From positions 859 to 64,858 of the forward strand of contig JAFSLP010000088.1 in assembly GCA_017448345.1 (NCBI GenBank): a DNA stretch of 64,000 nucleotides, in the 5' to 3' direction. Positions within the stretch are counted from its first letter, which is position 1. Every line of letters starts with the position of its first letter. The notes beneath the pieces are model-generated. The model had not been told where the DNA came from and made no database searches. It saw only the letters and a program-made list of their open reading frames with translations. The translations under genes were made by a program, and so were the position numbers. This document shows, in pieces, positions 1-64,000 of the stretch. The stretch is from Paludibacteraceae bacterium. Its GTDB lineage: Bacteria > Bacteroidota > Bacteroidia > Bacteroidales > Paludibacteraceae.

Positions 1-24
1 CCGTTCCGTCGGAAGAACGCTCCG

Positions 25-67
25 CATTTTGCGCTGCAAAATTACTGCTTTTTTTTGATATATGCAA
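25..67 (-). promoter_or_regulatory. Minus-strand Bacteroides-type promoter pointing out of the window; left copy of the 43-bp direct repeat (candidate attL core)
   Basis: The reverse complement reads cTTG-N20-TAATTTTGCAGCG, with the -7 box at 37-44. The -33 position is CTTG here but TTTG in the right-hand copy. Confidence 0.5.
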
Positions 68-213
68 GTATTTTGAAAAAAAAGTTAGTTCGTGCTTTTG
101 TTTTTTTTGCGGTTAAAGTTTCGAAAACAAAGTATATTATATATACATATATAATATAGTATGAAAATGCATAAATTTTGTTGTTTTATTCTGACAGATG
201 CCTGACGTTACTA

Positions 214-257
214 TTGACTGTCGGTTGACCGTCGGTTGACCGTCGGCTGACTGTCGG
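214..257. repeat. Tandem repeat, 4 x 11 bp (TTGACYGTCGG)
   Basis: Units read directly: ttgactgtcgg / ttgaccgtcgg / ttgaccgtcgg / ctgactgtcgg. The period is one helical turn. The array is about 150 bp inside the left repeat and is preceded by an alternating AT tract at 133-165. Confidence 0.9.
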
Positions 258-392
258 TTTTGATAGCTTCCAGTATGCTGGAGACATGCTTTCTCTATTC
301 ACCTAAGTTAGGCTCTGAGTATATAAAACAGCAGCGACATTTCTGCCGCCGCTGGTTTACTCTAACTTTCGCATTTGCGAAAGATAAATCAA

Positions 393-677
393 TTAACATG
401 GATTGAAAAAATATGTTTTTCCATTATAACTAAAGCAATATTTGAAACAAGTTGCCCAATTCATGTCAGGAGCACACATATTTGAATTAGCATAAGGATT
501 TTCTCTCACATAAATATTTTCTTCGTTTATTCTAACATAACCACAACTGCCATAAGATGTGCCTGGAGAGTAGTCTACTTGAACAGATTCATACTTTTCG
601 CAAAATGCAGGAACATCACAAGCATAAATCATACCTGCAAATAGTAATGCAGCAAATGACATTATAATTTTTTTCAT
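393..677 (-). CDS. Small secreted Cys-rich protein, probable lipoprotein (94 aa)
   Basis: The N-terminal signal peptide MKKIIMSFAALLFAGMIYAC has a lipobox-like Cys. The mature part has 7 further Cys. The gene is AT-rich relative to its neighbours (moron-like). Confidence 0.5.
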   Translation of the reverse strand: MKKIIMSFAALLFAGMIYACDVPAFCEKYESVQVDYSPGTSYGSCGYVRINEENIYVRENPYANSNMCAPDMNWATCFKYCFSYNGKTYFFNPC

Positions 678-1112
678 TTGTTTTGTTGGCGGTTATATCC
701 CATCGCCTCATCGGTTTAAATAATTAATTTGTTGTTTATACAAGTACACGAAAACGTGGACTTTTTGTGGATATATTGGTCTGTTCAGGGTCTCGACTCC
801 CTTTTGGCTCCAATATACGCAAAAAGCCCACGTGAACACGTGAGCGTTTCGCAGTATTCGGGAAAGCCAAAATTCAAGTTGTCGAGAAATGAACAGTTTC
901 CTCAAATAAAGCAAACGCTTATTTTATCCCTTAGCGCACACTTGCGCTTGTCCTTGCTGTTTTACGTCGGTAAACGGGACGTTGGTTGTAATGGATTGAA
1001 AATAAGAAAGTTACAAACTATACTGACGAGTGTCGTTAAACAATAGATAAACTCTGTATTATTTTTGGTATATGTTTGTGTGATGAGGATATGATGATAT
1101 CCAAATCGGCTG

Positions 1113-1144
1113 CAAAGGTACAACAAATTTTTGACATGTGCAAA
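1113..1144 (-). promoter_or_regulatory. Minus-strand consensus promoter (TTTG-N20-TACCTTTG)
   Basis: The reverse complement of 1113-1120 is TACCTTTG, and TTTG lies at 1141-1144 (rc). The 14-nt core GTTGTACCTTTGCA is identical to the cores at 13771-13784 (-) and 50958-50971 (+). Confidence 0.55.
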
Positions 1145-1193
1145 TAAAAAACCTGCATTGTGATATTTTTCTATCACTTTGCAGGCTTTTTTT
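1145..1193. terminator. Bidirectional rho-independent terminator
   Basis: Stem 1152-1165 pairs with 1172-1185 (12 pairs with one 2-nt internal mismatch). The loop is tttttc. The hairpin is flanked by A6 upstream and T7 downstream and lies just after the stop of the 1212-1748 (-) gene. Confidence 0.7.
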
Positions 1194-1211
1194 ACAAATC
1201 AGCAGGTGCTG

Positions 1212-1748
1212 CTAACACGTGGGAGTGTTGTATATGCGGTCTTGCAATGCGTAGCCGAGCAAGAACCAGACCTTTTCCTCCAGACGTTTCAGGCAAATCT
1301 CCTTGCCGATGTTCTCATCGTAGTTTCTCGGGTCCACACAGGTAGTGCTCTCGCGAAGCGTGAAGCCGTTTTTCATACGGATGGTCACATAGGTAGTCGG
1401 CTTGCCGAACTCTTCAACCGTGCGGACAATCACATCCTTCATGTTCTCGTCCACCTGTTGTTTGGTGACGGTATTACGCTTTGCCGGTAACTCAGGCGCG
1501 TGCAGTTCAACGCCCTCCATCTTTGCGCGTGCTTCCAGTACGGCTTTGTAGTCGGACATGGAGCGAATCTGCGTGTCATACAATGAGCGCGGACATGTCG
1601 GCGTGAAGTTCAGTTCGCCCTTATCCCATTTCTCCACCATTGCTTGGAGTTTGGCGAGACGGGTTTCCAGTTGGTAGTACTCGGCGCGGAAGCGCTCTTT
1701 GTAATCGGAGCTGCCCATCATGGCAGCGGTTTCAATCAGTTCTTTCAT
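1212..1748 (-). CDS. Phage protein with an N4 gp49 / Sf6 gp66-like C-terminal region (178 aa)
   Basis: The N-terminal part looks coiled-coil. The C-terminal ...DENIGKEICLKRLEEKVWFLLGYAL resembles the conserved end of the gp49/gp66 family (from memory, no HMM run). Confidence 0.5.
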   Translation of the reverse strand: MKELIETAAMMGSSDYKERFRAEYYQLETRLAKLQAMVEKWDKGELNFTPTCPRSLYDTQIRSMSDYKAVLEARAKMEGVELHAPELPAKRNTVTKQQVDENMKDVIVRTVEEFGKPTTYVTIRMKNGFTLRESTTCVDPRNYDENIGKEICLKRLEEKVWFLLGYALQDRIYNTPTC

Positions 1749-1767
1749 TGTGTGAATGATTTAATTG

Positions 1768-2295
1768 TTATTCTTCAAAGTTGGTGTCCTCTGTGGCGGG
1801 AAGACCATTATGGATGGCTTCTGCGGCAGCGGCACGCTTGCTTTCATCTTTACGGTTCTTGGCCGTGAGCGGGTCGATGACTCTTTCATTAGGGGCTTTG
1901 GAGTAAGCGAAGAGGAGAAGTTTGGTGTAATATGCACACTTATCCGCAGCTTTGAGCGTTTCCCAGTTTGCCCAAAACCTATCCATCCGCTCCATGAGTT
2001 GCTGCCGGATGAGTTCACGAAACTCATCCTGCTCAACTACTTTTCCTTTCGGCTTCGGTCCGGGTTTCTTCGGAGTCTCTTCCGTGGCAAGGAAAGCGTT
2101 CGGGCAAAAGTCTATAACATTATCCCTCACGTTATAGGCAATCTCTTTCGTGCCGAACGAGTTTGGTACGGACATAGGAGTGTCCTCCTCGTGCCATTTG
2201 ATTTCATCCGGAACGATGTCTTTCGGCTTTACCTTATCCCTGCGGACTACTTTGCCGAGGGATGTGATAACCCAATCTTGTGCTACTCTGCTCAT
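1768..2295 (-). CDS. Hypothetical phage protein (175 aa)
   Basis: Its start overlaps the stop of the upstream gene (2292-2744) by 4 nt, consistent with translational coupling. Composition is protein-like with a basic/acidic helical C-terminus. The overlapping + strand ORF (1765-2307) looks like a shadow ORF. Confidence 0.6.
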   Translation of the reverse strand: MSRVAQDWVITSLGKVVRRDKVKPKDIVPDEIKWHEEDTPMSVPNSFGTKEIAYNVRDNVIDFCPNAFLATEETPKKPGPKPKGKVVEQDEFRELIRQQLMERMDRFWANWETLKAADKCAYYTKLLLFAYSKAPNERVIDPLTAKNRKDESKRAAAAEAIHNGLPATEDTNFEE

Positions 2296-2744
2296 TTGAC
2301 CGCTTGAAGTTTGCCAAAGATACGATTCATACGAATCTTCTCCATGTACTTAATCCATTTTGTCTGACGGCGGTTGCGTTCCTCCAGCGAAATGCCGTTG
2401 CTATTATTCCGGTCAATAGGTGTATAGTAGAGGCAATCACGCATGATGTCGAGGTGCGTAATGTTTTTCGGGAGCATCGAGATTTTGAATGTGCGCAGAC
2501 GACCATCCACTAGTTTGCGTACGCGACGAGGTTTTTTCATTGCTTTGATGTCATCATTACACAGCCAAATCAGTTTTCCGACATTGTTTTCGATAACATA
2601 GAAGCGCTTGTTTTTTGCTCTTTGAAGAGAGTCGGCCATGAAGATAGCAAAATCAAGACGCAAGGCATCCATCTTCAGTTGGCAGAGCACTCTAAACATC
2701 AGCCACTTTTCAATGATGTGGGCTTTCAATTCACTTGTTTTCAT
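2292..2744 (-). CDS. Hypothetical phage protein (150 aa)
   Basis: Tightly packed in the minus-strand operon. No motif recognised. Confidence 0.55.
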   Translation of the reverse strand: MKTSELKAHIIEKWLMFRVLCQLKMDALRLDFAIFMADSLQRAKNKRFYVIENNVGKLIWLCNDDIKAMKKPRRVRKLVDGRLRTFKISMLPKNITHLDIMRDCLYYTPIDRNNSNGISLEERNRRQTKWIKYMEKIRMNRIFGKLQAVK

Positions 2745-2749
2745 TTCGA

Positions 2750-3265
2750 TTATTTTATTTTGAGTTTATCTATCGCACAACGAATCACCATGAACAGCGC
2801 ACCATATATAAAAGCGTATATGTGCAGGGGCGTGTTGCTATTCCCCACGAAGCACTGTATTCCAATGGCTATCGCTACATATATATAATTTTTCAGTTGC
2901 CTGACGGTAGGGTTTAGCACCAGTATCATGCCGAGCATGGCAAATATCAGACCGGATGCGCCGACAGTAGGTATCTCGGCTGATGCACAAAGACCGGCGA
3001 GTGTCGCTGCGGCAAACATTCCGAAATCGACACGCTCATCCCCAAAGCGGGTAACGCTTAATGCCAGCACTCGCTTGTACAATATGACATATGCAATACA
3101 GTTAATGACAAGGTGAGACCAGGAAGAGTGAGCGAAGTGATAGGTAAGACATCCCCATAGATGCTCATTGCTCACACCCATAGCATATAACGTTTCTTCC
3201 CCGAGTACTATGTATAGCAACAGGCAGAGCGTTATAAAGAAGCATGTCTTGAAGATTCTCTGCAT
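2750..3265 (-). CDS. Rhomboid-family intramembrane serine protease (171 aa, compact)
   Basis: It has the HxxxxHxxxN motif (HFAHSSWSHLVIN), the catalytic GxSG motif (VGASGLIFAMLG) and a distal His in a TM helix (TPLHIYAFIYG). Multiple hydrophobic helices are present. Confidence 0.7.
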   Translation of the reverse strand: MQRIFKTCFFITLCLLLYIVLGEETLYAMGVSNEHLWGCLTYHFAHSSWSHLVINCIAYVILYKRVLALSVTRFGDERVDFGMFAAATLAGLCASAEIPTVGASGLIFAMLGMILVLNPTVRQLKNYIYVAIAIGIQCFVGNSNTPLHIYAFIYGALFMVIRCAIDKLKIK

Positions 3266-3441
3266 AGTTTTCTGTGCTGTGCCATAGCGCGGTAGTAGAA
3301 CACTACTGCGGATGACGGGTTAAGATAGAAAGACGGTGCCGGTTGTTCCAGTACATCCTGCATAACTGCATACTTAAAGTCGCTCGTTCCGCCGTTGATG
3401 AGAGCGTCGTACTTGGCGAATATGCTCAAATACATATTCAC
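3232..3441 (-). CDS. Hypothetical protein; the annotated start is a GTG, but the frame stays open and protein-like up to 3702
   Basis: The ORF track gives 69 aa. By hand translation the same frame has no stop back to TAG at 3705-3703. It also contains an upstream copy of a repeated motif (PAPQFYITPKQALAEYRIY vs PAPSFYLNPSSAVVFYYRA). Confidence 0.4.
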   Translation of the reverse strand: MNMYLSIFAKYDALINGGTSDFKYAVMQDVLEQPAPSFYLNPSSAVVFYYRAMAQHRKLCRESSRHASL

Positions 3442-3694
3442 AAGCAGCGGATTGGAGGTTGTCAGACTCCCTGTCTGTTTGTAAATACGGTATTCGGCAA
3501 GCGCCTGCTTTGGAGTTATATAGAACTGCGGAGCAGGAGAGGAGGCGGCGATGGCGCAAATTCTTCGAAGTGGTGTCTGCTTGTGCAGAGGGGAATGGAT
3601 TAGGTTGTCTACTGCGGCTATAAAATGCTGTTTACGCAGTCGGTTGTTGTAAATGCGTTCGTTTCTTACGGAGCGTTGCTGATTAAATTTTGTG

Positions 3695-3726
3695 CAAAGA
3701 TACTACTTTTTTGGCAAACTGCCAAA
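3695..3726 (-). promoter_or_regulatory. Minus-strand consensus promoter (TTTG-N20-TATCTTTG) for the 3.7-1.2 kb leftward operon
   Basis: The reverse complement of 3695-3702 is TATCTTTG, and the reverse complement of 3723-3726 is TTTG. It is divergent from the late promoter at 3822. Confidence 0.55.
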
Positions 3727-3794
3727 AAAAGTATAAAAATAGTATCATTTACTGCAATTTATTATTGACTATTACTGCAAAAAGCGTGACTGCT

Positions 3795-3829
3795 GCCGCA
3801 ATCGGTTTATAAAATAAGCAGTAATTTTG
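3795..3829 (+). promoter_or_regulatory. Plus-strand promoter of the late (structural) operon
   Basis: The -7 box TAATTTTG at 3822-3829 lies within AGCAGTAATTTTGCAGCG, 42 nt upstream of the ATG at 3871. The same extended core occurs at 21202-21219. Confidence 0.5.
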
Positions 3830-3870
3830 CAGCGATTTTGAAATTTGTTCACTTTTAAATACGCAAAACT

Positions 3871-4791
3871 ATGACGGACGAAGAGAAAAAAGCACAGGAA
3901 GCCGCAGCCGAAGCAGCGGCAGCAGCAGAGCAGGCAGGTGGAGAGACCGGCGGCGAAGCAGGCAGTCAGGCCGGTGATGGCGGAGACGGCGGTAATGGAG
4001 GCGGCGAGGCAGCCGCAGCAGCCAATGCAGAAGAAGAAACCGGCACCCAGCAAGAAGAGAAACTGCCGAAAGAATTGCTCTACGAGCGAGTTCGCACCAG
4101 TTTTCCGGACGGCAAATATGACGAGGATGAACAGGAGTATTATCGCAAACTGACGGAAATGCTTGACAATGCAGAAACCGGCAATAAGAAATACAATGAG
4201 TTCACCGAGAAGTTGATGCGCCGTTACAAGGACGACCCGGAAGAGGTTGCTATCCTGCTTGACTATATCGAGGGTATGCCTCTCATCCAAGCCATTGTCA
4301 AGCACAAAGGCGAGGAGGCTCTTACGATGCGTGAGGGCGATGAAGGATGGGAAGGTTATCAACAGGCGGTACAAACCAGAAATGCCGACCGTGAGCGCTA
4401 CATGGGTCTGATGGAAGAGGTTAAGGGTAACCTGTCCTCTACCGTAAAAGAGTTCAATGAATGGGCTGACGAGTTGCAACTGGACGATGAGAAGCGTACC
4501 AAAGTATGGGAAATCATCAACGATGACCTTAACAACATCAGTCGCGGCAAGTTCAGCAAGGAGATTCTGAACCGCTATCGCAGCGCACTTGACCACGACA
4601 CGGATGTAGAGGGTGCATACGAGCAAGGCAAAGCCGATGGCAAGAACGAGGCTATTGATGCCAAGCGAGAGCAGATGAAAGGCTCCGGACTCCCCAACGG
4701 AAACGGCGGTGGTAAAGAGCACGAAGAGAAAGAAGAGAAAAAGACTACAGACCCGACGGCAGCGTGGCTTGAGAGTTTGAGGCATAAATAA
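3871..4791 (+). CDS. Scaffolding-like acidic coiled-coil protein (306 aa)
   Basis: It has an Ala/Glu/Gly-rich N-terminus, a highly charged helical body and a Gly-rich C-terminus, and it lies immediately upstream of the putative capsid gene. The long antisense ORF 3772-4992 is a shadow. Confidence 0.5.
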   Translation: MTDEEKKAQEAAAEAAAAAEQAGGETGGEAGSQAGDGGDGGNGGGEAAAAANAEEETGTQQEEKLPKELLYERVRTSFPDGKYDEDEQEYYRKLTEMLDNAETGNKKYNEFTEKLMRRYKDDPEEVAILLDYIEGMPLIQAIVKHKGEEALTMREGDEGWEGYQQAVQTRNADRERYMGLMEEVKGNLSSTVKEFNEWADELQLDDEKRTKVWEIINDDLNNISRGKFSKEILNRYRSALDHDTDVEGAYEQGKADGKNEAIDAKREQMKGSGLPNGNGGGKEHEEKEEKKTTDPTAAWLESLRHK

Positions 4792-4818
4792 CATTATTAA
4801 CAACAAACAACAACAGAC

Positions 4819-6240
4819 ATGAAAAAGTTTTTGAAAGACTTTAGCGTAATGGGCTTTCTGATGTTCATTATGTGTTTGGTACTCGGCGTTGGCGACATGT
4901 CGGGTGCTGTAATGAGCGCCAACGGAGCGGCAGCTGCGGCTGAGGTTCCCGGTGCTGGTGAAACCACGGAGACCGTCACCACTCTCCCGCACGGAGACGG
5001 TGGCGCGTTAGAGACCTTGGATATCCGTGCTCTGCGTGCGGATATGATTGATGACCCGATTGACCAGAACTTGGTAAAGATTCGTCCGGGTCTGAACCGA
5101 ATGGATACCATTCTGCGTTATTTCAAACCTGTTCCGACGAACAACTTCGAGTATGATTTCTATTCGATTGCGACCAAGGGTTTGAGTAATGCGCTGAATG
5201 CGGCTGCAACCATCCATAATGACACGGATGTACGCAACGTGTACGGTAGTGCTCCGTTGAAAGGCGGCGTAACTGATGTAGGTGAGGGCGACTGCTTCTA
5301 TGTACCGTCTATTGCCGGTGCAGGCGAGGACACCACTCCGCTTATGCTGTATGTTTACGAGAAAGACCTTGACAACAGCGCTATCAAGTTCACCATTGCG
5401 GAAGACCAGATGTCGAAGACTACCAGTAACGGTACGACTACGTACAGTATTCCGGCTATTGCAAAAGACACCCCCATCTTCCTGCTTTCCCGTGCAGCTG
5501 ACGAGTTGGCGGTAAAGACCGATGCGGCTTCCGTACTTCCGAAACCGACCCACGGTTACTGCCAATACCATATTGCGCAGATTGCACAGTCCACTTTCGA
5601 GAAGATGATGGATAAGAAATTCCAATGGGATTTCTCGGAGGTTGAGGAGCAGGTATTGTACGAATACCGTCGCAAGGTAGAGGGTGCTATCCTGTTCAAT
5701 AAGGGTGCAAAGATTTGGAACCGCAAGTTGAACAAGTATGTTTACACGATGAGCGGTATCACTCGTCAGATTACCAAGAGCTACGAGCTTGACCTTAGCG
5801 ATATGACCAAGGGCAATGATGCACTTGTCAGTCTGGAGAAGTACGTATTCACCGGCAACAGCGGTTCGGAGACTCGTATTCTGCTTGGTGGTAGCGAGTT
5901 CATCGAAGCAATTTCCAAGATTAAGGCTGTTCAGAAGCAGCAAGAGGCTGGCAATACAGAGGTTGTATTCGGTATGACTTGGAACAAGATTGTTTCCAAC
6001 TTCGGTACTCTGTTGCTTGCTCATGCTGAAATCTTCGATGAGTACGGCTGGAGTGACAAGGGTCTTGTTCTTGACCCGGTATTCCTCCGCAAGTGGCAGT
6101 TGCAGTCGTTTAAGGCTAAACCGTACGACGGCGAGGAGTTGATGATTATGAAGGGCGAAATGAAAGTCTTCTCGGAGGTATTCGGTGTTTCTGTTTACAA
6201 TCCGGATGTTCACTGCAAAGTAACTCTGCGGTTGTCATAA
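4819..6240 (+). CDS. Putative major capsid protein (473 aa)
   Basis: The call rests on its position after the scaffold-like gene, its size, and the strong terminator that follows. No motif was verified. The N-terminal ~60 aa are hydrophobic and Ala-rich, so the start may be later or this may be a propeptide. Confidence 0.5.
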   Translation: MKKFLKDFSVMGFLMFIMCLVLGVGDMSGAVMSANGAAAAAEVPGAGETTETVTTLPHGDGGALETLDIRALRADMIDDPIDQNLVKIRPGLNRMDTILRYFKPVPTNNFEYDFYSIATKGLSNALNAAATIHNDTDVRNVYGSAPLKGGVTDVGEGDCFYVPSIAGAGEDTTPLMLYVYEKDLDNSAIKFTIAEDQMSKTTSNGTTTYSIPAIAKDTPIFLLSRAADELAVKTDAASVLPKPTHGYCQYHIAQIAQSTFEKMMDKKFQWDFSEVEEQVLYEYRRKVEGAILFNKGAKIWNRKLNKYVYTMSGITRQITKSYELDLSDMTKGNDALVSLEKYVFTGNSGSETRILLGGSEFIEAISKIKAVQKQQEAGNTEVVFGMTWNKIVSNFGTLLLAHAEIFDEYGWSDKGLVLDPVFLRKWQLQSFKAKPYDGEELMIMKGEMKVFSEVFGVSVYNPDVHCKVTLRLS

Positions 6241-6265
6241 GGCAACAGTCATCGAGAAATCATAG

Positions 6266-6313
6266 GGGGCTTATGAGGACATAAGAGCCTCGTAAGCCCC
6301 TGTATTTTTTTTT
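6266..6313 (+). terminator. Rho-independent terminator after the capsid gene
   Basis: A 13-bp GC-rich stem (6266-6278 pairing with 6288-6300, one G-U), a 9-nt loop, then tgta plus T9. Confidence 0.8.
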
Positions 6314-6334
6314 ACTATTTAATAATGAGATAAT

Positions 6335-6799
6335 ATGCAAAAGACTTATAAGACACTTGCCAGCAGTGCAGTCATACAGGTGCAAACCAGTAAGGGTGTG
6401 CGTCAAGTATATCTCCGTAATGGATTCATCGGTAACGGTTCCCGTCGCGGCGGCGTGTTCACAACTGAAGACGAGGAGTTACAAGCCGGTATCGAGAAAC
6501 ATGTTCGTTTCAACAGCGGGTTTGCAGACCAGATTTGGTGTGATGATGTTCCTGTGAAGAAAGAGCAGCCCAAGCCTGTCAAGGAAGAGCAGAAGAAAGA
6601 GGCGGCAGAGACTCCGGCAGACGGAGCACCTCTGAACGGGGCTAATGCGAAGCCGACCTATCCGGATGTGACGAAGTTGGCAGAGGTTCGTACTATTCTG
6701 AAAGAGCAGTATGGCAAGACCGCTGCCGAGATTAAGAGCAATGCGCAGGTGATGGCTCTGATTAACGAATTAGGTTTGGTATTCCCTAATCTGAAATAA
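6335..6799 (+). CDS. Hypothetical head-associated protein (154 aa)
   Basis: It lies in the head module and has a Lys/Glu/Pro-rich linker in the middle. Confidence 0.55.
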   Translation: MQKTYKTLASSAVIQVQTSKGVRQVYLRNGFIGNGSRRGGVFTTEDEELQAGIEKHVRFNSGFADQIWCDDVPVKKEQPKPVKEEQKKEAAETPADGAPLNGANAKPTYPDVTKLAEVRTILKEQYGKTAAEIKSNAQVMALINELGLVFPNLK

Positions 6800-6801
6800 C
6801 T

Positions 6802-7503
6802 ATGCTGGGCAAGGAAATACGCAATCTGGTGCTTGTGAAGTTGGAGGAGTACACTCCGTACGGTCCTGATTCGGGTCGTGCTTTGCTTGCAGGTGGGGAT
6901 AAACTCGATGAGAAGAAACCCATCTACAGCTATGTTGCGCAACATCTTGCAGAAGCAGCCAATGAAGTGCTACTGGTGGCGCCGGTACACCGACTGCTGT
7001 ATAAGGCGGTAGGTGTAACCGGCACGCCGGATGCAGACGACAACCGTATCGGAAGTATCAGTCTGCCGGATGATTTTCTGCGCATCCATACGCTATGGAT
7101 GGAGGGCTGGAGGCGACCTGTTCACGAGACCATCAAAGCCGGTCATCCATTGTACAATCTGCAATTCAGTCCATGGAAGCGCGGAACAAAGCAGAAGCCC
7201 GTCGCTGTACTTTGCGGACGCGGAGATATCCATAAGGAAACCGATGCGGAGCAAGGTGAGCATCTTGTTTTTGACGAGCAGCAGACTATCCGGTATTTCA
7301 GCGTTGATGCAGGAACAGAGCACCCTGTAAAAGAGTTCAAGTATATACCCAAATTTGATGGAGAATATGATTATGAGCGCGAGGTAGCCGAACTAATTGC
7401 CTTGCAATGCGCACGCAAAGTATGTGAGGTATTCGGAATGACCGAGCAGATAGGTATAATGACAAGTGAATTTAATTCCGTACTGGAGAATATACGTTTA
7501 TGA
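6802..7503 (+). CDS. Hypothetical head/connector protein (233 aa)
   Basis: The start is 3 nt after the upstream stop, and the stop overlaps the next start (ATGA). Confidence 0.55.
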   Translation: MLGKEIRNLVLVKLEEYTPYGPDSGRALLAGGDKLDEKKPIYSYVAQHLAEAANEVLLVAPVHRLLYKAVGVTGTPDADDNRIGSISLPDDFLRIHTLWMEGWRRPVHETIKAGHPLYNLQFSPWKRGTKQKPVAVLCGRGDIHKETDAEQGEHLVFDEQQTIRYFSVDAGTEHPVKEFKYIPKFDGEYDYEREVAELIALQCARKVCEVFGMTEQIGIMTSEFNSVLENIRL

Positions 7504-9572
7504 TAGACAAGAATGACAAGCGATACAAGTATCTAAAGGCTAAAGGTACCACCGAAAAGGTAGTGCTCGAACAGGAGCAGCCGATGGAAGAGCGCGTAGC
7601 CAATATGCGTCGCCTTATGCGTTATCGTCAGTATTGGGATGATATGGCAGGTTATCGCATCCGCCGCCGCCGCACCAAACGGTATGAGAGGGGAAGACAA
7701 TGGGATGACTTGATAAAGGTTGGCGGCAAATGGATTACCGAGGCAGAGCATATCATGCAGCAAGGTAATGTGCCCTTGAAAAACAATGTCATTCTCCAGA
7801 CACTTAACTCCGTTCTCGGCGTATTCCGTAGCAACTACAGCCATCCGGAGTGTATCGCACGCGCGAGAGACAACCAGCAAGTCGGCGAAATGATGACGGC
7901 TATGCTGCAATATGTGGAGCAGATTAACGACATCAAAGAACTGGATGCCTCAGATTTCGGAGAGGGTCTGCGCGGAGGATTTGCTGCACAGTATATCGAC
8001 TACCAATGGAACAATGAAACCCACACCAAAGAAATCAAGGTGATGAACTGCTCCACATCGCACATGTTTATAAATGGGAACGTGCGCGACGTGCGCGGGA
8101 ATGATATCACCTGTATCGGTCTGCTGATGGATATGCCATTGCATGAGGTTGTTCAGCGCTTTGCTCACACAGAGCAAGATGCCGAGAAGATACGCGATAT
8201 ATACAAGCATGTAGATAAGAACAATCTCATGAGCCTGTACCGTACTTTCATCAACAGCCAAGATGAAACGCTGGATTTCCTCACGACCAAGAACAATGAT
8301 GTATGCCGCGTTATCCAAGCATGGGAGTTGGAGGAGGAAGAAAGCTGGCTTGTGCATGACCGCTACAAACAGACGCTAAAGATATATCCGAAGAAAGACA
8401 AGGCACAACTCGAAGCGATGATTAAAGAGCGCGACGAGGATATCAAGGTGAATGAACTTGACCCGGACAAGACGAAGATAACAATGGAGTTGCACAATGA
8501 CGTGTACTGGTATGTTCGCTATCTCAGTCCGCGCGGCGACGTGCTGTACGAGGGTAGAAGTCCGTTCGCTCACCGCAGCCATCCGTTCGCTGTCTATATG
8601 AGCCGTTTGGTGGACGGCGAGATATTTTCTTTCATCGAGTCTATTATCGACCAGCAACGGTATATCAACCGTTTGATTACGCTGAATGACTTCATCATCC
8701 GTTCGAGTGCAAAGGGCGTACTCATATTCCCGGAGAATGCTATTCCTGCCGGAATGAACAAAGAGGACATCCTTGACCAATGGACGAGTTACCGAGGTGT
8801 CATTTTTGCCAATCTGAAGCCGGGCATGTCACTCCCGCAACAGATAGCAACGAATGCTACCAATATAGGTACGAATGAACTGCTGGCGTTGATGCTTCAA
8901 TTGGTACGCGACATCAGCGGTGTACATGGTGCTATACTCGGCAAGGAAGCCAAGAGCGGCACATCCGGTAGCCTGTATGCACAAGAAGCAAGCAATGCGC
9001 AAACGAACCTGCTTGACATGATTGAGAGTTTTGCTTCGTTCCGCAAGCGCCGCGACTACAAGATTGCAAAGACAATACCGCAATGCTATGACTATGTGGA
9101 CTATATTCCCGTGGTCGGCAAGGAGTATTCGGAGAAAGCGAAGGAGTGGAATGCCGATTTGGCATCCAAGTTTGACTACTACATCATTATTTCCGAGACG
9201 AACAATAGTGAGTTGTATCAGGCTCAACTGAACCAGTTGCTTATGGCAGCTTTACAGCAACGTCTGATTGATTTCAAGACGGCATTGGAGGCAGGACGTT
9301 TCCCATGGGGTGACCAAGTCATCCGCATCCTGGAGCGTCAAGAACAGAAGCTTGCCCAACAGCAGGCACAGCAGCAGGCTATGATGCTGCAAGGTCAGGC
9401 GGTAGGATTGCAGGCGGCAGAAGCGGGAGCAAGCGAAGCACAGATAGCACAGATGGGCGCAGATGCGGCACAGCAGGCATTGCAGTTGAGTGGAGACGAG
9501 CAGGCGCTTCAAGCGCAGGCCAACCAAGCCAATCCGCAGGCTATGCAGCTTATCCGGCAGGCATTAGGTTAA
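7500..9572 (+). CDS. Putative portal protein (690 aa)
   Basis: Supported by size and by an N-terminal ...RRTKRYERGRQWDD segment resembling the portal-family G-x-QW motif. The C-terminal tail is Gln/Ala-rich. Confidence 0.6.
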   Translation: MIDKNDKRYKYLKAKGTTEKVVLEQEQPMEERVANMRRLMRYRQYWDDMAGYRIRRRRTKRYERGRQWDDLIKVGGKWITEAEHIMQQGNVPLKNNVILQTLNSVLGVFRSNYSHPECIARARDNQQVGEMMTAMLQYVEQINDIKELDASDFGEGLRGGFAAQYIDYQWNNETHTKEIKVMNCSTSHMFINGNVRDVRGNDITCIGLLMDMPLHEVVQRFAHTEQDAEKIRDIYKHVDKNNLMSLYRTFINSQDETLDFLTTKNNDVCRVIQAWELEEEESWLVHDRYKQTLKIYPKKDKAQLEAMIKERDEDIKVNELDPDKTKITMELHNDVYWYVRYLSPRGDVLYEGRSPFAHRSHPFAVYMSRLVDGEIFSFIESIIDQQRYINRLITLNDFIIRSSAKGVLIFPENAIPAGMNKEDILDQWTSYRGVIFANLKPGMSLPQQIATNATNIGTNELLALMLQLVRDISGVHGAILGKEAKSGTSGSLYAQEASNAQTNLLDMIESFASFRKRRDYKIAKTIPQCYDYVDYIPVVGKEYSEKAKEWNADLASKFDYYIIISETNNSELYQAQLNQLLMAALQQRLIDFKTALEAGRFPWGDQVIRILERQEQKLAQQQAQQQAMMLQGQAVGLQAAEAGASEAQIAQMGADAAQQALQLSGDEQALQAQANQANPQAMQLIRQALG

Positions 9573-9591
9573 TCACAAACCATTAAGCGAT

Positions 9592-10005
9592 ATGACAAAA
9601 GAAGAAGCGATATATTGGAAAAACTATATTGACAAAGTGGTGTCTGAAAAACTCGACACACTTGAAGTGTCGGATGCCGATGCCATACGCATAAGCGACT
9701 TTGCCAAGCGATATATGCAGGTTATAACCGGGCAGCAGTATGTTCCGCAAGGTTTGTTCCGCGAGTTCTTGGAACTGTTTGCAAAGATACCCGCCATTCA
9801 AGAGGAGATAAGGCAGATGCAGGAAGGACTTGCTGCGAATATGCCTGAAAGTTGCACCGATAAAGACTTGGAGCAGACGTTGGACGGGCTGATGTGGGAT
9901 GACGAATGGATGTACCTGCCATCAATGGATATCGACGAGGACGGTTTCGTCGCGCTGAACATCGAGATTGACGCGAACGGTTGGGCGCATTTTGTAGATG
10001 ACTAA
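9592..10005 (+). CDS. Hypothetical acidic protein (137 aa)
   Basis: Clean ORF in the operon. No motif recognised. Confidence 0.5.
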   Translation: MTKEEAIYWKNYIDKVVSEKLDTLEVSDADAIRISDFAKRYMQVITGQQYVPQGLFREFLELFAKIPAIQEEIRQMQEGLAANMPESCTDKDLEQTLDGLMWDDEWMYLPSMDIDEDGFVALNIEIDANGWAHFVDD

Positions 10006-10024
10006 CAATTAAAAACATACGGAA

Positions 10025-11053
10025 ATGGATTACAAATTATTCAGAGGTTTCATAAACCGCAAAGGAGAAAAATGCGTAGTTGCCGGAGGTAGCAACGGTG
10101 AAGGTGGTCCTGATTATAACAAAGCAGACAAGGTGTCTGAGGCAACAGCAGGCAATTTGGCTGGTCTGGATGAGAACGGAAACCTGACGGACTCCGGCAA
10201 GAAAGCGTCTGACTTTGCCGAGGCGGAGCATGAGCATAACGGCTATGCACCTACGAGCCATCAGCACAACATTGGTGATATCACCGGACTTGAAAGTGCT
10301 CTGTCAAAAAGAGTAAGCAAACAGGATGATATATTGTGTATCGTTATGGGCCGTGCATGGCATTATGCATGGGAAGACACCGGTCTTGCAGAAGAGACTC
10401 TTGGTCAGATACTGGCTCTCTCTCCAACCCCGCACACACCAGCAGTATGTATGGTAAATATCACAGACAGAAATAACGCTGTGCATCGTTGTTTGGGTCT
10501 TGTCGAGTGGAATAAAACAATTACTGAAAACAATGGTCATACCACCGCCGAATATAGTATTTGGCTACATATAGGTGCCACTACTCTGACAGGTGTGATT
10601 TATGCATACGATGATGGTTTCAACGGCTATTCTATGCGAGAGTATTTTGGTGTTGCAGGTGATGATTTGGTTTTCAATTTCAAAAGTCAATTGGATTCCA
10701 AGATGCCCAAGACGGCGCAAGAGGTTTCTTTCAGCGCCGGTCAGTCTCTTAATGAATTGCTGCCATTGAATAATACAGGACAATTCACTAATCTATGGTT
10801 ATATAATTCGGAAGATGCATTGCTGCCTGTTGTGGCGCATGTGACTAAAATCAACCGTACCAACGACGTGCATGGTTTCTTCGTCTGCGGCAGAGTAGGT
10901 CATTATCCATTTATGGTATTCTACTTTGGCAACTATCGCTTCTATTTCACAGCCAATGAAGATGCTGATGAACTTGGTCACGGAGAAGTCGAACCGAGTG
11001 CTGTGCAATGGGATTTGACTGTAAGCAGCATGGATAACCTATTGACTTTATAA
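10025..11053 (+). CDS. Fibre-like protein (342 aa)
   Basis: The N-terminal KVSEATAGNLAGLDENGNLTDSGKKASDFAEAEH motif is shared with the 12197-12667 product. Confidence 0.55.
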   Translation: MDYKLFRGFINRKGEKCVVAGGSNGEGGPDYNKADKVSEATAGNLAGLDENGNLTDSGKKASDFAEAEHEHNGYAPTSHQHNIGDITGLESALSKRVSKQDDILCIVMGRAWHYAWEDTGLAEETLGQILALSPTPHTPAVCMVNITDRNNAVHRCLGLVEWNKTITENNGHTTAEYSIWLHIGATTLTGVIYAYDDGFNGYSMREYFGVAGDDLVFNFKSQLDSKMPKTAQEVSFSAGQSLNELLPLNNTGQFTNLWLYNSEDALLPVVAHVTKINRTNDVHGFFVCGRVGHYPFMVFYFGNYRFYFTANEDADELGHGEVEPSAVQWDLTVSSMDNLLTL

Positions 11054-11056
11054 GCA

Positions 11057-12178
11057 ATGAAAACAATCGGCAAACAGAATTTTGCTCACTGGTGGCAGTT
11101 GGCATGGCGGTGGATAGAGCAGCTTGTAGATAGCAAGTTGCTCCACATCGTCGCGCCGTCATCCGCCGAGAAAGAGGTATTCAATGTAGCGGACTTTGCG
11201 TCACTGGAGGCTATCGATGAGGAAGACCGCGACATGTCGGTCATCTATATATGCGCGGAAGAGAACCGGTTGTATATATGGAACGGCTCGGAGTTCGTGG
11301 ATATGACCAATAAACCGGCAGACGACAACCGCATCTACGTAAACAGCGAAAATCTGATTATCGGCGTGGTGGAAGAAAACGACCTTGACGCAGGTATCTA
11401 CACGGTGTTTGTCGGTAGCAGAGGTTCGTTCCGTACATATTCGCTGACCGTCAATGTACGCAAAGGTCCGAGCCGCATCGGCAGACCAACCGTAACATAC
11501 AAAGATTTAATCCTTTCCGACAATAACGGTTGGGCTGATGTACAGACGGAGACGGTGGTTCAGGCAAATGCGGAGACGGGTGACATGGAGACCGTGGCTG
11601 TCAAGTCCTGGAACTGGCATTACTACTCATACCAAGGCGATGAGATAGCGACTGACAAGGAGGTCATCAATGTGCTGACCGCTTCGGCGGAAGCACCGGA
11701 GAGCGCGGAAGACGGAGATTTATATATCAACACGGACGAGCCTGCTCTGTACGAATGGCAGGAAGACGAGTGGGTGGCGATTGCTCCGAGCGGAAGCGTG
11801 GTTTATCTGGCAAGCGACAACGGACATATCTACGTGTATGTCAATGGCGAGTTTGCCGATGCTACAGGTGAGGAGTATAACCATATCCTGTACGTAAGCA
11901 ACCTGACTACAGACCTTGCAGGGGTGACGGATAGCGGTATCTATACCGTGATGCTCGTGAACAGGTTTAATGCAAAGGCGTATACGCTTGCGGTGACAGT
12001 ACACAGAGGTCCAAACCGCATTGGCAGACCATCCGGCACAACATATACGCAGACCGTTCAGAACTACGAGGGTTATATGGTTCGTACAAAGACCAATAAC
12101 GGTGAGTGGAGCGAATGGGAAGAGTTCCGGTATCTGGTTGAAGCCATTGGAGACGATGAAATCAACAGTTTATTCTAA
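11057..12178 (+). CDS. Fibre/baseplate-like protein with an internal duplication (373 aa)
   Basis: Two copies of an ~35-aa unit: IYTVFVGSRGSFRTYSLTVNVRKGPSRIGRPTVTY and IYTVMLVNRFNAKAYTLAVTVHRGPNRIGRPSGTTY. Confidence 0.55.
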   Translation: MKTIGKQNFAHWWQLAWRWIEQLVDSKLLHIVAPSSAEKEVFNVADFASLEAIDEEDRDMSVIYICAEENRLYIWNGSEFVDMTNKPADDNRIYVNSENLIIGVVEENDLDAGIYTVFVGSRGSFRTYSLTVNVRKGPSRIGRPTVTYKDLILSDNNGWADVQTETVVQANAETGDMETVAVKSWNWHYYSYQGDEIATDKEVINVLTASAEAPESAEDGDLYINTDEPALYEWQEDEWVAIAPSGSVVYLASDNGHIYVYVNGEFADATGEEYNHILYVSNLTTDLAGVTDSGIYTVMLVNRFNAKAYTLAVTVHRGPNRIGRPSGTTYTQTVQNYEGYMVRTKTNNGEWSEWEEFRYLVEAIGDDEINSLF

Positions 12179-12196
12179 ACTAAATTTTTTGAAGCA

Positions 12197-12667
12197 ATGA
12201 AAGTATTAGATTTGACAGGCCTTAGTTCGTATGATGCGAAGATTAAGGCGTACGTGGACGCGAAAGCAGCGGAGGCTGCGAGTGGCAAAGTCACGATGGT
12301 AGCGGTCAATGCTTTGCCTGCTGTGGCAGAAGCGAGTGCCAATGTTATCTATCTCGTGCCGAACACGAAAGTGAGCGGCAGCAATGTCAAGGATGAATAT
12401 ATCCTTGTGAACGGCGCATTCGAGCTGATTGGTACTACGCAGATTGACTTGGACGGCAAAGCAGATAAGGTCAGCGGTGCGACTGCCGGTCACTTGGCTG
12501 GTCTGGACGCGAACGGCAACCTTACGGACAGCGGCAAGAGCGCCAGCGATTTCGCTACGGCAGCGCAAGGTGCGAAAGCAGACACGGCATTGCAGCCTGC
12601 GGACATCGTGGCTATCACGACGAGCGAGATTGATGCTCTGTTCCCGAGTGGAAATGCGCAATCGTAA
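12197..12667 (+). CDS. Fibre-like protein (156 aa)
   Basis: It carries the KVSGATAGHLAGLDANGNLTDSGKSASDFATAAQ motif, a paralogue of the motif in 10025-11053. Confidence 0.55.
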   Translation: MKVLDLTGLSSYDAKIKAYVDAKAAEAASGKVTMVAVNALPAVAEASANVIYLVPNTKVSGSNVKDEYILVNGAFELIGTTQIDLDGKADKVSGATAGHLAGLDANGNLTDSGKSASDFATAAQGAKADTALQPADIVAITTSEIDALFPSGNAQS

Positions 12668-12723
12668 CATTAGGGTGTGGGCTATTGGGTTAGCCTGCGC
12701 TCACTAACAAAACAACAGACATC

Positions 12724-13035
12724 ATGGCATCAAAGTATTTAACATATGGCGGTTTAGCCTATTTCCTTGAAAAGATACGAGGTATCTTCGCTCCACTTGT
12801 GCATACGCATACGCTTTCGCAAGTGACCGATGCTGAATTGACCGCAGACAGTGAAGCGGATTTGGTTGTACCAATCGAGAGTGAGACGCTGGAGGACATC
12901 GCTAACGGCGAGTATGAGAGTGATGACACGGCTATGTTCACCGGAAACAGCCAATACACGCCGCTGACGAGTGCAGAGATAGATGCGCTTGTAGCGACAA
13001 CCCTTGCAGCCATGCAACCAGCCGAAGAAGAATAA
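12724..13035 (+). CDS. Hypothetical acidic protein (103 aa)
   Basis: Clean ORF. The antisense ORFs on this stretch look like shadows. Confidence 0.5.
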   Translation: MASKYLTYGGLAYFLEKIRGIFAPLVHTHTLSQVTDAELTADSEADLVVPIESETLEDIANGEYESDDTAMFTGNSQYTPLTSAEIDALVATTLAAMQPAEEE

Positions 13036-13053
13036 CATTAAACATATACGATT

Positions 13054-13686
13054 ATGGCAGTAACAGTAGCAACCCCTGCGAACCTCAATGAGTTCGCGCA
13101 AAAATTAGGACAGAGCCTTGCAGAGCAAGGTGGTGGTGGAAGCGGAGACAGCAACTTCGTCTTCATAGATAGTTTCATCAAAAAAGACTCGGCAGTTGAT
13201 GACGGCAAGCCGCATCTGTATCTCGTTATAGACAGCAGTATCGACTTGACCGATGTTACCTTGCGCTATTGTCGCAAAGGCAGAGTTAATTGCCGTCGTA
13301 AAGAGAACAGTCCGTACCATCAGAATGAGTCGGGGCAGAAAGCACACACGGCAGGTTGGCACCAAGTATGGCAGTTGCCGTTGCATACGACCAAAACCCC
13401 GCTTATCGTGCCTGTTTTCGTGTCCTTAACCCCTGCATTTACCTTGGGTGGCAACGCCTATTACGAGATTACGGTAGGAGAGTACGACACGATGTACGAT
13501 TTCGCCAATGACAGCGAGTTCGACACTACATACAGAGACGAGAACGGCGACCCGATTTCCATTGGAACTATCTTACGCAAGCAAGGTGGCGTGTGCTTGG
13601 TGCGCGATGGCGTACAAATTAGCAATTTTGCACACTTCCGTACCTCGTACAACGAAAATAATGATGAATGGTGCATTGGTAGATAA
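13054..13686 (+). CDS. Hypothetical structural protein (210 aa)
   Basis: ORF in the fibre region. No motif recognised. Confidence 0.5.
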   Translation: MAVTVATPANLNEFAQKLGQSLAEQGGGGSGDSNFVFIDSFIKKDSAVDDGKPHLYLVIDSSIDLTDVTLRYCRKGRVNCRRKENSPYHQNESGQKAHTAGWHQVWQLPLHTTKTPLIVPVFVSLTPAFTLGGNAYYEITVGEYDTMYDFANDSEFDTTYRDENGDPISIGTILRKQGGVCLVRDGVQISNFAHFRTSYNENNDEWCIGR

Positions 13687-13772
13687 AAAAAAAGAACCGC
13701 CAGGATAGCATCCCGATGGTACAGGTCTGATAGCATCAACCGATTCGCGAATAGATAGAATCAAACACGATG

Positions 13773-13804
13773 CAAAGGTACAACTTTTTTTCGAAACCAC
13801 CAAA
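13773..13804 (-). promoter_or_regulatory. Orphan antisense consensus promoter inside the late operon
   Basis: The reverse complement gives TTTG (13801-13804)-N20-TACCTTTG (13773-13780). It points into the 3' end of the + strand gene 13054-13686, and no credible minus-strand ORF lies downstream. Confidence 0.45.
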
Positions 13805-13819
13805 TTTTTTTGAAAAAAA

Positions 13820-14236
13820 ATGACAAAAATCGTCAAAAAAAGTTTTATGGAGCGTTTTTTCTCCGAAATTATGGAGGTAACACGCTATTTGATAGGCATT
13901 CGGTCGAAGAATGACAAGAAAGTTCTGCGTTCCGAGATGGCTGCTGACAAGGCAGAGCTGAATGCCACCATTGCAGCGAACAAAGCCACCGCTGATGCAC
14001 AAGCTGCGTCGGCAAACAGGCGTTTGACTGCCTGCGAGAACAAAGAAGCCGAGTTAGAACAGCGGATTGGTGAGGATGAAGAGGTTATCGGTCAAGCTTT
14101 AGGCGCATTGCAGAAAACTCTTGACACCGAAGAGGATGGAACTATCCGTTTTGAGGGTACAAATTACCTTGATGACTGTACTACTATCAAAGCGGCGCTT
14201 ATCAAACTGGATGAAGTCATTGCAAATAATATCTAA
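13820..14236 (+). CDS. Coiled-coil fibre shaft-like protein (138 aa)
   Basis: The sequence is heptad-like and Ala/Glu/Lys-rich, and the gene lies directly upstream of DGR target 1. Confidence 0.5.
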   Translation: MTKIVKKSFMERFFSEIMEVTRYLIGIRSKNDKKVLRSEMAADKAELNATIAANKATADAQAASANRRLTACENKEAELEQRIGEDEEVIGQALGALQKTLDTEEDGTIRFEGTNYLDDCTTIKAALIKLDEVIANNI

Positions 14237-14241
14237 TCGCT

Positions 14242-15369
14242 ATGGATATAAGACGAGTTAAACATTTCAACACCGAAGCGGAGTTTCTTACCAACCGCTG
14301 TGTGTTACCTATCCCCAGCGTTGCCTATTGCAAGGCGACCGGGGAGTTATACTTCCGAAAGAAGACCAAATTGCTGCCCGGACATATTGTTTTATGGGAT
14401 GAAGATGAGAGCAAGCGCATATATGTTCTGCCGTCCGAGTATAACGGTACGACCTATCCCACCTCGCGCTATATTCCGGAAGGTATCATAGCCATTCCGG
14501 AGCAGTTCACTCCGGATGGTCGTGCCGTGATGATAAGCCTTGTGAACATGTCTTGCGAAACACCTGAAACCGGCAAAGCAAGCAACAGCGCGGAATGGTT
14601 TGACGACTATGCGGACATCTACTTGCGTTGGGGTGGCTACAGCAACGAGAATAACGATTGGATATATGATGATATTCCCGGATTAGAAAACTTCGGCAAT
14701 CGCAAGAATGCTTTTGTTCTGCCAAATGGTAGCGTATCCGGCGGAGACGCATGGGGGTATCTACCGAGCGACAGTTATCATGCGTCATTCGTAGATAGCG
14801 AGGAGGACAATGCCGCCGATGCTGGTACGCATTGGTACGCAGGACTGTCTGGTTATCGTCTTCCGAGTCCGTTCGATGCTCTCTATGGGCATAATCCGCA
14901 GTATGGCTTCAATGGTAAAGACCATCAGAAATCTTTCCTGTCAGACCTTGACGGCTACGCCAACACGCAAGTATTGCTTGACCGTGAGATTTATCAGCCT
15001 GACTGGGAGACTGATAGCAAGATTGTCAATCTCTATAATGGAGATTTCAGAGAGCACCACCCTGCGGCACTCTGTTGCGCCCGGTATCATGTGGGTGGCA
15101 CGGAGGCGGGCGACTGGTATCTTCCGGCTATCGGTGAACTGGGTTGCGTGATGCCGAGGTTCAGTCTTATCCAAGCAGCGTTAGAGGCTGTTGCGGCGGT
15201 AGATTCGAGCCGTGCTGTTCCCTTGGTTGAGTCGGGCAACTATTGGTCTTCTACGGAGCATAGTCAGGACATCGCTTACAACTTGAACACGAGCAATGGT
15301 AACGTGTACAACGACAGTAAGAGCAACGACAAGTTGGTTCGGGCGTTCTGCCGTCTCCCCCGCATTTAA
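14242..15369 (+). CDS. DGR target protein 1, probable receptor-binding fibre tip with a DUF1566/C-type-lectin-fold-like C-terminus (375 aa)
   Basis: The last ~50 codons are VR1. The C-terminus reads ...GDWYLPAIGEL...YWSSTEHSQDIAYNLNTSNGNVYNDSKSNDKLVRAFCRLPRI. It is paralogous to the C-terminus of 43775-44938. Confidence 0.8.
   Translation: MDIRRVKHFNTEAEFLTNRCVLPIPSVAYCKATGELYFRKKTKLLPGHIVLWDEDESKRIYVLPSEYNGTTYPTSRYIPEGIIAIPEQFTPDGRAVMISLVNMSCETPETGKASNSAEWFDDYADIYLRWGGYSNENNDWIYDDIPGLENFGNRKNAFVLPNGSVSGGDAWGYLPSDSYHASFVDSEEDNAADAGTHWYAGLSGYRLPSPFDALYGHNPQYGFNGKDHQKSFLSDLDGYANTQVLLDREIYQPDWETDSKIVNLYNGDFREHHPAALCCARYHVGGTEAGDWYLPAIGELGCVMPRFSLIQAALEAVAAVDSSRAVPLVESGNYWSSTEHSQDIAYNLNTSNGNVYNDSKSNDKLVRAFCRLPRI
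15214..15364 (+). repeat. DGR variable repeat VR1 (151 bp)
   Basis: It is co-linear with the TR at offset 804. There are 13 differences, 12 at TR adenines (AAC/AAT codons) and one T-to-G at 15333. Confidence 0.9.
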
Positions 15370-15392
15370 TCTGAATTTGAAACTTAATATCT

Positions 15393-15416
15393 CTGTCCGC
15401 GCCTGTGCGCGGGCAG
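15393..15416 (+). promoter_or_regulatory. GC-rich hairpin 28 nt downstream of VR1 (DGR target-recognition-type hairpin)
   Basis: Structure ctgtccgcgc-ctgt-gcgcgggcag: a 10-bp stem with one G-U and a 4-nt loop, with no T-tract after it. Confidence 0.6.
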
Positions 15417-15435
15417 GGGCAAAACATTAAATAGT

Positions 15436-15906
15436 ATGGCTGAAAAAGAAAGTAAAGCGCCGAAGATACGCGAGGAAAAGGCTATCGAGGCGACATCCAT
15501 CTTCCGCCAAGCAGAGAACTTGGAGCGTGAGACGGACATGATTATCCAGAACATGCCAGCGCGAACGTACTGGCGATGCGGCAAACCATTTGAGGAAGCA
15601 TTGATTAGTGCCCGTGAGAACTACGCGATGTGCTACCGTCACGAGAAAGGCGACAACAGCGCATTGAAAGTGGAGTACGCACGCAAAGCCGCAGAAGCAT
15701 TCACGCAGGTTGATTTGGTGTTCCGCAAGTGGTATCGCGGCACGCAAGTACCGCCATCCCACAACGTAGTGAACGCCAAGCGTCATGGACAATTATCTCT
15801 CATCATCGGCGAACTGTTGAGCGCAAGTTGGGCTTTCTACCATTCCTTATTGCAAAAACAAGACAGAGCAGATAGCGCCTCTACCAAGCCAGCAGATAAT
15901 GAATAA
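15436..15906 (+). CDS. avd: Putative DGR accessory variability determinant (Avd-like, 156 aa)
   Basis: Small, basic and predicted helical. It occupies the slot between the VR and the TR, as avd does in BPP-1-type DGRs. No motif was verified. Confidence 0.55.
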   Translation: MAEKESKAPKIREEKAIEATSIFRQAENLERETDMIIQNMPARTYWRCGKPFEEALISARENYAMCYRHEKGDNSALKVEYARKAAEAFTQVDLVFRKWYRGTQVPPSHNVVNAKRHGQLSLIIGELLSASWAFYHSLLQKQDRADSASTKPADNE

Positions 15907-16017
15907 TTATTAGCGACGAGGTGGATGATGTGAACCGATAGATTAAATGGGTGGCACACTCCAAGCGGAGTAATGACAGGGTTGGAACACACTCTGCAAG
16001 ATGTCACTAAACCGGTT

Positions 16018-16168
16018 GCTGTTCCCTTGAATGAGTCGAACAACTATTGGTCTTCTACGGAGCATAGTCAGAACAACGCTTACAACTTGAACACGAACAA
16101 TGGTAACGTGAACAACAACAATAAGAACAACAACAATTTGGTTCGGGCGTTCTGCCGTCTCCCCCGCA
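16018..16168 (+). repeat. DGR template repeat (TR, 151 bp)
   Basis: The adenine-rich invariant copy, read in the VR frame as ...NESNNYWSSTEHSQNNAYNLNTNNGNVNNNNKNNNNLVRAFCRLPR. It matches both VR1 and VR2. Confidence 0.9.
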
Positions 16169-16217
16169 CTTGGTCGGGTTCACGACAGCCACCTATCTAC
16201 TCTATCTTGTTTTTGTT

Positions 16218-17408
16218 ATGTTTGTTGAATACGAGGAACTATACAAGGCGTACCTTGATTGCAGAAAACACAAACGCGGCAGCGCCAACTGCCAAGCATT
16301 TGAAATAGACGTTACGAGGAACCTCTACTTGCTGTGGAAAGACCTCAATAACGGCACTTATAAAATAGGACGGTCGATAGCGTTCATCGTCCATCACCCG
16401 AAAGACAGAGAGGTGTTTGCTGCGGATTTCCGCGACAGGATAGTACACCATCTGATTATACGGAGACTTGAAAGACTGTTAGACGAGGAGTTTATCGAAG
16501 ACTCGTACTCATGCCGCAAGGGTAAAGGCACGCTCTATGGCATCCGTCGATGCGAAGAGCAGATGCGGGAGTGCAGCAATAACTTCACCGAGACCTGCTA
16601 CATTCTCAAAGGCGACCTGAAGAGTTTCTTCGTGACCATCTGCAAGAGCCTGCTGTATGCACGCATCTGCCGGATGATTGAGGAGAAAGGCGGTTATGAC
16701 GAGGAGACACAGAACTTCATGGAGCACATCATCAGTCTGATTGTGTTCAACCGTCCGCAAGACAACTGCATCTTCAAGCAACCGCTATCCGAATGGAGTT
16801 GTCTGCCCAAAGACAAGAGTCTGCGGTTCTGCGATGATGACCACGGTCTGCCGATAGGCAACCTGACAAGCCAGATATTTGCCAATCTGTTCCTGTCAGA
16901 CTTTGACCACTTTGTCAAGAAAGTATTAGGTTTCCTATACTACGGCAGGTATGTAGATGATTTCTACATCATCTGCAAGGACAAAGAGGCGTTGATACAA
17001 GCCATCGAGAAGATAAAGGCATACCTTGCGGAGATAGGTGTAACGCTGCACCCGAAGAAGATATACATTCAGGAGGTGAAGAAAGGCGTTCAGTTCCTCG
17101 GTCAGAACATCAAACCGTTCGGTACGCTGATAGCGAGAAAGTCCATTGGCAACCTGTGTGCCAAGTTGTATGATTTCAACCGCTTCGTGATGTGGCACGA
17201 GACGAACGAAAAGGACATTGACCGCAGGGATATGGAGTATATCATCAGCAGTATCAACTCGTACTACGGTTATATGCGTCAAGCAAAGAGTTACAAGGAG
17301 CGCAAGAAAGTAGCGCACTCGCAAGTGATACAACCGCTACTGGACTATGCACACTTTGACAAAGACTATACAAAACTGATTATTAACGATTGCAAACAAG
17401 CAGCTTAA
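16218..17408 (+). CDS. DGR reverse transcriptase (396 aa from the ATG at 16218)
   Basis: It has the YVDD catalytic motif (GRYVDDFYII) and LPIGNLTSQIFANLFL, the DGR-RT signature I/LGxxxSQ. It lies immediately downstream of the TR. The ORF-track TTG at 16170 overlaps the TR end and is unlikely to be the start. Confidence 0.9.
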   Translation: MFVEYEELYKAYLDCRKHKRGSANCQAFEIDVTRNLYLLWKDLNNGTYKIGRSIAFIVHHPKDREVFAADFRDRIVHHLIIRRLERLLDEEFIEDSYSCRKGKGTLYGIRRCEEQMRECSNNFTETCYILKGDLKSFFVTICKSLLYARICRMIEEKGGYDEETQNFMEHIISLIVFNRPQDNCIFKQPLSEWSCLPKDKSLRFCDDDHGLPIGNLTSQIFANLFLSDFDHFVKKVLGFLYYGRYVDDFYIICKDKEALIQAIEKIKAYLAEIGVTLHPKKIYIQEVKKGVQFLGQNIKPFGTLIARKSIGNLCAKLYDFNRFVMWHETNEKDIDRRDMEYIISSINSYYGYMRQAKSYKERKKVAHSQVIQPLLDYAHFDKDYTKLIINDCKQAA

Positions 17409-17410
17409 AA

Positions 17411-17701
17411 ATGGAAACGAAAGCAGAACGGTGTCGCGTACACAAGATTGTTGCTATTATCCTGTCAGCCACAGCGACATTACTGATTATCGCGGGGTTC
17501 TTTGTTCCACCGATGGGTAAGATTGACGGCTCGGTGTTACAGGGCGCGGGGGAGATTATCGGCATGATAAGCATCTTCTTCGCATGGGATAACATCAGCG
17601 CGGCCATTGAGAGAGGTGTAGGCATGAAATGGCAACACGGAAACACGAGTGTATCAACCACAGGTGGGAAGGAGGGAGAGCAAAACAATGGAACTGAATA
17701 A
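17411..17701 (+). CDS. Small membrane protein, holin-like (96 aa)
   Basis: Two hydrophobic helices (KIVAIILSATATLLIIAGFF, IIGMISIFFAW). It is the first gene of a lysis-like cluster. Confidence 0.4.
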   Translation: METKAERCRVHKIVAIILSATATLLIIAGFFVPPMGKIDGSVLQGAGEIIGMISIFFAWDNISAAIERGVGMKWQHGNTSVSTTGGKEGEQNNGTE

Positions 17702-18269
17702 AGGACATATCGCATTCGCAGTCGCATGCTTTGTTACCGGTGCCATCATCGGCGCAGGACTCCGCAGTTGTACGGTCAAACCGAGTGCGCCACCGGCGGA
17801 CCCAGTAGTGATACATGACACGGTGGAGGTTAGTAACCCGGCAGATATAGCCGCTCATACCAAGCCGAAGTATGTGATTAAGCACGACACTCTGTGGCTT
17901 CCGAAGCCCGTAAGCCCTTGTGACAGCACGGATTCTTTATGTGATGGCAGAGTAACGGACAGCATTCCGGTAGATATACCCATCACCTGCTATGAGTACC
18001 GCGACACGTTCAAGACGGATAGCAGTCGGATTGAGTTAGGTATAGAGTTTAGCGGCTATGACGCAAAGATAGATAATGTCGATTTGCAATACCAGTTCAC
18101 GGTTCAGCCCCGGACGATAGTGAAGAAGAAAGGATGGGGGCAGTTCATAGGAGTTGGTATTGGAGTCGGCTACGGCGCATCATTCGTAGGCGGTTCGATG
18201 GGTACGCGAGTTTATGCGGCACCGGAAGTAGGCATACATGTCACGTATGGCTGGGGGTACCATTGGTAA
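17688..18269 (+). CDS. Membrane-anchored protein of the lysis-like cluster (193 aa from the ATG at 17688)
   Basis: It has an N-terminal TM helix (IAFAVACFVTGAIIGAGL) and a Gly/aromatic-rich beta-like C-terminus. It overlaps the previous gene by 14 nt. Confidence 0.35.
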   Translation: MELNKGHIAFAVACFVTGAIIGAGLRSCTVKPSAPPADPVVIHDTVEVSNPADIAAHTKPKYVIKHDTLWLPKPVSPCDSTDSLCDGRVTDSIPVDIPITCYEYRDTFKTDSSRIELGIEFSGYDAKIDNVDLQYQFTVQPRTIVKKKGWGQFIGVGIGVGYGASFVGGSMGTRVYAAPEVGIHVTYGWGYHW

Positions 18270-18294
18270 GTTGAAAGTTGAAAGGAATTAGGAT

Positions 18295-18768
18295 ATGACT
18301 AAACAAGAGTTGATTGCTTCCAGTAAAAAGGGAGACAAGTTACTGGTTATTCTGAAACGTATCGTGTTCACGGCGAAGAGCACGATAGGCGAGTTATGGG
18401 CAAACGGTGTATTCTTCCACCATACGCTTGAAGATTTCGACCGAGGTCTGCACCAATGGATGACGGAAAAGGAAATCGAAGCTATCAAGGTATATGGCAA
18501 GACGGCTATTCCTCGCGGCATGTACCATTGCAAAATGACCTACTCGCCCCGGTTTGGGAAGATGATGGTTGAGATATTGAGCGTCAAATGCTTCGGCGGT
18601 GTGCGTATGCACGCAGGAAACAAGGCGGAAGATACGGAAGGATGTCCGTTGCATGGCGACTATGACAAGAAGAAACCCGATTGGGTAAGCAACAGCCGTG
18701 TGCGGTGCGAGGAGTTCAACCAACTGGTCGAGAAAGTGGGCGGAGAGTTTGATTTGATAGTGTGCTGA
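18295..18768 (+). CDS. Candidate endolysin / cell-wall hydrolase (DUF5675-like, 157 aa)
   Basis: It sits next to the holin-like genes. The motif GVRMHAGNKAEDTEGCPLHGD resembles the conserved core of a family I recall from phage lysis modules. This is unverified. Confidence 0.35.
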   Translation: MTKQELIASSKKGDKLLVILKRIVFTAKSTIGELWANGVFFHHTLEDFDRGLHQWMTEKEIEAIKVYGKTAIPRGMYHCKMTYSPRFGKMMVEILSVKCFGGVRMHAGNKAEDTEGCPLHGDYDKKKPDWVSNSRVRCEEFNQLVEKVGGEFDLIVC

Positions 18769-18769
18769 T

Positions 18770-19126
18770 ATGGAAAAGGTAGTTATACGCGGTAAGATAC
18801 CGAGCAAGGCGAACTGCTACAAGGTGATTACGATATGCGGTCACGGTTCGTTGGGCAAGACGGAGGCGATAAAGGAGTACGAGCGTGCTTTCTTTCTGCA
18901 ATGTCCGCTGCGTGACAAAATGATAAGCGGTTATTTCAAACTGACGGTGGATGTATTCTACGAGAACATGCGCCCGGACTTGGATAACTGCCTGAAAGTG
19001 CTGCTGGACTGCCTGCAACAATGCCGGGCAATCAAGAACGACCGCAACTGCGTGGATATATGTGCGCGTAAGCTGATTGATAAAGCCGACCCGCGCATCG
19101 AGTTCACGATAGAAGAGATTATCTGA
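18770..19126 (+). CDS. rusA: RusA-family Holliday junction resolvase (118 aa)
   Basis: IPSKANCYK, PDLDNCLKVLLDCL...IKNDRNCVDI and RIEFTIEEI align with the E. coli RusA motifs PPSNNRYY, RDLDNLQKAAFDAL...LDDAQVVDY and RLELTITEM. Confidence 0.8.
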   Translation: MEKVVIRGKIPSKANCYKVITICGHGSLGKTEAIKEYERAFFLQCPLRDKMISGYFKLTVDVFYENMRPDLDNCLKVLLDCLQQCRAIKNDRNCVDICARKLIDKADPRIEFTIEEII

Positions 19127-19127
19127 T

Positions 19128-21161
19128 ATGCATTTCGTCATAGATGATATAATTGAAGAGAACAAGCGACGCTTGCAGGTGTTTGCTACTGAGTACAACC
19201 CCATCACAGGTGAGGGTTGTGACAGTTGTGAGCGTCTGCCATTCAAGGCTAATGAACTTGGTTACGACTGGCTTGTTCCGTTCGACTGCTATGACGAAAA
19301 GATATTCCGTGACATTCGTTCATGCGACGGCAGCATCCGGGAGTACTTGCACCGGCTCGGTCTGCGCTATACGAGAGTCAATCTGGAGGAGGTTCGCCGC
19401 GAGATAATCAAAGCGCGTTGCCGCCATGACTTCGAGTACTGCGCGGCATCGTATTTCTATATCAAGGACAAGAATCCTCTCAACCCCAAAGACATCCTCT
19501 TCGTTCTCAATCGCGGTCAGCGACGGCTATTGAAGAAGATATATGCCTGTGACAAGTACGGCAAGCCTGTACGTGTCATTATTGTCAAGAGCCGTCAGAT
19601 AGGCTTTTCCACCCTCATCCAATTGTACATGGCATGGAAGCAACTCTTTGTGCTTGGTGCCGTGAACTCCGTTATTGTAGCACACGTTGAGAATACGGCG
19701 CGTATCATTCGCGGTATGTATTCCAAGATGCTGAACAAACTGCCGGTATGGTTGATTGGTAAGGAGAGCATGATAGACAAGTTGGCGCTCACTCCGTTCG
19801 AGCGAGGCAACAAAACGCTTATCGTCAAAGGGGTTGGATGCCGTATTACGATTGGTTCAGCCGAGAAGCCGAACAATATCGTCGGTGATGACATTCTGAT
19901 GGCTCACTTCTCCGAGGTAGGTCTATACAAGACCACACAGGGTATCAAGCCGGAGCAGTTGGTTCAGTCTATCATGGGTGGTATCTCCTATGCGCCGAAC
20001 ACGATGATATTCTACGAGAGTACCGCGCGTGGCGTAGGTAATTTCTTCCATACGGAGTGGCTTCATGCTACGACCGATGACCCGGTAGAGCGTTCCGTAT
20101 TCGACCCGCTGTTTGTGCCGTGGTTCGATGCAGACAATGACCGTTTGGCGATAGATGATTATACCGCGTTCATCAAGGGCATGAACGAGTACGAGCGATG
20201 GCTGTTTGAGATAGGCGCTACGCTTGAAGGCATCGCATGGTATCGTGATGCCAGCCGTCAGATGAAAGACCAATGGCGCTGGAAATCCGAGCGTCCATCC
20301 TCTGCCACCGAAGCATTCCAGACGTCCGGTCACCGTCTCTATCCGCAAGCGGATGTAGAGCGTCTGCGCAAGAACTGCCGCAAACCGATGTTTGTCGGTG
20401 ATGTATTCGGCAAGTCTGACTACGGGGATGATGCACTCAAAGATATAGAGTTCCGCGAAATGCGTGACGGTCCGCTGAAGATATGGTTCATGCCGGACGA
20501 CAATCCGGAAAAACAATGCAACGACCGGTATATTATCGTAGTCGATGTGGGAGGTACGTCCGACCACTCCGACCGCTCCGTTATATGTGTCTTCGACCGC
20601 TATGACATGGTGCATGGCGGTGTGCCTATCGTGGTGGCTGAATGGTGCGGCCATTGTCCGCACTATCAGTTGGCATGGAAATCGGTTCAGATGGCAACCA
20701 AGTACGGTCATGGACTGCTTGTGATAGAGAGTAATACGCTGGAGACGGAGCAGACAGAGGGCGTGTCCGGTGAATACGTGCTGGACGAAATTGCATTGCA
20801 CTACGACAACCTGTACTGCCGTATACCGCTGGATAAGATTAACATGGGCTTTGAGCCGAAATGGGGATTCCAGACAAACAAGAGTACGAAGCCGCGCGTC
20901 TGCAAGCACCAGCAGAAAGTGCTTGCCAAGGACATGTACATCGAGACCTGCAAGGAAGCGGCTGACGAACATGATTTCATGGAAATCAAACCCAACGGTA
21001 AAGCGATAGGCGCTATCGAGGGTCAGCATGACGACCGTCATATCACCCGTGCTATCGGAGTGTGGATTTGTTATGACGAGTTGAATATCCCCCGCAAGGC
21101 AAAACCTGTCACCCGAAAAGAGAAAGAAAAGATGAAAGTTGTAGGGCTTTCTACCATATAA
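19128..21161 (+). CDS. terL: Terminase large subunit (677 aa)
   Basis: It has the Walker-A-like KSRQIGFST (compare T4 gp17 SRQLGKT) and a C-terminal nuclease-like segment, IIVVDVGGTSDHSDRSVICVFD. The antisense ORF 19923-21041 is a shadow. Confidence 0.8.
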   Translation: MHFVIDDIIEENKRRLQVFATEYNPITGEGCDSCERLPFKANELGYDWLVPFDCYDEKIFRDIRSCDGSIREYLHRLGLRYTRVNLEEVRREIIKARCRHDFEYCAASYFYIKDKNPLNPKDILFVLNRGQRRLLKKIYACDKYGKPVRVIIVKSRQIGFSTLIQLYMAWKQLFVLGAVNSVIVAHVENTARIIRGMYSKMLNKLPVWLIGKESMIDKLALTPFERGNKTLIVKGVGCRITIGSAEKPNNIVGDDILMAHFSEVGLYKTTQGIKPEQLVQSIMGGISYAPNTMIFYESTARGVGNFFHTEWLHATTDDPVERSVFDPLFVPWFDADNDRLAIDDYTAFIKGMNEYERWLFEIGATLEGIAWYRDASRQMKDQWRWKSERPSSATEAFQTSGHRLYPQADVERLRKNCRKPMFVGDVFGKSDYGDDALKDIEFREMRDGPLKIWFMPDDNPEKQCNDRYIIVVDVGGTSDHSDRSVICVFDRYDMVHGGVPIVVAEWCGHCPHYQLAWKSVQMATKYGHGLLVIESNTLETEQTEGVSGEYVLDEIALHYDNLYCRIPLDKINMGFEPKWGFQTNKSTKPRVCKHQQKVLAKDMYIETCKEAADEHDFMEIKPNGKAIGAIEGQHDDRHITRAIGVWICYDELNIPRKAKPVTRKEKEKMKVVGLSTI

Positions 21162-21191
21162 AATTCAAGTTTTAACCATTACTGCAATCAC

Positions 21192-21215
21192 TTTGTTGAA
21201 AAAGCAGTAATTTTG
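21192..21215 (+). promoter_or_regulatory. Plus-strand promoter upstream of 21237
   Basis: The -7 box TAATTTTG at 21208-21215 lies in AGCAGTAATTTTGTAGCG, with TTTG at 21192-21195. An inverted TTACTGC...GCAGTAA lies around it. Confidence 0.45.
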
Positions 21216-21236
21216 TAGCGCAAATACTTTTTCGTT

Positions 21237-22262
21237 ATGACGAAACATACATTCATATTCCCAATAGCCGTTCTCAAAGAGAAAGTTGAGAAGCACACCA
21301 GTTACCTTGGTGTGATGCGCGGCGACAAAGACACTCCGAACTATGCGGACAGATTGTCATTGACAGAAGGTGAGAGTTTTTTGTCGGACGAGTACCTGGA
21401 AGAAGCAGCTGCGGAAACTTATCATTGGATAAAAGCGTTCGGCAAAAACATACAGGAGGCTTATAAGGTACATCCGGACTGCCAGCTGGTTCGGATTGAC
21501 GAGAACAACGGTGCCAAAATAACTGTCGGAGGCAAAGAGGTTATGCTTCCGTCTTCTGTTATTCCATTGACTCGCGATATGTACACCGCCGTTCAGAACC
21601 ATGCCGGTACTGTAACAGGGAATGTGATTGTCTATGATGTGAACATTCGCTTGCCTGAACTGCATTTCCAAGTCGGAAGAGCGACTGAACTGCGTGTAGA
21701 TGTAATAACGCATTACACCACGATTGCTGACGGTGTTTTTGAGGACAGTTGCACACAAACCGCCCATTGGAGTTTCACGGAGGACGAAATTCGTGATACA
21801 TATACGTTCGGAATCGGTGTGCTCCAGAATGATTTCCCGACGGAATTGAAAAGTATCGACAGCATAGAAATCGTGGTTGTCGATGGTATCACTCCCAAGT
21901 ATGAACTGGCAGTAGGTGACTATATCGAACTGACAACCATGAGCGGTCAGAAGCAGTACGGTATTGTGAAGACCGTAGTGGATGACACATATATTGCCGA
22001 GTGGCTTCCGATGGATATGCGCAACAGTATAGCGTTCAAGATAGACCTGCCCGAGTGGGCGGACGAGAACATGCTTCCGATAGCGAAGCGTCATCTTGAA
22101 GATGCGCTGGTTAATTATATCATCTACCGATGGTTCGAGACGGTCAATCCCAACGAAGCCGGAGGTTATTACGCGAAATGGGAGGACAAGGCGCATAAGG
22201 CGCAGTTGGCACTAAACACAGAGAAACGGATTCTACAACGCAGTTCTGACTGGCTGCACTAA
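21237..22262 (+). CDS. Hypothetical virion protein (341 aa)
   Basis: Clean ORF after terL. No motif recognised. Confidence 0.55.
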   Translation: MTKHTFIFPIAVLKEKVEKHTSYLGVMRGDKDTPNYADRLSLTEGESFLSDEYLEEAAAETYHWIKAFGKNIQEAYKVHPDCQLVRIDENNGAKITVGGKEVMLPSSVIPLTRDMYTAVQNHAGTVTGNVIVYDVNIRLPELHFQVGRATELRVDVITHYTTIADGVFEDSCTQTAHWSFTEDEIRDTYTFGIGVLQNDFPTELKSIDSIEIVVVDGITPKYELAVGDYIELTTMSGQKQYGIVKTVVDDTYIAEWLPMDMRNSIAFKIDLPEWADENMLPIAKRHLEDALVNYIIYRWFETVNPNEAGGYYAKWEDKAHKAQLALNTEKRILQRSSDWLH

Positions 22263-22272
22263 TCTATAAGAT

Positions 22273-25200
22273 ATGGAGTTTGAGGGCGAACACAGGAAGA
22301 TTGTTCTGCGCGGCATCGAGCGTCATGCCGCCAATGGAGTAATGCAGGACGGCGGTATGAATGAGGTAATCAATCTGATACCCCGTAACGGCAGTTATGT
22401 CGCCTACTCTCCGACGAACAGAGGTGACACGAAAGCCAATGACATAGTGATGGTGCGCATTCATCATACCACCACAGGCGACAATGTCATCGTTGTCAAG
22501 AAAAACAACTACCTTATCAACGGCAAGGATGCAAGCGAACATATTGAGGTGCTTCGCTACGACCAATGGGTGTCAAAGCACCACGGCAACTGCGCTATAC
22601 AAGTGCTGGAAACTATTACCGAGGAAAAGAAAGTGTACAAACAACGTACAGTCAAGGAGATAGTTTTCATCGGCAACCGCATGGATATCCTGACAGAAGA
22701 ATACGGTATTGAGCATTGGCTATGGAAAAACGGAGCCTATGAGAATGTAGATGACCTTGGTGCTCATACCAACGAGGACGGTGGTTTTAAACTGCCGAGC
22801 GTTGATTTCAAGGTACGCAGCGGTATCTTCGACGGAACGACCGTACATAGCGGCGCACGATACATCAAAAAATACGACAGTTATTTCCCAGACCCGTCTC
22901 CGTATTATGAGAACAAGACCGAAATGGCGAAGTTCGCATATACCGGCAAGGACACGCATGCCAACATGCTTGCGTTACTTGATGCCATCCGGTACCAAGG
23001 AGGCATAACGGGATATGTCTTGGTGGCTGCCGCCTATCGCAAGAAAGGCAGCACTCCGAGTAATCCGCAGTATATCATGGCCAGTCCGATAATGCTGATG
23101 GGTGCGCCGGAGATATACATGAAAGACGGTTTGTTCCGCAAAGTCGGTGATGATGATATCAAAAAGCCAGACAAGACCTATCTGCTTGACCGATGTGTTT
23201 ATACGGACCGTGCAGGACAAGAACGATGCTATAATGAGTTATTCGACATGGTTGATACAGACAGTAATGATGTGACTACCATGCCGGAAGGTTCTCATGT
23301 CACATTGGACTGGACCAATGACAGCTGTATTATGCGTCAGATACAATCCATAGATGTTGATAGCTATACGGTTTCCTATAACAGCGATTCCAAGCAGGTA
23401 TTGGTCACTACATCCAACACCGCACTTCGTCCGCCTGCCGTTTACAGTCAGATATATGCCTTGTTCAATCACGGTAGTTCCAATGGTGCGCGTACGGCAG
23501 CGGACGTGACCAATCGCGCAATCAGTATCAGTCACGCTACGGGCAATGTTCTCTCTATGCGCATCAATGGAGAGGTACTGGAGAAATACAGAGACGAAGT
23601 TGATAAACTCTGTGTGTTTATCTCCCCTGTCATCAGTCCGTACAAGCATACCGATTCTGCAGGTATTGTTATGCGGAGCACGTATAAGAGCCAACCGACC
23701 AAAGAGAATGCCTTTTTCTTCTGCGAAAAGCTGTGCTCCGGTTCATACAACATGCATAAATCAGGCTGTGCAGGTAGTTTCTTGCCGGAAATGAAGAGTG
23801 CTGATGAGATACGGAAAAGCATCCAAGATATAGCAGGCCTTTACACTAATGCGCAACTGACATTCGATGTTGAAACGCTTGAAAAGGACAAATGGATTGA
23901 TGTAAACCTGTCTGGTGGAATGTTGCAGAGCGACAGGCTTGTGCAACATGATGACACTATGATTAAGACAAGCGATATGATGCCTGTCAGCATTGTGACC
24001 GGTCATATCTTCGGTTACAACGAGCGCCTGCATGTGTTCAATTTCCAGAAGAAAGAAGTATATCGTCTTCCGTACAGTTCGCTGGCATACAATAACGGTG
24101 CCGGTCAATACAAAGCATATGACACCAACCATGTGCCATACGAATATGCGATTGAAATACGAGACAGCAAGGATAGCCTTGTTATATCCCATTTTACATG
24201 TGAATCGCCTGCTATTAATCCGCTGGTAGCCTACGGAGATACGGACACGAAGAGCATCCGAATTGTCAAGCGCTTTCAGAAAGGGAATAAATTATATGCA
24301 GGATATAAAGATTTCACGCCCATACCGTTTGCCGGTGTAGCTTGCGGTTATATTAGCACGACGTTAAAGCCGATAGACATAGCGGTTGAAGAAGTGAGCC
24401 TCCGTGACTACACGAATGCCTTCCGCGAAGAGAAAATAGAAGCAGACAGCAATGAATACGGGAAGAATGAAATCCGTGTTAGCGAGTTCGGTTCTGTCCT
24501 GTTCGAGCCATCCAAGAGTTACAGGGTTGGCAACGGTACAATCATTGCGCTTGCGCGTTTGTCTATGGGTTTGAGTCAGGACAACTGCGGCAAGTTCCCA
24601 TTGGTTATATTCTCAACCGACGGTATATACACACTTGGTGTCGATACATCCGGCGAAGGTGCGTATGCACAGCAGCCACCTCCCATAAGCCGTGTGATAT
24701 GCACGAATAAGAACGGTATCTGCGAATTGGACGGCGCCGTTCTATTCCCATCCGAATACGGACTGCATATGGTTACTACCGATGGTGTAAAGCCCATTGT
24801 GCTGCAAGCCAACGGTACGCCCAAGAACCTGCCTGACAGCGAGGCTGGTTTGGATGTATACAAGAGAGCCATATCCCATGACAAGATAGTACAGTTGTCA
24901 GGAGATATATCCTACGAGGATTTCCTTGACTATATCAATGCCGATGGAGGTGGTGAGACAGGAGAGGGTACGTACATTCGCTACCTGCATGCCATCAACT
25001 CCGTAGTTATTTACAACCGCCGCAAGCCTTATTCCTATATGGTTGAACTGGGCAGTTGGCTTGTGACCAAGTTGGAACAACGCATCTTGTTTGATGACAA
25101 TGATTTCCCGAAGCAAACGTTTTGGGTATCTCCGCAACTTGAAGGAACGGTATCGGTAGAGCAAGATGTATATAACGCCGCTACAGGCGAGACGGAAAAG

Positions 25201-26487
25201 CGATGGGTTTCCCTTGCTGATGCCGTAAAAAGCATCAACGGTATGCAGTTGCTTATACAGAAGTTAATCAACGAAATCATCCAGTCGCTTAATGACAAAC
25301 TCGCAAGGACGAATGATAATATCGGTATCAGCGAAGACGCGCTTACTGCCAACCGTGCAGTAGAGGTGCTGCAATCCGGATATGACGAGAGTGTGTTTGC
25401 TGCGGATGGAACGACCAAGGCTATTGCTCTTGCAGGACTGGCAGACGAATATACTGCGCTGACTGACAATTTGGCAGAATTGCGTTCGACACATGCCAAG
25501 ATAGTAGCGGCACAGGCGGTTGATTTGAGTGCAGACTATATATCCGATGAGGATGAGAGCAAACTGACAGCCGTCGGACTGAAGAGCGTATCTGCCATGC
25601 TTCGCGGCATCAACATCAAGGAGGTGATTGAGCAGTTGGTTCAGGAAGAGGCAGCCAAACGATACGGACTGGTGGACTCCAATCTGCTGTTTGAGCATTT
25701 CGGAAGCGGAAAACTGATACTCGAAAAGCAAGGTGACTTATGGGTCAAAGGAGAACGTGCCTATACGGATGTTCAGTTGTCCGGCATAGGACTGCAAGTT
25801 GCCACCGAAGCGGAAAGCGGAATGCGCTATCGTATCGAGACTAAGCCCACCAACGCAATAGCCGTCCAGTTCGATTACAACACAGAGGACAAAGGTGTGC
25901 AGGTGTTATTACAGACACGTCCTATTTCGTTGGAAACTCCTTTCCTCAAATCATTTTACAGGATTGTGCTGCGAGGTGCGTTTGAGAAGAGTGATGATAT
26001 CACCGTGACATCCGAGAAGAAAAACAAGTTTCTCATCACAGACCGAATTACGCTTTCCAAGTACTGCGACGGCAAGGATGTGGTGCTCTACTATCGGAAA
26101 CATGCAGTCGTTACCAACTCCGGTAACACCACTACGACCATCTACAAATGGCAATGGGAGACGAAAGACGGAGAAGCAGTTGTGCTCAAAAACATCGGAC
26201 TGGCACAGGCATCCAGCATCAGTTCGGAGGACACGATTACCATTGCTGTTCACGAGCACTATGCCGGTCTATATATCTTCGGCAGTCTGGATGGTAACCA
26301 TTGGGATTTTCTGGAGGGAAAGGAGAGACTGCTATCCAATCACCGCTTCCATGATATAGGAGTCGAGACACACCGTGTCAGTTACCGGTATATCATGGTG
26401 GTGTTTGCCGCCACGCTATCGCAAGACAGTCATATAGACGGACTTGAAATGACAAGTAATGTAAAATATAGTAACAAACTAAAATAG
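22273..26487 (+). CDS. Large virion protein of unknown function (1404 aa)
   Basis: An uninterrupted 4.2-kb ORF in the structural operon. No motif recognised. Confidence 0.7.
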   Translation: MEFEGEHRKIVLRGIERHAANGVMQDGGMNEVINLIPRNGSYVAYSPTNRGDTKANDIVMVRIHHTTTGDNVIVVKKNNYLINGKDASEHIEVLRYDQWVSKHHGNCAIQVLETITEEKKVYKQRTVKEIVFIGNRMDILTEEYGIEHWLWKNGAYENVDDLGAHTNEDGGFKLPSVDFKVRSGIFDGTTVHSGARYIKKYDSYFPDPSPYYENKTEMAKFAYTGKDTHANMLALLDAIRYQGGITGYVLVAAAYRKKGSTPSNPQYIMASPIMLMGAPEIYMKDGLFRKVGDDDIKKPDKTYLLDRCVYTDRAGQERCYNELFDMVDTDSNDVTTMPEGSHVTLDWTNDSCIMRQIQSIDVDSYTVSYNSDSKQVLVTTSNTALRPPAVYSQIYALFNHGSSNGARTAADVTNRAISISHATGNVLSMRINGEVLEKYRDEVDKLCVFISPVISPYKHTDSAGIVMRSTYKSQPTKENAFFFCEKLCSGSYNMHKSGCAGSFLPEMKSADEIRKSIQDIAGLYTNAQLTFDVETLEKDKWIDVNLSGGMLQSDRLVQHDDTMIKTSDMMPVSIVTGHIFGYNERLHVFNFQKKEVYRLPYSSLAYNNGAGQYKAYDTNHVPYEYAIEIRDSKDSLVISHFTCESPAINPLVAYGDTDTKSIRIVKRFQKGNKLYAGYKDFTPIPFAGVACGYISTTLKPIDIAVEEVSLRDYTNAFREEKIEADSNEYGKNEIRVSEFGSVLFEPSKSYRVGNGTIIALARLSMGLSQDNCGKFPLVIFSTDGIYTLGVDTSGEGAYAQQPPPISRVICTNKNGICELDGAVLFPSEYGLHMVTTDGVKPIVLQANGTPKNLPDSEAGLDVYKRAISHDKIVQLSGDISYEDFLDYINADGGGETGEGTYIRYLHAINSVVIYNRRKPYSYMVELGSWLVTKLEQRILFDDNDFPKQTFWVSPQLEGTVSVEQDVYNAATGETEKRWVSLADAVKSINGMQLLIQKLINEIIQSLNDKLARTNDNIGISEDALTANRAVEVLQSGYDESVFAADGTTKAIALAGLADEYTALTDNLAELRSTHAKIVAAQAVDLSADYISDEDESKLTAVGLKSVSAMLRGINIKEVIEQLVQEEAAKRYGLVDSNLLFEHFGSGKLILEKQGDLWVKGERAYTDVQLSGIGLQVATEAESGMRYRIETKPTNAIAVQFDYNTEDKGVQVLLQTRPISLETPFLKSFYRIVLRGAFEKSDDITVTSEKKNKFLITDRITLSKYCDGKDVVLYYRKHAVVTNSGNTTTTIYKWQWETKDGEAVVLKNIGLAQASSISSEDTITIAVHEHYAGLYIFGSLDGNHWDFLEGKERLLSNHRFHDIGVETHRVSYRYIMVVFAATLSQDSHIDGLEMTSNVKYSNKLK

Positions 26488-26538
26488 GAGGAAAGCCCCG
26501 TATTAACAGCAAGTATTATCAGCGCAGTAATAGCAGGT

Positions 26539-27324
26539 GTGACTGCCATTACGAGCGCAGGAATGGCGGCAGCAGAAGCGGACAAGGCACGCAAGACAGA
26601 GGCGAAGAACAAGGCGGAGATAGAGGAGGAAAAGCGCAAGAAAGAAAACCTCTTCAACCTGCGTTATCACCAGGACATGACCGACCGTACGGAAGTGCAA
26701 GGTATGCTGCGTGAGTTACGCGAACAGCAAGACGCTCAACGTAGTGCCAATGAAGCACGCGGTGCTGTTCTTGGTGAGACCAAAGAACAGCAGATAGCGG
26801 AAGAGAACGGCATGAACAAGGCGTTTGCTGACAGCGTTGCGAATATCGCAAGCAATGCGAGTGCGCTTAAAGACGGCTATCTGAACGATTATGAGAACAG
26901 CCTGAGCAAGTACTATCAGGACAAGCGCGAACATAACTCTCGTATGTCGCAGATAGAAATGAACGGCAGCAACCAATGGGCACAAGCGGCTAACAATGCT
27001 TTCGGTGCAGCAGCGAGTGCGGCAGGAGTGGCGGCAGGTGCAGCAGAAGGAGCGAAAGCGCCATCCAAAGCGCCGAGTGCCAACACGCCCGGCAGTACGC
27101 CTAACAAGATTCAGGCAGCCGGTCCTGTCAAGATTGGTGACAACGGAATGCAGTTGAATCCCGATGGTACGATTACCAATCCGACGCTTAATCCATGGGA
27201 TAGGATTCAGCAGGATTTCCGTTCTCAATACAGCATCAGCAAACCCACTACGCCCAACTGGTCACAAATCTACGGATATGGTGGCGGTTGGGGCGTACCT
27301 AACAGAATAGGAGGCGCAAGATGA
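26539..27324 (+). CDS. Putative internal virion / ejection protein (261 aa from the GTG at 26539); the start is uncertain
   Basis: It is charged and coiled-coil with Ala/Gly-rich low-complexity regions. The frame is open back to the TAG of the previous gene and encodes a hydrophobic segment there. Confidence 0.55.
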   Translation: MTAITSAGMAAAEADKARKTEAKNKAEIEEEKRKKENLFNLRYHQDMTDRTEVQGMLRELREQQDAQRSANEARGAVLGETKEQQIAEENGMNKAFADSVANIASNASALKDGYLNDYENSLSKYYQDKREHNSRMSQIEMNGSNQWAQAANNAFGAAASAAGVAAGAAEGAKAPSKAPSANTPGSTPNKIQAAGPVKIGDNGMQLNPDGTITNPTLNPWDRIQQDFRSQYSISKPTTPNWSQIYGYGGGWGVPNRIGGAR

Positions 27325-28217
27325 CACCGGAAGAGTTATTAGAGCAAGAGCGCAAGGCGGCAGGTCAGGCACTTACCGAACAGACAGGCACACCGCAGTA
27401 TGCAACTGCGGCAGATTTCGATGCGCGTCTGACAAGGATGCTGATGGAGGACGAGCGCAAGGAGCGTGAGAAGCAAGAGAAGCGCATCCAACGTCAGCAG
27501 ATGGCACAGAGTCTTACTGACCTCGGTGCTGTTTTCGGCGATGTTATCAAAGCCAGCGGCGGTGCGCTGGTTACACCGCGAGACATGCAGGCACGCTATG
27601 ACCAGTTGGATAACAAGCAAAAGATGGTATATGACAACTACCGTGCCCGTATGGACGTGCTTCGCCAACAGGCGTTGGCTCGTGCCAAAGGCGACCGTGA
27701 TGCAGCCGGTCGCGCCAAGCAGAGAGAGGAGGAGATGGAGCAACGCAGGCTACTGGCTGAATTACAAGAGGGAGGTCGTAACCAACGAGCAAAGGAAGCG
27801 GCAGCTGCCAAAGTGAAAGTAGCGCAAGAACAAGCGAGAGCGCGTGTAACGGTCAAGAAATTAGGTAGCGGAGACAGTATTTATACCGTTCCATTTTCCG
27901 GAACGAACTATGATATTCCGAAGAGTGCCTATGACGGACGCATGGGGCAACTCTACGCCTATCTTGATAGCAACAACCTGTTTCCGCAGGAATCGGGCGC
28001 TAATGACGACCTGAAGGCTGTTGCGTTCTTTCTTGGTAGTGGCAGCAATAACGGCAATGCCCCAGAGAGTAGCAAGCAGAAAGTAGCAACGGCGTGTCTC
28101 GTGGCTATTCACGCACTGGCTGGCAACCGCGAACACGAGGATAATATCATCGCGATACTGCAAGGCAAATATAACAAGCAGAGTAGTTCTGCACCAGTTC
28201 AAGGACATGTAAGATAA
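27321..28217 (+). CDS. Putative internal virion / ejection protein (298 aa)
   Basis: ATGA overlap with the upstream gene. The sequence is highly charged and coiled-coil (REKQEKRIQRQQ..., AKQREEEMEQRR). Confidence 0.55.
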   Translation: MTPEELLEQERKAAGQALTEQTGTPQYATAADFDARLTRMLMEDERKEREKQEKRIQRQQMAQSLTDLGAVFGDVIKASGGALVTPRDMQARYDQLDNKQKMVYDNYRARMDVLRQQALARAKGDRDAAGRAKQREEEMEQRRLLAELQEGGRNQRAKEAAAAKVKVAQEQARARVTVKKLGSGDSIYTVPFSGTNYDIPKSAYDGRMGQLYAYLDSNNLFPQESGANDDLKAVAFFLGSGSNNGNAPESSKQKVATACLVAIHALAGNREHEDNIIAILQGKYNKQSSSAPVQGHVR

Positions 28218-28218
28218 T

Positions 28219-31200
28219 ATGGCACAGATTACACAAGAGACGCTTAATGATATGATTGCTACCGTTAACGCGGGCAAGCAATATGATATGCAGACTTGGC
28301 ATCAGAAATTCCCAGAGTTCGGAGGGGATGATGCCCTTGTGCAGTCTGCTATGGATTATGTGGCTACATATAACTCCGGTAAATATAATACGACCGAGGA
28401 GTTAAATGCCCAGTTCCCGGAGTTCTTTACAGGTGGTGAGCAGTCCGATTCCTTCATGTCATTTTTAGCAGGACAAGAGCCTGTTATTCCTAATTTCTGG
28501 CAACAGACGACAGAGCGAGTTATCGGAAAAGAGGAAGACATCATGTCGGACGACGCAAAGAAGCGTCTTCCGAAAGGTTATATGGTGCTCAATGACGATG
28601 AACGCAGGAAAGCAGAACAAAAGGCTATTCAGGAACAACTCGCTTATGACCAGATGAGTTTTGTAGAACGCGAGTCGCAGTTGCCAGTACTGGGTGCGAT
28701 GGATTTGATGCGCCAGCGTGTGGATAGCAATAACCGTATTCGCCGCGCCAACACAAAGACACCTGAAGAGTTGTTCACGGTAGCGTTAGCGTCATGGCAG
28801 AAGACGAACGAGGGTATTCACCGTTCGGCGCAGTACGAGCGTGATTTGCAGGAAGCCATCGCCAAGTTCCAAAAAGACAAGCAAAAAGAGTTCTCGTCTG
28901 ATATTGCCGTCAATGCTATTATTCGGAACGCCAAGGCAGGCAAGATTACGAAAGAGCAGGCGGAACAGCAATTACAGTCCATTTGGGAAGCCAAATATAG
29001 CGAGGAACTGGCCACGTTGCTGCAACCTATCCAAGAAACCTTCCAACAGGATTTCTATAATGCCAACCAGCGCGTACTGGATGAAGAGGTGAACCGTCTT
29101 GCCGGAGAGGAACTGACACGAGATATTGCCAAAACCCAATCGAAATTCGCTGCATTGGATAAGAAATGGTCTAACGAGATATATGAGGCGACTGGTGCCG
29201 GAAAGGGTATCGGTCTCGGCGCAATAGCATATTCCCGCATGCCGGCGAAAACGGCGAACAGTAGTCCGAAAGTTCAGGCAGCGAAGACGCTCACATCAAG
29301 AGCAAAAGAGCTACAAGAGGCAGCTCTGAAAAACAAAGGTTTCGGAAGCGCATTCGGTAGTACTATTACCGATATAAGTACATGGGATTTCGGTTTGACC
29401 GATTTCAATGTAGCTCTTGGAATCAATGTGCTTGTTCGAAAGATTGAGCGCGACGAGGAGTTGGATGATTATGATAAAGTAGAACTTGATGCTATCTTGG
29501 AATATATGGCAGCACAAGCCATGTACTCCGGTCAATTAGGCAGATGGTACAAGGCAGGAACGACTACTGCGCAGGCAGTGCCATTCATGTTAGAGTTTTT
29601 GCTTATGCCGATTGACAGTATCAAGAATGCAACCGTCAAAGCCATGTTCAAATACGGTCTGAAAAAATATGGCATCAAGCAAGGTACACGCAAGGCAGTA
29701 GACCTTGGTATTTCAGCAATGGGTCGTTTCGCCGGTTCAATGGCAGCGGCAGGCCTGATGACCGTTACTTTTGATACTCCAAAGGTTATGGCCGGTACGA
29801 TAGAGCGCACGACCGGAACTGTCAATGCCCCGGATTTGTTGAATGATGGTCTGCAATATACAGGACGAACCGGGCAACAGGGATTAGCAGAGGCGGCGTA
29901 CAACGCCACGGTGGATAAATACATTGAAAACCTGAGCGAGATGATATTATCCGACCTTGCTCCTGCTTTGAAACTCGCAGGTATGTCAAAGATATTCCGT
30001 CGTGTAGGCGGACAGAAAGCGCTTGATATTGTGCGCAAACTGACGATGGATAACAAGGTAGCAGGAGCATTACGCACGATGCAGACCGGTGATATCTTTG
30101 AGGAGTTTGCAGAAGAGGAGGTTGGCAACCTACTCAAATGGTGGTTGAGTACCGATGTTTCAGCCGCCGAGGGCAATACCGGCTTCGATGCCGATTCGCA
30201 GATAGACACTATCTTGGGTCTTATCCCTATGCAGGCTGCGTTCGGTGTCGGCAAAGCAGGTGCGGCTACCATCAACTTTGCCAAAGGCAAGAAGATGTGG
30301 TCTGATTACCGCAGCCACCTGACCGAACAAGGGCAGCAACTTCTTGGTTCGTTCATGGAGGCAAAGACCGATGAAGAAGCCAAAGAAGCATTGAGTGCTT
30401 TGCTGCATCAGATGAGGACCGAGGATAATATGGATGCGGAAATGAAAGAGGATTTCCTGCATAGTGTTCTTGGTGAATACCAGAGCAAGTATGCCGAGTA
30501 TAGCGCCGAGGAAGAGAAAGAAGAAGGACAGGCATCCGCCGAGCAAGAAGAGCAAGCGGAGGTTCCGGCTAACGAGGAGGAGGGTCAGATACAAGACAAT
30601 GGTACGGAACACCCGACCGAAGAAGAAACAACGGTGGAGGTGGAGACTGCCGAGCCTGTACAGGAAAAGGCGCGTCCTGTTACCGTGGTGATTGACGGCG
30701 TTGAGCAGCAGATTACTTTCTCCGGTTCTAAAATCGTGTATAATGCCGATGGCAGTATCAACCACGACAAGAGCGGACAGATTTATCTCCAAGATGCAGA
30801 CGGTCACCTTGTCCCAGGAAGCCAGCAAGAGGAGATGTCAGAGGCATTAGATGCGGCGTTACGCCAAGAGAAGCAGAACGGAGACGAGTTACTGAAGAAT
30901 GACATGCCAATAGAAGAGGTTGCCGAGGAAACGCCAGCGACCGAGGAGGCACCAGTTACCGAGGAAAGTTCGGCAACTGAACAATCCGCCTATCCATTAC
31001 TGGAAGACGGTACACCTGACTTTGCTCAGATGACACCCGAGCAGCAGGTAGCATACGCTATGGAAACCGGCGGCGAGGAAGCAGCAGCGGAAACCATACA
31101 GACAGCCATCGAGGAACTGACTTCTGAAATGGAGAGCGTAGGCAAGAAGAAGGGACTTGTACCCGCACAGCGCGTAGCGGAAAAGAACCGCATCCGTCAA

Positions 31201-34200
31201 GAGATTGCGGCGTGGCAAGCATTGGCACAACCGCAAGAGAGCGCACCTGCGCAAACAGACATACGTCCGGTAGGTATTAGTGACTTCGGTCCTATATATG
31301 ACCAGTTCAGAGGCAAGCCGCAAGAGGCTATTGCTTTCCTGATGGAAAGACAGGACGGTGAGTGTATAGGCGCATTGAGTCACCCGGAGATTGGTCCGAT
31401 TGATTTGGTATGGGGAGTAGAGGGAACAGGCGGTAGTGACGGTTTTGGATTATCCAAACTTGTCAAGTTCCACCCGGAGGTATTGGATAACCTGCAAGGC
31501 ATCTTGGACGAAATGCACGTAACGCTTCGCTCCGAGAATCGCATCCAATTAGAGAGCGAACGCTATAGGGCAGGTGTCCGGCTCACATGGAACAATGAGA
31601 GCAAGACATGGTTGCTTACTGCATTTGAGAAAGAAGAATATAAAGAAAACAGTGCCCTCGACAAGACGACAGACACTGACGAGACCGCCAACGGCGGCGA
31701 GGGGAGTGACACAGCTCTTCCCCAGAACACTATTTCCGGCGACAAAGGTACAACAAAAAATCCAGATACGCAAATTTCCGGCGAAGAAAATGCAGAAAAA
31801 GTGGATTTGAGTGCTGAAAATGTAGTTTTGATGTACTATAATAAAGGCAGCAGGTATGTTTTCTGCCGCAAGGAAGAAGACGGAACCATGATTCGTCTCG
31901 ACACTGGCAAGCCTTTGGAGACCACTCGCAATGGTAAGGAGACCGCATGGAGGGAAGCAGACCGAAAAGTCGTTCTTATCGACGGCGTGCCGTACTATAT
32001 GCTTGGTAGCAATCCCAACTCGACTACCGTCAATGTTGTTCCTGTGGAGGCAAGCATGCCGGTTATCACAAGTACAGGCGAGAATAGTAGCGTTATTGCT
32101 GTAGAGAAAGGTGCACTTACCGACGAAAAAGGCAAACGTATTTTCCGCAATGCAGAAGACAACCGTGAGGAGCAGTATAAGACCTTGCGCAGAGAAGCGA
32201 AGACGCTGGACGATATAGCCGATTATGTGGTGTTTGACTACATGAAAGACGGTGAGAAGAAAGCGATTACTCTTCGCGATTTACTGCGTATGTTCAGTAC
32301 GGTAGATGAGGATATGAACCGCATCTATATCGGTGACAAGCGCTATGGCGGGGAAATGGATAGGTTGCTTTCTGAAATGGGCAAGGATATGGAAGAGCGC
32401 TCGGATGTAGAGGAGATTCTGAATGAGCGTATTAGCGAAGCGGCTATTGTATGGAACACGATGGCGGAGGATGGCGAGAAAGTCAAAGACAAACAAACTC
32501 TTCCGAAGAAGATTCGTGCCTTTATCGAAGTGCTTGACAAACGCGGCTGGGCGGAAAAGGCGGATTACTTTGCCGGTCGTGTTGCTTCTGAACAACAGCC
32601 GTCCGAGGAACAGGAGCAGAAACCGAAAGTCAGCAAGCGCATAGCGACGGACGAGGATATGCAGACCTTGGCGGACTTGAACTATGACTTGCGTGATGCC
32701 GAGCGTGCAGGCGATTATGCCGAAGCGGACAGGATTAAACAAGAGATTGCGTCCTTGCGCGAACAGATAATCGAGTACAACATCGGTAATACCGCCATAG
32801 ATGAAGCTGCCGGTCGCCGCACCATCGGCTATCTGCGCAATGCCGGTGTCGATATTGAGGAGATTAGCCAAGACGCGGCAGAGCAGATGATGGACGATGA
32901 GACAGTAGAACAACTGCGGTCGTCGGACAGTACCGTATATGGCTTTACGCAAGGAGACAAGATATATGTCATCAGCGGCAAACTCAACCCGAATACACCA
33001 GTTCACGAATACACGCACCTTTGGGCGAGAGCCTTTGCCAAAGCCAACCCGAAGAAATGGTCTTCCATCGTGAACACTCTCAAACAAACTCCAACGTGGG
33101 CGGAGGTAGAGGCTGATGCCAACTATGCATCTATCCACGGAAACGAGCAGGCGATAGCAAGCGAGGTTCTTGCGCGTCTGACCGGTGAATACTGGGGGCA
33201 GATAGACGAGAACGGCAAGAGCAAGATGGATGAGACTTTTGAAAAAAAGGCTCTTCTTGTGCGTGTGCGCTCCGCTCTACGCTCTTTCTGGCAGCAGGTG
33301 GGAGAATGGTTAGGTATCAAGACCAGCGCTCGTATAAGTGACTTTGAGGGTCAGTTGCAAGCCTTGGTACGTCGTCCGATACGAGACCTGATTGAGACGG
33401 ATTTCGATAAAAAATTCCAAAAAATGCAGGAAGGTCTTGACAACGGGGGTGAAAATGTATTATCTTTGCAGTCGATTTCAGAATTAACCGACGCATTAGA
33501 AGATGATATACGACAAGGAAACAAACCAGTGGTATTTGAACGAGTTCCACTTGCAGCAATGCAAGAGGGCTTGCGCAACGAACGAACGCTTACGGAAGCG
33601 CTTGCCATTGTCGCACTCAGAAGTCGCCGCCAACATCGCGCGTATATTCGAGACGGACAAGAAGTAACAGCCGAAGAAAAGAACAGCCGTGACGGGTCTA
33701 ATAATGAAATGCTATTAGACCTGATTCAGTATGCCAAAGAGAAAGGCATGTGGGTGGAAGATGTGGTTGAGACGCTGGATGAGAAATACGGTTTCGACAA
33801 CCGCGTGGAGAATATGCCGGATGGTGAAGCGACCGGAGAGAGCCATGTATGGATAGACAAAGAGAACGGTGTCGTTATCAAGGCGAAAGCCGACTACCAA
33901 TACGAGACCATAGAAGAGTTGTTGGAGGGCATGATGCTTAACAACTGGCTATTCAAAGGCAACAGGCAGCATATCATCGGCTTTGGTATAGACCGTTCGG
34001 AGGGGCGTGATGCAATCCGTGTGATATATGAAACGCCATACGTCGAGAAGCATGAAAGCAAACCGCTCACCCAGGAGGAGAAAGACCGATATATGGCTGC
34101 TTACGGTTTCACCAAGGCAGACAGCCCTATCACGACAGAGCGAAAGGGAGAAAAATCCAACTACACCAATGGTGAGTTTATGGTAGCAGACCTCCACAAT

Positions 34201-37200
34201 CAGAATATCTTCTGGGATGCGGACGGCGATGTCCGTTGTATAGACCCCATTGTCAAGTGGGAAGCAGGAGAGCACTATCAGGTGCAGACTCCAGAGCAGA
34301 AAGAGCGTGACGAATGGAATGAGAGCCGGTTGGACGAAATGTTTGACGGCCAGTCAGAGTATCAGATATTCACAGAGGAGAAACAGCCTGCTCATGCAGA
34401 GCCGATGAGTTGGCTGCAACGTAAGGTGAACGCAGCTGCCGACCAAGCGAACGGCATCCGTGTCATGCAGCAAGAGATTGAGCGTATAACAGGACGCAAG
34501 ATTACGTATGACAAAGACGTACGTGAAGCGCTTGAACACTCGTCGAGTATCATCGACCAAGCATTGAAGCGTTTTGAGAAAGGACCACAGCGACGGCTTG
34601 ACAAGGCTATGCGTAACATTCGCAAGCAGATTAAGAAAAGCGGTTTGTGGAAGAAAGGTATGTCTGATGTATACGAGAACAAAGGCATACCTGTTACGCT
34701 CACTCCAAGTGCGCAAGATATACTGGAGCGCTATATGATGGCAAAAGACAACCTTGAACGTATCGAGTTTGGAACAGAACCGCGTATGCACGAGTTAGCT
34801 GTCCGTCTGCGCCAACAGATGAACATAGATGCAGAGGGCGAAATGGAAGATGCAGATGTGCTGTCTGCATACGTTGAGCAGTTTGAATCACAGTTCAAGG
34901 AAAGCGAGATAGCCGGCTTATGGAAAGCCATCAACGAGTGTACTGATTTTGGTCTTGACTGGCTGCTGAAAGGCGGTGTTATTGGTAAGGATTATTACGA
35001 GCGTTTGAAACAACGCAGGCATTACATTCCGGAGCGTGGTTTCGCACAACTACAGACGAATGAGGAACTGCGCGACGAGATAGACAACCGCAAGCGCGGA
35101 AACCGCAATGGCGGTAAGCCAATGGCGACGCAGGCGGCTCATGGTGGCGAGAGTATGGCGACCGACGTGATTGCCTATATGCTAATGCTCAACGCCAATT
35201 CTGTGCAGGTGAGCCAAGAGAATACCGTCAAGCGTGCGATGTTCAATCTGATGCAAGAGAACCTTGATGCCTGTCAGCAGATGGGCTATCCTGTTCCGCA
35301 GCAAGTATGGTACATCCGTGACGGTGTGGACGAAGACGGCAACCCTCGCTACAAGGCTTCGATGGAACAGCCGTCGGAAGAAATGCAAGCGCAGAACGAT
35401 GCAGTCAAAGAGCGCATCAGAGACCTGCAAGAAGACCTGCGTATGTTCGGTAAGGATAATGCGGAGATGAAAGCCCATATCCAGTCACTTATTGATGAAA
35501 CGAAGAAAGAGTTGCTTATCGTGCAGAAGCGCGATGCCGGAGCCGCAAGCGTTGATGTAGCGATGCTTGCCGGTGAGGAGGTGCCCAAAGTAGTTGTAAG
35601 CGTACCTACGGAAGACGGTGATGTTGCCCAATATATAATGCAGTTCCCAGCACGTCACGAGATAGCGAACGCATTGAACGGCATTACAGGAACGAAATGG
35701 GAGGATAAATTGCAGAAGATGATAGGCTCAAATATCAGTGCCCTGTACACGGTATATAACCCTACTTTCTTTGCGACGAACCTACCGCGAGACATTGAAT
35801 GGATTATTGCGAAAGGTTCTGCCGAGCGCGGTATGTTATATCCGGCGTTCTTTGCTGCTCAAATGGCACGACCTGCTACCACCATACTACCGATACTGGA
35901 ATATGTGTCTGGTGTTGATGTGGACGGTCGAACAGGTGGCAGCACATTGAGCGATGCATTCACTACAGACGGAACGATAGAACACGAGTTCTACCAATTC
36001 CTTAACGGCGGTGGTAATACCGGGTACACGCAGATGAACAACATTCAGAAGTTCCGTAAGAAAGTGGAGCGAATGACGGAAGGTCCTCGTCCTGTCAAGG
36101 CTACGATGCGTTTCCTCTTTGCGGAGGTTGCGCCAGCCATCAATGAGTTCTCGGAGTTATGGACTCGTTTTGCAGTATATCGTGCAACGAAAGCGATGCT
36201 ACATAGCGAGAATGCAACTATTCGCAGAAACAAACCGATGAGCGAAGAGCAGATAGAGGCAGAAGCTTTGCATGACGCAAAGAATTTTTCCACGAACTTC
36301 AACCGTAAAGGCGCAGGAGGCTTCATTAACTTCTTCAACTCATTGAGTATGTTCAGCAACGCCGCCATTCAGGGTGTGTCCGGCGCGATACGTACATTCG
36401 AGAACCCGAAGAAAGCAATCAGAGGAGCAGCTTCTATTATGATACTCCCAGCGTTTATCGGCTGGATGTGTACCATGCTGTCTCCGGATGATGATGATGA
36501 GGGTTTTGTTATTCCATCCTTCATGCGTGAGAACAACCTTATCTTTATGGATAAACGTGTACCATTGTCGCAAGAGCTGATTCCGTGGTACCGCATAGGT
36601 GTCAATTATGCGCTTATGCAACAGGGCAGGCGAACCAAAGAGCAGGCAATAGAGAATATCGGTATGGGATTTGCCGAGCACGGAATGCCCGTTCCTCCAG
36701 TTATCGGTTCTGCTCTATCCACCGGTATAGATTGGATAATGGACGATGACGATGATTATAGCGACAAAGAGACGCGATTAGTGAGTGCTATGACGCAACT
36801 CATGTACGCCCAATATCTCGGTAATCTGCATCAGTTGGAACAGAACAAGAACTGGGCAGGTTCCAATCTCCGCAATGAGTTTGCACAGGGCAGACCGCAA
36901 TACCTCTTCGGACAGAATGAGTCGGAACTGTTCCAAGACTTGGCGAAACTCCAATACCGGCTTGCAGGCGGAGATATGAATGTTCCGCAGAACACCAAGA
37001 GTGGCAGTCTCAAAAAGATGAATGAGTTCGAGGACATCAACCCGAAAGAGATACGCGCCTATTTGAGCACTATTGTTCCGAGCGGATGGGTAGATATTGC
37101 AACCTATGCGTACAGCGGTATCTTCGGAGACGAAGAGCCGAGGGGAAAAGACAAGCCTATAGTCAATAAGTTCCTTATCAACACAGACCGAGACGTGTTT

Positions 37201-37773
37201 GAATACTCCGTTACCAAGGAGCTGAAAGCTATGATTAAGGCCTATGATGAGAAGATGAAATCTCTTGAGAATATCTACAAAGGCTACACTGGAGAACAAT
37301 TGAGTGCGGCAGATAGACGACTTGGTGAGGTTCTTGAAGCCACCTATGGTATGAGTTATGAAGAGTGCAGAAGATACATTGAGGAAGAAATATCCAAAAA
37401 TGGCAACGATGCTGCTCTGGAAGCATACTTAACTTTTGGTGTAAATCTTGCAGAGAAAGATTGGAACAACAAAGTAAATGCGAACTGGAGGGCTCTCACA
37501 GACGCTTATACAAAATTGAGTATCTATAGTAAGGGAATAAAGCAGGGGAAAAGTGAAAGAGAGTTCATCCGTGGCATTGAAGCAGAGACCGGCATAAAAC
37601 TCGACGAGCACACATCACTTAATGAGGCTCGTAAGATATTAACAGCCATGATGTTAAGTGAGATAATGCGAGTAAAGGGTATTGAGCACACTATACCCGA
37701 TGTACAAAAGTGGATGCTTGACCAGCCGTGGCTTCCTGCGACAGAACGAGCAAGAAAGTCTGTGAAAAAGTAG
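28219..37773 (+). CDS. Giant multidomain (polyvalent-type) virion protein, 3184 aa
   Basis: A single uninterrupted 9.55-kb ORF. It has Gly/Ala-rich membrane-like segments near the N-terminus and near residue 2730, and long acidic linkers. Recognisable motifs are the zincin HEYTH at 33004-33018 and a kinase-like module with VVIKAK ... ADLHNQNIFWDADGDVRCID at 33814-34263. Confidence 0.85.
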   Translation: MAQITQETLNDMIATVNAGKQYDMQTWHQKFPEFGGDDALVQSAMDYVATYNSGKYNTTEELNAQFPEFFTGGEQSDSFMSFLAGQEPVIPNFWQQTTERVIGKEEDIMSDDAKKRLPKGYMVLNDDERRKAEQKAIQEQLAYDQMSFVERESQLPVLGAMDLMRQRVDSNNRIRRANTKTPEELFTVALASWQKTNEGIHRSAQYERDLQEAIAKFQKDKQKEFSSDIAVNAIIRNAKAGKITKEQAEQQLQSIWEAKYSEELATLLQPIQETFQQDFYNANQRVLDEEVNRLAGEELTRDIAKTQSKFAALDKKWSNEIYEATGAGKGIGLGAIAYSRMPAKTANSSPKVQAAKTLTSRAKELQEAALKNKGFGSAFGSTITDISTWDFGLTDFNVALGINVLVRKIERDEELDDYDKVELDAILEYMAAQAMYSGQLGRWYKAGTTTAQAVPFMLEFLLMPIDSIKNATVKAMFKYGLKKYGIKQGTRKAVDLGISAMGRFAGSMAAAGLMTVTFDTPKVMAGTIERTTGTVNAPDLLNDGLQYTGRTGQQGLAEAAYNATVDKYIENLSEMILSDLAPALKLAGMSKIFRRVGGQKALDIVRKLTMDNKVAGALRTMQTGDIFEEFAEEEVGNLLKWWLSTDVSAAEGNTGFDADSQIDTILGLIPMQAAFGVGKAGAATINFAKGKKMWSDYRSHLTEQGQQLLGSFMEAKTDEEAKEALSALLHQMRTEDNMDAEMKEDFLHSVLGEYQSKYAEYSAEEEKEEGQASAEQEEQAEVPANEEEGQIQDNGTEHPTEEETTVEVETAEPVQEKARPVTVVIDGVEQQITFSGSKIVYNADGSINHDKSGQIYLQDADGHLVPGSQQEEMSEALDAALRQEKQNGDELLKNDMPIEEVAEETPATEEAPVTEESSATEQSAYPLLEDGTPDFAQMTPEQQVAYAMETGGEEAAAETIQTAIEELTSEMESVGKKKGLVPAQRVAEKNRIRQEIAAWQALAQPQESAPAQTDIRPVGISDFGPIYDQFRGKPQEAIAFLMERQDGECIGALSHPEIGPIDLVWGVEGTGGSDGFGLSKLVKFHPEVLDNLQGILDEMHVTLRSENRIQLESERYRAGVRLTWNNESKTWLLTAFEKEEYKENSALDKTTDTDETANGGEGSDTALPQNTISGDKGTTKNPDTQISGEENAEKVDLSAENVVLMYYNKGSRYVFCRKEEDGTMIRLDTGKPLETTRNGKETAWREADRKVVLIDGVPYYMLGSNPNSTTVNVVPVEASMPVITSTGENSSVIAVEKGALTDEKGKRIFRNAEDNREEQYKTLRREAKTLDDIADYVVFDYMKDGEKKAITLRDLLRMFSTVDEDMNRIYIGDKRYGGEMDRLLSEMGKDMEERSDVEEILNERISEAAIVWNTMAEDGEKVKDKQTLPKKIRAFIEVLDKRGWAEKADYFAGRVASEQQPSEEQEQKPKVSKRIATDEDMQTLADLNYDLRDAERAGDYAEADRIKQEIASLREQIIEYNIGNTAIDEAAGRRTIGYLRNAGVDIEEISQDAAEQMMDDETVEQLRSSDSTVYGFTQGDKIYVISGKLNPNTPVHEYTHLWARAFAKANPKKWSSIVNTLKQTPTWAEVEADANYASIHGNEQAIASEVLARLTGEYWGQIDENGKSKMDETFEKKALLVRVRSALRSFWQQVGEWLGIKTSARISDFEGQLQALVRRPIRDLIETDFDKKFQKMQEGLDNGGENVLSLQSISELTDALEDDIRQGNKPVVFERVPLAAMQEGLRNERTLTEALAIVALRSRRQHRAYIRDGQEVTAEEKNSRDGSNNEMLLDLIQYAKEKGMWVEDVVETLDEKYGFDNRVENMPDGEATGESHVWIDKENGVVIKAKADYQYETIEELLEGMMLNNWLFKGNRQHIIGFGIDRSEGRDAIRVIYETPYVEKHESKPLTQEEKDRYMAAYGFTKADSPITTERKGEKSNYTNGEFMVADLHNQNIFWDADGDVRCIDPIVKWEAGEHYQVQTPEQKERDEWNESRLDEMFDGQSEYQIFTEEKQPAHAEPMSWLQRKVNAAADQANGIRVMQQEIERITGRKITYDKDVREALEHSSSIIDQALKRFEKGPQRRLDKAMRNIRKQIKKSGLWKKGMSDVYENKGIPVTLTPSAQDILERYMMAKDNLERIEFGTEPRMHELAVRLRQQMNIDAEGEMEDADVLSAYVEQFESQFKESEIAGLWKAINECTDFGLDWLLKGGVIGKDYYERLKQRRHYIPERGFAQLQTNEELRDEIDNRKRGNRNGGKPMATQAAHGGESMATDVIAYMLMLNANSVQVSQENTVKRAMFNLMQENLDACQQMGYPVPQQVWYIRDGVDEDGNPRYKASMEQPSEEMQAQNDAVKERIRDLQEDLRMFGKDNAEMKAHIQSLIDETKKELLIVQKRDAGAASVDVAMLAGEEVPKVVVSVPTEDGDVAQYIMQFPARHEIANALNGITGTKWEDKLQKMIGSNISALYTVYNPTFFATNLPRDIEWIIAKGSAERGMLYPAFFAAQMARPATTILPILEYVSGVDVDGRTGGSTLSDAFTTDGTIEHEFYQFLNGGGNTGYTQMNNIQKFRKKVERMTEGPRPVKATMRFLFAEVAPAINEFSELWTRFAVYRATKAMLHSENATIRRNKPMSEEQIEAEALHDAKNFSTNFNRKGAGGFINFFNSLSMFSNAAIQGVSGAIRTFENPKKAIRGAASIMILPAFIGWMCTMLSPDDDDEGFVIPSFMRENNLIFMDKRVPLSQELIPWYRIGVNYALMQQGRRTKEQAIENIGMGFAEHGMPVPPVIGSALSTGIDWIMDDDDDYSDKETRLVSAMTQLMYAQYLGNLHQLEQNKNWAGSNLRNEFAQGRPQYLFGQNESELFQDLAKLQYRLAGGDMNVPQNTKSGSLKKMNEFEDINPKEIRAYLSTIVPSGWVDIATYAYSGIFGDEEPRGKDKPIVNKFLINTDRDVFEYSVTKELKAMIKAYDEKMKSLENIYKGYTGEQLSAADRRLGEVLEATYGMSYEECRRYIEEEISKNGNDAALEAYLTFGVNLAEKDWNNKVNANWRALTDAYTKLSIYSKGIKQGKSEREFIRGIEAETGIKLDEHTSLNEARKILTAMMLSEIMRVKGIEHTIPDVQKWMLDQPWLPATERARKSVKK

Positions 37774-37811
37774 AGCAAAATTCCATAAAATTATTCCAAA
37801 GGCAAATTAAA

Positions 37812-37842
37812 TTTGTATATTTGGAAAAAAAGTAGTAACTTT
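37812..37842 (+). promoter_or_regulatory. Plus-strand promoter for the 38056 membrane-protein moron
   Basis: TTTG (37812-37815)-N19-TAACTTTG (37835-37842) within AGTAGTAACTTTGCAGCG. It leaves a leader of about 200 nt before the ATG. Confidence 0.5.
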
Positions 37843-38055
37843 GCAGCGGAATTGAGAGAAATCAGTTCCGTTGTTTAGTATTGCTCCGTTCTTCTTTCCG
37901 AAATCTACCAAGTTTTTAACACCGAGGAACGGCATATTATCAACTACACATGTATAGTGGTAGTTTAGGTGTGCTGTAGAGGCTGTTTAGGTAGGGCAAT
38001 GATAGGGTCTGGAGACAATCTATACCATTTTTGTTATACCAAAATCACATAAGCA

Positions 38056-38511
38056 ATGCCTAATTATATTTGCACATCCGGCGTGATATTCCTGATTACC
38101 GCTCTGCTTTTATTTTCGTTGAATTTCACTTCAGGCAAACACACATCAGATTACCCATTATATATATTGGGAGGAGAAATATATGTGTTCACACTTTCGT
38201 TTTGCCTTTTCGGATGGTTCGATAATGTTTTGCCAGACAGTTTCAGTGAATGGTTGTTGTTGATTATAGGAAGCACTTTCATGGGAGTTTTTGCGATTGG
38301 AGCATTGTGGTGTATATGTGTTAGTATTATTTGGGCCATTACCGCTATTGGAGCAATCTGCTTTGTCATATTAGAATCACTGTTTGGTTTGGAAATTACT
38401 ATTACAAAGCAGGAGTCGAATTACGCTAAATCAAAAACAAGATTGGCTGTAATATCTGCCATCAATATAGCATCGTTTATTCCCATAGTAATATATTTAT
38501 TTTTCATATAA
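38056..38511 (+). CDS. Multi-pass membrane protein, moron (151 aa)
   Basis: It has 4-5 hydrophobic helices, is AT-rich, has its own promoter, and lies at the late/early convergence point. Confidence 0.6.
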   Translation: MPNYICTSGVIFLITALLLFSLNFTSGKHTSDYPLYILGGEIYVFTLSFCLFGWFDNVLPDSFSEWLLLIIGSTFMGVFAIGALWCICVSIIWAITAIGAICFVILESLFGLEITITKQESNYAKSKTRLAVISAINIASFIPIVIYLFFI

Positions 38512-38525
38512 AGAACAGAGGACTG

Positions 38526-38741
38526 TCAATCGGCAGTCCTCTTTCTTATCTCCTCCCATCGTTTGCGATGTGTGACATGCCATCCGCCGCAGCCTTTGCA
38601 GAAATAGGCTCTGATGGGTGCTGTGCCCTTGAACTGGTCTGCGTTCATTTCGATAAAGCGCATGGCTTTCTGCTCTGTCTCGAAGACCATCTTTGGTCGC
38701 ATAGCGATTGGGCAATAGACTCTATGTTTTGGTTTCGCCAT
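38526..38741 (-). CDS. Small zinc-ribbon-like protein (71 aa)
   Basis: CP...CKGCGGWH cysteine pairs and a basic C-terminus. Confidence 0.45.
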   Translation of the reverse strand: MAKPKHRVYCPIAMRPKMVFETEQKAMRFIEMNADQFKGTAPIRAYFCKGCGGWHVTHRKRWEEIRKRTAD

Positions 38742-38745
38742 AGTG

Positions 38746-39282
38746 TTATTCGATTAAGTTCGGTAATCTACGGAAGTCCTCGCCGTCCGGAAGAGGACAA
38801 TCCTTTTTCCATTCGATGTCCTTGACCTGCCACAATGACAGGTCTATACCTTGCGGAAGCATCGCCTTGATGTCCGGGAAGAGGCAGAGCCGCAGCGACT
38901 TTCCTTTGGTCTTCTCCGGTGCTCTCAACAGCTTTGCGTTCAGCAGGCAGAACAAATCTATCGTGCCTTTGTTGTGCGGTGTGAGCACTATACCGTCTGC
39001 TTCATCGAGCACATACGGGAAGATTGCCGGATGAGCAATGGATGTGTACACATAGAACTTTGTCTGTGTGCCGTATCGTAATACGCGCAGTCCTTGTATC
39101 AAGTCGCACACGAGACGAGGATATAACAGCGGTTCGCCACCAGTTATCATTATCTCATCGTAGTCGATACGGTCCACAACAGGCACTTTCATCAGGTCGA
39201 ACTGATTATTGCAGCACATGGGGCATTTGTGCGGGCATTGTTTGGTAACGAGCAGCCGCAGTTTCTTGTTTTTCTTACTCAT
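38746..39282 (-). CDS. Mini radical-SAM enzyme, NrdG/QueE-like activase fold (178 aa)
   Basis: It has the CxxxCxxC motif CPHKCPMC, followed by IMITGGEPLLYP (a SAM-binding GGE motif). Confidence 0.65.
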   Translation of the reverse strand: MSKKNKKLRLLVTKQCPHKCPMCCNNQFDLMKVPVVDRIDYDEIMITGGEPLLYPRLVCDLIQGLRVLRYGTQTKFYVYTSIAHPAIFPYVLDEADGIVLTPHNKGTIDLFCLLNAKLLRAPEKTKGKSLRLCLFPDIKAMLPQGIDLSLWQVKDIEWKKDCPLPDGEDFRRLPNLIE

Positions 39283-39363
39283 AGGTTGATTCCTTTCATT
39301 TTAAGATGAGGATAATAATGATTATCCATAATAATGCCTTGATACTCATGGCTTCTCCTTTCT

Positions 39364-39858
39364 TTATGGGTAATTTAATATAACATACTTGCCTGGTATT
39401 TCAGCCCTGCGCAATCTCATATTCGCTTCCTCGCCAAAGGCAACGAGGCAAGAACCGAAAAACGGTGTGCCACTTGTTCCATCCGGTCGCAAGAACTTAA
39501 CACGGTGCCGCATGAATATCATACTCTTCGCTCTCGGAAAGATGACCTCTTGGAACAGTAGATTATCTTGGCGATTTACGAGGAGCGCGATACCGTTGTT
39601 ATGCTCTGCCAGTTTCTCTACGAACCGGCGTAGCAACACACGGCTGTAAGGTGGATTGAGCCACACGAAAGCATCTTTCGGCCATTCCTGCACCAATCCG
39701 TCCTGCTCTTTGTTGAATGTCATTGGCGCCAACTGATAGAGCGGTTGCATCGGAGCGCAAGGGTCGAGGTCGAATGAACCAAGTTTCTCAATCAATGATT
39801 GTGGTGTGTACCATTCGTCTGATGATATCACTTTGTTCCTTTGTTGTCTGGAGTCCAT
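39364..39858 (-). CDS. dam: Phage-type DNA N6-adenine methyltransferase (Dam family, 164 aa)
   Basis: DEWYTP near the N-terminus and the catalytic NPPYS motif. Confidence 0.75.
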   Translation of the reverse strand: MDSRQQRNKVISSDEWYTPQSLIEKLGSFDLDPCAPMQPLYQLAPMTFNKEQDGLVQEWPKDAFVWLNPPYSRVLLRRFVEKLAEHNNGIALLVNRQDNLLFQEVIFPRAKSMIFMRHRVKFLRPDGTSGTPFFGSCLVAFGEEANMRLRRAEIPGKYVILNYP

Positions 39859-39860
39859 AA

Positions 39861-40160
39861 CTATTCCTCAAATAACGATGGCAAGTTTGCCGTTTTACTT
39901 TTCCGTTTACGTTTCGGCCAATGCTCCTTTCGGAACGGACAATCATTCTTTCGACAGATGTCGATAGTGCGTTGTGCAATCGGTTCGTCTGACATCATGC
40001 GTACCTCTATGTCACGATAGATAGCGCAGCGACATTTCGTATAAGCTATAAGGTCGCTTACTACCATCTTTGGCGACTTGATGCACTTATCACAATTCCT
40101 TGCAGACCACCAGCGATGCTCTTCGCCGTTGCTGAACGGGTCTTGATTAACCTTTTCCAT
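39861..40160 (-). CDS. Cys-rich hypothetical protein (99 aa)
   Basis: Several CxxC-like pairs (CDKC, CRC, CRKNDC) and a basic tail. Confidence 0.45.
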   Translation of the reverse strand: MEKVNQDPFSNGEEHRWWSARNCDKCIKSPKMVVSDLIAYTKCRCAIYRDIEVRMMSDEPIAQRTIDICRKNDCPFRKEHWPKRKRKSKTANLPSLFEE

Positions 40161-40172
40161 ATCTCACTCCTC

Positions 40173-40499
40173 CTAAAATTCTTTTGACATAATAATCATG
40201 CCCTCATCATATCCGTCTGCAATTACATCATAGCCTTCTCTCTTATACCACTCTTTTTTCCAAGAGTTATTTTCGACTTGCAAAGAGACACGATTACAAC
40301 ATTTTCTTTTTGCTATCAATTCTGCTGCGCGAAGTAATTGCTTACCAATGCCATGTTGGCGACTTGATTCGTTTACGATGAGTGTGCTCACGAAACACAC
40401 ATCGGGACATTTTCTATCGAAAGTGAGTCTGCAAATTCCGTGTTCGATATGCACAAACACTTCCTCTCCTGCAAGTGTGTAAAAATATATAGCATCCAT
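40173..40499 (-). CDS. GNAT-family N-acetyltransferase (108 aa from the ATG at 40499)
   Basis: It has the acetyl-CoA motif A, SRQHGIGKQLLRAAELIA. The ORF-track start at 40520 overlaps the upstream gene, so the later ATG is preferred. Confidence 0.65.
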   Translation of the reverse strand: MDAIYFYTLAGEEVFVHIEHGICRLTFDRKCPDVCFVSTLIVNESSRQHGIGKQLLRAAELIAKRKCCNRVSLQVENNSWKKEWYKREGYDVIADGYDEGMIIMSKEF

Positions 40500-40501
40500 A
40501 A

Positions 40502-41143
40502 TTAGTCCTCCCTTATACATTCGTAAGCAAATACAAGCGGGTTGCTATCCCATGTGCCACGCTTTCCTACTTTGTCGATGAGTGCGGCAAAAGCATCGCG
40601 AGGAGTGCTGAACGGATATTGCCCACAGTAACCTATATTGGATGGGAATGAGTATTGCAAGCCGAGAACATCTGCACGTACTCCCTCGCGCAGGCAGTCC
40701 TCATCGCTGATGTCTTGCAGGTACTCTACCTTGAAGCCGGTGATGCGGATGTGGTGCGGCATCCACTCTGCTTTAACAAACATCTTATTTGTAAATCCGG
40801 GCATCTTCTTTTTGTGATAGAAAAGATGCTTCATGTCAGCATAGGTTAAATCTTCTAATTGCTGTTCGCTCATATCAAGACGAGCAACATCATAGTTCTG
40901 CGCGATGGCAACAATCTCGCCCACTTTGTACACATGGTTGTCAAACATCCGTTCAGGACCAACCATATTCATGATAGCATCCTTCAACGAAATGTGTTCC
41001 AACGCTCCGGCGTAATACTCTTCCTGGTATTTCTTCGCAGCGTCAAGAATACATTGCGGCACAATCCGGCGCGTCATCGTCTTGCTGCCGTCAAGCACGG
41101 CTTGCGTAAGTCTGTACTTGTCGTTAAACATAATCTTTTTCAT
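40502..41143 (-). CDS. ASCH/PUA-like domain protein (213 aa from the ATG at 41143)
   Basis: The N-terminus MKKIMFNDKYRLTQAVLDGSKTMTRR is typical of ASCH-domain phage proteins (from memory). Confidence 0.5.
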   Translation of the reverse strand: MKKIMFNDKYRLTQAVLDGSKTMTRRIVPQCILDAAKKYQEEYYAGALEHISLKDAIMNMVGPERMFDNHVYKVGEIVAIAQNYDVARLDMSEQQLEDLTYADMKHLFYHKKKMPGFTNKMFVKAEWMPHHIRITGFKVEYLQDISDEDCLREGVRADVLGLQYSFPSNIGYCGQYPFSTPRDAFAALIDKVGKRGTWDSNPLVFAYECIRED

Positions 41144-41145
41144 AA

Positions 41146-41685
41146 TCAATTTCCTTTCCTGATTTGTTCGATTATACCTTTGGTTTGATATCGCTTGGCT
41201 GTCTTGCCGAAGTTGCGTCCACCACATCCGAACATGATAGTGTCTATCTTCCGACACCATATCTGATAGGTGCGCAATGTATCGTCTTGGAAACCCAGAC
41301 TCAACTCGAATGCCTTGCGCTTTCCGCTGCGGCTCTCACGACCGCAGAGGTTTGGAAGCAGGAATGTGCAGACGAGCACAGGCGTATCGCCGTGCATTTC
41401 CGTGCGCTGGCTGTATGTTTGGTTCTCTTTGAGATAAAGACCACGGTAGCGCACTTTCGCTTTCGTTATCGCTCCCTTGATAGGATGAGGGATGAGATAG
41501 CGCAGGGCATATTCCAAGCGCCTGTCCTGCTCTTTCTTAAAAGCCATCAGCACCTCATTGACTGCCATGTCTTTAAGACCACATGCAAATGCTTCGTTCT
41601 GACGAAGACAAGATGACATCATCGCTATCTTCATTTCCCTCTTCTTCTCTTCGGAGATAGGCGGGAATTTTATCACATCGTCCAT
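41146..41685 (-). CDS. Hypothetical protein (179 aa)
   Basis: Clean ORF. No motif recognised. Confidence 0.5.
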   Translation of the reverse strand: MDDVIKFPPISEEKKREMKIAMMSSCLRQNEAFACGLKDMAVNEVLMAFKKEQDRRLEYALRYLIPHPIKGAITKAKVRYRGLYLKENQTYSQRTEMHGDTPVLVCTFLLPNLCGRESRSGKRKAFELSLGFQDDTLRTYQIWCRKIDTIMFGCGGRNFGKTAKRYQTKGIIEQIRKGN

Positions 41686-41697
41686 AGTTGTATTTAT

Positions 41698-42327
41698 TTA
41701 TGCGAACAATCCTGTAAAGTTCTTAAATCGCTCTTCCTGCATTCTGAAATAAGTCGGGTCAATTTCGCAACCAACGAAATCAAAGCCAAGAATCTGCGCT
41801 GCTATCCGGCTGCTGCCACTACCAAGGTTTGGGTCGAAGATTGTATATCCTGGCTTCGCATAGTTCTGCAACAGCCATGTGTAAAGTTCAACCGGCTTTT
41901 GGTGTGGGTGTATCTTCTTGTGCTTTCGTTCTTTTCCCATCCTATAGCCATCCCACTCGATATGAACTATGTTGCATGGTATGCGAATGTCCGTGTATGC
42001 TATCTCGCATTTAGAATAGTGGAATGCCGGATTGTTGGCACTCATCTTATCCCATACAATCAGATAGTTTGTATTGCCGAGAATGTCAGCGTAGTAATTC
42101 CAGCCCCATATAATCTGATGCTGCGACACCCGCATTAACTCTTCAAAGTATTCACGTGACGGACGCTGTGCGTTGTCGTAAGACGTATCAATATAGTTCT
42201 GACCACCACTACGTTTCTTCCAGTCTTTGCCTATACCGTATGGCGGGTCAGCAATCACCAGAGAGAAATGATTGTCCGGTAGTGTTCGCATGTATTCCAT
42301 GCAGTCTATATTGAAAGCCTGTGTCAT
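41698..42327 (-). CDS. DNA methyltransferase, N6/N4 (beta-class) type (209 aa)
   Basis: Catalytic DPPYG near the N-terminus and the SAM-binding FDPNLGSGSS near the C-terminus. Confidence 0.75.
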   Translation of the reverse strand: MTQAFNIDCMEYMRTLPDNHFSLVIADPPYGIGKDWKKRSGGQNYIDTSYDNAQRPSREYFEELMRVSQHQIIWGWNYYADILGNTNYLIVWDKMSANNPAFHYSKCEIAYTDIRIPCNIVHIEWDGYRMGKERKHKKIHPHQKPVELYTWLLQNYAKPGYTIFDPNLGSGSSRIAAQILGFDFVGCEIDPTYFRMQEERFKNFTGLFA

Positions 42328-42842
42328 TATTCGTTGAGTTGTGCTTTATATTTTCTGATATGTTTTCTGATTGTAGAGCCGCATATTCCGTACATTGCTC
42401 CAATGTTGTCTGTAGTCATGCCGCCTTTGTTCAGTTCGTAGAAGACCTTTATGTCCTCGTCTTTCACTTTCCGGTTCGGTGCTTTCTTTCCGAGCATTGG
42501 AGGTTTCCGGTTCAGCACCCGATATGAATGCAGATTATTTTCTTCCTGCGTACACCATTCAAGGTTATCCACTCTGTTGTTTCTGTGGTTTCCATCCTTG
42601 TGATTAACATGTGCCTTCCCCTCTACCGGAGGAAGAAACGCTTTTGCCACAAGTCTATGCACGCGGAATGTTTTATGCACTCCGCCAACAGACAGAAGCA
42701 CCGTTGGGTATGTTTGTGCGTAGTTGATACTACGCAGCCTGCCTGATTTCTTACGGCGCACATTTCCTAAACTGGAGACCTCATAGTATTCTTCGTAGCC
42801 GACTACAGGCTTCCATGTCTCTGTTTCAATCAACTTATTCAT
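42327..42842 (-). CDS. HNH homing-type endonuclease with a NUMOD4-like N-terminus (171 aa)
   Basis: WKPVVGYEEYYEVSSLGNVRR (NUMOD4-like), HVNHKDGNHRNNRVDNLEW (HNH) and a C-terminal HTH-like region. Confidence 0.7.
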   Translation of the reverse strand: MNKLIETETWKPVVGYEEYYEVSSLGNVRRKKSGRLRSINYAQTYPTVLLSVGGVHKTFRVHRLVAKAFLPPVEGKAHVNHKDGNHRNNRVDNLEWCTQEENNLHSYRVLNRKPPMLGKKAPNRKVKDEDIKVFYELNKGGMTTDNIGAMYGICGSTIRKHIRKYKAQLNE

Positions 42843-42902
42843 GGGATAATGTGTTTTGGTGTTGCGAATAGAGGCTAAACCAACAGCCTCTACCCTGTGT
42901 TA

Positions 42903-43703
42903 CTATAGATTGCTTGCATCCAGTCCTACCCTCATTCCGCCCATCAACCATTTATGAGTTTGTGCATAGTGCGAATATGCTTTGCTCATATCTGGTGGTA
43001 CTATGTCGGTTATTCCGGATTGTTTAGCAGCGGCAATTGTAAAGTCGCCTCCATAGAAATCTTTTTTATTCTCATCATTCAAGATAAGACTTCGTACGAT
43101 GTCGATTGCCTCGTCTGCATCTTTGGCAAGAGTCAGGAAGGTATCGTCATTATACTTTTCGTCCATTCTGTCCCAGTACTCAATAACAACAGTATGGTAG
43201 GAACGCACGATGTGGTCATCCTCTTTGCGCTCATAATTGACAATGTGCATATTGTCTGCGACCTTGATGCTTTGGATGTAAAAGTCGCCGTTTGCGCATT
43301 GCTCACAATAGTCAATAGCAATAGTAGTTGCCATGCTAACACTTTGGGCATATACAAGCAATTTGCTCTTGCTTTTGCTATCCTTAATGGCGACCTCATA
43401 CATACCGCCAACCAACAGCAAGCGGTTTGGTCTGTTTTGATTGGTGACAAGTATGTCTTCCAACTCACCTGCCTGTTGATGGAACTGAATCTTTGCTACA
43501 TCATCGGCTGATAGAATATGACCGCGCTCAAAGATGACATTCTTTCGTTCTACTGTGTGTACTTCGCCTGTATCAGAGTCCACGAAGTCTTCCTTATATG
43601 AGCGGCAAGCCGCTTCTGCAAGCATTTTGCCAATCATTTGTTTCGGTTCGCTGACACGCATCCTGACCTCATCAATGCGTGTCACGATATTTGTTGTTGC
43701 CAT
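42903..43703 (-). CDS. Hypothetical protein (266 aa)
   Basis: Clean ORF directly downstream of DGR target 2. No motif recognised. Confidence 0.55.
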   Translation of the reverse strand: MATTNIVTRIDEVRMRVSEPKQMIGKMLAEAACRSYKEDFVDSDTGEVHTVERKNVIFERGHILSADDVAKIQFHQQAGELEDILVTNQNRPNRLLLVGGMYEVAIKDSKSKSKLLVYAQSVSMATTIAIDYCEQCANGDFYIQSIKVADNMHIVNYERKEDDHIVRSYHTVVIEYWDRMDEKYNDDTFLTLAKDADEAIDIVRSLILNDENKKDFYGGDFTIAAAKQSGITDIVPPDMSKAYSHYAQTHKWLMGGMRVGLDASNL

Positions 43704-43725
43704 AATGTTTTTGTTTTAAGAATGC

Positions 43726-43752
43726 CCCTGCGTGCTGTCAGAGCACGCAGGG
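43726..43752 (-). promoter_or_regulatory. GC-rich hairpin 27 nt downstream of VR2 (DGR target-recognition-type hairpin)
   Basis: The minus strand reads ccctgcgtgct-ctgac-agcacgcaggg (11-bp stem, 5-nt loop), with no T-tract after it. Confidence 0.6.
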
Positions 43753-43774
43753 ATAAGAAAAAGGAAAGCCCAGA

Positions 43775-44938
43775 TTAAATGCGGGGGAGACGGCAGAACG
43801 CCCGAACCAAATAGTAGTTGTCCTTATTGTTGTTGCCCACGTTACCACTGTTCGTGTTCAAGTCGTAAGCGTAGCTCTGACTACGCTCCGTAGAAGACCA
43901 ATAGCTGCCCGACTCATTCAAGGGAACAGCAAGACCATCTTTCGCCAACTCTTCGAGCGCGTTCTGAACAGTCTTGAAATCGTAGAACCACGCTGCATTG
44001 ACTGCGATAGCCGGTAGGTTCCAGTCGCCTGCTTCCGTACCCTCGGTGTGGTATCTGCGGCAGGTGCAAGCAGCAGGATAATAGCCAGCCTCGTATTTCT
44101 TTTCGATGGCTGCGTCCGTCTTCCAGTTCTTCTGTGCGGTCGCTAACTTGATGATAGCATCGGTGTTGGCTACGCTGTCACCATCGCCGAGGAACGACAC
44201 TTTGCCGTTGTCGCCATGTCCGAAGAGCGGATTGACTACGCCATCCGAGAGGAACGGAATAGGCAGCAGGTGGTCGTCATCGTCAAAGTAATAGTACTTA
44301 CCTTTCGCTTTGGACTCTGCTCCTCCGCAGTTCACAAACTTGTCACTCGGCATGTAGCCATAGAACGAGTCATCAATCTCTTCGCCAGCACGGTTGATAA
44401 CCGGGTTCTTGCGGTCGTCATCTTTGCCGTACTCGACAAGACCGTCCACATGTACGCCATAGCCGCCGAACGGCATACATACATCTGCACCGCTTTTGCT
44501 CAAACTGCCTTTCTCCGGATTGGAGAGCGACATGTTATGGAGAGAAATCATACCCGTCTCTCCGTTTGGAGCGATGACATAGATACCTTCCGGCGTATAG
44601 CCTTTCTGTTGCCACGCCTTGCGGTCAGAGATAAGAACGAGCACAAAGTTATGCTTACCGTTCGACATCACGAGGTCGCCGGTCTTGCCGTTGCGTCCGG
44701 TTTGGTTCTCAATCCGGAACGAACCTGCGGTTGCTTCGGTGGTGGCAGCTGCGCCGGTGATACCCGTCAGTCCGAGGATGTCACGAACTTGTGCACGTAC
44801 ATACTTTGCGAAGCATATGTTCTCATGTGCATTGGCTGCATCATTGAGAGCCATTCTGACTACGCTTTGGTTCACTTCGATGCGCTTGTCAATGCTTTGC
44901 ATGAGCGCATCAATCTTCAGTTGTTTTTCTTTTTCCAT
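43775..44938 (-). CDS. DGR target protein 2, a remote paralogue with a DUF1566/CLec-like C-terminus (387 aa)
   Basis: The C-terminal ~150 aa are homologous to target 1 (YHTEGTEAGDWNLPAI...YWSSTERSQSYAYDLNTNSGNVGNNNKDNYYLVRAFCRLPRI). The last ~50 codons are VR2. Confidence 0.8.
   Translation of the reverse strand: MEKEKQLKIDALMQSIDKRIEVNQSVVRMALNDAANAHENICFAKYVRAQVRDILGLTGITGAAATTEATAGSFRIENQTGRNGKTGDLVMSNGKHNFVLVLISDRKAWQQKGYTPEGIYVIAPNGETGMISLHNMSLSNPEKGSLSKSGADVCMPFGGYGVHVDGLVEYGKDDDRKNPVINRAGEEIDDSFYGYMPSDKFVNCGGAESKAKGKYYYFDDDDHLLPIPFLSDGVVNPLFGHGDNGKVSFLGDGDSVANTDAIIKLATAQKNWKTDAAIEKKYEAGYYPAACTCRRYHTEGTEAGDWNLPAIAVNAAWFYDFKTVQNALEELAKDGLAVPLNESGSYWSSTERSQSYAYDLNTNSGNVGNNNKDNYYLVRAFCRLPRI
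43780..43930 (-). repeat. DGR variable repeat VR2 (151 bp)
   Basis: The reverse complement is co-linear with the TR. There are 13 differences, all at TR adenines. Confidence 0.9.
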
Positions 44939-45148
44939 ACTAAATCTGATTTGATGGGGTTGATATTTATTGCTTGAATAGTTTGCATGCTGGAGTGCCG
45001 CGAATGATGCTCACTTCGCCGTTACGGTAGTGAGGGCAGCGGATGAAGATGTATTGTCTATCAGGGGTCATATACCGCTCATCTTCTTTCCACTTTTTTT
45101 AACTTGCATTCATCGCATATATGTTGTACCTTGGGAGGTAGGTTTTGT

Positions 45149-45412
45149 TTAGCCATTGTCTGCCTGTTTATCCATTTCGAGCCATTGTTTGCTAATCCAA
45201 TAGCGGGAGTAGTATGCTCCGTCAGGAGACTGCTCGGTCTTTGACTCGATGTCGATGTGGTCCCGATGCTTCATCGTGTGGATGATAGCGGAGAGTCGGG
45301 TTACTCGGAAGAGATTGAACGCTTCCATTGACGAGATGGTGTTACCCATCATAAGGTGTGTACGCACTTGGTCGTACTTGGTTGGTTTCTTTGTGCCCAT
45401 AAGACAATTCAT
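45149..45412 (-). CDS. Small helix-turn-helix DNA-binding protein (87 aa)
   Basis: The segment ...GNTISSMEAFNLFRVTRLSAIIHTMKHRDHIDI matches the T..eA...f....L.arI..L+..G..I pattern of a phage HTH family. Confidence 0.5.
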   Translation of the reverse strand: MNCLMGTKKPTKYDQVRTHLMMGNTISSMEAFNLFRVTRLSAIIHTMKHRDHIDIESKTEQSPDGAYYSRYWISKQWLEMDKQADNG

Positions 45413-45840
45413 TTTGTGAAGACTGGTGCTTCGGTGATTAAACGATAGTATGATTTTCCGTTCTCGACAAACGGCTTTGGTGAAATGTAGATGACGCAGG
45501 AGTTCTTTGCTCCTACTCGGTCAAGGATATACCTTGATGCTTCCGCATTGCGGCACCGCAGGGAGTTCCTGCCTTTGTTTGCCCATCCGACGAGCATCGT
45601 CTGTGTGAGCGGTGTATCGTCTGGGTCGTCTGCCGTGCGGATGTAACATAAATCAGGTCTCTTCTCGTCAATGGAGAATGACAAATGAGAGCCGTGCGTA
45701 ATACCTAACTCTTTACACAAGAGTTGCGAGAGCAGTATGCAGTCAAGACGCACGTTGAGCGAACGCCTTGCAGCGACACGACCTTTGGTATTGTTGGTCT
45801 TGCCTCGTCTTGTTTCGTTGCTTGCAAATGTGTAGAGCAT
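45409..45840 (-). CDS. Hypothetical protein (143 aa)
   Basis: ATGA-type overlap with the downstream gene. No motif recognised. Confidence 0.5.
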   Translation of the reverse strand: MLYTFASNETRRGKTNNTKGRVAARRSLNVRLDCILLSQLLCKELGITHGSHLSFSIDEKRPDLCYIRTADDPDDTPLTQTMLVGWANKGRNSLRCRNAEASRYILDRVGAKNSCVIYISPKPFVENGKSYYRLITEAPVFTK

Positions 45841-45842
45841 GA

Positions 45843-46397
45843 TTATTGTCTGTGTTTAGGGTGATACTCGGTACGGATTAGTCTGTCAATCTCGTCAAGA
45901 GACTTTCGTATCTCCGGCTTTGAGCGTCCTGTTATCTCTGCGATTTGTGATACATCGCATTGTTGAAGGAGTGCCAAACGGAAGATGATATAGCAGTCCG
46001 GCGATGTGTGAGAGCGGACATAGGCAAGCAGATTATCCAGTTGCCTTGCCTCTAAATCAGAAACAGCGTGCTTATCTGCCTTTTCTGCCTCGTCATCTAT
46101 CTGCCCTATGAACAGTTGCTGCTCCTCGTCGGGCGTGTCCTCATCGACGTACATCCAAAATAAGGGGTCAGGCAGAACAAATTGCATAGAGTGGTTCAAC
46201 TCGCGCAGAATGTGTCTGTGATAAGCTTCGCTCATCAGTTGCAGGAACGTGTCTGCTACTGGCAGAATTGGCCTGCGGTAATGGAAAACTGTGATGTATG
46301 CAGAATGGAGCATGTCTTTCTGCGGCATCGTCTGGAGCAGGGATTTGTAGTTGCGCTCCATCCATTGGTTAAATAGTTTTTGTTGTAGTGTTGCCAT
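45843..46397 (-). CDS. Sigma-70/ECF-like transcription factor (184 aa)
   Basis: It has a C-terminal region-4-like HTH (DVSQIAEITGRSKPEIRKSLDEIDRLI), an acidic linker and a region-2-like N-terminal half. The call is weak. Confidence 0.4.
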   Translation of the reverse strand: MATLQQKLFNQWMERNYKSLLQTMPQKDMLHSAYITVFHYRRPILPVADTFLQLMSEAYHRHILRELNHSMQFVLPDPLFWMYVDEDTPDEEQQLFIGQIDDEAEKADKHAVSDLEARQLDNLLAYVRSHTSPDCYIIFRLALLQQCDVSQIAEITGRSKPEIRKSLDEIDRLIRTEYHPKHRQ

Positions 46398-46426
46398 ACG
46401 ATAGATGTTTAGTATTGTCTCTACTA

Positions 46427-47266
46427 TTATCTGCGGCTTTCACCGAGAAGAGGGATAACATTAAACATTTTGAAGCGGTCGAACAAGCGATTGTGACCAT
46501 CCCCAAACAACTCCGCTATGTCGGATGTTTCGAGATTGGTGGTGATGTGAGTCCGCTTATATTGCTGCTCCCATATCTCGTAGCGTGCAAACAAAAACTC
46601 TTCTATGATGCGTTCTGTGTCATTGCCATAAAACTTCTGCGTCTTCAATCCGATGTCGTTCAGGCAAACATGGAACGGCTTGCCCTCAAACGCTTTGCTG
46701 TCGGCGGTGTTGAACGTAAAGAAGTCTATGTTGTTATGCTGCTTAAAGTAATTAAGCATCTGCGTCTGTGAGAATACTCTATACTCCAACGGACTATGCA
46801 AACGGCTGAGGTATAATTTCATTATATCCATCAGCAATGTCTTTCCGGTACCGACCGGACCCACAAGCATGATGTTCTTATCAAGCGAATAGTGCTCGTT
46901 CGGGAATACATCAAGTGCCAGCGGTGAGTTGTTAAAGTAGAGCATAAGGAACTTAACAACCTTACGATTGTTGTCATCAAGCACGAACTTTCTTCCGTGG
47001 TGCGAAAGAATCTCATTGGCGCAAGCGATGACAAGTTGCGAATGCGCCCTGTAGATTTCCTCGTTGGTAAAGTCCTGTGGTTCGAGACAATAGATACACG
47101 TGTTTCTGATGGCACGCATGACCATCTCTACATGCTCTCTGGTTCTGCGTTCTGCTTCTTCTTGTTTGAGGCGTGCTGCCTCATCAGAACCTGCCTGTGT
47201 AGGTACGCTGTCTTGGCTGCTCGGCAGCTGCGACTCCATTACCTGACTGATTGATTGTGTTTCCAT
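46427..47266 (-). CDS. DnaC/IstB-like AAA+ helicase loader (up to 279 aa; start uncertain)
   Basis: It has the Walker A motif LVGPVGTGKTLLMD. The annotated start overlaps the upstream gene by 83 nt. Confidence 0.6.
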   Translation of the reverse strand: METQSISQVMESQLPSSQDSVPTQAGSDEAARLKQEEAERRTREHVEMVMRAIRNTCIYCLEPQDFTNEEIYRAHSQLVIACANEILSHHGRKFVLDDNNRKVVKFLMLYFNNSPLALDVFPNEHYSLDKNIMLVGPVGTGKTLLMDIMKLYLSRLHSPLEYRVFSQTQMLNYFKQHNNIDFFTFNTADSKAFEGKPFHVCLNDIGLKTQKFYGNDTERIIEEFLFARYEIWEQQYKRTHITTNLETSDIAELFGDGHNRLFDRFKMFNVIPLLGESRR

Positions 47267-48026
47267 AACGGGGTGTTGTTAATTGTTTAACCTCTTTTCT
47301 CTCCCACGTGCGAATGGCTGCTTTCCAGTCTTTCATGTGGGTTCGTCCTACCATCCACCCGTTCGACTCGTAGTAATCTATGAAGTGTTGCGGGTCGATA
47401 TTGTTTCCTCTTTCCTCGCAATAGGCTTTGACCTGTTCAAGCGTAGGCTTGACAAATCGTCTTTCTTTGCTTGTTTCTTTAGTAGGAATATCCTTATCAT
47501 TAAATAATATAATAGGATTATTATTCTCTGTGGGTGTAGTATCTACTTTAGTAGATACGATATCTATATTATTGTGCCAACTTTGAGTGGCAGGGGTGCC
47601 AACTTTGAGTGGCAGGGTGGCGTTTTCCGTTGGCAGGTAGTCGTCTCTGTCGAAGCAATTAAAGTGGGCACCTCGTTTGTAGAGGCTCTTACCCTCCGCT
47701 TGATTATTAACATAGCGGTCAATCAAACAGGCATCACATAGTTTAAGCATTCGCTTACGGAATGACTCTCTATTACGAATGCCAAGTATAGGACATTGTT
47801 CGTTTACGAAGCCATGCTTTATTTCGATATACTCACCATCGGGCATGTGAACGTGCGGTATGCCCTTGTCATTAAACCATTGATAGACGGCATCGAATAA
47901 AGCCAAGTCCACAATATCTAACTTGCCTTGCAACCCAATATCGAAGAGTATTTTCTGACAGATTACAAAAGAGTATTTCATACTCACTCCTTTCTTTTGT
48001 GTAGGTATCGTTTTGATAAAGCGCAA
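47184..48026 (-). CDS. Replication organiser / DnaD-like initiator (up to 280 aa; probable start at the ATG at 47981)
   Basis: The C-terminal FVKPTLEQVKAYCEERGNNIDPQHFIDYYESNGWMVG...DWKAAIRTWE is typical of the conserved phage replication-protein C-terminus. Confidence 0.6.
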   Translation of the reverse strand: MRFIKTIPTQKKGVSMKYSFVICQKILFDIGLQGKLDIVDLALFDAVYQWFNDKGIPHVHMPDGEYIEIKHGFVNEQCPILGIRNRESFRKRMLKLCDACLIDRYVNNQAEGKSLYKRGAHFNCFDRDDYLPTENATLPLKVGTPATQSWHNNIDIVSTKVDTTPTENNNPIILFNDKDIPTKETSKERRFVKPTLEQVKAYCEERGNNIDPQHFIDYYESNGWMVGRTHMKDWKAAIRTWERKEVKQLTTPRYGNTINQSGNGVAAAEQPRQRTYTGRF

Positions 48027-48159
48027 CGGACTCGTCCGACATCGTATAGCCGGGCGTGGTCCGTCAGCGTTCTTTTTGGTTTTGCTTTCACCCCTGCTTC
48101 GTACTCATCGAGAATACGCAGCAGAGGTGGTAGCAGGTTTTCAGGAATGTGTCGCATGA

Positions 48160-48555
48160 CTAAAAGGGTAAGTCAGTTGATTCTTCCTGCGGCAGTCCGC
48201 CATCGAGCGGCAGCTGCGGTTCTTGCGGTGCGGCATCAGTCGGTAGAGGAGCGGCAGGAGCAGCGCTTTCACCTGCTGCGGCTTGCCCCTCTTTCTCTAC
48301 CTTCCATGCACGGACGGAGGTGTACCAGCGTCCATTGAACTCACGGCTTTCGAGGTCGAATGACACTTTCACATTGTCATCAATCGCGAAAGGATTGTTC
48401 TTGATACGGTCGGAGCCGAAGAGTTCACAATGAACTTTCTTCGGGTACTGCTCCGGAGTCTCGATAACGAATGGCTGTACGGACCACGGGTTACCGGTCT
48501 TTGACACTCCCTCTTGGAGCGGGAGGATTTGGATTACTTTACCTTGAATTTCCAT
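48160..48555 (-). CDS. DUF3127-type OB-fold protein, probable ssDNA-binding protein (131 aa)
   Basis: The N-terminus MEIQGKVIQILPLQEGVSKTGNPWSVQPFVIETPEQYPKKVHCELFG matches the DUF3127 pattern (from memory). The C-terminal tail is acidic and Pro-rich. Confidence 0.55.
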   Translation of the reverse strand: MEIQGKVIQILPLQEGVSKTGNPWSVQPFVIETPEQYPKKVHCELFGSDRIKNNPFAIDDNVKVSFDLESREFNGRWYTSVRAWKVEKEGQAAAGESAAPAAPLPTDAAPQEPQLPLDGGLPQEESTDLPF

Positions 48556-48573
48556 TTTGCAAAATGATTTTGT

Positions 48574-49008
48574 TTAGTTATTACTATACTCTTCTGCGAG
48601 TGCAGCGAAGAAATTATCTTCCGCGCTCGGCAGTTGAATACCATACTCGGTAGCGGCATCAGCCTTGACACGCTCCAAAAACTCCGACATCTGCTCTTGT
48701 GTGAGGGATGAGGTGGAGCCTGCGGCTCTTCCTCTCGGCGTATCAATCGGCAGGAACATTAGGCAGTAGATATTGTACACATCATCTTTGGTAAAGACCC
48801 GTCCGGTTGCTTCCGTCCATGCTTTAGCGATGAGGTTGAACCACACCCACATTATCTTGTTTTGCTGATTGCTTCGCGTCTCCTGCACTTTCTTCATGCT
48901 GATGGTATATTTACCATTCGCACATGTTTGAAGCCACAGAGTGACCGCATCCAAGGTAGCACGGTAGTCTAATGCACCGTGCTCCTTGGTGACGACGAGC
49001 GTCCTCAT
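48574..49008 (-). CDS. ninB: NinB/Orf-family recombination mediator (144 aa)
   Basis: TRSNQQNKIMW aligns with lambda NinB NRSLDQNRKLW, and STSSLTQEQMSEFLERV aligns with STSRMRVGEFAELLELI. Confidence 0.65.
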   Translation of the reverse strand: MRTLVVTKEHGALDYRATLDAVTLWLQTCANGKYTISMKKVQETRSNQQNKIMWVWFNLIAKAWTEATGRVFTKDDVYNIYCLMFLPIDTPRGRAAGSTSSLTQEQMSEFLERVKADAATEYGIQLPSAEDNFFAALAEEYSNN

Positions 49009-49952
49009 GACTGCGCTTTCGGTTTGGCAGGTGTGATTGTAACACGCCCGGCAGTAACGGAGTCGCTGATAAACGGCTCGTAAATCTTCGGCGACTTCTT
49101 GTAGATGTCAGACTCGGCAAACGCCTTGAAGTCAAACTTCTTTGATACAGAGTCTTTGCCGATAGTTACCTTTGCTATGCCAGTCTCTATCTTCGATAGG
49201 TTCTGACCACGCATCGTATCGGCGACGGCTTGCTGTATTTCTTTCTTGCGTTTGTCGTAGTGGTCATAGACCATCTTGATATACGACAGTAACTCATCGT
49301 TCTCGACATAAGCGTTCAGCAAATTCTCCAGTCCTTCCGGCAGTTTGTTCAGCGGATTGTCGAACGACTCTGCGCCGGAGCGATAAGCGTTCAACAATGC
49401 CTCTACATACTCATCCGGCAGACGCTCTACATCCACAATCTCGCATTTGTTATCGCGGATATGGATGGCTTTGAGTGCGCCTACTTGCGACGTGGGGTTC
49501 TGATGCTCGAACAGATAAGCGTAGATAGACAACTGCCATTGCAGATACTCGGTATGCAGGACGGATGTCGTCTTGATATCACAGAGCACGAAGTTACCCT
49601 CGGCATCGAGACACACAAGGTCGATGGACGAAGCCACGGACTCGTTGTCTGATACCAGGTACTCGGAAGCGTGGGAGATGAGCGACGCAGCGGTGAACGC
49701 ATCGAGGAAGCATTGCAGTTCGGCAATATCCTCGTTGGATAGAATACCCAAGACCCACATCTGAATGAGATTGTGGATGCGGGTACCGCGCTCGGCTGCT
49801 TTGTTCAGCACGGCTTGGCTGATACCCTTATACATATCGGGGAAGACCAGTTGCTTGATGATGGTCGTGATGCCGGAGAGTTGTTTGTCTCCCAGCGTGT
49901 AGGTGTGTTGCTCTTCATTGAAGACAACAGCGGATTGAATCAGTTCGTTCAT
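49005..49952 (-). CDS. PD-(D/E)XK (RecB/YqaJ-like) exonuclease (315 aa)
   Basis: IDLVCLD...FVLCDIKTT fits the D...(D/E)xK nuclease core. The gene sits beside the single-strand annealing protein gene. Confidence 0.6.
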   Translation of the reverse strand: MNELIQSAVVFNEEQHTYTLGDKQLSGITTIIKQLVFPDMYKGISQAVLNKAAERGTRIHNLIQMWVLGILSNEDIAELQCFLDAFTAASLISHASEYLVSDNESVASSIDLVCLDAEGNFVLCDIKTTSVLHTEYLQWQLSIYAYLFEHQNPTSQVGALKAIHIRDNKCEIVDVERLPDEYVEALLNAYRSGAESFDNPLNKLPEGLENLLNAYVENDELLSYIKMVYDHYDKRKKEIQQAVADTMRGQNLSKIETGIAKVTIGKDSVSKKFDFKAFAESDIYKKSPKIYEPFISDSVTAGRVTITPAKPKAQS

Positions 49953-50659
49953 TGCTGTGCGGGATTAGTTGGTTGCTGCGGTTGCGGTTGTGGTTTCGGA
50001 GCGGCAGGATATTTATTGCCCATTTCCATGACGGCTGCTTTGAACTGTGCATCCGCTTGCAGTTCTTTATGCGCGTTCCAGATGGAAGTTACTTCGGCGC
50101 GGTTTTTCGCAGCCTTGACCTGCTCAATAATTTTGGTCTTTGCGTCAGCTGCGGCTTGCTCCTGCTCTTTGACTACATCTTCCGGCAGGTCTTCACCGGC
50201 ATAGATGTAGAGACCGAGACCAAACATAGCGAGGTTCTTGACGAGACAACGCATGATGGTTTTGTTGATGTCGAACATCGTAGCCGCCTCGACCGTTTTT
50301 TCCTCATCGCATTTCTTGTACGAGTTGAAAACGGTGTACTTGTAAGCTTGGCGGCGCATGGCTTTGTTGGCGCCGTTCATAACCGGCAGCCACATTTCGC
50401 GGGTCTTGCCCTCAATAGTAACCGTGGTGTAGCACATGAGACCATAGTCCGGGTCTTCGATATACGGACGTTGTTGCTCGTCCTTATAAACGTTATAGTC
50501 CGCATCGGGATAAAGTTTCTGCACCTCCGCCCAAGCCCAAGGCCATGAGAGATAGGACAGTTCGGTTTGACCGTTTTTCTTTTTCTCAATGTGTTCGCTA
50601 CAATCAATAGCATTAAGCGTAGCAAAGACGCTCTTCTTTTGTTCAGTTGCCATAAGCAA
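49949..50659 (-). CDS. Single-strand annealing recombinase (Rad52/Sak/DUF1071-like, 236 aa)
   Basis: ELSYLSWPWAWAEVQKLYPDA motif. The gene context is exo-SSAP-NinB-SSB, and the C-terminal tail is Pro/Gln-rich. Confidence 0.5.
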   Translation of the reverse strand: MLMATEQKKSVFATLNAIDCSEHIEKKKNGQTELSYLSWPWAWAEVQKLYPDADYNVYKDEQQRPYIEDPDYGLMCYTTVTIEGKTREMWLPVMNGANKAMRRQAYKYTVFNSYKKCDEEKTVEAATMFDINKTIMRCLVKNLAMFGLGLYIYAGEDLPEDVVKEQEQAAADAKTKIIEQVKAAKNRAEVTSIWNAHKELQADAQFKAAVMEMGNKYPAAPKPQPQPQQPTNPAQQ

Positions 50660-50665
50660 AATGAT

Positions 50666-50938
50666 TTAGATGATTAAAGATAGATACTCAGTCTCGGAAT
50701 AGACGATGCGGCTCATGGTGTCCGCGTCTGTTTCCAAGCGGTGTGGTGTTAAATGACCATCCCGAATAAGGCGGTCGATAGTTCCTCGCCCATGACGGCG
50801 TTGCATTTCCGTGCGGGTATAGTACTCACGCACCGGAAGCCCTGCCATTTGGAGTGCCTGATGTGCTCCGAGTTGGGCAGCCTGACGCAGATTTTCACGA
50901 AATCTTTCCTCGGTCAGTTGAATTACTACTGTTTCCAT
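50666..50938 (-). CDS. Excisionase/AlpA-type helix-turn-helix protein (90 aa); first gene of a leftward early operon
   Basis: EYYTRTEMQRRHGRGTIDRLIRDGHLTPHRL resembles the HTH_17/excisionase pattern. It is divergent from the 50938-50969 promoter. Confidence 0.5.
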   Translation of the reverse strand: METVVIQLTEERFRENLRQAAQLGAHQALQMAGLPVREYYTRTEMQRRHGRGTIDRLIRDGHLTPHRLETDADTMSRIVYSETEYLSLII

Positions 50939-50969
50939 TTGGATATTTGAAAAAAAAGTTGTACCTTTG
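50938..50969 (+). promoter_or_regulatory. Plus-strand consensus promoter (TTTG-N20-TACCTTTG)
   Basis: TTTG at 50938-50941 and TACCTTTG at 50962-50969. It lies in a divergent region with the leftward early operon. Confidence 0.6.
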
Positions 50970-51039
50970 CAGCGTTTTTATAGGCGCTGCCTATATACAT
51001 ACTTTTTTGTCGGACTTTTATTGTGTGTTTTCATACGTT

Positions 51040-51519
51040 ATGAGGGGTACAAGTGATGAAATTTTAGAATGGCTGACGCATCACAGCGAGTATGCTGAAC
51101 TGATGCAGATGAGCCGTCAGCGTTTGGTGGGACTGCGCAAGCACCTTTCTTGTGGCGAGGTCAGTGAGACCCGAAAAGACGAGATACTGGAGCGATTGCA
51201 AAATCGTATGGCTGCCTTGCAATCATCACCAATCTGCCCTGTCATCAATCTGCCCCGCGCCATAAGAAAGGTGCGCAGTCAGTATGTGTTACCTGCCATC
51301 GTCCGTGACCATCACGGCAAGTTCTATAACGAGGTGACTCTGATTAAGATGGTTGAGCACGAAGAAAAAATGCGCGACCTCAACCTTGATATGGTGTGTC
51401 GCGCAATCAAACGTGGAGACCTGCCGTCAAAGGAGGTCGTGCGTGAAGTTCTCAACCGCAAGGGTTGGAATATCTTTGAGGAACGGATGGTATTACCCAG
51501 CGTGTGGGAAGTCGAATAG
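51040..51519 (+). CDS. Hypothetical regulator candidate; the only plus-strand gene in the early region (159 aa from the ATG at 51040)
   Basis: This is the first ATG after the promoter. The ORF-track start at 50854 lies upstream of the promoter and antisense to 50666-50938. Confidence 0.5.
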   Translation: MRGTSDEILEWLTHHSEYAELMQMSRQRLVGLRKHLSCGEVSETRKDEILERLQNRMAALQSSPICPVINLPRAIRKVRSQYVLPAIVRDHHGKFYNEVTLIKMVEHEEKMRDLNLDMVCRAIKRGDLPSKEVVREVLNRKGWNIFEERMVLPSVWEVE

Positions 51520-51541
51520 TGGTTCTCATATTGTCAGGTGA

Positions 51542-51727
51542 TTATATATACGGACCCTCTTCACGATGATAGAGGTAGGTTGAGTGCCGATGCAGATACT
51601 CCTTTACTTCCGGAGACTCCGCCTCGTTCTCATCAGGCACGAGATACCAGTCGATAGGATTGGTGATAGCCTTGGCTTTCTCTACCAGTTGCCGGTCGTG
51701 CTCCGACAGGTTATCCATGTTAAGCAT
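51542..51727 (-). CDS. Small hypothetical protein (61 aa)
   Basis: Acidic ORF, convergent with 51040-51519. Confidence 0.4.
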   Translation of the reverse strand: MLNMDNLSEHDRQLVEKAKAITNPIDWYLVPDENEAESPEVKEYLHRHSTYLYHREEGPYI

Positions 51728-51742
51728 AGCAATCTTCTTTCG

Positions 51743-52120
51743 TTAAGAGTCAGTCAATGTATCCATAAACGACACCTTGCGCTGCGGCTTCTGCTGTTCT
51801 ACAAGCGTGTTCGGGCGAATGTAATAGCAATGCTCATCGCTGCGCTCAAAACGCTTATGTACAGCCAAGCCTTTGGCATCGAACACTCTGCCAGTCCATC
51901 CGCAACCCGGCGCATGATACTGGCGTGCTGTTATATCAACATCTTGGTCGATGCTGATATAGTTTGCATATCCTCTCCGCGTGTAGTCCTCAACCTCGCG
52001 CTTTGCATTCGCGATACATTGCTGGTACTCTTCCTCTGTCTCACATTGGTAGTACCGTCTGTCAGTCCATCCTCCACCAAAAGAGATAGACTGCTGTGTG
52101 TAACCATAAATCTGTTTCAT
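51743..52120 (-). CDS. Hypothetical protein (125 aa)
   Basis: Clean ORF in the operon. The + strand ORF 51584-52135 is a shadow. Confidence 0.5.
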   Translation of the reverse strand: MKQIYGYTQQSISFGGGWTDRRYYQCETEEEYQQCIANAKREVEDYTRRGYANYISIDQDVDITARQYHAPGCGWTGRVFDAKGLAVHKRFERSDEHCYYIRPNTLVEQQKPQRKVSFMDTLTDS

Positions 52121-52131
52121 AGCCGTTCTGA

Positions 52132-52326
52132 TTAGAGGGTTATTACTATTTGTTTCACACCATACGAGTTGTACTTATGTGTCACATTGAAGCCTTGCTG
52201 ACGCGCCCATTCGCAGACGGAATAGTCGTACTTCTCCGGTAGCGCCCAGTCTTTCTTGACTTCGCTGATATGCGGCGCACAGATGATGATGTAACGCCCG
52301 TTGTTGCGGATGGCACTTGCCACCAT
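52132..52326 (-). CDS. Small hypothetical protein (64 aa)
   Basis: Protein-like composition. It overlaps the tail of the 52175-52672 ORF in another frame. Confidence 0.45.
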   Translation of the reverse strand: MVASAIRNNGRYIIICAPHISEVKKDWALPEKYDYSVCEWARQQGFNVTHKYNSYGVKQIVITL

Positions 52327-52672
52327 TCAAGACGGTGTATAGGTCTTGCAACTTGGACTCGACCTCTTCCATGTCGGCGATGATGTCTCGGATGTCATCC
52401 GGTGCTCCGTTCTTTCCGTGACCATCTTCACCAACCCACAGCATTGCTTCTTCGCTCGGGTCGTAGTTCATGTGCGACTCTAATACCTCGTCCTTAATCT
52501 GTTCAAGCGTATCAACTTCATATTCGAAGCATACATCCTGGTCGAAACGTGTGTCTGTATTAAAGCACACATACCAATAATCTTTCTTGCGAATAGAATC
52601 TTTCTTTCGCCGTTCAATCTTGCAGTTCCAACCGGCTCGGTCGGCAGCTGCTTCAATCTGTTTGCGGGTCAT
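52175..52672 (-). CDS. Hypothetical protein; only the first ~115 codons look genuine (ORF track: 165 aa)
   Basis: The N-terminal part is protein-like. The last ~50 codons (His/Arg/Gln-rich) overlap 52132-52326 and look out-of-frame. Confidence 0.45.
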   Translation of the reverse strand: MTRKQIEAAADRAGWNCKIERRKKDSIRKKDYWYVCFNTDTRFDQDVCFEYEVDTLEQIKDEVLESHMNYDPSEEAMLWVGEDGHGKNGAPDDIRDIIADMEEVESKLQDLYTVLNGGKCHPQQRALHHHLCAAYQRSQERLGATGEVRLFRLRMGASARLQCDT

Positions 52673-52680
52673 AACAGTAG

Positions 52681-52860
52681 TTATTTGAAAGTGATTTGTA
52701 ACTCGACCCTCTTGTCAGGGTCTTGCCAGTAGTGATGCTTGTTTCGTTCGCGCTCATTCTCGTACTTAATTGCACGTTGAATAGCAGCCTTGACTACACG
52801 CAAGACATCTTGGTCAGAGACGCGCCCCCAATTCTGGACGCTGATGATGATTTCATTCAT
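52681..52860 (-). CDS. Small hypothetical protein (59 aa, below the ORF-track cut-off)
   Basis: Hand translation gives MNEIIISVQNWGRVSDQDVLRVVKAAIQRAIKYENERERNKHHYWQDPDKRVELQITFK. There is an ATGA overlap with the upstream gene's stop at 52857. Confidence 0.5.
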   Translation of the reverse strand: MNEIIISVQNWGRVSDQDVLRVVKAAIQRAIKYENERERNKHHYWQDPDKRVELQITFK

Positions 52861-53120
52861 GGCTGTTCCTCCTTTTTCGGTTGAGATAATCTAAACTCGA
52901 TGTCGGTTTCTACATGCACTTTGATATTCTCAATAGCACAATGCACGAAATAAACAAAAGCAACTGCTGTGTCTCTCATTGCTTTGTCGTGCGCTGGGTT
53001 GTCGCATGAGTTCAGGCGGAGATTGTCTATACTCTGTGCGCATTCGCTAATAGAGTTCAGCAGACCATACGCCTCGTCAGACAGGACAGGTTCGTCTGAG
53101 TTAATCAGATACTTTTTCAT
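52857..53120 (-). CDS. Hypothetical protein (87 aa)
   Basis: Clean ORF in a tightly packed operon. Confidence 0.5.
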   Translation of the reverse strand: MKKYLINSDEPVLSDEAYGLLNSISECAQSIDNLRLNSCDNPAHDKAMRDTAVAFVYFVHCAIENIKVHVETDIEFRLSQPKKEEQP

Positions 53121-53376
53121 ACTCTTCTAATCGTTTAAGCCATTTCTTCGGCAGGTTATGATACTTGATAATGATTTCATCGGACGACCACTCATTAAGG
53201 TACTCTTCGTATGCAACGAACTCCCATAGTTTCTGTCCGTTTTTGAGGAAGAGGACTGTGCCTGTGCGCAGGCTTCCGTCATCAAACCCCACAACTCGAC
53301 CGCCCTTTTCTTGGTACTCCTCCATCATCTGTTGAAGCCTTGCTTCGGAGATAGAGTATTTAACTTTGGCTGTCAT
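53101..53376 (-). CDS. Hypothetical protein (91 aa)
   Basis: Clean ORF that overlaps its neighbours by a few codons. Confidence 0.5.
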   Translation of the reverse strand: MTAKVKYSISEARLQQMMEEYQEKGGRVVGFDDGSLRTGTVLFLKNGQKLWEFVAYEEYLNEWSSDEIIIKYHNLPKKWLKRLEEYEKVSD

Positions 53377-53591
53377 AATTGCTCCTCATTTTTAATCATT
53401 TCACGATAGTTTTCTATACGGAACTCATGGTACTTGACCACTCCCTTATATATGAAGCAGTCTTTCCACGCCTTGCTATTCGCAAGCCGTTCTTTGGCAT
53501 CGGCAAGAGCCTCTTCGTGCATGTGTAATTGCTTGCGCATGTCTTCGAGACTCATGCCATCAGTCTTCCTGCGTTTCATCGGTCTGCCCAA
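53373..53591 (-). CDS. Hypothetical protein (72 aa)
   Basis: Charged and helical. ATGA-type overlap with the downstream gene. Confidence 0.45.
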   Translation of the reverse strand: MGRPMKRRKTDGMSLEDMRKQLHMHEEALADAKERLANSKAWKDCFIYKGVVKYHEFRIENYREMIKNEEQL

Positions 53592-54631
53592 TAGGTTCCG
53601 AAACTAATCTTGCTCACTCCGTATCTCTTTAGATAGGTTTGCAATCTCTTCTCGAACTTTGCGCGTTCGCTCTTCAAAATAGCAAGTGCTTTCTTGGCAT
53701 CGTTCTCCGTCATCCGATGGACGCAGTTGCGGGTGCGTGGGTCTTGCTCGTCCTCTCGCACTCTATGCTCTTCCATCATGCGCACCTCGTTCGCCCATCC
53801 AAGCAGACCTTTGGAACACCACTCATGCTCGTGGAATACCGGCACAAGTTCGTAGCCAAAGCGGTCTTTTCGCTCGGTCATTCCCTTAATGAGGTCGTCG
53901 TACTTATGCAGGTTCTGACGCAAGAAGTACTCCTTCTTGGTCTCGTCATTGTCCGTAACCTGCTTGTAGTACTCGTAGTTTGGACCCTCATCGTGAAACC
54001 AGAACGTGCCAGCGTCCACGTGCGGCTTGTCAAAGACAAGTATCACACCGCAGTCCGTCATCATTATTTCAGACGCATCCTTCATGTGGCGTTCGATAAA
54101 TTCTTGCCGACCATCTTCTGCCTTGCTGACGCGCAGCTTAAACTCCTCCCAAAGTGTCGCGTCTTTCTGCTGCTTGGGTGCTACTCCCAACTTAATTTGG
54201 TTGAATTGGATGAGACCTTTGAGTGCATCCAGTTTGGTCTTCGGAAATACCCATCCGGCACCGCACGTAAGCCTGCCGTTGAAGCGTCCGCCTAACTTTT
54301 TCAGAGAGTCTTTGATGGCGCGAGTCTCGCCTACTACTGCGATGCACTTGTCAGAATAGTCGATGATTTGCAGGTCAGCAGTCTGCTCTTCTTCCAATGC
54401 CGCCTTGATTTCGTTGAACTCTTCTTCGCCTATCCACTCGGACGCAGGGAAGCCGTCGGGCAGACCCTCCCAGTCCTGTATCATAAACTCGGGGTCGCTC
54501 TCGTTCTTATGCAACTCTCTGCACGCCTTCAGGAAGTCCTGATAAGTAGCGTAGTCCGACAGGTCAAGCCAGCCGCCCGCTAAACTTCCACCATTGTACT
54601 TTCCGTAAGTACCAACGTAACATCTTGCCAT
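53576..54631 (-). CDS. ArdA-like antirestriction N-terminal domain fused to an unknown C-terminal region (351 aa from the ATG at 54631)
   Basis: MARCYVGTYGKYNGGSLAGGWLDLSDY aligns with Tn916 ArdA VYIANLGKYNEGELVGAWFTFPID. About 270 further residues have no recognised motif. Confidence 0.6.
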   Translation of the reverse strand: MARCYVGTYGKYNGGSLAGGWLDLSDYATYQDFLKACRELHKNESDPEFMIQDWEGLPDGFPASEWIGEEEFNEIKAALEEEQTADLQIIDYSDKCIAVVGETRAIKDSLKKLGGRFNGRLTCGAGWVFPKTKLDALKGLIQFNQIKLGVAPKQQKDATLWEEFKLRVSKAEDGRQEFIERHMKDASEIMMTDCGVILVFDKPHVDAGTFWFHDEGPNYEYYKQVTDNDETKKEYFLRQNLHKYDDLIKGMTERKDRFGYELVPVFHEHEWCSKGLLGWANEVRMMEEHRVREDEQDPRTRNCVHRMTENDAKKALAILKSERAKFEKRLQTYLKRYGVSKISFGTYWADR

Positions 54632-54651
54632 AATCGTAATTGTTTTGATGG

Positions 54652-54996
54652 TTAATACTCCATTTCTTTTATCTCCCAATGCAATTTATCGCATGGAATT
54701 TTTGCTTCGATAACATAGGTCTTATGAGCATAAGAAAACACGACACCAAATGTACCGTTTTTATGAACAGATGCCCATGAATAGCCACAACTATACCCGT
54801 CAATAATAGGTGGTGCAAACCAATAGCAATCGCGTGACTCGCTGATAGCCCCTCTACAATAAGACCTGCCATCCCACTGACGACCGAACTTCCGACACAT
54901 CCACATGTCGAGACTCTTGCACGCGCTCTTGTACTCCGGCGAGATATTGCTACGCCATGCGGCTGTGCTTTGCAGACTTTCTTTTGTGTATTTCAT
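54652..54996 (-). CDS. Hypothetical Cys/Trp-rich protein (114 aa)
   Basis: Clean ORF. No motif recognised. Confidence 0.5.
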   Translation of the reverse strand: MKYTKESLQSTAAWRSNISPEYKSACKSLDMWMCRKFGRQWDGRSYCRGAISESRDCYWFAPPIIDGYSCGYSWASVHKNGTFGVVFSYAHKTYVIEAKIPCDKLHWEIKEMEY

Positions 54997-55011
54997 CGCT
55001 CATCCCCCCCC

Positions 55012-55395
55012 TCAAAAAATAGTTATCGAATAAACATAGCCAACACCGCCACGATACGCAACGGCATTGTTGCACTTCTCCCATTGTTCTCTTGGAAACA
55101 TCGGTGAATATCCCTCGTGGTTCAGCCAGCGTTTAAGCAGGTCGATGCAGTCTGTGTCCTCTTCGGATAATACAAACTGTTTCTTCTCCAAATCAATGCA
55201 GCGGAACGGTATCTGATAGCCGTTTGCACGCACTTGGTCCGGGTCGCTCTCCCATAACGAGTGCTGGTTGCGCTCAACGAAATCATCAGACGGTCTTCCA
55301 TGTTCATTCAGGTCGCTGCGGCGCACCTGATAACCGAGCCGTCTCCAATGTGCCGCAGACATATCCCACGGCGTGTAGAATTTTGGTTGTATCAT
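55012..55395 (-). CDS. Hypothetical protein (127 aa)
   Basis: Clean ORF. No motif recognised. Confidence 0.5.
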   Translation of the reverse strand: MIQPKFYTPWDMSAAHWRRLGYQVRRSDLNEHGRPSDDFVERNQHSLWESDPDQVRANGYQIPFRCIDLEKKQFVLSEEDTDCIDLLKRWLNHEGYSPMFPREQWEKCNNAVAYRGGVGYVYSITIF

Positions 55396-55595
55396 TACTT
55401 GCCCTCCTTATATTCTTTCCAAGACAGACGAAGACACATAGCAAGCAGGCAGCCGATGAAAGCCAACAGCACCTGCCACCATTCAAAGTGTCCGCATTGG
55501 ATGATTTGACCTACGAACAGCACCAAAAACAGCACCATTCCGAGACTGAAAAACAAGACCTGCGACAGTCCTGTGAACGGATTAAAGTCTTTCAT
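55395..55595 (-). CDS. Small two-helix membrane protein (66 aa)
   Basis: Hydrophobic helices LSQVLFFSLGMVLFLVLFV and WQVLLAFIGCLLAMCL. Confidence 0.45.
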   Translation of the reverse strand: MKDFNPFTGLSQVLFFSLGMVLFLVLFVGQIIQCGHFEWWQVLLAFIGCLLAMCLRLSWKEYKEGK

Positions 55596-55752
55596 TTTGT
55601 ATCTCCTCTCCTATATAATACGGCTTTTTTGCCGTGTCAAAGTCGAACGTGAACGCATCATATTCCGGATAATCAACCATAGTTTTCCTGCGTTTATAGT
55701 GTGCTCCCCACTCATTGCAGCAGGTGGCGGGTACGAACCGCCCATAGTTCAT
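55582..55752 (-). CDS. Possible small protein (56 aa, below the ORF-track cut-off)
   Basis: Hand translation gives MNYGRFVPATCCNEWGAHYKRRKTMVDYPEYDAFTFDFDTAKKPYYIGEEIQNERL. Its 3' end overlaps the next start. Confidence 0.3.
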   Translation of the reverse strand: MNYGRFVPATCCNEWGAHYKRRKTMVDYPEYDAFTFDFDTAKKPYYIGEEIQNERL

Positions 55753-55905
55753 ATTACCTGCTCTGAACCGGCAGAAAGCCGACCAACCACTCGCGTCCTA
55801 CCGACCTGTTGCTTCTACCAATTCAGTACGAACAGCTTGCGCCTCCTGATTGCGGTTTCCACTCATTCGCCAAAGCCTTGTCCGTTGGTCGGCGCTGCCA
55901 GTCTA

Positions 55906-56298
55906 TCATTCATACGCACTCGCTAAAGCCTTGGACGCTTTCGCTGCCGCCCTATCTGCTTTCGCCCTATTCACGGCATCCACATTAACCGCCTTGGCTA
56001 TGCGCTTTGCCCCGGAGTCCTGCACATTATAGATGATGTGCGTCACTTGGTCGCTCTCGTAGGTCGCCTTATCGGTCGGTACCTTACGCGGTTCGCCCTT
56101 GGAGTTCACGATGTCGAGCAGGAAGCACACGTAGCGTACGGAGACCTCTCCGTAGTCGTTGGTCTTCTGCACTTTCTCCATCTTCCACGCGCCATTATAC
56201 GCGACCGTGTCCTTGGCGATGGTCTCTGCACTTGCGGTTGCTACTGCTCCGAAGATGATTGCGCCCACGAGGGCAAAGGTAATCAAAAGTCGTTTCAT
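55906..56298 (-). CDS. Secreted protein with an N-terminal signal peptide (130 aa)
   Basis: MKRLLITFALVGAIIFGAVATASA, followed by a soluble domain. Confidence 0.55.
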   Translation of the reverse strand: MKRLLITFALVGAIIFGAVATASAETIAKDTVAYNGAWKMEKVQKTNDYGEVSVRYVCFLLDIVNSKGEPRKVPTDKATYESDQVTHIIYNVQDSGAKRIAKAVNVDAVNRAKADRAAAKASKALASAYE

Positions 56299-56428
56299 AA
56301 AGTCTCAAAGCGTCTGCCTATACTACGCTGGGTCTTAATAGATTAAACACAACGAAAGCCGCAGCACTTGCCACGGCTTTCCGCTCTCCGCCTGATGCCT
56401 GTTTATACTCGCGAAGTCGAGTGCGACC

Positions 56429-57001
56429 TTATTTTGCCAACTCTGCCAGCAGGTCATCGGTTGCAGCGATAAACGCCTCAACCATAACGGTCGTGAAGCC
56501 CCACGCGCTCTTCTCTTTCGGCACGAGTTCTACCTGTACCTCGTTCACGATAGGCTTGCCCTCTTCGTCCAGCGCGTCCACCTCTTTCTGGAAGCCGGAA
56601 GCGTAGGTGATGGTCTCTTTCTGCTTCTCCTGCATGGTGCGTACAATACGCCCGTCAAAGCAGTTCTCAACGGCGGTCTGCTCCTCGTCACCCGTGTAGC
56701 GATACGCCTTGATAGCACGCTCCAACTTGAACTTGCCTTCGGGGTCTTTCACCCAGTCCACGATGGTCGGCTTCGCGTGTCCGTTGTACACAACGTGCGG
56801 CATCTGCAATGCGTGCAGTTCCAGGAAGCGCTTCCAATTCGCGTCAATGACACTCGCCAACTTGTTATTGGCAGCTTTCAAATCCTTACGGATTTCACGC
56901 AATACGAACTCATAATTGAGCGTTCTTTTCTCGGTCTCCGAAATCAGAGATTTCAACGACTTAACGTCCTCCTCTTTGAGGGCTACAAATACGGTCTTCA
57001 T
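56429..57001 (-). CDS. Hypothetical protein, first gene of the rightmost early operon (190 aa from the ATG at 57001)
   Basis: The ORF-track start is a GTG at 57007, with an ATG two codons later. Hairpin repeat 1 begins 7 nt upstream of that ATG. Confidence 0.55.
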   Translation of the reverse strand: MKTVFVALKEEDVKSLKSLISETEKRTLNYEFVLREIRKDLKAANNKLASVIDANWKRFLELHALQMPHVVYNGHAKPTIVDWVKDPEGKFKLERAIKAYRYTGDEEQTAVENCFDGRIVRTMQEKQKETITYASGFQKEVDALDEEGKPIVNEVQVELVPKEKSAWGFTTVMVEAFIAATDDLLAELAK

Positions 57002-57007
57002 AATCAC

Positions 57008-57218
57008 AGCGGTTTACCTGCACCGCAAGGCTTTAAGATGAAACAATAAGTGCTGCTCAATCAGCATAGAAAGCGGGCAACGAACCAACGTCACCCGCCT
57101 ATTTTTGCCGTGGCGGTTAGCCTACACCGCAAGGGTCTACACGGCACAATCTCATAAGATGATAATTTTAGCGTTATTTACTACGTAACCATAGCGGTTT
57201 GCCTACACCGCAAGGATA
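57008..57218 (-). repeat. Three dispersed copies of a 26-nt hairpin motif (plus strand: GCGGT-N8-ACCGC-AAGG)
   Basis: Copies lie at 57008-57033, 57112-57137 and 57193-57218: agcggtttacctgcaccgcaaggc, ggcggttagcctacaccgcaaggg and agcggtttgcctacaccgcaagga. Confidence 0.85.
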
Positions 57219-58154
57219 GATATGGCTACGCCATTTTCCTTTTTAGGCATGTTCACCCATGCCTCTCCTTTCATACATTCATCGCTGCATAGTCGGAGTC
57301 GGTCTATACAGGGAGGGATTTCACCTCTGCGTGCGCGGTCTCCCCCTTGGGAAATATCGCCATTAGCCTTTCCTCGGCACACCTTTTTACACTCGTAGCC
57401 ATTGACACACTACACCATACTTTCAAAGACCGAAACCGCACAGCTTACGCTGCTAAACAAATACTCAGAATTTTACCCAACCTACTCCGTAGGTACTATA
57501 AGGGCTGCGCTATCCTTGCGCTACTTGCGACGTGCTTAGTACCTCATACGCTTTTATATATGTGCGCTGCCTACTACACTCCTCTCGTTACACGTCCGCC
57601 GTACTTGTGTCAGTTGTTCAATGTTCGCTTGTCATCTGATTGGCTCGCTTGCCTCTCGTTTGATGACGGTGCAATTATAAGGCTGCAAGCGCCTTTTTCC
57701 AAAACCGAGCACCCAAGGACACGACGCGAAATAAGGAACGAGCACGTGCCCATGTGAGGAGATTGTAACTCGTTGAAACACAGCAAGTTACAAAGAAAAT
57801 ACAAGCAAAATACAGCAGCGAAAAAACAAATGAACGAGCCTGCAAGGTGGGGGAGTACACACGAGGACTACCCTATACATGGTAGGGGTATATACTCATG
57901 TCTAACTCGCACAGTCACTACGAAAAACGGGATTTCCTCGCGCCTACGCGCACACGCCCAAGGCATACATTAAAATGCGGCACAATCGAGAGAGGGGGTA
58001 CACAAGGATTCCCGATGGCACTATGGAATAATCGAGACCTCACAAAATTTCGGATGGTATAGTATCGAAACTATACTATTCAGATAGTACATAGATAAGA
58101 TATATTACGTTTTTTACTAATACCCTTATAATAAGGGAGTTAGATTTTAAAAAT

Positions 58155-58193
58155 GTAACTGTATTAGTTACATAATGTAACAGGATTAGTTAC
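58155..58193. promoter_or_regulatory. Two tandem 17-bp palindromic operator-like sites (GTAAC-N7-GTTAC)
   Basis: gtaactgtattagttac (58155-58171) and gtaacaggattagttac (58177-58193), with a 22-bp period, lie just upstream of the 58220-58251 promoter. A related GTAAC-N19-GTTAC lies at 57765-57793. Confidence 0.5.
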
Positions 58194-58219
58194 AAATAGG
58201 GAGTTTTCATGCAGAAAAA

Positions 58220-58251
58220 TTTGCATATATGGAAAAAATGTAGTAATTTTG
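58220..58251 (+). promoter_or_regulatory. Plus-strand consensus promoter for the lipoprotein moron
   Basis: TTTG (58220-58223)-N20-TAATTTTG (58244-58251). The extended sequence ttgcatatatggaaaaaatgtagtaattttgcag is about 89 percent identical to the 43-bp end repeats. Confidence 0.6.
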
Positions 58252-58277
58252 CAGTCGGAAACCAAAATGAAAGCCCC

Positions 58278-58913
58278 ATGAAAGAGAGAAATTCAGTGAC
58301 CGCCGGACTATACGCGGTTGTAGTATGTGCCTTATTCACCATCGCGTGCGCGTTTATGTCTTGTAGTACGCCGGATAGCCACCTTAAAACTCACAAACAG
58401 GAGAGTAAACTATTTGCGGACGATTCATTGTCATGCAGCTGGTATACGTATGATGCTGTAGCACGCCTTTCGTCCTGTGTGAACGAGAGATTGTATTGCT
58501 ATACAGTATCTAAACTATATGATGCGGCACAATCGGTATTGCACGCGAAGATGTATTGCCCGGATTCTTTATTATTAGGTGATTATGACGAGGCTTTACG
58601 CGAGATTGTTATAGCGCAAAACATACTTATCAATGCGTATGGCGAATATAACGGTAAAGACATTATAAATATCGAGGAACTATCGGATGACATAGCAATG
58701 CAACTACAGATAGATATGAATAGTTGCGCCGGTGTTCACTCATCTACTCCTCTGTCAGCCGAGGAAATTCTATTCATGGCCGACTATATCCCCAAAAGCA
58801 CTCCACATATAAGTAAGGCGCTATTGCTTCTGTATGCAACCTATCAGAAAATCGACCCAAGGGCGCAGGAACAACTTGATATCATTAACGCGAGACCGAA
58901 AATAGACTGGTGA
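58278..58913 (+). CDS. Lipoprotein moron (211 aa from the ATG at 58278)
   Basis: It has the signal peptide plus lipobox LFTIACAFMSC. The ORF-track start at 58209 lies upstream of the promoter. Confidence 0.6.
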   Translation: MKERNSVTAGLYAVVVCALFTIACAFMSCSTPDSHLKTHKQESKLFADDSLSCSWYTYDAVARLSSCVNERLYCYTVSKLYDAAQSVLHAKMYCPDSLLLGDYDEALREIVIAQNILINAYGEYNGKDIINIEELSDDIAMQLQIDMNSCAGVHSSTPLSAEEILFMADYIPKSTPHISKALLLLYATYQKIDPRAQEQLDIINARPKIDW

Positions 58914-58920
58914 TAAAAAC

Positions 58921-58948
58921 AAAGGGCTACTCTCACGAGCTGCCCTTT
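58921..58948 (+). terminator. Possible terminator hairpin after the lipoprotein gene
   Basis: aaagggc...gcccttt forms a 7-bp outer stem with an inner ctc/gag pairing. The T-tract is weak. Confidence 0.35.
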
Positions 58949-59089
58949 GCTTCATTTAACCAAAATCTAATACCATGAAAAACACAATCCCTTCACCGGG
59001 TATAAGATGGGATATTTACGGGAGTCTAACACCGTTGTCACTTGCTTACCTGGCAAGGATTCTTTCTTTGAACTATAATATCCCAATGT

Positions 59090-59161
59090 TGCGGAAGCGA
59101 GATTCGAACTCGCGACCTCCAGCCTATGAGACTGGCGAGCTACCGCTGCTCTATTCCGCTG
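59090..59161 (-). tRNA. tRNA with a CAU anticodon (Met-type) and an unpaired 1:72 position
   Basis: Hand-folded cloverleaf:
- Acceptor agcggaa/ttccgca (A1 x A72).
- D arm gagc-agcggta-gctc.
- Anticodon arm ccagt-CTCATAG-gctgg.
- Variable region aggtc.
- T arm gcgag-ttcgaat-ctcgc.
- Discriminator A; CCA is not encoded. Confidence 0.75.
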
Positions 59162-59214
59162 TTTGTGTCCGCTGATGCGCTCAACGGACGAAGCCGATGC
59201 AAATTTTTTTTTGC

Positions 59215-59299
59215 GGAAGATGAAGGATTCGAACCTCCGGCACGTTGCCGTGCATCTCTTTAGCAAAGAGCCGCCATAGACCACTCGACCAATCTTCCA
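59215..59299 (-). tRNA. tRNA-Ser (GCU anticodon), type II with a long variable arm
   Basis: Hand-folded cloverleaf:
- Acceptor ggaagat/atcttcc.
- 3-bp D stem gtc/ggc.
- Anticodon loop TTGCTAA.
- Variable arm gcacg-gcaa-cgtgc.
- T arm ggagg-ttcgaat-ccttc.
- Discriminator G. Confidence 0.8.
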
Positions 59300-59306
59300 A
59301 TTTTGT

Positions 59307-59379
59307 TGCGGGAGAAGGATTCGAACCTCCGACCTCCGGGCCGTAACCCCGGCAAGCACTCCACTGCTCTATCCCGCGA
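59307..59379 (-). tRNA. tRNA with a UAC (Val) anticodon on an initiator-tRNA-like scaffold
   Basis: Hand-folded cloverleaf:
- Acceptor cgcggga/tcccgca with a C1 x A72 mismatch.
- D arm gagc-agtggagt-gctt, giving A11:U24.
- Anticodon arm ccggg-GTTACGG-cccgg, giving G29-G31:C39-C41.
- Variable region aggtc.
- T arm ggagg-ttcgaat-ccttc.
- Discriminator A. Confidence 0.75.
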
Positions 59380-59385
59380 TGGTAT

Positions 59386-59838
59386 CTAAAGCACCCTGAT
59401 AGACTCAAATTCGTCTCGCTGCCCTCGATATATGATGTTTGGGTTTACCCACCATTCACCTCGACACTTTTGCCTAACGACATCCTTTTTTGCCAACTCC
59501 ATTAGTCCTCGATAGACCGATTGTCGAGATTTATAGCCGGTGTAAGCAATGCACTCGTCGTAATCGAACTGCACATATCCACCGAATTGCAAGCGGCTTG
59601 CTATGTACGCGAATACTGCTACTGCTTCGCTGCTCATCCCTATAAGTATACTCGGCTCATAGAACTTAACGAAATCTGTTGTATCGTATATCTTCTGCGT
59701 TCCGACTAACTGTGTGGCTGTTCGCACCTCTCCAGTTACGAGATTATAGGTTTCAAGCGGTGCAGTACCCACGGCATCTGCTTTGAACCTCTTGCGACAC
59801 TTCTTAACCAACACCTTATAGGGATTGCCTTCTACCAT
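59386..59838 (-). CDS. Winged-helix DNA-binding protein, candidate repressor or RepL-like protein (150 aa)
   Basis: The C-terminal ...CIAYTGYKSRQSVYRGLMELAKKDVV is wHTH-like. The gene lies between the integrase and the tRNAs, and its stop is 7 nt from the tRNA 5' end. Confidence 0.45.
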   Translation of the reverse strand: MVEGNPYKVLVKKCRKRFKADAVGTAPLETYNLVTGEVRTATQLVGTQKIYDTTDFVKFYEPSILIGMSSEAVAVFAYIASRLQFGGYVQFDYDECIAYTGYKSRQSVYRGLMELAKKDVVRQKCRGEWWVNPNIIYRGQRDEFESIRVL

Positions 59839-59899
59839 CGCAGCGACAAAGGTACTACTATTTCCTCATATAGCCAAAAGTTACAAAACATAATAACAT

Positions 59900-61150
59900 T
59901 TACTGCAACTTTTCTTGTTCCCCAAACACATAATCGAGGACTTTGCGGTTTGCTCGGTCGATTCTTGACCAATCCGGACGGATGTAAACATCTGCCATCG
60001 GATTACGTCCAACGTGTGCCAGACATAAATCAATATCGTCCTTACTTATATCGCAATTATTCCTCGCAATGGTCGCCCAAGTATGCCGGAATTGGTATGG
60101 TGTTATTACGCCAAGACCTTTCTGTTCGCATAAAGTGATGATTCTACGACGCAATAGGCTATTATATTCAGTATTTGGCTCTATTCCCTCGAAATGGAGT
60201 AATCTGCCCTCTTTGCTATCTGCCTTATATTTCTCAAACAGGTACTCTACCTCCGGTTCGATGTGAATGGAAATCTCAACCTTGCTTCCGCTGCGCTCTT
60301 TCGTCTTGTGTCGGGTGAAAGTAATGCGCTTCGTCTCCGGGTCATACTGGTCTTTGGTGAGGTATTGGATATCTAACAGGTTCATGCCACACATACAGAA
60401 CGACATCTTGACCATATCGAGTGCAACTTGCGTCTTTTCGTGTGGGCTTGACAGAGATAGGAACTTGCGCAGGGTGTCAATATCAAGACTACGCTTCTTC
60501 GTCGCCTGAACCTTGTACCTTTCGAAGTCAAAGAACGGGTCATGGGTGATGATTTTATGAAACTCGGTATTGTACTCCTTGACAAGTATGCGGAACACCT
60601 TGCTCAAATGGTAGATGTAAGACTCCTTTGACGAGTCTTTGAGTTGCTTATACCCGACAACCTTGTCTTTCTTGATGATAGGAATTTGCTTGTTATCAAG
60701 AAACTCCTTGTACCGGCGCAAGAAAGCAGAGTTGAAATCAGTGACCATCATCTGCTTAACTCCCATTTCCTCCAGATTGGCGAGAGCGCTTAATAGTACG
60801 CGCTCTTTTACTGGCTCCTCCTCTATCAACGCGCGGCAGCGGGCAAGGAAGTCGATGTTCCTGGTCGATTGGTTAAGATACTGCGCAAGGTCTTTTGCGT
60901 TCATGCCCATGAGTGTGCTCATGTCGATTTCGAGGATGCGTTTCTCGAAGCCACGAATAGTCTGACCGGTTCGCGCAAGGATGAACTGGTCTTTAATCTC
61001 AAATGATTTCTTGTTAATCTGCGCACGCGAACAATACAAGCCGGTAGGAATGTAACATGGCTTACGATTGTGCGTGACTCTGATGCTGACGGGAAACTTA
61101 CCATCCCGGCGCTCTTGGTGTCGTAGTACGACTGCTTTGAAAGTTGCCAT
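59900..61150 (-). CDS. int: Tyrosine recombinase / phage integrase (416 aa)
   Basis: It has the Bacteroidetes-type N-terminal arm-binding region (ATFKAVVLRHQERRDGKFPVSIRVTHNRK) and a catalytic C-terminus with YQFRHTWAT, LAHV and ADVYIRPD (R-H-R-Y type signature). Confidence 0.85.
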   Translation of the reverse strand: MATFKAVVLRHQERRDGKFPVSIRVTHNRKPCYIPTGLYCSRAQINKKSFEIKDQFILARTGQTIRGFEKRILEIDMSTLMGMNAKDLAQYLNQSTRNIDFLARCRALIEEEPVKERVLLSALANLEEMGVKQMMVTDFNSAFLRRYKEFLDNKQIPIIKKDKVVGYKQLKDSSKESYIYHLSKVFRILVKEYNTEFHKIITHDPFFDFERYKVQATKKRSLDIDTLRKFLSLSSPHEKTQVALDMVKMSFCMCGMNLLDIQYLTKDQYDPETKRITFTRHKTKERSGSKVEISIHIEPEVEYLFEKYKADSKEGRLLHFEGIEPNTEYNSLLRRRIITLCEQKGLGVITPYQFRHTWATIARNNCDISKDDIDLCLAHVGRNPMADVYIRPDWSRIDRANRKVLDYVFGEQEKLQ

Positions 61151-61216
61151 AATTTTAGGATTGTGTTTGATTGTTCAAGCCACCTATATATACAACTTTT
61201 TCGTTAAACAATCGTA

Positions 61217-61262
61217 AAACAAAAGTGTTGTTAGGTGACATTTTTCTATCACTTAACAACAC
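61217..61262 (-). terminator. Rho-independent terminator after the toxin gene
   Basis: A 14-bp stem (61225-61238 pairing with 61249-61262, one G-U), followed on the minus strand by ttttgtttt. Confidence 0.65.
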
Positions 61263-61372
61263 TTGCTGTTAAATTACGCGGAGGATATTCCTCTGTAACT
61301 TATTATTTATCAGTATTTTATGCTTGAATAGTCAAATTTTCTATCCGATTCACGTCGGCAAGCGACAATATT

Positions 61373-61690
61373 CTAATTATGATAGAGCAAACTATGACAT
61401 GCATCAATCACGTATGCCACTAATTCTCCGGTTTCTTCTATCTTGTATATCCTATATGCAAAATGAAAATCTTCAGCAATAAACTCTTTGTAGCCAGCGT
61501 CTATCCATGCTTGTTTATAGCGAGCGTTGGGATAGATCGTTGCATATTTTTCGAGGGCACGAATAGCTTCGTATAAACGACTCTTTTTCTTTTCTACGGT
61601 CACCTCATCCAATGTTGGGTGCAAAGCCATAGAAATAGCATAGAACTCGGCTATCTGCACATGTACATTTTTGTCTATACGAACGATCAT
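61373..61690 (-). CDS. RelE/ParE-family type II toxin (105 aa)
   Basis: The call rests on size, a 4-nt overlap with the upstream small ORF, and the C-terminal FHFAYRIYKIEETGELVAYVIDACH, which resembles the RelE/ParE core. Confidence 0.55.
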   Translation of the reverse strand: MIVRIDKNVHVQIAEFYAISMALHPTLDEVTVEKKKSRLYEAIRALEKYATIYPNARYKQAWIDAGYKEFIAEDFHFAYRIYKIEETGELVAYVIDACHSLLYHN

Positions 61691-61860
61691 GCTTTCGGAT
61701 GATAGAAATCATGAATCATTTGAGAAATCCGTTGCTCTGATTCTTCAACGGAAATACTTTTTTCCTCCAATTCTGCAAGACTCATGGTAGGATAGGATGT
61801 ACTCTTTCCTATATTGCTATTCGGCATGTAACCGGTATTGGGTATAACTGAAGGTCTCAT
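61687..61860 (-). CDS. Putative cognate antitoxin (57 aa from the ATG at 61860)
   Basis: A small acidic ORF overlapping the toxin start. The ORF-track start at 61893 lies inside the promoter. Confidence 0.4.
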   Translation of the reverse strand: MRPSVIPNTGYMPNSNIGKSTSYPTMSLAELEEKSISVEESEQRISQMIHDFYHPKA

Positions 61861-61878
61861 AATTTGTATCCTTTCACA

Positions 61879-61921
61879 CATTTTGCGCTGCAAAATTACT
61901 ACTTTTTTTTGATATATACAA
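61879..61921 (-). promoter_or_regulatory. Minus-strand consensus promoter; right copy of the 43-bp direct repeat (candidate attR core)
   Basis: The reverse complement reads TTTG-N20-TAATTTTGCAGCG. It is 41/43 identical to 25-67 and now reads into the toxin-antitoxin pair. Confidence 0.5.
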
Positions 61922-61948
61922 AAAAATCTGCATTTTTCGTGCAGATTT
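61920..61948 (-). terminator. Rho-independent terminator of the hydrolase gene
   Basis: The minus strand reads aaatctgca-cgaaaaa-tgcagattt followed by a T-run. It abuts the -33 element of the promoter. Confidence 0.7.
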
Positions 61949-61957
61949 CTTTATTTT

Positions 61958-63229
61958 TTATTCCCAAGGCAGGAAATACTCGCTATTTTCTTTTTCTTGC
62001 GAATATATCGCCTTGATTGTATCGCAAACGTGGCGGGGATTACGCAATAATGGTCTCGTCGAGTAGAAACACTCGCCGGTGATTTCGGGGATGGTACGGT
62101 TGAGATGCATCTGACGGGAGATCTCGTTGCCGACACCCCAAGGCGTTTTGGATGGGGCACCTTCCAGTTTATAGGGCGCCATGCCTATATATAGTTTGAC
62201 ATTGTTTGATGGGTTGAGTTCGTTTGCGCGTTTGATCTCATTTGCCCACCAATGTGCAAGAATTTCATAATCAGCGGCTTTTTTGCCGATCTCCCAATAG
62301 AGTTGGGGGAGTACATAGTCTATCCAGCCCTTTTGAATCCAGAGACGGATATCGGCATAAAGGTCATCGTAATTGGTGATACCGGCGGTCGTTGCGCTGC
62401 CTGTCGAATCGACACTCGCATTACGCCAAACGCCGAACGGCGAGATGCCGAACTGCACGTTTTTATTGCATTCCTGAATGGTTCGGTGGATATCTTGAAT
62501 TGCCAGATTGACATTATTCCGTCGCCATGCAGCGATATCGGTAAAACCACGCGGATACTTGGCAAAGGTCTTGGCGTCCGGAATCGGTTTGCCCCCTTGC
62601 GGATAAGGGTAGAAATAATCGTCCATGTGGATGGCTTGGATGTCATAACGCATAACGATGTCCTGTACAATAGTACAGATCCAATTGCGCGTGACATCTA
62701 ATCCCGGGTCAAAATACCACTGTTTGTTGTATTCCCAGAACCACTCCCGATGTTTGCGCCACACATGGTCGGCACAGATCATAGAAGTATCCGTCTTCGC
62801 CAGATTAACCCGGTACGGATTCAGCCAGACGTGCACCTCCATACCCCTTTTATGTGCTTGCTTTATGGTAAAATCAAGAGGATCATAAGGCATCTGAATC
62901 TCCTCCCCTGCGGGGGAGGTCGGGTTGGGCCATTCCCCTTGCTTTCCGGTGAACCAATGAGAAGCGGGTTCATATTCGCTGCGATAGAGGGCATCAGCGG
63001 TCGGACGAACTTGAAAAATGATGGCATTGATTCCCAAACTCTCCAACGAATCCAACAAGAAAATCATCTCTGCTTGTTGGAGCGAATCATTCCCTACTGC
63101 CTCTTCGGTCGGCCAGTCGATATTCGCGACCGTCGCTATCCATGCGCCGCGAAACGCGATCTCGGCATTAGCCGAGAGAATACAGAGTACAGAATACAGA
63201 ATACAGAATATGTTACGCAATTTTGCCAT
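61958..63229 (-). CDS. Glycoside-hydrolase-like family 10 (YngK/DUF187-type) secreted protein (423 aa); host gene
   Basis: It has a signal peptide, then FRGAWIATVANIDWP and ...VWLNPYRV motifs typical of the family (from memory). Confidence 0.65.
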   Translation of the reverse strand: MAKLRNIFCILYSVLCILSANAEIAFRGAWIATVANIDWPTEEAVGNDSLQQAEMIFLLDSLESLGINAIIFQVRPTADALYRSEYEPASHWFTGKQGEWPNPTSPAGEEIQMPYDPLDFTIKQAHKRGMEVHVWLNPYRVNLAKTDTSMICADHVWRKHREWFWEYNKQWYFDPGLDVTRNWICTIVQDIVMRYDIQAIHMDDYFYPYPQGGKPIPDAKTFAKYPRGFTDIAAWRRNNVNLAIQDIHRTIQECNKNVQFGISPFGVWRNASVDSTGSATTAGITNYDDLYADIRLWIQKGWIDYVLPQLYWEIGKKAADYEILAHWWANEIKRANELNPSNNVKLYIGMAPYKLEGAPSKTPWGVGNEISRQMHLNRTIPEITGECFYSTRPLLRNPRHVCDTIKAIYSQEKENSEYFLPWE

Positions 63230-64000
63230 TTTCTACATGGAATATTTTGGCATTCTCGTTGGGTTTGAGGATGTCGGTCAGATGTTGGCGGTCGGTGTCG
63301 GTGATAAAGATCTGCCCGAAGTCCTCGCTTTGAACCATTTCCACAATTCGCTCCACCCGTTCGCTGTCCAACCTGTCGAAAATATCATCCAAGAGCAAGA
63401 TGGGCTTGCTCATTTGTGATTGGTCATTTGACATTTGACATTTAGACAAGTACAAACATTGTGCCAGTTTCATCGCTAAGACAAATGTACGTTGTTGTCC
63501 TTGCGAGCCGACCTGCTTGAGCGGGTAGTCTCCCAAACGCATATCGAGATCGTCCTTGTGGATACCTTGCGAAGTCCAACCGAGGATGAGATCCCGTTGC
63601 CGCGTCTTGACGTACGCTTCGCGTAGATCGCGGTCTTGCAGTTGACTGATATATCGCAAACGCGGTGCCTCTTCACCTGCTATTTGACGATACACCTTCG
63701 TAAAATACGGCTCAAAAGCCTCAAAGAACTCCGTTCGGGCTTTGAATATATACTCTGCGGGTTCGACCATCTGCCATTCGAGAACTTCGAGGAGAGCAGC
63801 CCCCTCCGACTCCCCCTGAAGAGGGGAGGGGTATTTGTCCGCGAGTTGCTTCAAGAGCGCATTCCGTTGTTTTAGCAGCGCATTGTATTTGTTTAAGGCG
63901 TCCAGATATTTACGGTCGAGTTGACTGATGACGATATCCATAAAACGGCGTCGTTCGTCCGAACCTTCATCGATCAACTGCTGGTCACTCGGACTGATCA
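63213..64000 (-). CDS. recF: DNA replication and repair protein RecF, 3' portion (the 5' end is outside the window)
   Basis: SDERRRFMD..., LLLDDIFDRLD (Walker B region) and FITDT near the C-terminus. The frame is open to the window edge. Confidence 0.8.
   Translation of the reverse strand, partial: ISPSDQQLIDEGSDERRRFMDIVISQLDRKYLDALNKYNALLKQRNALLKQLADKYPSPLQGESEGAALLEVLEWQMVEPAEYIFKARTEFFEAFEPYFTKVYRQIAGEEAPRLRYISQLQDRDLREAYVKTRQRDLILGWTSQGIHKDDLDMRLGDYPLKQVGSQGQQRTFVLAMKLAQCLYLSKCQMSNDQSQMSKPILLLDDIFDRLDSERVERIVEMVQSEDFGQIFITDTDRQHLTDILKPNENAKIFHVENGKIA

Follow-up and report, generated by a model that had tools for sequence, protein, structure and literature searches.

An apparently active diversity-generating retroelement (DGR) with two targets in a temperate Paludibacteraceae phage

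Within a 64,000-nucleotide stretch of DNA (the window) from an uncultured gut Bacteroidales bacterium of the family Paludibacteraceae, a 151-bp sequence sits at the 3' end of an open reading frame (ORF) and recurs, in altered form, just upstream of a reverse transcriptase (RT) gene, which raises the question of whether the locus is a DGR capable of diversifying its target and, if so, which other elements belong to it. Our answer is that it is very probably a phage-borne DGR whose layout is the common target-avd-TR-RT one; of its two targets, both in the same prophage, one is adjacent and the other non-adjacent. The template repeat (TR, 16018-16168, plus strand) and the variable repeat VR1 (15214-15364, plus strand) are ungapped, co-linear repeats with 13 mismatches, 12 of which fall on TR adenines (Fisher's exact test, p=3.7e-6), and both the repeats and this count match those given in an earlier, first-pass annotation of this DNA. 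That annotation had also cited a second variable repeat without coordinates: we located VR2 on the minus strand (43780-43930), at a distance of 27.6 kb from the TR and with all 13 of its mismatches at TR adenines (p=9.6e-8, same test). The sole non-adenine difference is a T>G in VR1, at TR position 16137; such a change would be erased by a fresh homing event and counts against our reading. VR1 belongs to the 3' end of an ORF of 375 aa and VR2 to that of a paralogue of 387 aa, with 5 nt between each repeat and the stop codon of its target. The TR contains 48 adenines, 23 at first and 25 at second codon positions; translated in frame it reads AVPLNESNNYWSSTEHSQNNAYNLNTNNGNVNNNNKNNNNLVRAFCRLPR, and with 14 AAC and 4 AAT codons (18 AAY) it is indeed the Asn-rich template described before.

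Similarity between these repeats might also arise without any reverse transcription, through ordinary duplication of paralogous C-termini or gene conversion between them, and given that the two targets are paralogous (40% identity) some shared C-terminal sequence would be unsurprising. Over both repeats, however, the non-coding copy has an adenine at 25/26 mismatches (p about 1e-6 to 1e-7), no TR adenine occupies a third codon position, this third copy directly precedes a DGR-type RT, and the population variation described below is confined to adenine-templated codons. Because the TR/VR differences are adenine-specific, we regard a duplication origin as effectively refuted and its probability as negligible.

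The RT is a protein of 396 aa (16218-17408, plus strand) that matches Pfam RVT_1 (1.2e-20) and PHROG 1423 (1.1e-94). Both motifs named in the first-pass annotation are present, IGNLTSQ, which is DGR-specific, at residues 213-219 and YVDD at 245-248, and the protein falls in the DGR clade: its best relative in the PDB is Brt from Bordetella phage BPP-1 (8ub7_A, 9.5e-28), with a group II intron RT reaching only 1e-9. The signature motif of DGR RTs is [I/V/L]GxxxSQ, and Arg74 and Ile181 promote adenine mutagenesis (PMC7826257); R64 and I213 of the present protein align with Brt R74 and I181. The ATG at 16218 is the likely start, the 396-aa product being on record, identical, in 23 contigs; a TTG at 16170 was set aside in favour of this ATG, which matches the recorded product. 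In one relative contig the RT is split into pieces of 164 aa and 229 aa, which could reflect inactivation or an assembly error. Judged from its sequence, the RT in the window is intact and of the DGR type, with all catalytic and DGR motifs.

Natural variation was assessed with public consensus assemblies from different samples, standing in for population data. Related metagenomic contigs carry 18 distinct VR alleles with an unchanged TR: VR1 shows 6 distinct alleles among 6 cluster members and VR2 shows 12 among 14. Variable columns make up 21/50 of the VR in target 1 and 23/50 in target 2, as compared to 21/325 and 20/337 outside of it, and adenine-only changes explain 270/272 substituted residues. 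Two pairs of alleles are especially clear: P0004 and P0006 (target 1) as well as P0010 and P0011 (target 2) differ at 16/50 VR residues, with the remainder of each protein identical. The TR is 100% identical across all related loci, including L004 and L005, whose flanks are ~95% identical and whose VR1 has 23 and 22 mismatches to the TR respectively, every one at a TR adenine. Divergent relatives with the same layout and their own TR/VR pair repeat the pattern, with mismatches at adenines in 13/13 (L013) and 12/14 (L015) cases. The first-pass annotation had proposed looking for variation opposite TR adenines, and at the level of consensus assemblies this is what we observe: in both targets the variation is restricted to codons opposite TR adenines, and neither the TR nor the flanks vary in this way.

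These data also bear on the possibility of a genuine DGR that has become frozen or is decaying in this prophage strain, with the VR alleles being historical and diversification having ended. Same-strain loci (identity of 99.9% or more; L001-L003, L006-L010, drawn from no fewer than 7 samples) show no consensus difference in VR1 or VR2, P0019 has the VR2 allele of the window although the rest of its protein carries two substitutions, and the T>G in VR1 and the split RT of the one relative point in the same direction. On the other side, the RT ORF is intact and identical in 23 contigs, the TR is perfectly conserved, and in both targets close relatives differ by 16 VR residues with zero changes outside the VR; moreover, consensus assemblies hide minority alleles, and DGR homing is expected to be rare in lysogens. 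We therefore consider a frozen element quite unlikely, and on the sequence evidence the two-target DGR of this temperate phage is apparently active.

The DGR sits in an integrated prophage of ~65 kb. Target gene 1 (14242-15369, plus strand; 375 aa) lies within the late structural block, in the order capsid, portal, target, terminase, and is directly preceded by a 138-aa ORF (13820-14236, plus strand) that is found beside the target in relatives too and gave no match in Pfam, NCBIfam or PHROG. For a 342-aa ORF upstream there is a weak match (E 9e-4) to a chain named 'tail collar fibers'. Thus, of the earlier placement of the cassette in a 'fibre module', the late structural block stands, whilst support for fibres consists only of this weak match and of the folds found for target 1. 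A consensus Bacteroidota-type promoter was not found on the plus strand beside the cassette. The NCBI annotation misses the element, with the RT and accessory genes both listed as 'hypothetical protein'. Some sample names, judged from the names alone, resemble ruminant-gut metagenome sets.

VR1 is carried by the C-terminal C-type-lectin / Lcl_C (DUF1566) domain of target 1, which ends in ...LVRAFCRLPRI. The matches to Pfam Lcl_C (PF07603) lie under the gathering score for both target 1 (E=3.5e-7, 30.9 bits against a gathering score of 34.9) and target 2 (1.4e-5), and NCBI annotates both as DUF1566 domain-containing protein. The AF2 model of target 1 is confident (pLDDT 89.7), and Foldseek relates it to the Lcl C-terminal domain (8q4e; 26% identity, rmsd 3.0), to many C-type lectin-like domains, to phage DUF1566 proteins (5e-10 to 1e-6) and also to phage tail-fibre proteins. 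The Lcl_C match and the lectin-fold model agree with the first-pass annotation, which had VR1 ending a target of DUF1566/CLec fold and suggested a structure prediction of this C-terminus. Target gene 2 (43775-44938, minus strand; 387 aa) is a paralogue with 40% identity to target 1 over 321 aa and a different N-terminus, located among DNA-metabolism genes (HTH_39, NUMOD4/HNH, N6_N4_Mtase, Dam, Sak, PDDEXK). This gene, which was absent from the earlier annotation, lies on the opposite strand and outside the late structural block. Both proteins are most likely virion receptor-binding or adhesion proteins, although target 2 may instead be a diversified lectin with a role other than in a tail fibre, for example as an alternative adhesin.

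Between target 1 and the TR lies an accessory ORF of 156 aa (15436-15906, plus strand), which had been called avd. It does occupy the Avd position and is predicted to form a four-helix bundle; by sequence, however, it has no match in Pfam (including bAvd PF22296 and PF05635) or NCBIfam at E<=0.1 or in PHROG, and hhalign gives a probability of 0.4% against F2 bAvd and 0.1% against BPP-1 Avd. A profile of the accessory family returned nothing relevant from the PDB, and its distant members P0090 and P0092 likewise have no Pfam match. The AF2 model contains four helices (pLDDT 72, pTM 0.66), and its top Foldseek matches (2gsc, 2rld, 8ub7_C, 4dwl) are weak (E 0.045-1, target-normalised TM ~0.55-0.63). 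Four-helix bundles match promiscuously in fold searches. Avd is a highly basic, pentameric protein that binds the RT; the present ORF has a pI of 8.5, compared to ~9.5 for the Avd of BPP-1 and the bAvd of Bacteroides phage F2, so that of the 'small basic helical ORF' noted initially the helical character holds and the protein is only mildly basic.

On one reading of these results, the 156-aa ORF has no relation to the DGR and is a phage gene that happens to lie between target and TR, which would make the element an accessory-less one of architecture A (Wu et al. 2018). The failed family searches, the hhalign probabilities below 1%, the best Foldseek E-value of 0.045 for a promiscuous fold and the pI below that of true Avds would all fit, as would the 29% of DGRs without accessory genes in the Wu et al. 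survey (PMC5758913). Yet the order target, ORF, TR, RT is kept in all relatives, down to 28% accessory and 65% RT identity; the accessory profile finds only 6 matching proteins among 1.84 billion representatives, and every family member with readable genomic context is inside such a cassette; and the top-ranked folds across the PDB are PF05635-type bundles and Avd itself, albeit with weak E-values. An unrelated gene thus appears unlikely, and we favour a DGR accessory protein. Such a protein may, going by the model, be an Avd that has diverged past sequence detection or an independent four-helix-bundle replacement. Taken jointly, the readings that it represents an unrecognised DGR accessory family, or that target 2 is a diversified lectin outside the fibre, have a low probability in our estimate; if the former were true, some 'accessory-less' DGRs may carry hidden Avd analogues.

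Homology between TR and VRs stops after ...CTCCCCCGCA, with a GC-rich 3' end (...GGGCGTTCTGCCGTCTCCCCCGCA) common to all three repeats. Past this point VR1 and VR2 both run into TTTAATCTG, which after VR1 spans 15365-15373 (plus strand) and contains the stop codon, whilst the TR runs into CTTGGTCGG; TTTAATCT also follows the VRs in L013 and L015, both divergent loci. This divergence after the GC-rich tract bears out, at the level of sequence, the IMH versus IMH*-like pair that had been suggested, with TTTAATCTG as the putative IMH-side marker. Further downstream, DNA folding predicts a GC-rich hairpin after each VR: one with a 12-bp stem and a 4-nt loop follows VR1 after a 26-nt spacer (15391-15418, plus strand; z=-1.65 against shuffles), and one with an 11-bp stem and a 5-nt loop follows VR2 after a 27-nt spacer (43726-43752, minus strand; z=-3.7), with no equivalent hairpin found by DNA folding downstream of the TR. 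The stem is kept in relatives through compensatory changes, and in L013 and L015 the structure is conserved with altered sequence. In BPP-1, efficient homing needs a stem of variable sequence downstream of the VR (PMC3240598).

Both hairpins are intergenic and lie just beyond a stop codon, and the z-score of the first is modest, points that would fit mere transcription terminators of the target genes with no role in retrohoming. What speaks for a homing function is their equal spacing from the end of TR homology at two unlinked targets, the missing T-run after both, and a structure retained with changed sequence, as described for DGR targets (PMC3240598); in addition, the VR1 hairpin is inside the cassette, where the accessory gene and RT need transcription to pass through it. 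Terminator and homing roles can also coexist, and we consider it possible, though on balance doubtful, that the hairpins are terminators and nothing more; participation in homing is our preferred reading.

As a whole, the initial interpretation of this locus as a DGR holds, with a DGR-clade RT, adenine-specific TR/VR differences and a C-type-lectin target. By analogy with BPP-1, the TR would be transcribed, probably within a long late plus-strand transcript, and the RT, in probable cooperation with the accessory protein (the predicted four-helix bundle), would copy the TR RNA to cDNA with misincorporation opposite TR adenines. This cDNA would then replace VR1 or VR2, with targeting through the shared GC-rich 3' end of the repeats, the VR-specific sequence and the downstream hairpin; cDNA synthesis, retrohoming and the accessory and hairpin roles are steps that we infer from this model system. 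The outcome would be up to ~10^27 variants of a ~40-residue surface patch in the C-type-lectin domain of two paralogues.

The element is a well-supported yet ordinary new example of a known DGR system: it leaves the understanding of how DGRs work unchanged and adds a cleanly documented two-target DGR from a temperate Paludibacteraceae phage. Paludibacteraceae have, to our knowledge, received little study, and a cultured phage-host system seems to be lacking for them; in gut metagenomes, the DGR could be of use as a natural marker with which to follow phage-host dynamics. That the protein in the Avd position is missed by current family models bears on the counting of 'accessory-less' DGRs, as an automated survey could score this DGR as one of them.

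Comparison with BPP-1, the prototype DGR, reveals the same gene order (mtd, avd, TR, brt) with small membrane proteins after the RT, a homologous RT (26% identity, E 1e-31) with a common PIGxLTSQ(I/L)FAN and the Arg74/Ile181 equivalents (PMC7826257), a target of C-type-lectin fold with the VR at its 3' end, and a hairpin downstream of the VR (PMC3240598). The present element differs in its target, which is of the DUF1566/Lcl_C and not the Mtd type (Mtd 1yu4 match E 0.4), in an accessory protein without detectable homology to Avd, in a ~39-aa insertion in the RT (residues 155-193) relative to Brt, in its second target 27.6 kb away and in the 26-27 nt spacer before the hairpin, which in BPP-1 falls within the first 24 bp after the VR. 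The DGRs of Bacteroides uniformis phages F1/F2/F4 (Bacuni) come from the same host phylum and share the target (Lcl_C), avd, TR, RT layout, RTs that are 40-42% identical and a hairpin after the VR; the F2 accessory protein, however, is a clear bAvd (PF22296, 4.7e-36), which the ORF here is not, the ~5 kb on each side of the F2 RT show one Lcl_C target, and the phage backbones are distinct, with no DNA match. Within the survey of Wu et al. 2018 (PMC5758913), the locus resembles architecture B, category 'd' (DUF1566/CLec2), with an avd-TR-RT core and an upstream target, although the Avd here is unrecognisable by sequence: such a core with upstream target accounts for 68% of DGRs and a DUF1566-type VR for 14%, and targets of the same prophage that are non-adjacent but within 50 kb, as found here too, are called common. 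Finally, two C-lectin targets served by one TR in one phage genome have been described by Baykov et al. 2023 (PMC10743442): whilst their targets are of different topologies (tentaclins with Ig domains), those described here are same-architecture paralogues that differ mainly at the N-terminus.

The template repeat (TR, 16018–16168, plus strand; 151 bp, 48 A) and the variable repeat at the 3' end of target 1 (VR1, 15214–15364, plus strand) form an ungapped 151-bp alignment at the coordinates proposed by a first-pass annotation made from the sequence alone, and a recount of their 13 differences returned the same figure as before: 12 are located at TR adenines, with the other being a T>G change at TR 16137. 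The annotation had also named a second variable repeat without coordinates: a whole-window scan placed this third copy (VR2) on the minus strand at 43780–43930, separated from the TR by 27.6 kb, and here 13/13 differences fall on TR adenines. Given the 48 adenines among the 151 TR bases, this enrichment corresponds to Fisher p values of 3.7e-6 for VR1 and 9.6e-8 for VR2. In the frame of the targets, the TR adenines are distributed 23/25/0 over codon positions 1/2/3, with AAC present 14 times and AAT 4 times; a stop codon can be reached through adenine changes from only 1 TR codon (AAG). Homology between the TR and the VRs stops at ...CTCCCCCGCA, after which both VRs continue with TTTAATCTG and the TR with CTTGGTCGG, exactly the split described previously.

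Each VR is followed by a hairpin, with a 12-bp GC-rich stem after VR1 (15391–15418; 26-nt spacer) and an 11-bp stem after VR2 (43726–43752, minus strand; 27-nt spacer), and no comparable hairpin follows the TR. Two divergent relatives of the locus (L013 and L015) exhibit hairpins at about the same distance whose stem sequences differ, with 6/12 pairs being compensatory; in BPP-1, such a hairpin is required for efficient homing whilst its stem sequence is free to vary (PMC3240598). The hairpins after the VRs may also act as terminators. A strict Bacteroidota promoter scan returned no plus-strand promoter for the cassette, and Rfam gave no match within the cassette itself. A strong Bacteroidota-type promoter (TTTG-N20-TACCTTTG) is present at 13773–13804 on the minus strand, in the gap before a 138-aa ORF and target 1: it is directed away from both and antisense to the end of ORF 13054–13686. 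The same divergent arrangement is seen for a weaker look-alike upstream of target 2 (45096–45137). A near-identical promoter-like family (1113–1144, 3695–3726, 31743–31774, 37812–37843, 50938–50969, 58220–58251, 59847–59878 and 61891–61922) exhibits a -33 TTTG, a -7 TAnnTTTG and an A/T-rich spacer, with most members lying directly 5' of same-strand genes, and accounts for repeat families D1, D3 and I3–I9.

The reverse transcriptase (RT, 16218–17408, plus strand, 396 aa) is on record in its ATG-start form in 23 public contigs, and matches Pfam RVT_1 (1.2e-20) and PHROG 1423 'reverse transcriptase' (1.1e-94). Its closest solved structure is the BPP-1 DGR RT (8ub7_A, E 9.5e-28), followed by a group II intron RT (1.2e-9), and the nearest phage RTs show 40–49% identity. 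Both motifs assigned to this ORF by the first-pass annotation were found, with YVDD at 245 and IGNLTSQ at 213–219, the latter fitting the DGR RT signature [I/V/L]GxxxSQ (PMC7826257); the motif positions are unchanged in the L013 and L015 RTs. In pairwise alignment, R64 and I213 correspond to Arg74 and Ile181 of the BPP-1 enzyme Brt, residues shown to promote adenine mutagenesis (PMC7826257). Compared to Brt, the RT possesses an extra ~39 aa (residues 155–193; window about 16680–16796), inserted between palm motifs and upstream of IGNLTSQ. One 9,220-bp relative contig (proteins P0027, P0028 and P0002) has the RT divided into calls of 164 aa and 229 aa that are 99.6–100% identical to the window RT and adjoin a distinct VR1 allele: this split reflects either a frameshift or an assembly error.

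As a population test we used independent assemblies obtained through exact-protein look-ups. The TR is 100% identical across all loci, including L004 and L005, two loci in which the DNA around the cassette is ~95% identical and mosaic elsewhere; in L004 and L005, VR1 departs from the TR at 23 and 22 positions, all of them TR adenines. Within the 90%-identity clusters of the targets, distinct peptides were found for 6/6 VR1 and 12/14 VR2 sequences, and the variable columns of targets 1 and 2 amount to 21/50 and 23/50 inside the VR, compared to 21/325 and 20/337 outside. The first-pass annotation had proposed that variation confined to TR adenines be sought in population data, and the public assemblies display this: 43/44 variable VR columns lie on A-containing TR codons, and 270/272 residues differing from the TR-encoded residue are reachable by adenine-only changes. 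The pairs P0004/P0006 (target 1) and P0010/P0011 (target 2) show no difference outside the VR whilst 16/50 VR residues differ. Alleles of both targets are present in each of two relative contigs of 65,367 bp and 65,180 bp, and thus the two-target layout is common to relatives. These data show that both VRs have been recently and repeatedly rewritten from the adenine template in this phage lineage. Together with the RT motifs and the adenine bias of the repeats, the population variation supports the DGR interpretation of the first-pass annotation, and the element is very probably a DGR with recent diversification of its two targets. All loci of the strain to which the window belongs (at least 99.9% identity, at least 7 samples) exhibit one VR1 and one VR2 consensus; given this, the non-adenine change in VR1 and the split RT in one relative, current activity of the DGR in this strain is no more than likely.

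Targets 1 (14242–15369, plus strand, 375 aa) and 2 (43775–44938, minus strand, 387 aa) are paralogues with 40% identity over 321 residues and unrelated N-termini; homology of the 138-aa upstream ORF to the target 2 N-terminus was considered and rejected. Both are named 'DUF1566 domain-containing protein' by NCBI, and their Pfam Lcl_C/DUF1566 matches (30.9 and 25.8 bits) are below the gathering score of 34.9 bits. A confident model of target 1 was obtained from a 37-sequence alignment (pLDDT 89.7, pTM 0.86), with its top PDB structural match being the Bacteroides fimbrial protein 4eps. The predicted C-terminal domain resembles that of Legionella Lcl (8q4e; 26% identity, rmsd 3.0 Å over 91 columns) as well as many C-type lectin-like domains, and a comparison with predicted viral structures picked out DUF1566 proteins of phages and a 'tail fiber protein' (E 5e-10 to 1e-6).

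Within a Paludibacteraceae MAG, the window represents an integrated prophage. Its right border is marked by a tyrosine integrase (Arm-DNA-bind_5 and Phage_int_SAM_5; 59900–61150, minus strand), beyond which host genes begin at about 61.9 kb (GHL10 glycoside-hydrolase-like and RecF/SMC-like ORFs, 61958–63977, minus strand); phage sequence extends to the left end of the window, and recurrent contigs of about that length suggest a phage genome of ~65 kb. A tRNA-Met/Ser/Val cluster adjoins the integrase (right-border feature at 59088–59378, minus strand); a tRNA-Glu at 55717–55806 (minus strand) was predicted by ARAGORN but not by Rfam. Target 1 is located in a long plus-strand late block that runs from an SU10-type capsid and P22-type portal through unknown ORFs to target 1, the accessory ORF, the TR and the RT, followed by small membrane proteins, DUF5675, RusA and the large terminase; a 1404-aa ORF after the terminase gave no informative PDB or Pfam match. 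This block ends with a 3184-aa ORF (28219–37773, plus strand) carrying PBECR1 and Kinase-PolyVal domains ('polyvalent protein'), whose counterpart in L007, a locus of the window's own strain, is called as two genes of 1280 aa and at least 1882 aa. On the opposite strand, target 2 is surrounded by genes for HTH, HNH, methyltransferase, Sak, PDDEXK and ArdA proteins. Upstream of target 1, a 111-nt direct repeat (10120–10230 and 12457–12567, 71% identity) codes for a common peptide, ATAGNLAGLDENGNLTDSGK..SDFA, in a 342-aa and a 156-aa ORF; beside it, residues 67–100 of the 342-aa ORF weakly match a 'tail collar fibers gp4' chain (9d93, E 9e-4). The earlier label 'fibre module' for the target 1 block is plausible but weakly evidenced. 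Elsewhere, the prophage encodes a full-length Pistol self-cleaving ribozyme directly downstream of ORF 56429–57007 within the minus-strand early region (56348–56422, minus strand; RF02679, 55.8 bits against a gathering score of 34.5), a rhomboid-domain protein (2750–3265, minus strand) and a protein with both crAss001_48-like and N4 gp49-like domains (1212–1748, minus strand).

The accessory ORF (15436–15906, plus strand, 156 aa) had been annotated as avd, and its position between target and TR-RT is indeed that of avd in BPP-1 and Bacteroides phage F2. The assignment finds no counterpart in sequence comparison: the ORF has no Pfam, NCBIfam or PHROG match, whereas the F2 accessory protein matches Pfam bAvd at 4.7e-36, and hhalign gave probabilities of 0.4% against F2 bAvd and 0.1% against BPP-1 Avd. 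A tblastn search against phages yielded only noise (E ≥ 1), and the family profile only chance nanobody matches among PDB sequences. The family is tiny, with 8 clusters in a word-indexed search and 6 proteins when 1.84 billion representatives were searched exhaustively with the profile (one of these, P0093, being a spurious repetitive match); the latter search returned no intermediates bridging the family to Avd, and distant members likewise have no Pfam signature. AF2 predicts a bundle of four helices (10–39, 42–68, 75–102 and 114–149; pLDDT 72) with best Foldseek matches across the whole PDB to PF05635-type bundles (2gsc, 2rld) and to Avd itself (8ub7_C, 4dwl), although these are weak (target-normalised TM 0.55–0.63, E only 0.045–1) and helical bundles match easily. 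Two real Avds have a pI of about 9.5, compared to 8.5 here. The accessory ORF thus cannot be assigned to Avd by sequence. The strongest argument for a role in the DGR is conserved position: all family members with readable context lie between an Lcl_C target and TR-RT, and L013 retains this position at 28% accessory and 65% RT identity.

Close relatives of the element are absent from INPHARED and IMG/VR, with no match in a cassette megablast against INPHARED phages nor in two IMG/VR scans, using the A-to-N degenerate VR/TR pattern and RT peptides. The sole unusual feature of the element is its accessory protein, unrecognisable as Avd from sequence. In its layout the element corresponds to architecture B (avd-TR-RT) of Wu et al. 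2018, the commonest with 68% of DGRs, and its target is of their category 'd' (DUF1566/CLec2), which makes up 14% (PMC5758913). The same survey calls a non-adjacent target in the same prophage common (PMC5758913), as is found here with target 2, and two-target gut phage DGRs have already been described (PMC10743442).

Follow-up and report, generated by a model that had tools for sequence, protein, structure and literature searches.

A prophage tRNA with initiator features and a UAC anticodon points to translation starts at GUA in Bacteroidales phages

To our knowledge, CAU is the anticodon of all natural initiator tRNAs, and the proteins they start begin with (formyl)methionine. Non-AUG start codons are normally read by this CAU initiator through mispairing. 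The Schulman and RajBhandary labs reportedly worked with initiator tRNAs whose anticodons were mutated to read other codons (GAC/GUC and CUA/UAG). In phages, suppressor tRNAs and stop-codon recoding occur in crAss-like, Lak and other phages, and phage tRNAs evading tRNA-cleaving defences exist, among them the T5 tRNAs that bypass such defences. An extended codon-anticodon interaction at initiation, with A37 of the tRNA facing a U at mRNA position -1, is said to have been proposed in the Ganoza model and by Esposito et al. in 2003. In E. coli, anticodon-mutant initiators start at the complementary codon, and i-tRNA(AAC) gives formyl-valine N-termini (bioRxiv 10.1101/2021.05.25.445580; PMC11744186). 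On non-near-cognate codons, initiation with the native initiator tRNA amounts to ~0.01-1% of that on AUG. A literature search for a natural initiator tRNA with an anticodon other than CAU yielded engineered systems only.

Here, we analyse a tRNA gene in a 64,000-nt stretch of DNA (the window) from a Paludibacteraceae bacterium, a member of the Bacteroidales from gut or rumen (contig JAFSLP010000088.1). The original prediction had placed it at 59307-59379. The tRNA is real, but this span was off by one: the 73-nt gene runs from 59378 to 59306 on the minus strand. Its RNA sequence is CGCGGGAUAGAGCAGUGGAGUGCUUGCCGGGGUUACGGCCCGGAGGUCGGAGGUUCGAAUCCUUCUCCCGCAA. It was detected with the Rfam tRNA model (49.2 bits, gathering score 29, E=1.7e-7), and ARAGORN called the same gene as tRNA-Val(tac) at 59305-59378 on the minus strand, returning the expected valine anticodon. 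The anticodon UAC could be retained as well, with its position corrected from 59344-59346 to 59343-59345 in plus-strand coordinates (Table 1). All proposed initiator hallmarks were found in the Rfam alignment. The acceptor end has C1xA72 followed by A73, together with G2:C71 and C3:G70. The D stem contains A11:U24, and in the anticodon stem, CCGGG/CCCGG, G29-G31:C39-C41 form three consecutive G:C pairs. The Rfam covariance model did not yield a paired 1:72 but flagged this pair as non-standard, and the minimum-energy fold is the same cloverleaf with 1 and 72 unpaired. CCA is not encoded in the gene. The 7-nt anticodon loop reads G32-U33-U34-A35-C36-G37-G38. G32, G37 and G38 are unusual bases for an anticodon loop and were counted against the initiator reading.

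Compared with bacterial tRNA-fMet of the E. coli metZWV/metY type, the tRNA has the same unpaired 1x72, the same three G:C pairs and the same formyltransferase determinants (A11:U24, G2:C71, C3:G70, A73). It differs in the anticodon, UAC instead of the universal CAU that goes with Met charging, and in the loop, with G32...G37 G38 instead of C32...A37 A38. Because of these differences, charging by ValRS instead of MetRS and reading of GUA instead of AUG would be expected. Since its anticodon is UAC and not CAU, the tRNA falls outside tRNA-fMet in the strict sense; judged by its identity elements, it would work like an initiator without being a Met tRNA. The ValRS identity elements of an elongator tRNA-Val(UAC), i.e. 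UAC with A35 and C36 as well as A73, are present, but C1xA72 and A11:U24 stand where such an elongator has a paired 1:72 and pyrimidine11:purine24. Overall, the sequence matches annotated tRNA-fMet/tRNA-Met genes in the GenBank phage collection and not Val genes. In E. coli genomes, blastn found no more than T-arm pieces of Arg and Pro tRNAs, which was of no use for the isotype.

The tRNA is identical in ~30 samples. After an exact search of IMG/VR with its anticodon arm had given no match, related phages were reached by protein comparison. L087, L092, L093 and L054 encode diverged UAC tRNAs at the same position beside a homologous 150-aa gene, and their T and acceptor stems show compensatory changes, whereas UAC and the 1x72 mismatch are retained. 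A further diverged copy, in locus L010, is unchanged in the acceptor stem and throughout the anticodon arm, while its T stem has changed by compensatory substitutions (GUCGG/CUGAC versus GGAGG/CCUUC in the window). A caveat to the three-G:C hallmark comes from L092, where UAC is found on an anticodon stem having only G30:C40 as G:C pair. These data refute the suggestion of a decaying tRNA-fMet copy. Close CAU paralogues and relatives do exist (L003/L004, L082 and the 735-kb phage L095), and not all relatives carry CAU: in the comparison, UAC is conserved within one clade and recurs elsewhere. Considering the perfect cloverleaf, the identity across many samples, the compensatory stem changes with a retained anticodon loop in diverged copies and the recurrence in several phyla, a pseudogene is extremely improbable.

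In an alignment of 21 related tRNAs, pairs 2-7:66-71 are 100% paired and display compensatory changes. By contrast, 1:72 is unpaired in 20 of the 21, in six different mismatch combinations. A11:U24 is present in 20/21 as well. The covariation score was 0.396 compared to 0.182 in shuffles, and 0 of 500 shuffles scored as high. The elements predicted to serve formylation and avoidance of EF-Tu are present and selectively kept. The alignment also bears on the view that the gene encodes an ordinary elongator tRNA-Val(UAC) that arose from an initiator scaffold by an anticodon shift and supplements the decoding of internal GUA codons, with the GTA starts discussed below being unrelated to it. Such supplementing of codon usage is common among phage tRNAs, GTA constitutes 28% of the Val codons in the long genes of this phage, and ARAGORN calls a plain tRNA-Val; moreover, in one class member, L012, positions 1 and 72 pair as C1:G72. 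A 1x72 mismatch, which blocks elongator use in E. coli, is however preserved in 20 of 21 members while the neighbouring acceptor pairs covary, and A11:U24 and the G:C pairs are retained, too. Furthermore, the anticodon co-varies with a start codon and not with codon usage, and positions -1/-2 of the start sites match tRNA positions 37/38. An elongator function is therefore unlikely.

The loop bases G32, G37 and G38, and U37 in three class members elsewhere, which is atypical for a decoding tRNA, could alternatively indicate a decoy or nuclease-resistant tRNA without decoding role, directed against host anticodon-loop nucleases or toxins that target initiator tRNA. Yet G32/G38 are also found in the CAU relatives L003/L004 and are thus a trait of the lineage not linked to UAC. 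The tRNA resembles the T5-type tRNAs in being phage-encoded and having an unusual anticodon loop, but a nuclease-resistant substitute has to retain the anticodon of the original tRNA. The T5-type tRNAs keep the host anticodon and decoding role. Here, matching start codons exist and the anticodon is changed, the latter arguing against the class of nuclease-evading phage tRNAs. No nuclease partner was identified, and a decoy leaves the GTA starts and the co-variation unexplained. It is very unlikely.

Anticodons other than CAU on the initiator scaffold were tallied in IMG/VR, metagenomes and GTDB genomes. In IMG/VR, UAC was found in 4 distinct phages, AAC once and CAG once, and metagenomes contained further UAC, CAC and AAC anticodons. 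Among the GTDB genomes, UAC occurred in Amycolatopsis, Kibdelosporangium, two Saccharibacteria and one 1.3-Mb MAG. Predicted tRNAs with valine anticodons on an initiator scaffold thus appear repeatedly: in viral contigs that are unrelated, in metagenomes, in Actinobacteria and in Saccharibacteria.

The tRNA gene is located within a prophage that extends from ~68 to 61878, as deduced from the 43-bp direct repeats on either side, the probable attL and attR; in locus L010, a joined (circular) att junction is seen. Since the att repeat is unrelated to the tRNA, a role of the tRNA gene as a tRNA-derived attP site was ruled out. A megablast search with 24 kb of the window against GenBank phages gave no match, so that this collection holds no sequenced close relative. 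The UAC tRNA belongs to an array with tRNA-Ser(GCU) and a paralogous tRNA-Met(CAU), and the order Val-Ser(-Met) is repeated in L005-L010, L087 and L093. The tRNA-Met(CAU) has A1xA72 and A11:U24, and its anticodon stem comprises A29:U41, G30:C40 and U31-G39; it may serve as initiator, elongator or Ile2 tRNA. A promoter-like element upstream of the 150-aa gene is the likely promoter of this gene and the tRNA array. The 150-aa protein was considered as a tRNA-related enzyme, but this was dropped, as some of its homologues carry the Pfam domain RepL (PF05732; DNA binding). Phage-wide recoding of TAG was ruled out as well: TAG terminates 11 of 68 phage genes, and with the standard code the long ORFs stay intact.

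Table 1. Coordinates of the tRNA array, the GTA-start genes and the prophage features in the window
Feature	Position	Strand	Evidence or remark
att repeat, left copy (probable attL/attR)	25-67		43-bp direct repeat, 95% identical to 61879-61921
phrog_27246 family gene, 145 aa	3232-3669	-	starts at GTA 3669-3667
Start-site context GCUCC	3670-3674	-	directly 5' of GUA; C-1/C-2 complementary to tRNA G37/G38
Bacteroidetes-type promoter TTTG...TAtcTTTG	3693-3730	-	~25 nt upstream of GUA start
Shine-Dalgarno-like AGGAGG	26486-26491	+	8 nt upstream of GTA 26500; then context GCCCC
274-aa gene, N-terminal hydrophobic helix	26500-27324	+	downstream of tape-measure gene; starts at GTA 26500
tRNA-Met(CAU), paralogue of UAC tRNA	59089-59160	-	ARAGORN, Rfam, alignment
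tRNA-Ser(GCU)	59214-59298	-	ARAGORN, Rfam; 7 nt downstream of UAC tRNA, same array
Initiator-type tRNA, anticodon UAC	59306-59378	-	ARAGORN, Rfam, minimum-energy fold, 21-sequence covariation
Anticodon U34-A35-C36	59343-59345	-	sequence, ARAGORN; GTA on + strand
150-aa protein gene	59386-59838	-	directly upstream of tRNA array; neighbour conserved in related phages
Bacteroidetes-type promoter-like element TAcCTTTG	59845-59882	-	repeat families D1/D3; upstream of 150-aa gene
Tyrosine integrase of prophage	59900-61150	-	
att repeat, right copy (probable attL/attR)	61879-61921		43-bp direct repeat

Two in-frame GTA codons, at 3669-3667 on the minus strand and at 26500-26502 on the plus strand, had been proposed as hints at GUA starts, and both proved well founded. 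The frame of the first is open from 3702 and lacks ATG, GTG and TTG over 87 codons; a canonical start first appears 76 codons after the GTA, with GTG 3441. The start Met of homologues falls exactly on the GTA codon; P0038, MK-TERTYN..., for instance, aligns to V(GTA)-R-NERIYN in the window. In addition, the invariant family motif SPAPQFYITPKQAL is encoded upstream of the first canonical start. At the start position of ten homologous loci, GTA is found nine times and ATG once, whereas a conserved internal Val in the same 10 sequences is encoded by GTA (5), GTG (1), GTT (2) or GTC (2). The predicted structure of the protein is a confident all-helical model (pLDDT 88.6). A comparison of this model with the PDB yielded no significant match, and neither did tblastn of the gene against GenBank phages yield any.

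The second gene, encoding a 274-aa protein, has GTG 26539 as its first canonical start, and gene callers chose ATG 26563. Upstream of this GTG, the peptide ASIISAVIA is encoded, which is identical to the N-terminus of P0011. In the relative L076, four sites differ from the window between 26500 and 26562, and all four substitutions are synonymous. One of them changes GTG to GTA so that L076 is without a canonical start before the ATG. The AGGAGG element 8 nt before the GTA resembles the GGAGG that precedes several ATG genes of the phage at 6-8 nt spacing, and the arrangement TAG-GAGGAA-N6-GTA is kept in three phages.

The two genes might be real but translated without the UAC tRNA, by weak initiation of host fMet-tRNA at GUA or a near-cognate codon or, for the 26500 gene, by TAG read-through, leaving another role for the tRNA. 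At the sequence level, read-through is possible for the 26500 gene, as a single TAG separates its ORF from the tape-measure ORF, with which it shares the frame; TAG is however the normal stop of 11/68 genes, and the SD-like element is 8 nt from GTA 26500. For the 3669 gene, read-through is impossible, because the in-frame stop TAG 3705-3703 sits inside its own promoter. The first 17 codons of this gene do contain the near-cognates ATT, CTG and ATA, and initiation from many codons is measurable in E. coli. Across the lineages, these near-cognates are not conserved, whereas GTA is the sole codon conserved at a fixed position, and the relative with a CAU tRNA has ATG there. Translation of both genes independently of the UAC tRNA is quite unlikely.

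Anticodon and start codon vary together across contigs. The window, L054, L087 and L092 combine a UAC tRNA with a GTA start of the phrog_27246 family gene. By contrast, the close relative L082 (70% identity in the capsid protein, 75% in the 150-aa protein) encodes an initiator-like tRNA with CAU in this place, and its corresponding start codon is ATG. The sample consists of four UAC contigs and one CAU contig, which are phylogenetically related. The sequences around the GTA codons point in the same direction. Position -2 is C and position -1 a pyrimidine in each of the 12 GTA start sites. Of these 12, which belong to two unrelated genes, 11 read GCYCY-GTA, compared to a background of 0.5% before GTA. 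C stands at -1 in the 3 sites whose tRNA carries G37, and T in the 2 sites whose tRNA carries A37; in 5/5 sites for which both are known, mRNA -1/-2 are complementary to tRNA 37/38. As in the extended codon-anticodon model, mRNA -1 is complementary to tRNA 37. The situation differs in that -1/-2 face 37/38 and that -1 covaries (C/G37, U/A37) across phage lineages, with sequence as the only evidence. GCYCYGTA is not enriched window-wide (9 found vs 5.7 expected), and apart from the start sites, the seven further occurrences lie antisense or out of frame.

A third candidate GTA start was observed in L089 at 11395 and L092 at 7246, in the context GCTCT-GTA and 4 codons after a stop; a family search for it returned no family match. 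For the open-upstream ORFs at 42893, 46424, 48104 and 52174, GTA starts were rejected, as they are unsupported by PHROG coordinates and the tight ATG contexts. A scan for SD plus GTA (or GTT, CTG) starts in GC-rich loci of other class members was swamped by spurious ORFs, and its best-looking candidate, in L037 at 10735, proved to be a low-complexity antisense ORF.

The proposal of a natural initiator that starts translation at GUA is thus supported by the N-termini of homologues, by the synonymous-only substitution upstream of canonical starts and by the co-variation of tRNA and start codon. We consider it likely that a functional phage-encoded initiator with an anticodon switched from CAU to UAC is dedicated to the GUA starts of a few genes, at least those at 3669 and 26500. 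The tRNA would share a transcript with its Ser and Met neighbours, probably driven by the 150-aa gene's promoter, and would be processed and receive its CCA from the host enzyme. It is probably charged with valine: by identity rules that come from E. coli and not from Bacteroidales, host ValRS would accept it, given A35, C36 and A73, the main determinants of valine identity. These determinants were reportedly described for E. coli by Schulman and Pelka in 1988. By formylation rules of the same E. coli origin, the 1x72 mismatch together with G2:C71, C3:G70 and A11:U24 should make the tRNA a substrate of the host formyltransferase and largely keep it from EF-Tu. The three G:C pairs would allow selection in the 30S P-site, where UAC could pair perfectly with GUA, a codon that the normal CAU initiator should read very poorly. 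Pairing probably extends to mRNA -1/-2 via tRNA 37/38, for which complementarity is evident. As a result, efficient translation of such genes would require the phage tRNA, i.e. proceed through a private initiation channel. What a phage of 62 kb would gain from a dedicated tRNA can be questioned, since only two GUA-start genes, or possibly three, were detected.

The broader proposal comprises an orthogonal initiation channel of Bacteroidales phages, with a Val-charged UAC initiator, five-base pairing between mRNA -2 to +3 and tRNA 34-38 and selected genes that are tRNA-conditional, as well as a repeated origin of the UAC/AAC/CAC scaffold in other phages, in mobile elements of Actinobacteria and in Saccharibacteria-like core chromosomal neighbourhoods. 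The evidence tips slightly in its favour. With the engineered initiators, the phage tRNA shares an initiator body, a swapped anticodon and, as predicted here, a start at the complementary non-AUG codon, and in the engineered ones, Val-type anticodons load valine. In contrast to these laboratory constructs, it occurs naturally in a phage, is conserved and is paired with native genes starting at GUA, and a start-site context complementary to 37/38 is seen. What would mark a dedicated non-AUG initiator was observed: genes begin at the complementary codon without a canonical start (3669, 26500), and anticodon and start codon change together, albeit in a small sample (4 vs 1 contigs). This points to a class so far known only from engineered tRNAs, and to a hitherto undescribed natural system with a private start codon. 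As in phage stop-codon recoding, a phage tRNA would alter the reading of a codon, and a subset of genes would be translatable only with this tRNA; there, stop codons and elongation or termination are concerned, here a start codon and initiation.

If true, this would be the first natural start-codon reassignment. It would mirror phage stop-codon recoding at the level of initiation, and the orthogonal initiator tRNAs of synthetic biologists would have an equivalent in nature. The rule that AUG, GUG and UUG are read by one Met initiator would not be universal in bacteria. Gene callers would systematically mis-annotate GUA-start genes, which are here truncated by 21-76 codons or missed. The extended codon-anticodon model, long debated, would become open to a natural test through the apparent covariation of 37/38 with -1/-2. 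N-terminal (formyl)valine may occur on some phage proteins, and phages could gate particular genes by the supply of a tRNA.

The prophage tRNA is an initiator-type tRNA with a valine anticodon. Detection by both ARAGORN and the Rfam tRNA model confirms the original prediction of a genuine tRNA at this locus; the gene lies on the minus strand, and only the predicted numbering was 1 base too high, the anticodon being located at 59343-59345. The sequence (CGCGGGAUAGAGCAGUGGAGUGCUUGCCGGGGUUACGGCCCGGAGGUCGGAGGUUCGAAUCCUUCUCCCGCAA) combines all proposed initiator hallmarks, C1xA72, A11:U24 in the D stem and G29-31:C39-41 in the anticodon stem, with A73, G2:C71 and C3:G70 in the acceptor end and a UAC anticodon in the loop G32-U33-UAC-G37-G38. 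The Rfam covariance model flags pair 1:72 as non-standard. The cloverleaf is also the minimum-energy fold, with positions 1 and 72 unpaired. From a bacterial initiator the tRNA deviates structurally only by lacking CAU, and from an elongator Val tRNA in two criteria. The array contains a paralogue, tRNA-Met(CAU), with A1xA72, A11:U24 and the anticodon-stem pairs A29:U41, G30:C40 and U31-G39. This paralogue may serve as an initiator, an elongator or a tRNA-Ile2. In a related element (L089-L092), its unusual scaffold bears a UAC anticodon instead.

Features of the prophage and their coordinates in the window
Feature	Position	Strand	Evidence or remark
Direct repeat, 43 bp	25-67, 61879-61921		95% identical
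Rhomboid-family membrane protease gene	2750-3265	-
phrog_27246 gene (3669 gene)	3669-3232	-	GUA start
Diversity-generating retroelement (probable)	14242-17408	+
Gene with repeat copy at its 3' end	14242-15369
Repeat pair, 155 nt	16017-16171, 15213-15367		91% identical
Reverse transcriptase	16170-17408		phrog_1423, E=8e-95
Tape-measure stop codon TAG	26485-26487
26500 gene	26500-27324	+	GUA start
3,184-aa ORF	28219-37773	+	after tail genes
'tRNA-Glu(ttc)', 90 nt	55717-55806	-	ARAGORN
Pistol self-cleaving ribozyme	56348-56422	-	Rfam RF02679, 55.8 bits (gathering score 34.5)
Hairpin-like repeat, 38 nt, three copies	57004-57226	+	CCGTGGCGGTTAGCCTACACCGCAAGG...
tRNA-Met(cat)	59088-59160		ARAGORN
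Same tRNA-Met(CAU), paralogue of the UAC tRNA	59089-59160	-
tRNA-Ser(gct)	59213-59298		ARAGORN
tRNA-Val(tac)	59305-59378	-	ARAGORN
UAC tRNA	59378-59306	-	same tRNA as in the row above; Rfam, 49.2 bits (gathering score 29)
Tyrosine integrase	59900-61150

The window carries a prophage of roughly 62 kb. It is bracketed by a direct repeat, encodes an integrase and is flanked by cellular genes (a GHL10 glycosyl hydrolase and an SMC/RecF-like protein), and in contig L010 the two prophage ends are joined in a circular form. Therefore, the tRNA array is owned by the phage and is not its attachment site. The same phage was seen in about 30 sample blocks, and NCBI assigns identical proteins to Paludibacteraceae MAGs (order Bacteroidales). 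Bacteroidetes-type promoters (TAnnTTTG) are repeated all through the window. The 38-nt repeats sit in a 1.2-kb ORF-free stretch between early genes and the tRNA array, and similar repeated hairpins flank the tRNAs of the related phage L082. Small phage ORFs surround the Pistol ribozyme, whose distance to the array is about 3 kb. The 'tRNA-Glu(ttc)', called again in relatives L005-L009 and L093, overlaps small ORFs, has no Rfam support and is probably either spurious or a tRNA-like structure. In L087, the Val and Ser tRNAs are followed immediately by a 93-nt tRNA-like gene (11001-11093), for which ARAGORN gives a four-base anticodon (acca). The probable retroelement shows a template-repeat/variable-repeat arrangement. 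PBECR1 and Kinase-PolyVal domains in the L076 homologue of the 3,184-aa ORF mark a 'polyvalent protein'.

The alternative that the tRNA is a decaying tRNA-fMet copy was rejected. The array is identical in six loci. The diverged L010 tRNA has a different D loop, retains the acceptor stem and the entire anticodon arm, and carries a compensatory T-stem change (GUCGG/CUGAC vs GGAGG/CCUUC in the window). Via the 150-aa gene preceding the array, diverged UAC tRNAs were reached in four more related phages (L087/L088, L089-L092, L093, L054/L015), each directly after a homologue of this gene. Diverged relatives keep UAC together with the 1x72 mismatch, a kind of co-occurrence that the original prediction had proposed to check. 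In an alignment of 21 initiator-scaffold tRNAs (13 UAC, 2 AAC, 2 CAC, 1 CAG, 3 CAU), the cloverleaf is 95.5% paired, with double changes in 14 of 21 pairs. The covariation score is 0.396 compared to 0.182 for shuffled alignments (0/500 as high) and about 0.1 for slid controls. Pairs 2-7:66-71 covary and are formed in every sequence, and 1:72 is unpaired in 20 of 21 (CxA, AxA, CxU, UxU, CxC or AxC). In this alignment the mismatch as such is the conserved character.

Two genes had been suspected to start at GTA. The frame of the 3669 gene is open from 3702, and its first canonical start (ATG, GTG or TTG) is GTG 3441, after 87 codons. Just 5' of the gene lies a Bacteroidetes promoter containing an in-frame stop. 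Query residues 68-131 coincide with positions 68-131 of the 143-position phrog_27246 profile; consequently, the family is as long as the GTA-started protein. In an alignment of 12 homologues, the N-terminus MK-TERTYNAGLRSEHFIAAV of P0038 matches V(GTA)-R-NERIYNNRLRKQHFIAAV of the window, and the motif SPAPQFYITPKQAL is invariant. This motif falls far upstream of the first canonical start, and the suspected GTA start holds up. At homologous loci, the start position is GTA in the window, L078, L079/L080, L081, L086, L085, L054, L087 and L092, and ATG in L082. The start valine is thus GTA in 9/9 cases, whereas a conserved internal valine taken as control (HFxxAV, 15-20 codons downstream) uses GTA 5, GTG 1, GTT 2 and GTC 2 times. 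In several of these loci, only 2-5 codons separate the GTA from an in-frame stop 5' of it, and the next canonical start is 11-79 codons 3' of the GTA. Gene callers truncate or mis-extend these proteins, e.g. P0042, P0047 and P0039. The 3669 protein is predicted with confidence to be all-helical; its predicted structure had no match in the PDB. The rhomboid-family protease gene always follows the phrog_27246 gene, a synteny kept in L078-L087 and L092.

The 26500 gene follows the tape-measure gene. After the TAG, the frame continues GAG GAA AGC CCC GTA(26500) TTA ACA GCA AGT ATT ATC AGC GCA GTA ATA GCA GGT GTG(26539) and reaches GGA ATG(26563). Homologues have a hydrophobic N-terminal helix. Since the P0011 N-terminus (MVASIISAVIAAATAATSAGMAA) matches the window translation (..V-L-T-ASIISAVIAGVTAITSAGMAA), the conserved peptide is encoded before any canonical start is reached. 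Four positions between 26500 and 26562 distinguish L076 from the window. All are synonymous (AGC>AGT, GCA>GCT, GTG>GTA, ATT>ATC), which likewise upholds the suspected start; GTG>GTA leaves no canonical start before the ATG used by gene callers. As both ORFs share one frame, the product might instead arise by read-through of the tape-measure TAG; however, TAG is an ordinary stop elsewhere in this phage, ending 11 of 68 genes. AGGAGG is located 8 nt 5' of the GTA, and TAG-GAGGAA-N6-GTA is kept in the window, L076 and L075. In this phage, the ATG starts at 27321, 39861, 52681 and 55012 likewise have a GGAGG 6-8 nt upstream. A possible third GUA-start gene, without a family match, lies beside the UAC tRNA in the related element (L089 11395 and L092 7246, both minus strand). 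Its GTA follows an in-frame stop by 4 codons, is set in GCTCT-GTA and precedes the next canonical start by 34 codons.

At each of the 12 GTA start sites, which come from two genes and several lineages, position -2 is C and position -1 a pyrimidine; 11/12 share the context GCYCY-GTA. Of the window's 1,839 GTA triplets, C-2 and Y-1 occur together in 11.6% and the full context in 0.5%. The -1 base is C where the tRNA has G37 (both window sites, L087) and T where it has A37 (L054, L092), and -2 C faces G38 at every site with a known tRNA. Thus, mRNA positions -2 to +3 are Watson-Crick complementary to tRNA positions 34-38 at 5/5 sites. In this small sample, the putative pairing would be in line with the long-standing 'extended codon-anticodon' model.

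The tRNA and the phrog_27246 gene are both visible in five contigs. UAC accompanies a GTA start in the window, L054/L015, L087 and L092, and CAU an ATG start in L082. In L082, the integrase and 150-aa genes are followed by an initiator-like tRNA-Met(CAU) with C1xA72 and the loop UUCAUGG. L082 is close to the window phage (capsid protein 70%, 150-aa protein 75% identical), whereas L054, in spite of its distance (38% and 33%), combines UAC with GTA. The pattern thus goes beyond simple clade structure. The 51,519-bp contig of L082 also seems to encode P0021, a member of the 26500 family with a normal Met start and full N-terminus, and P0025, called from the internal Met only, seems to belong to the 52,998-bp contig of L087.

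Databases were searched for an A11:U24-type D stem, a GGG/CCC anticodon stem and a non-CAU anticodon. Three complementary IMG/VR scans, jointly covering all non-CAU anticodons, yielded UAC in four different phages (L012-L015), AAC once (L037) and CAG once (L040), as well as one Tyr tRNA, three chance matches to sequences that are not tRNAs, and one family of UAU tRNAs whose acceptor end is paired in the ordinary way. GTDB genomes, scanned for UAC, yielded five initiator-scaffold tRNAs, and a metagenome scan for NAC anticodons more UAC, CAC and AAC members and some degraded fragments. Across these scans, valine anticodons are the predominant alternative on the initiator scaffold. Members resemble initiators of their own lineage, e.g. 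Actinobacteria-type ones with C1xU72 and encoded CCA, which suggests that the class arose repeatedly. The cellular-genome UAC loci (L027, L022, L024, L017, L025) include an Amycolatopsis tRNA adjoining a TraG/TrwB-like conjugative coupling protein gene, a Kibdelosporangium tRNA adjoining a DDE transposase gene, two Saccharibacteria tRNAs and one between truB and pnp in the complete 1.3-Mb MAG CP064960.1 (L027 1766-1840); three members have U37. Scaffolds with a 1x72 mismatch and AAC or CAC (both Val) or CAG (Leu) anticodons (L037 9707-9783, L051, L043/L053/L070/L072/L073, L062, L040 3168-3242) suggest possible GUU, GUG and CUG initiators.

At the sequence level, a conserved UAC initiator scaffold, genes starting at or beside a conserved GTA and co-variation of anticodon and start codon are established. 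For such a tRNA as a natural phenomenon, the full text of 7.7 million PMC papers and bioRxiv yielded no precedent, in agreement with the original prediction, which knew of none in phages. By analogy with E. coli, ValRS would charge the tRNA through A35, C36 and A73, acceptor-stem and D-stem determinants would direct formylation, EF-Tu would be avoided and IF3 would accept the complementary codon-anticodon pair. Such behaviour is shown by engineered initiators with Val-type anticodons, which accumulate formyl-Val N-termini (10.1101/2021.05.25.445580; PMC11744186). The phage tRNA would work like such orthogonal initiators, and in its logic it is analogous to phage suppressor tRNAs. The 3669 gene heads a leftward operon adjoining a divergent promoter region, and in the circular phage (L010 junction) this operon runs on through the integrase to the tRNA array, a layout from which a regulatory role may, speculatively, be proposed. 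Since initiation by the native tRNA at non-near-cognate codons amounts to about 0.01-1% of that at AUG, translation of the GUA-start genes would depend largely on the tRNA of the phage.
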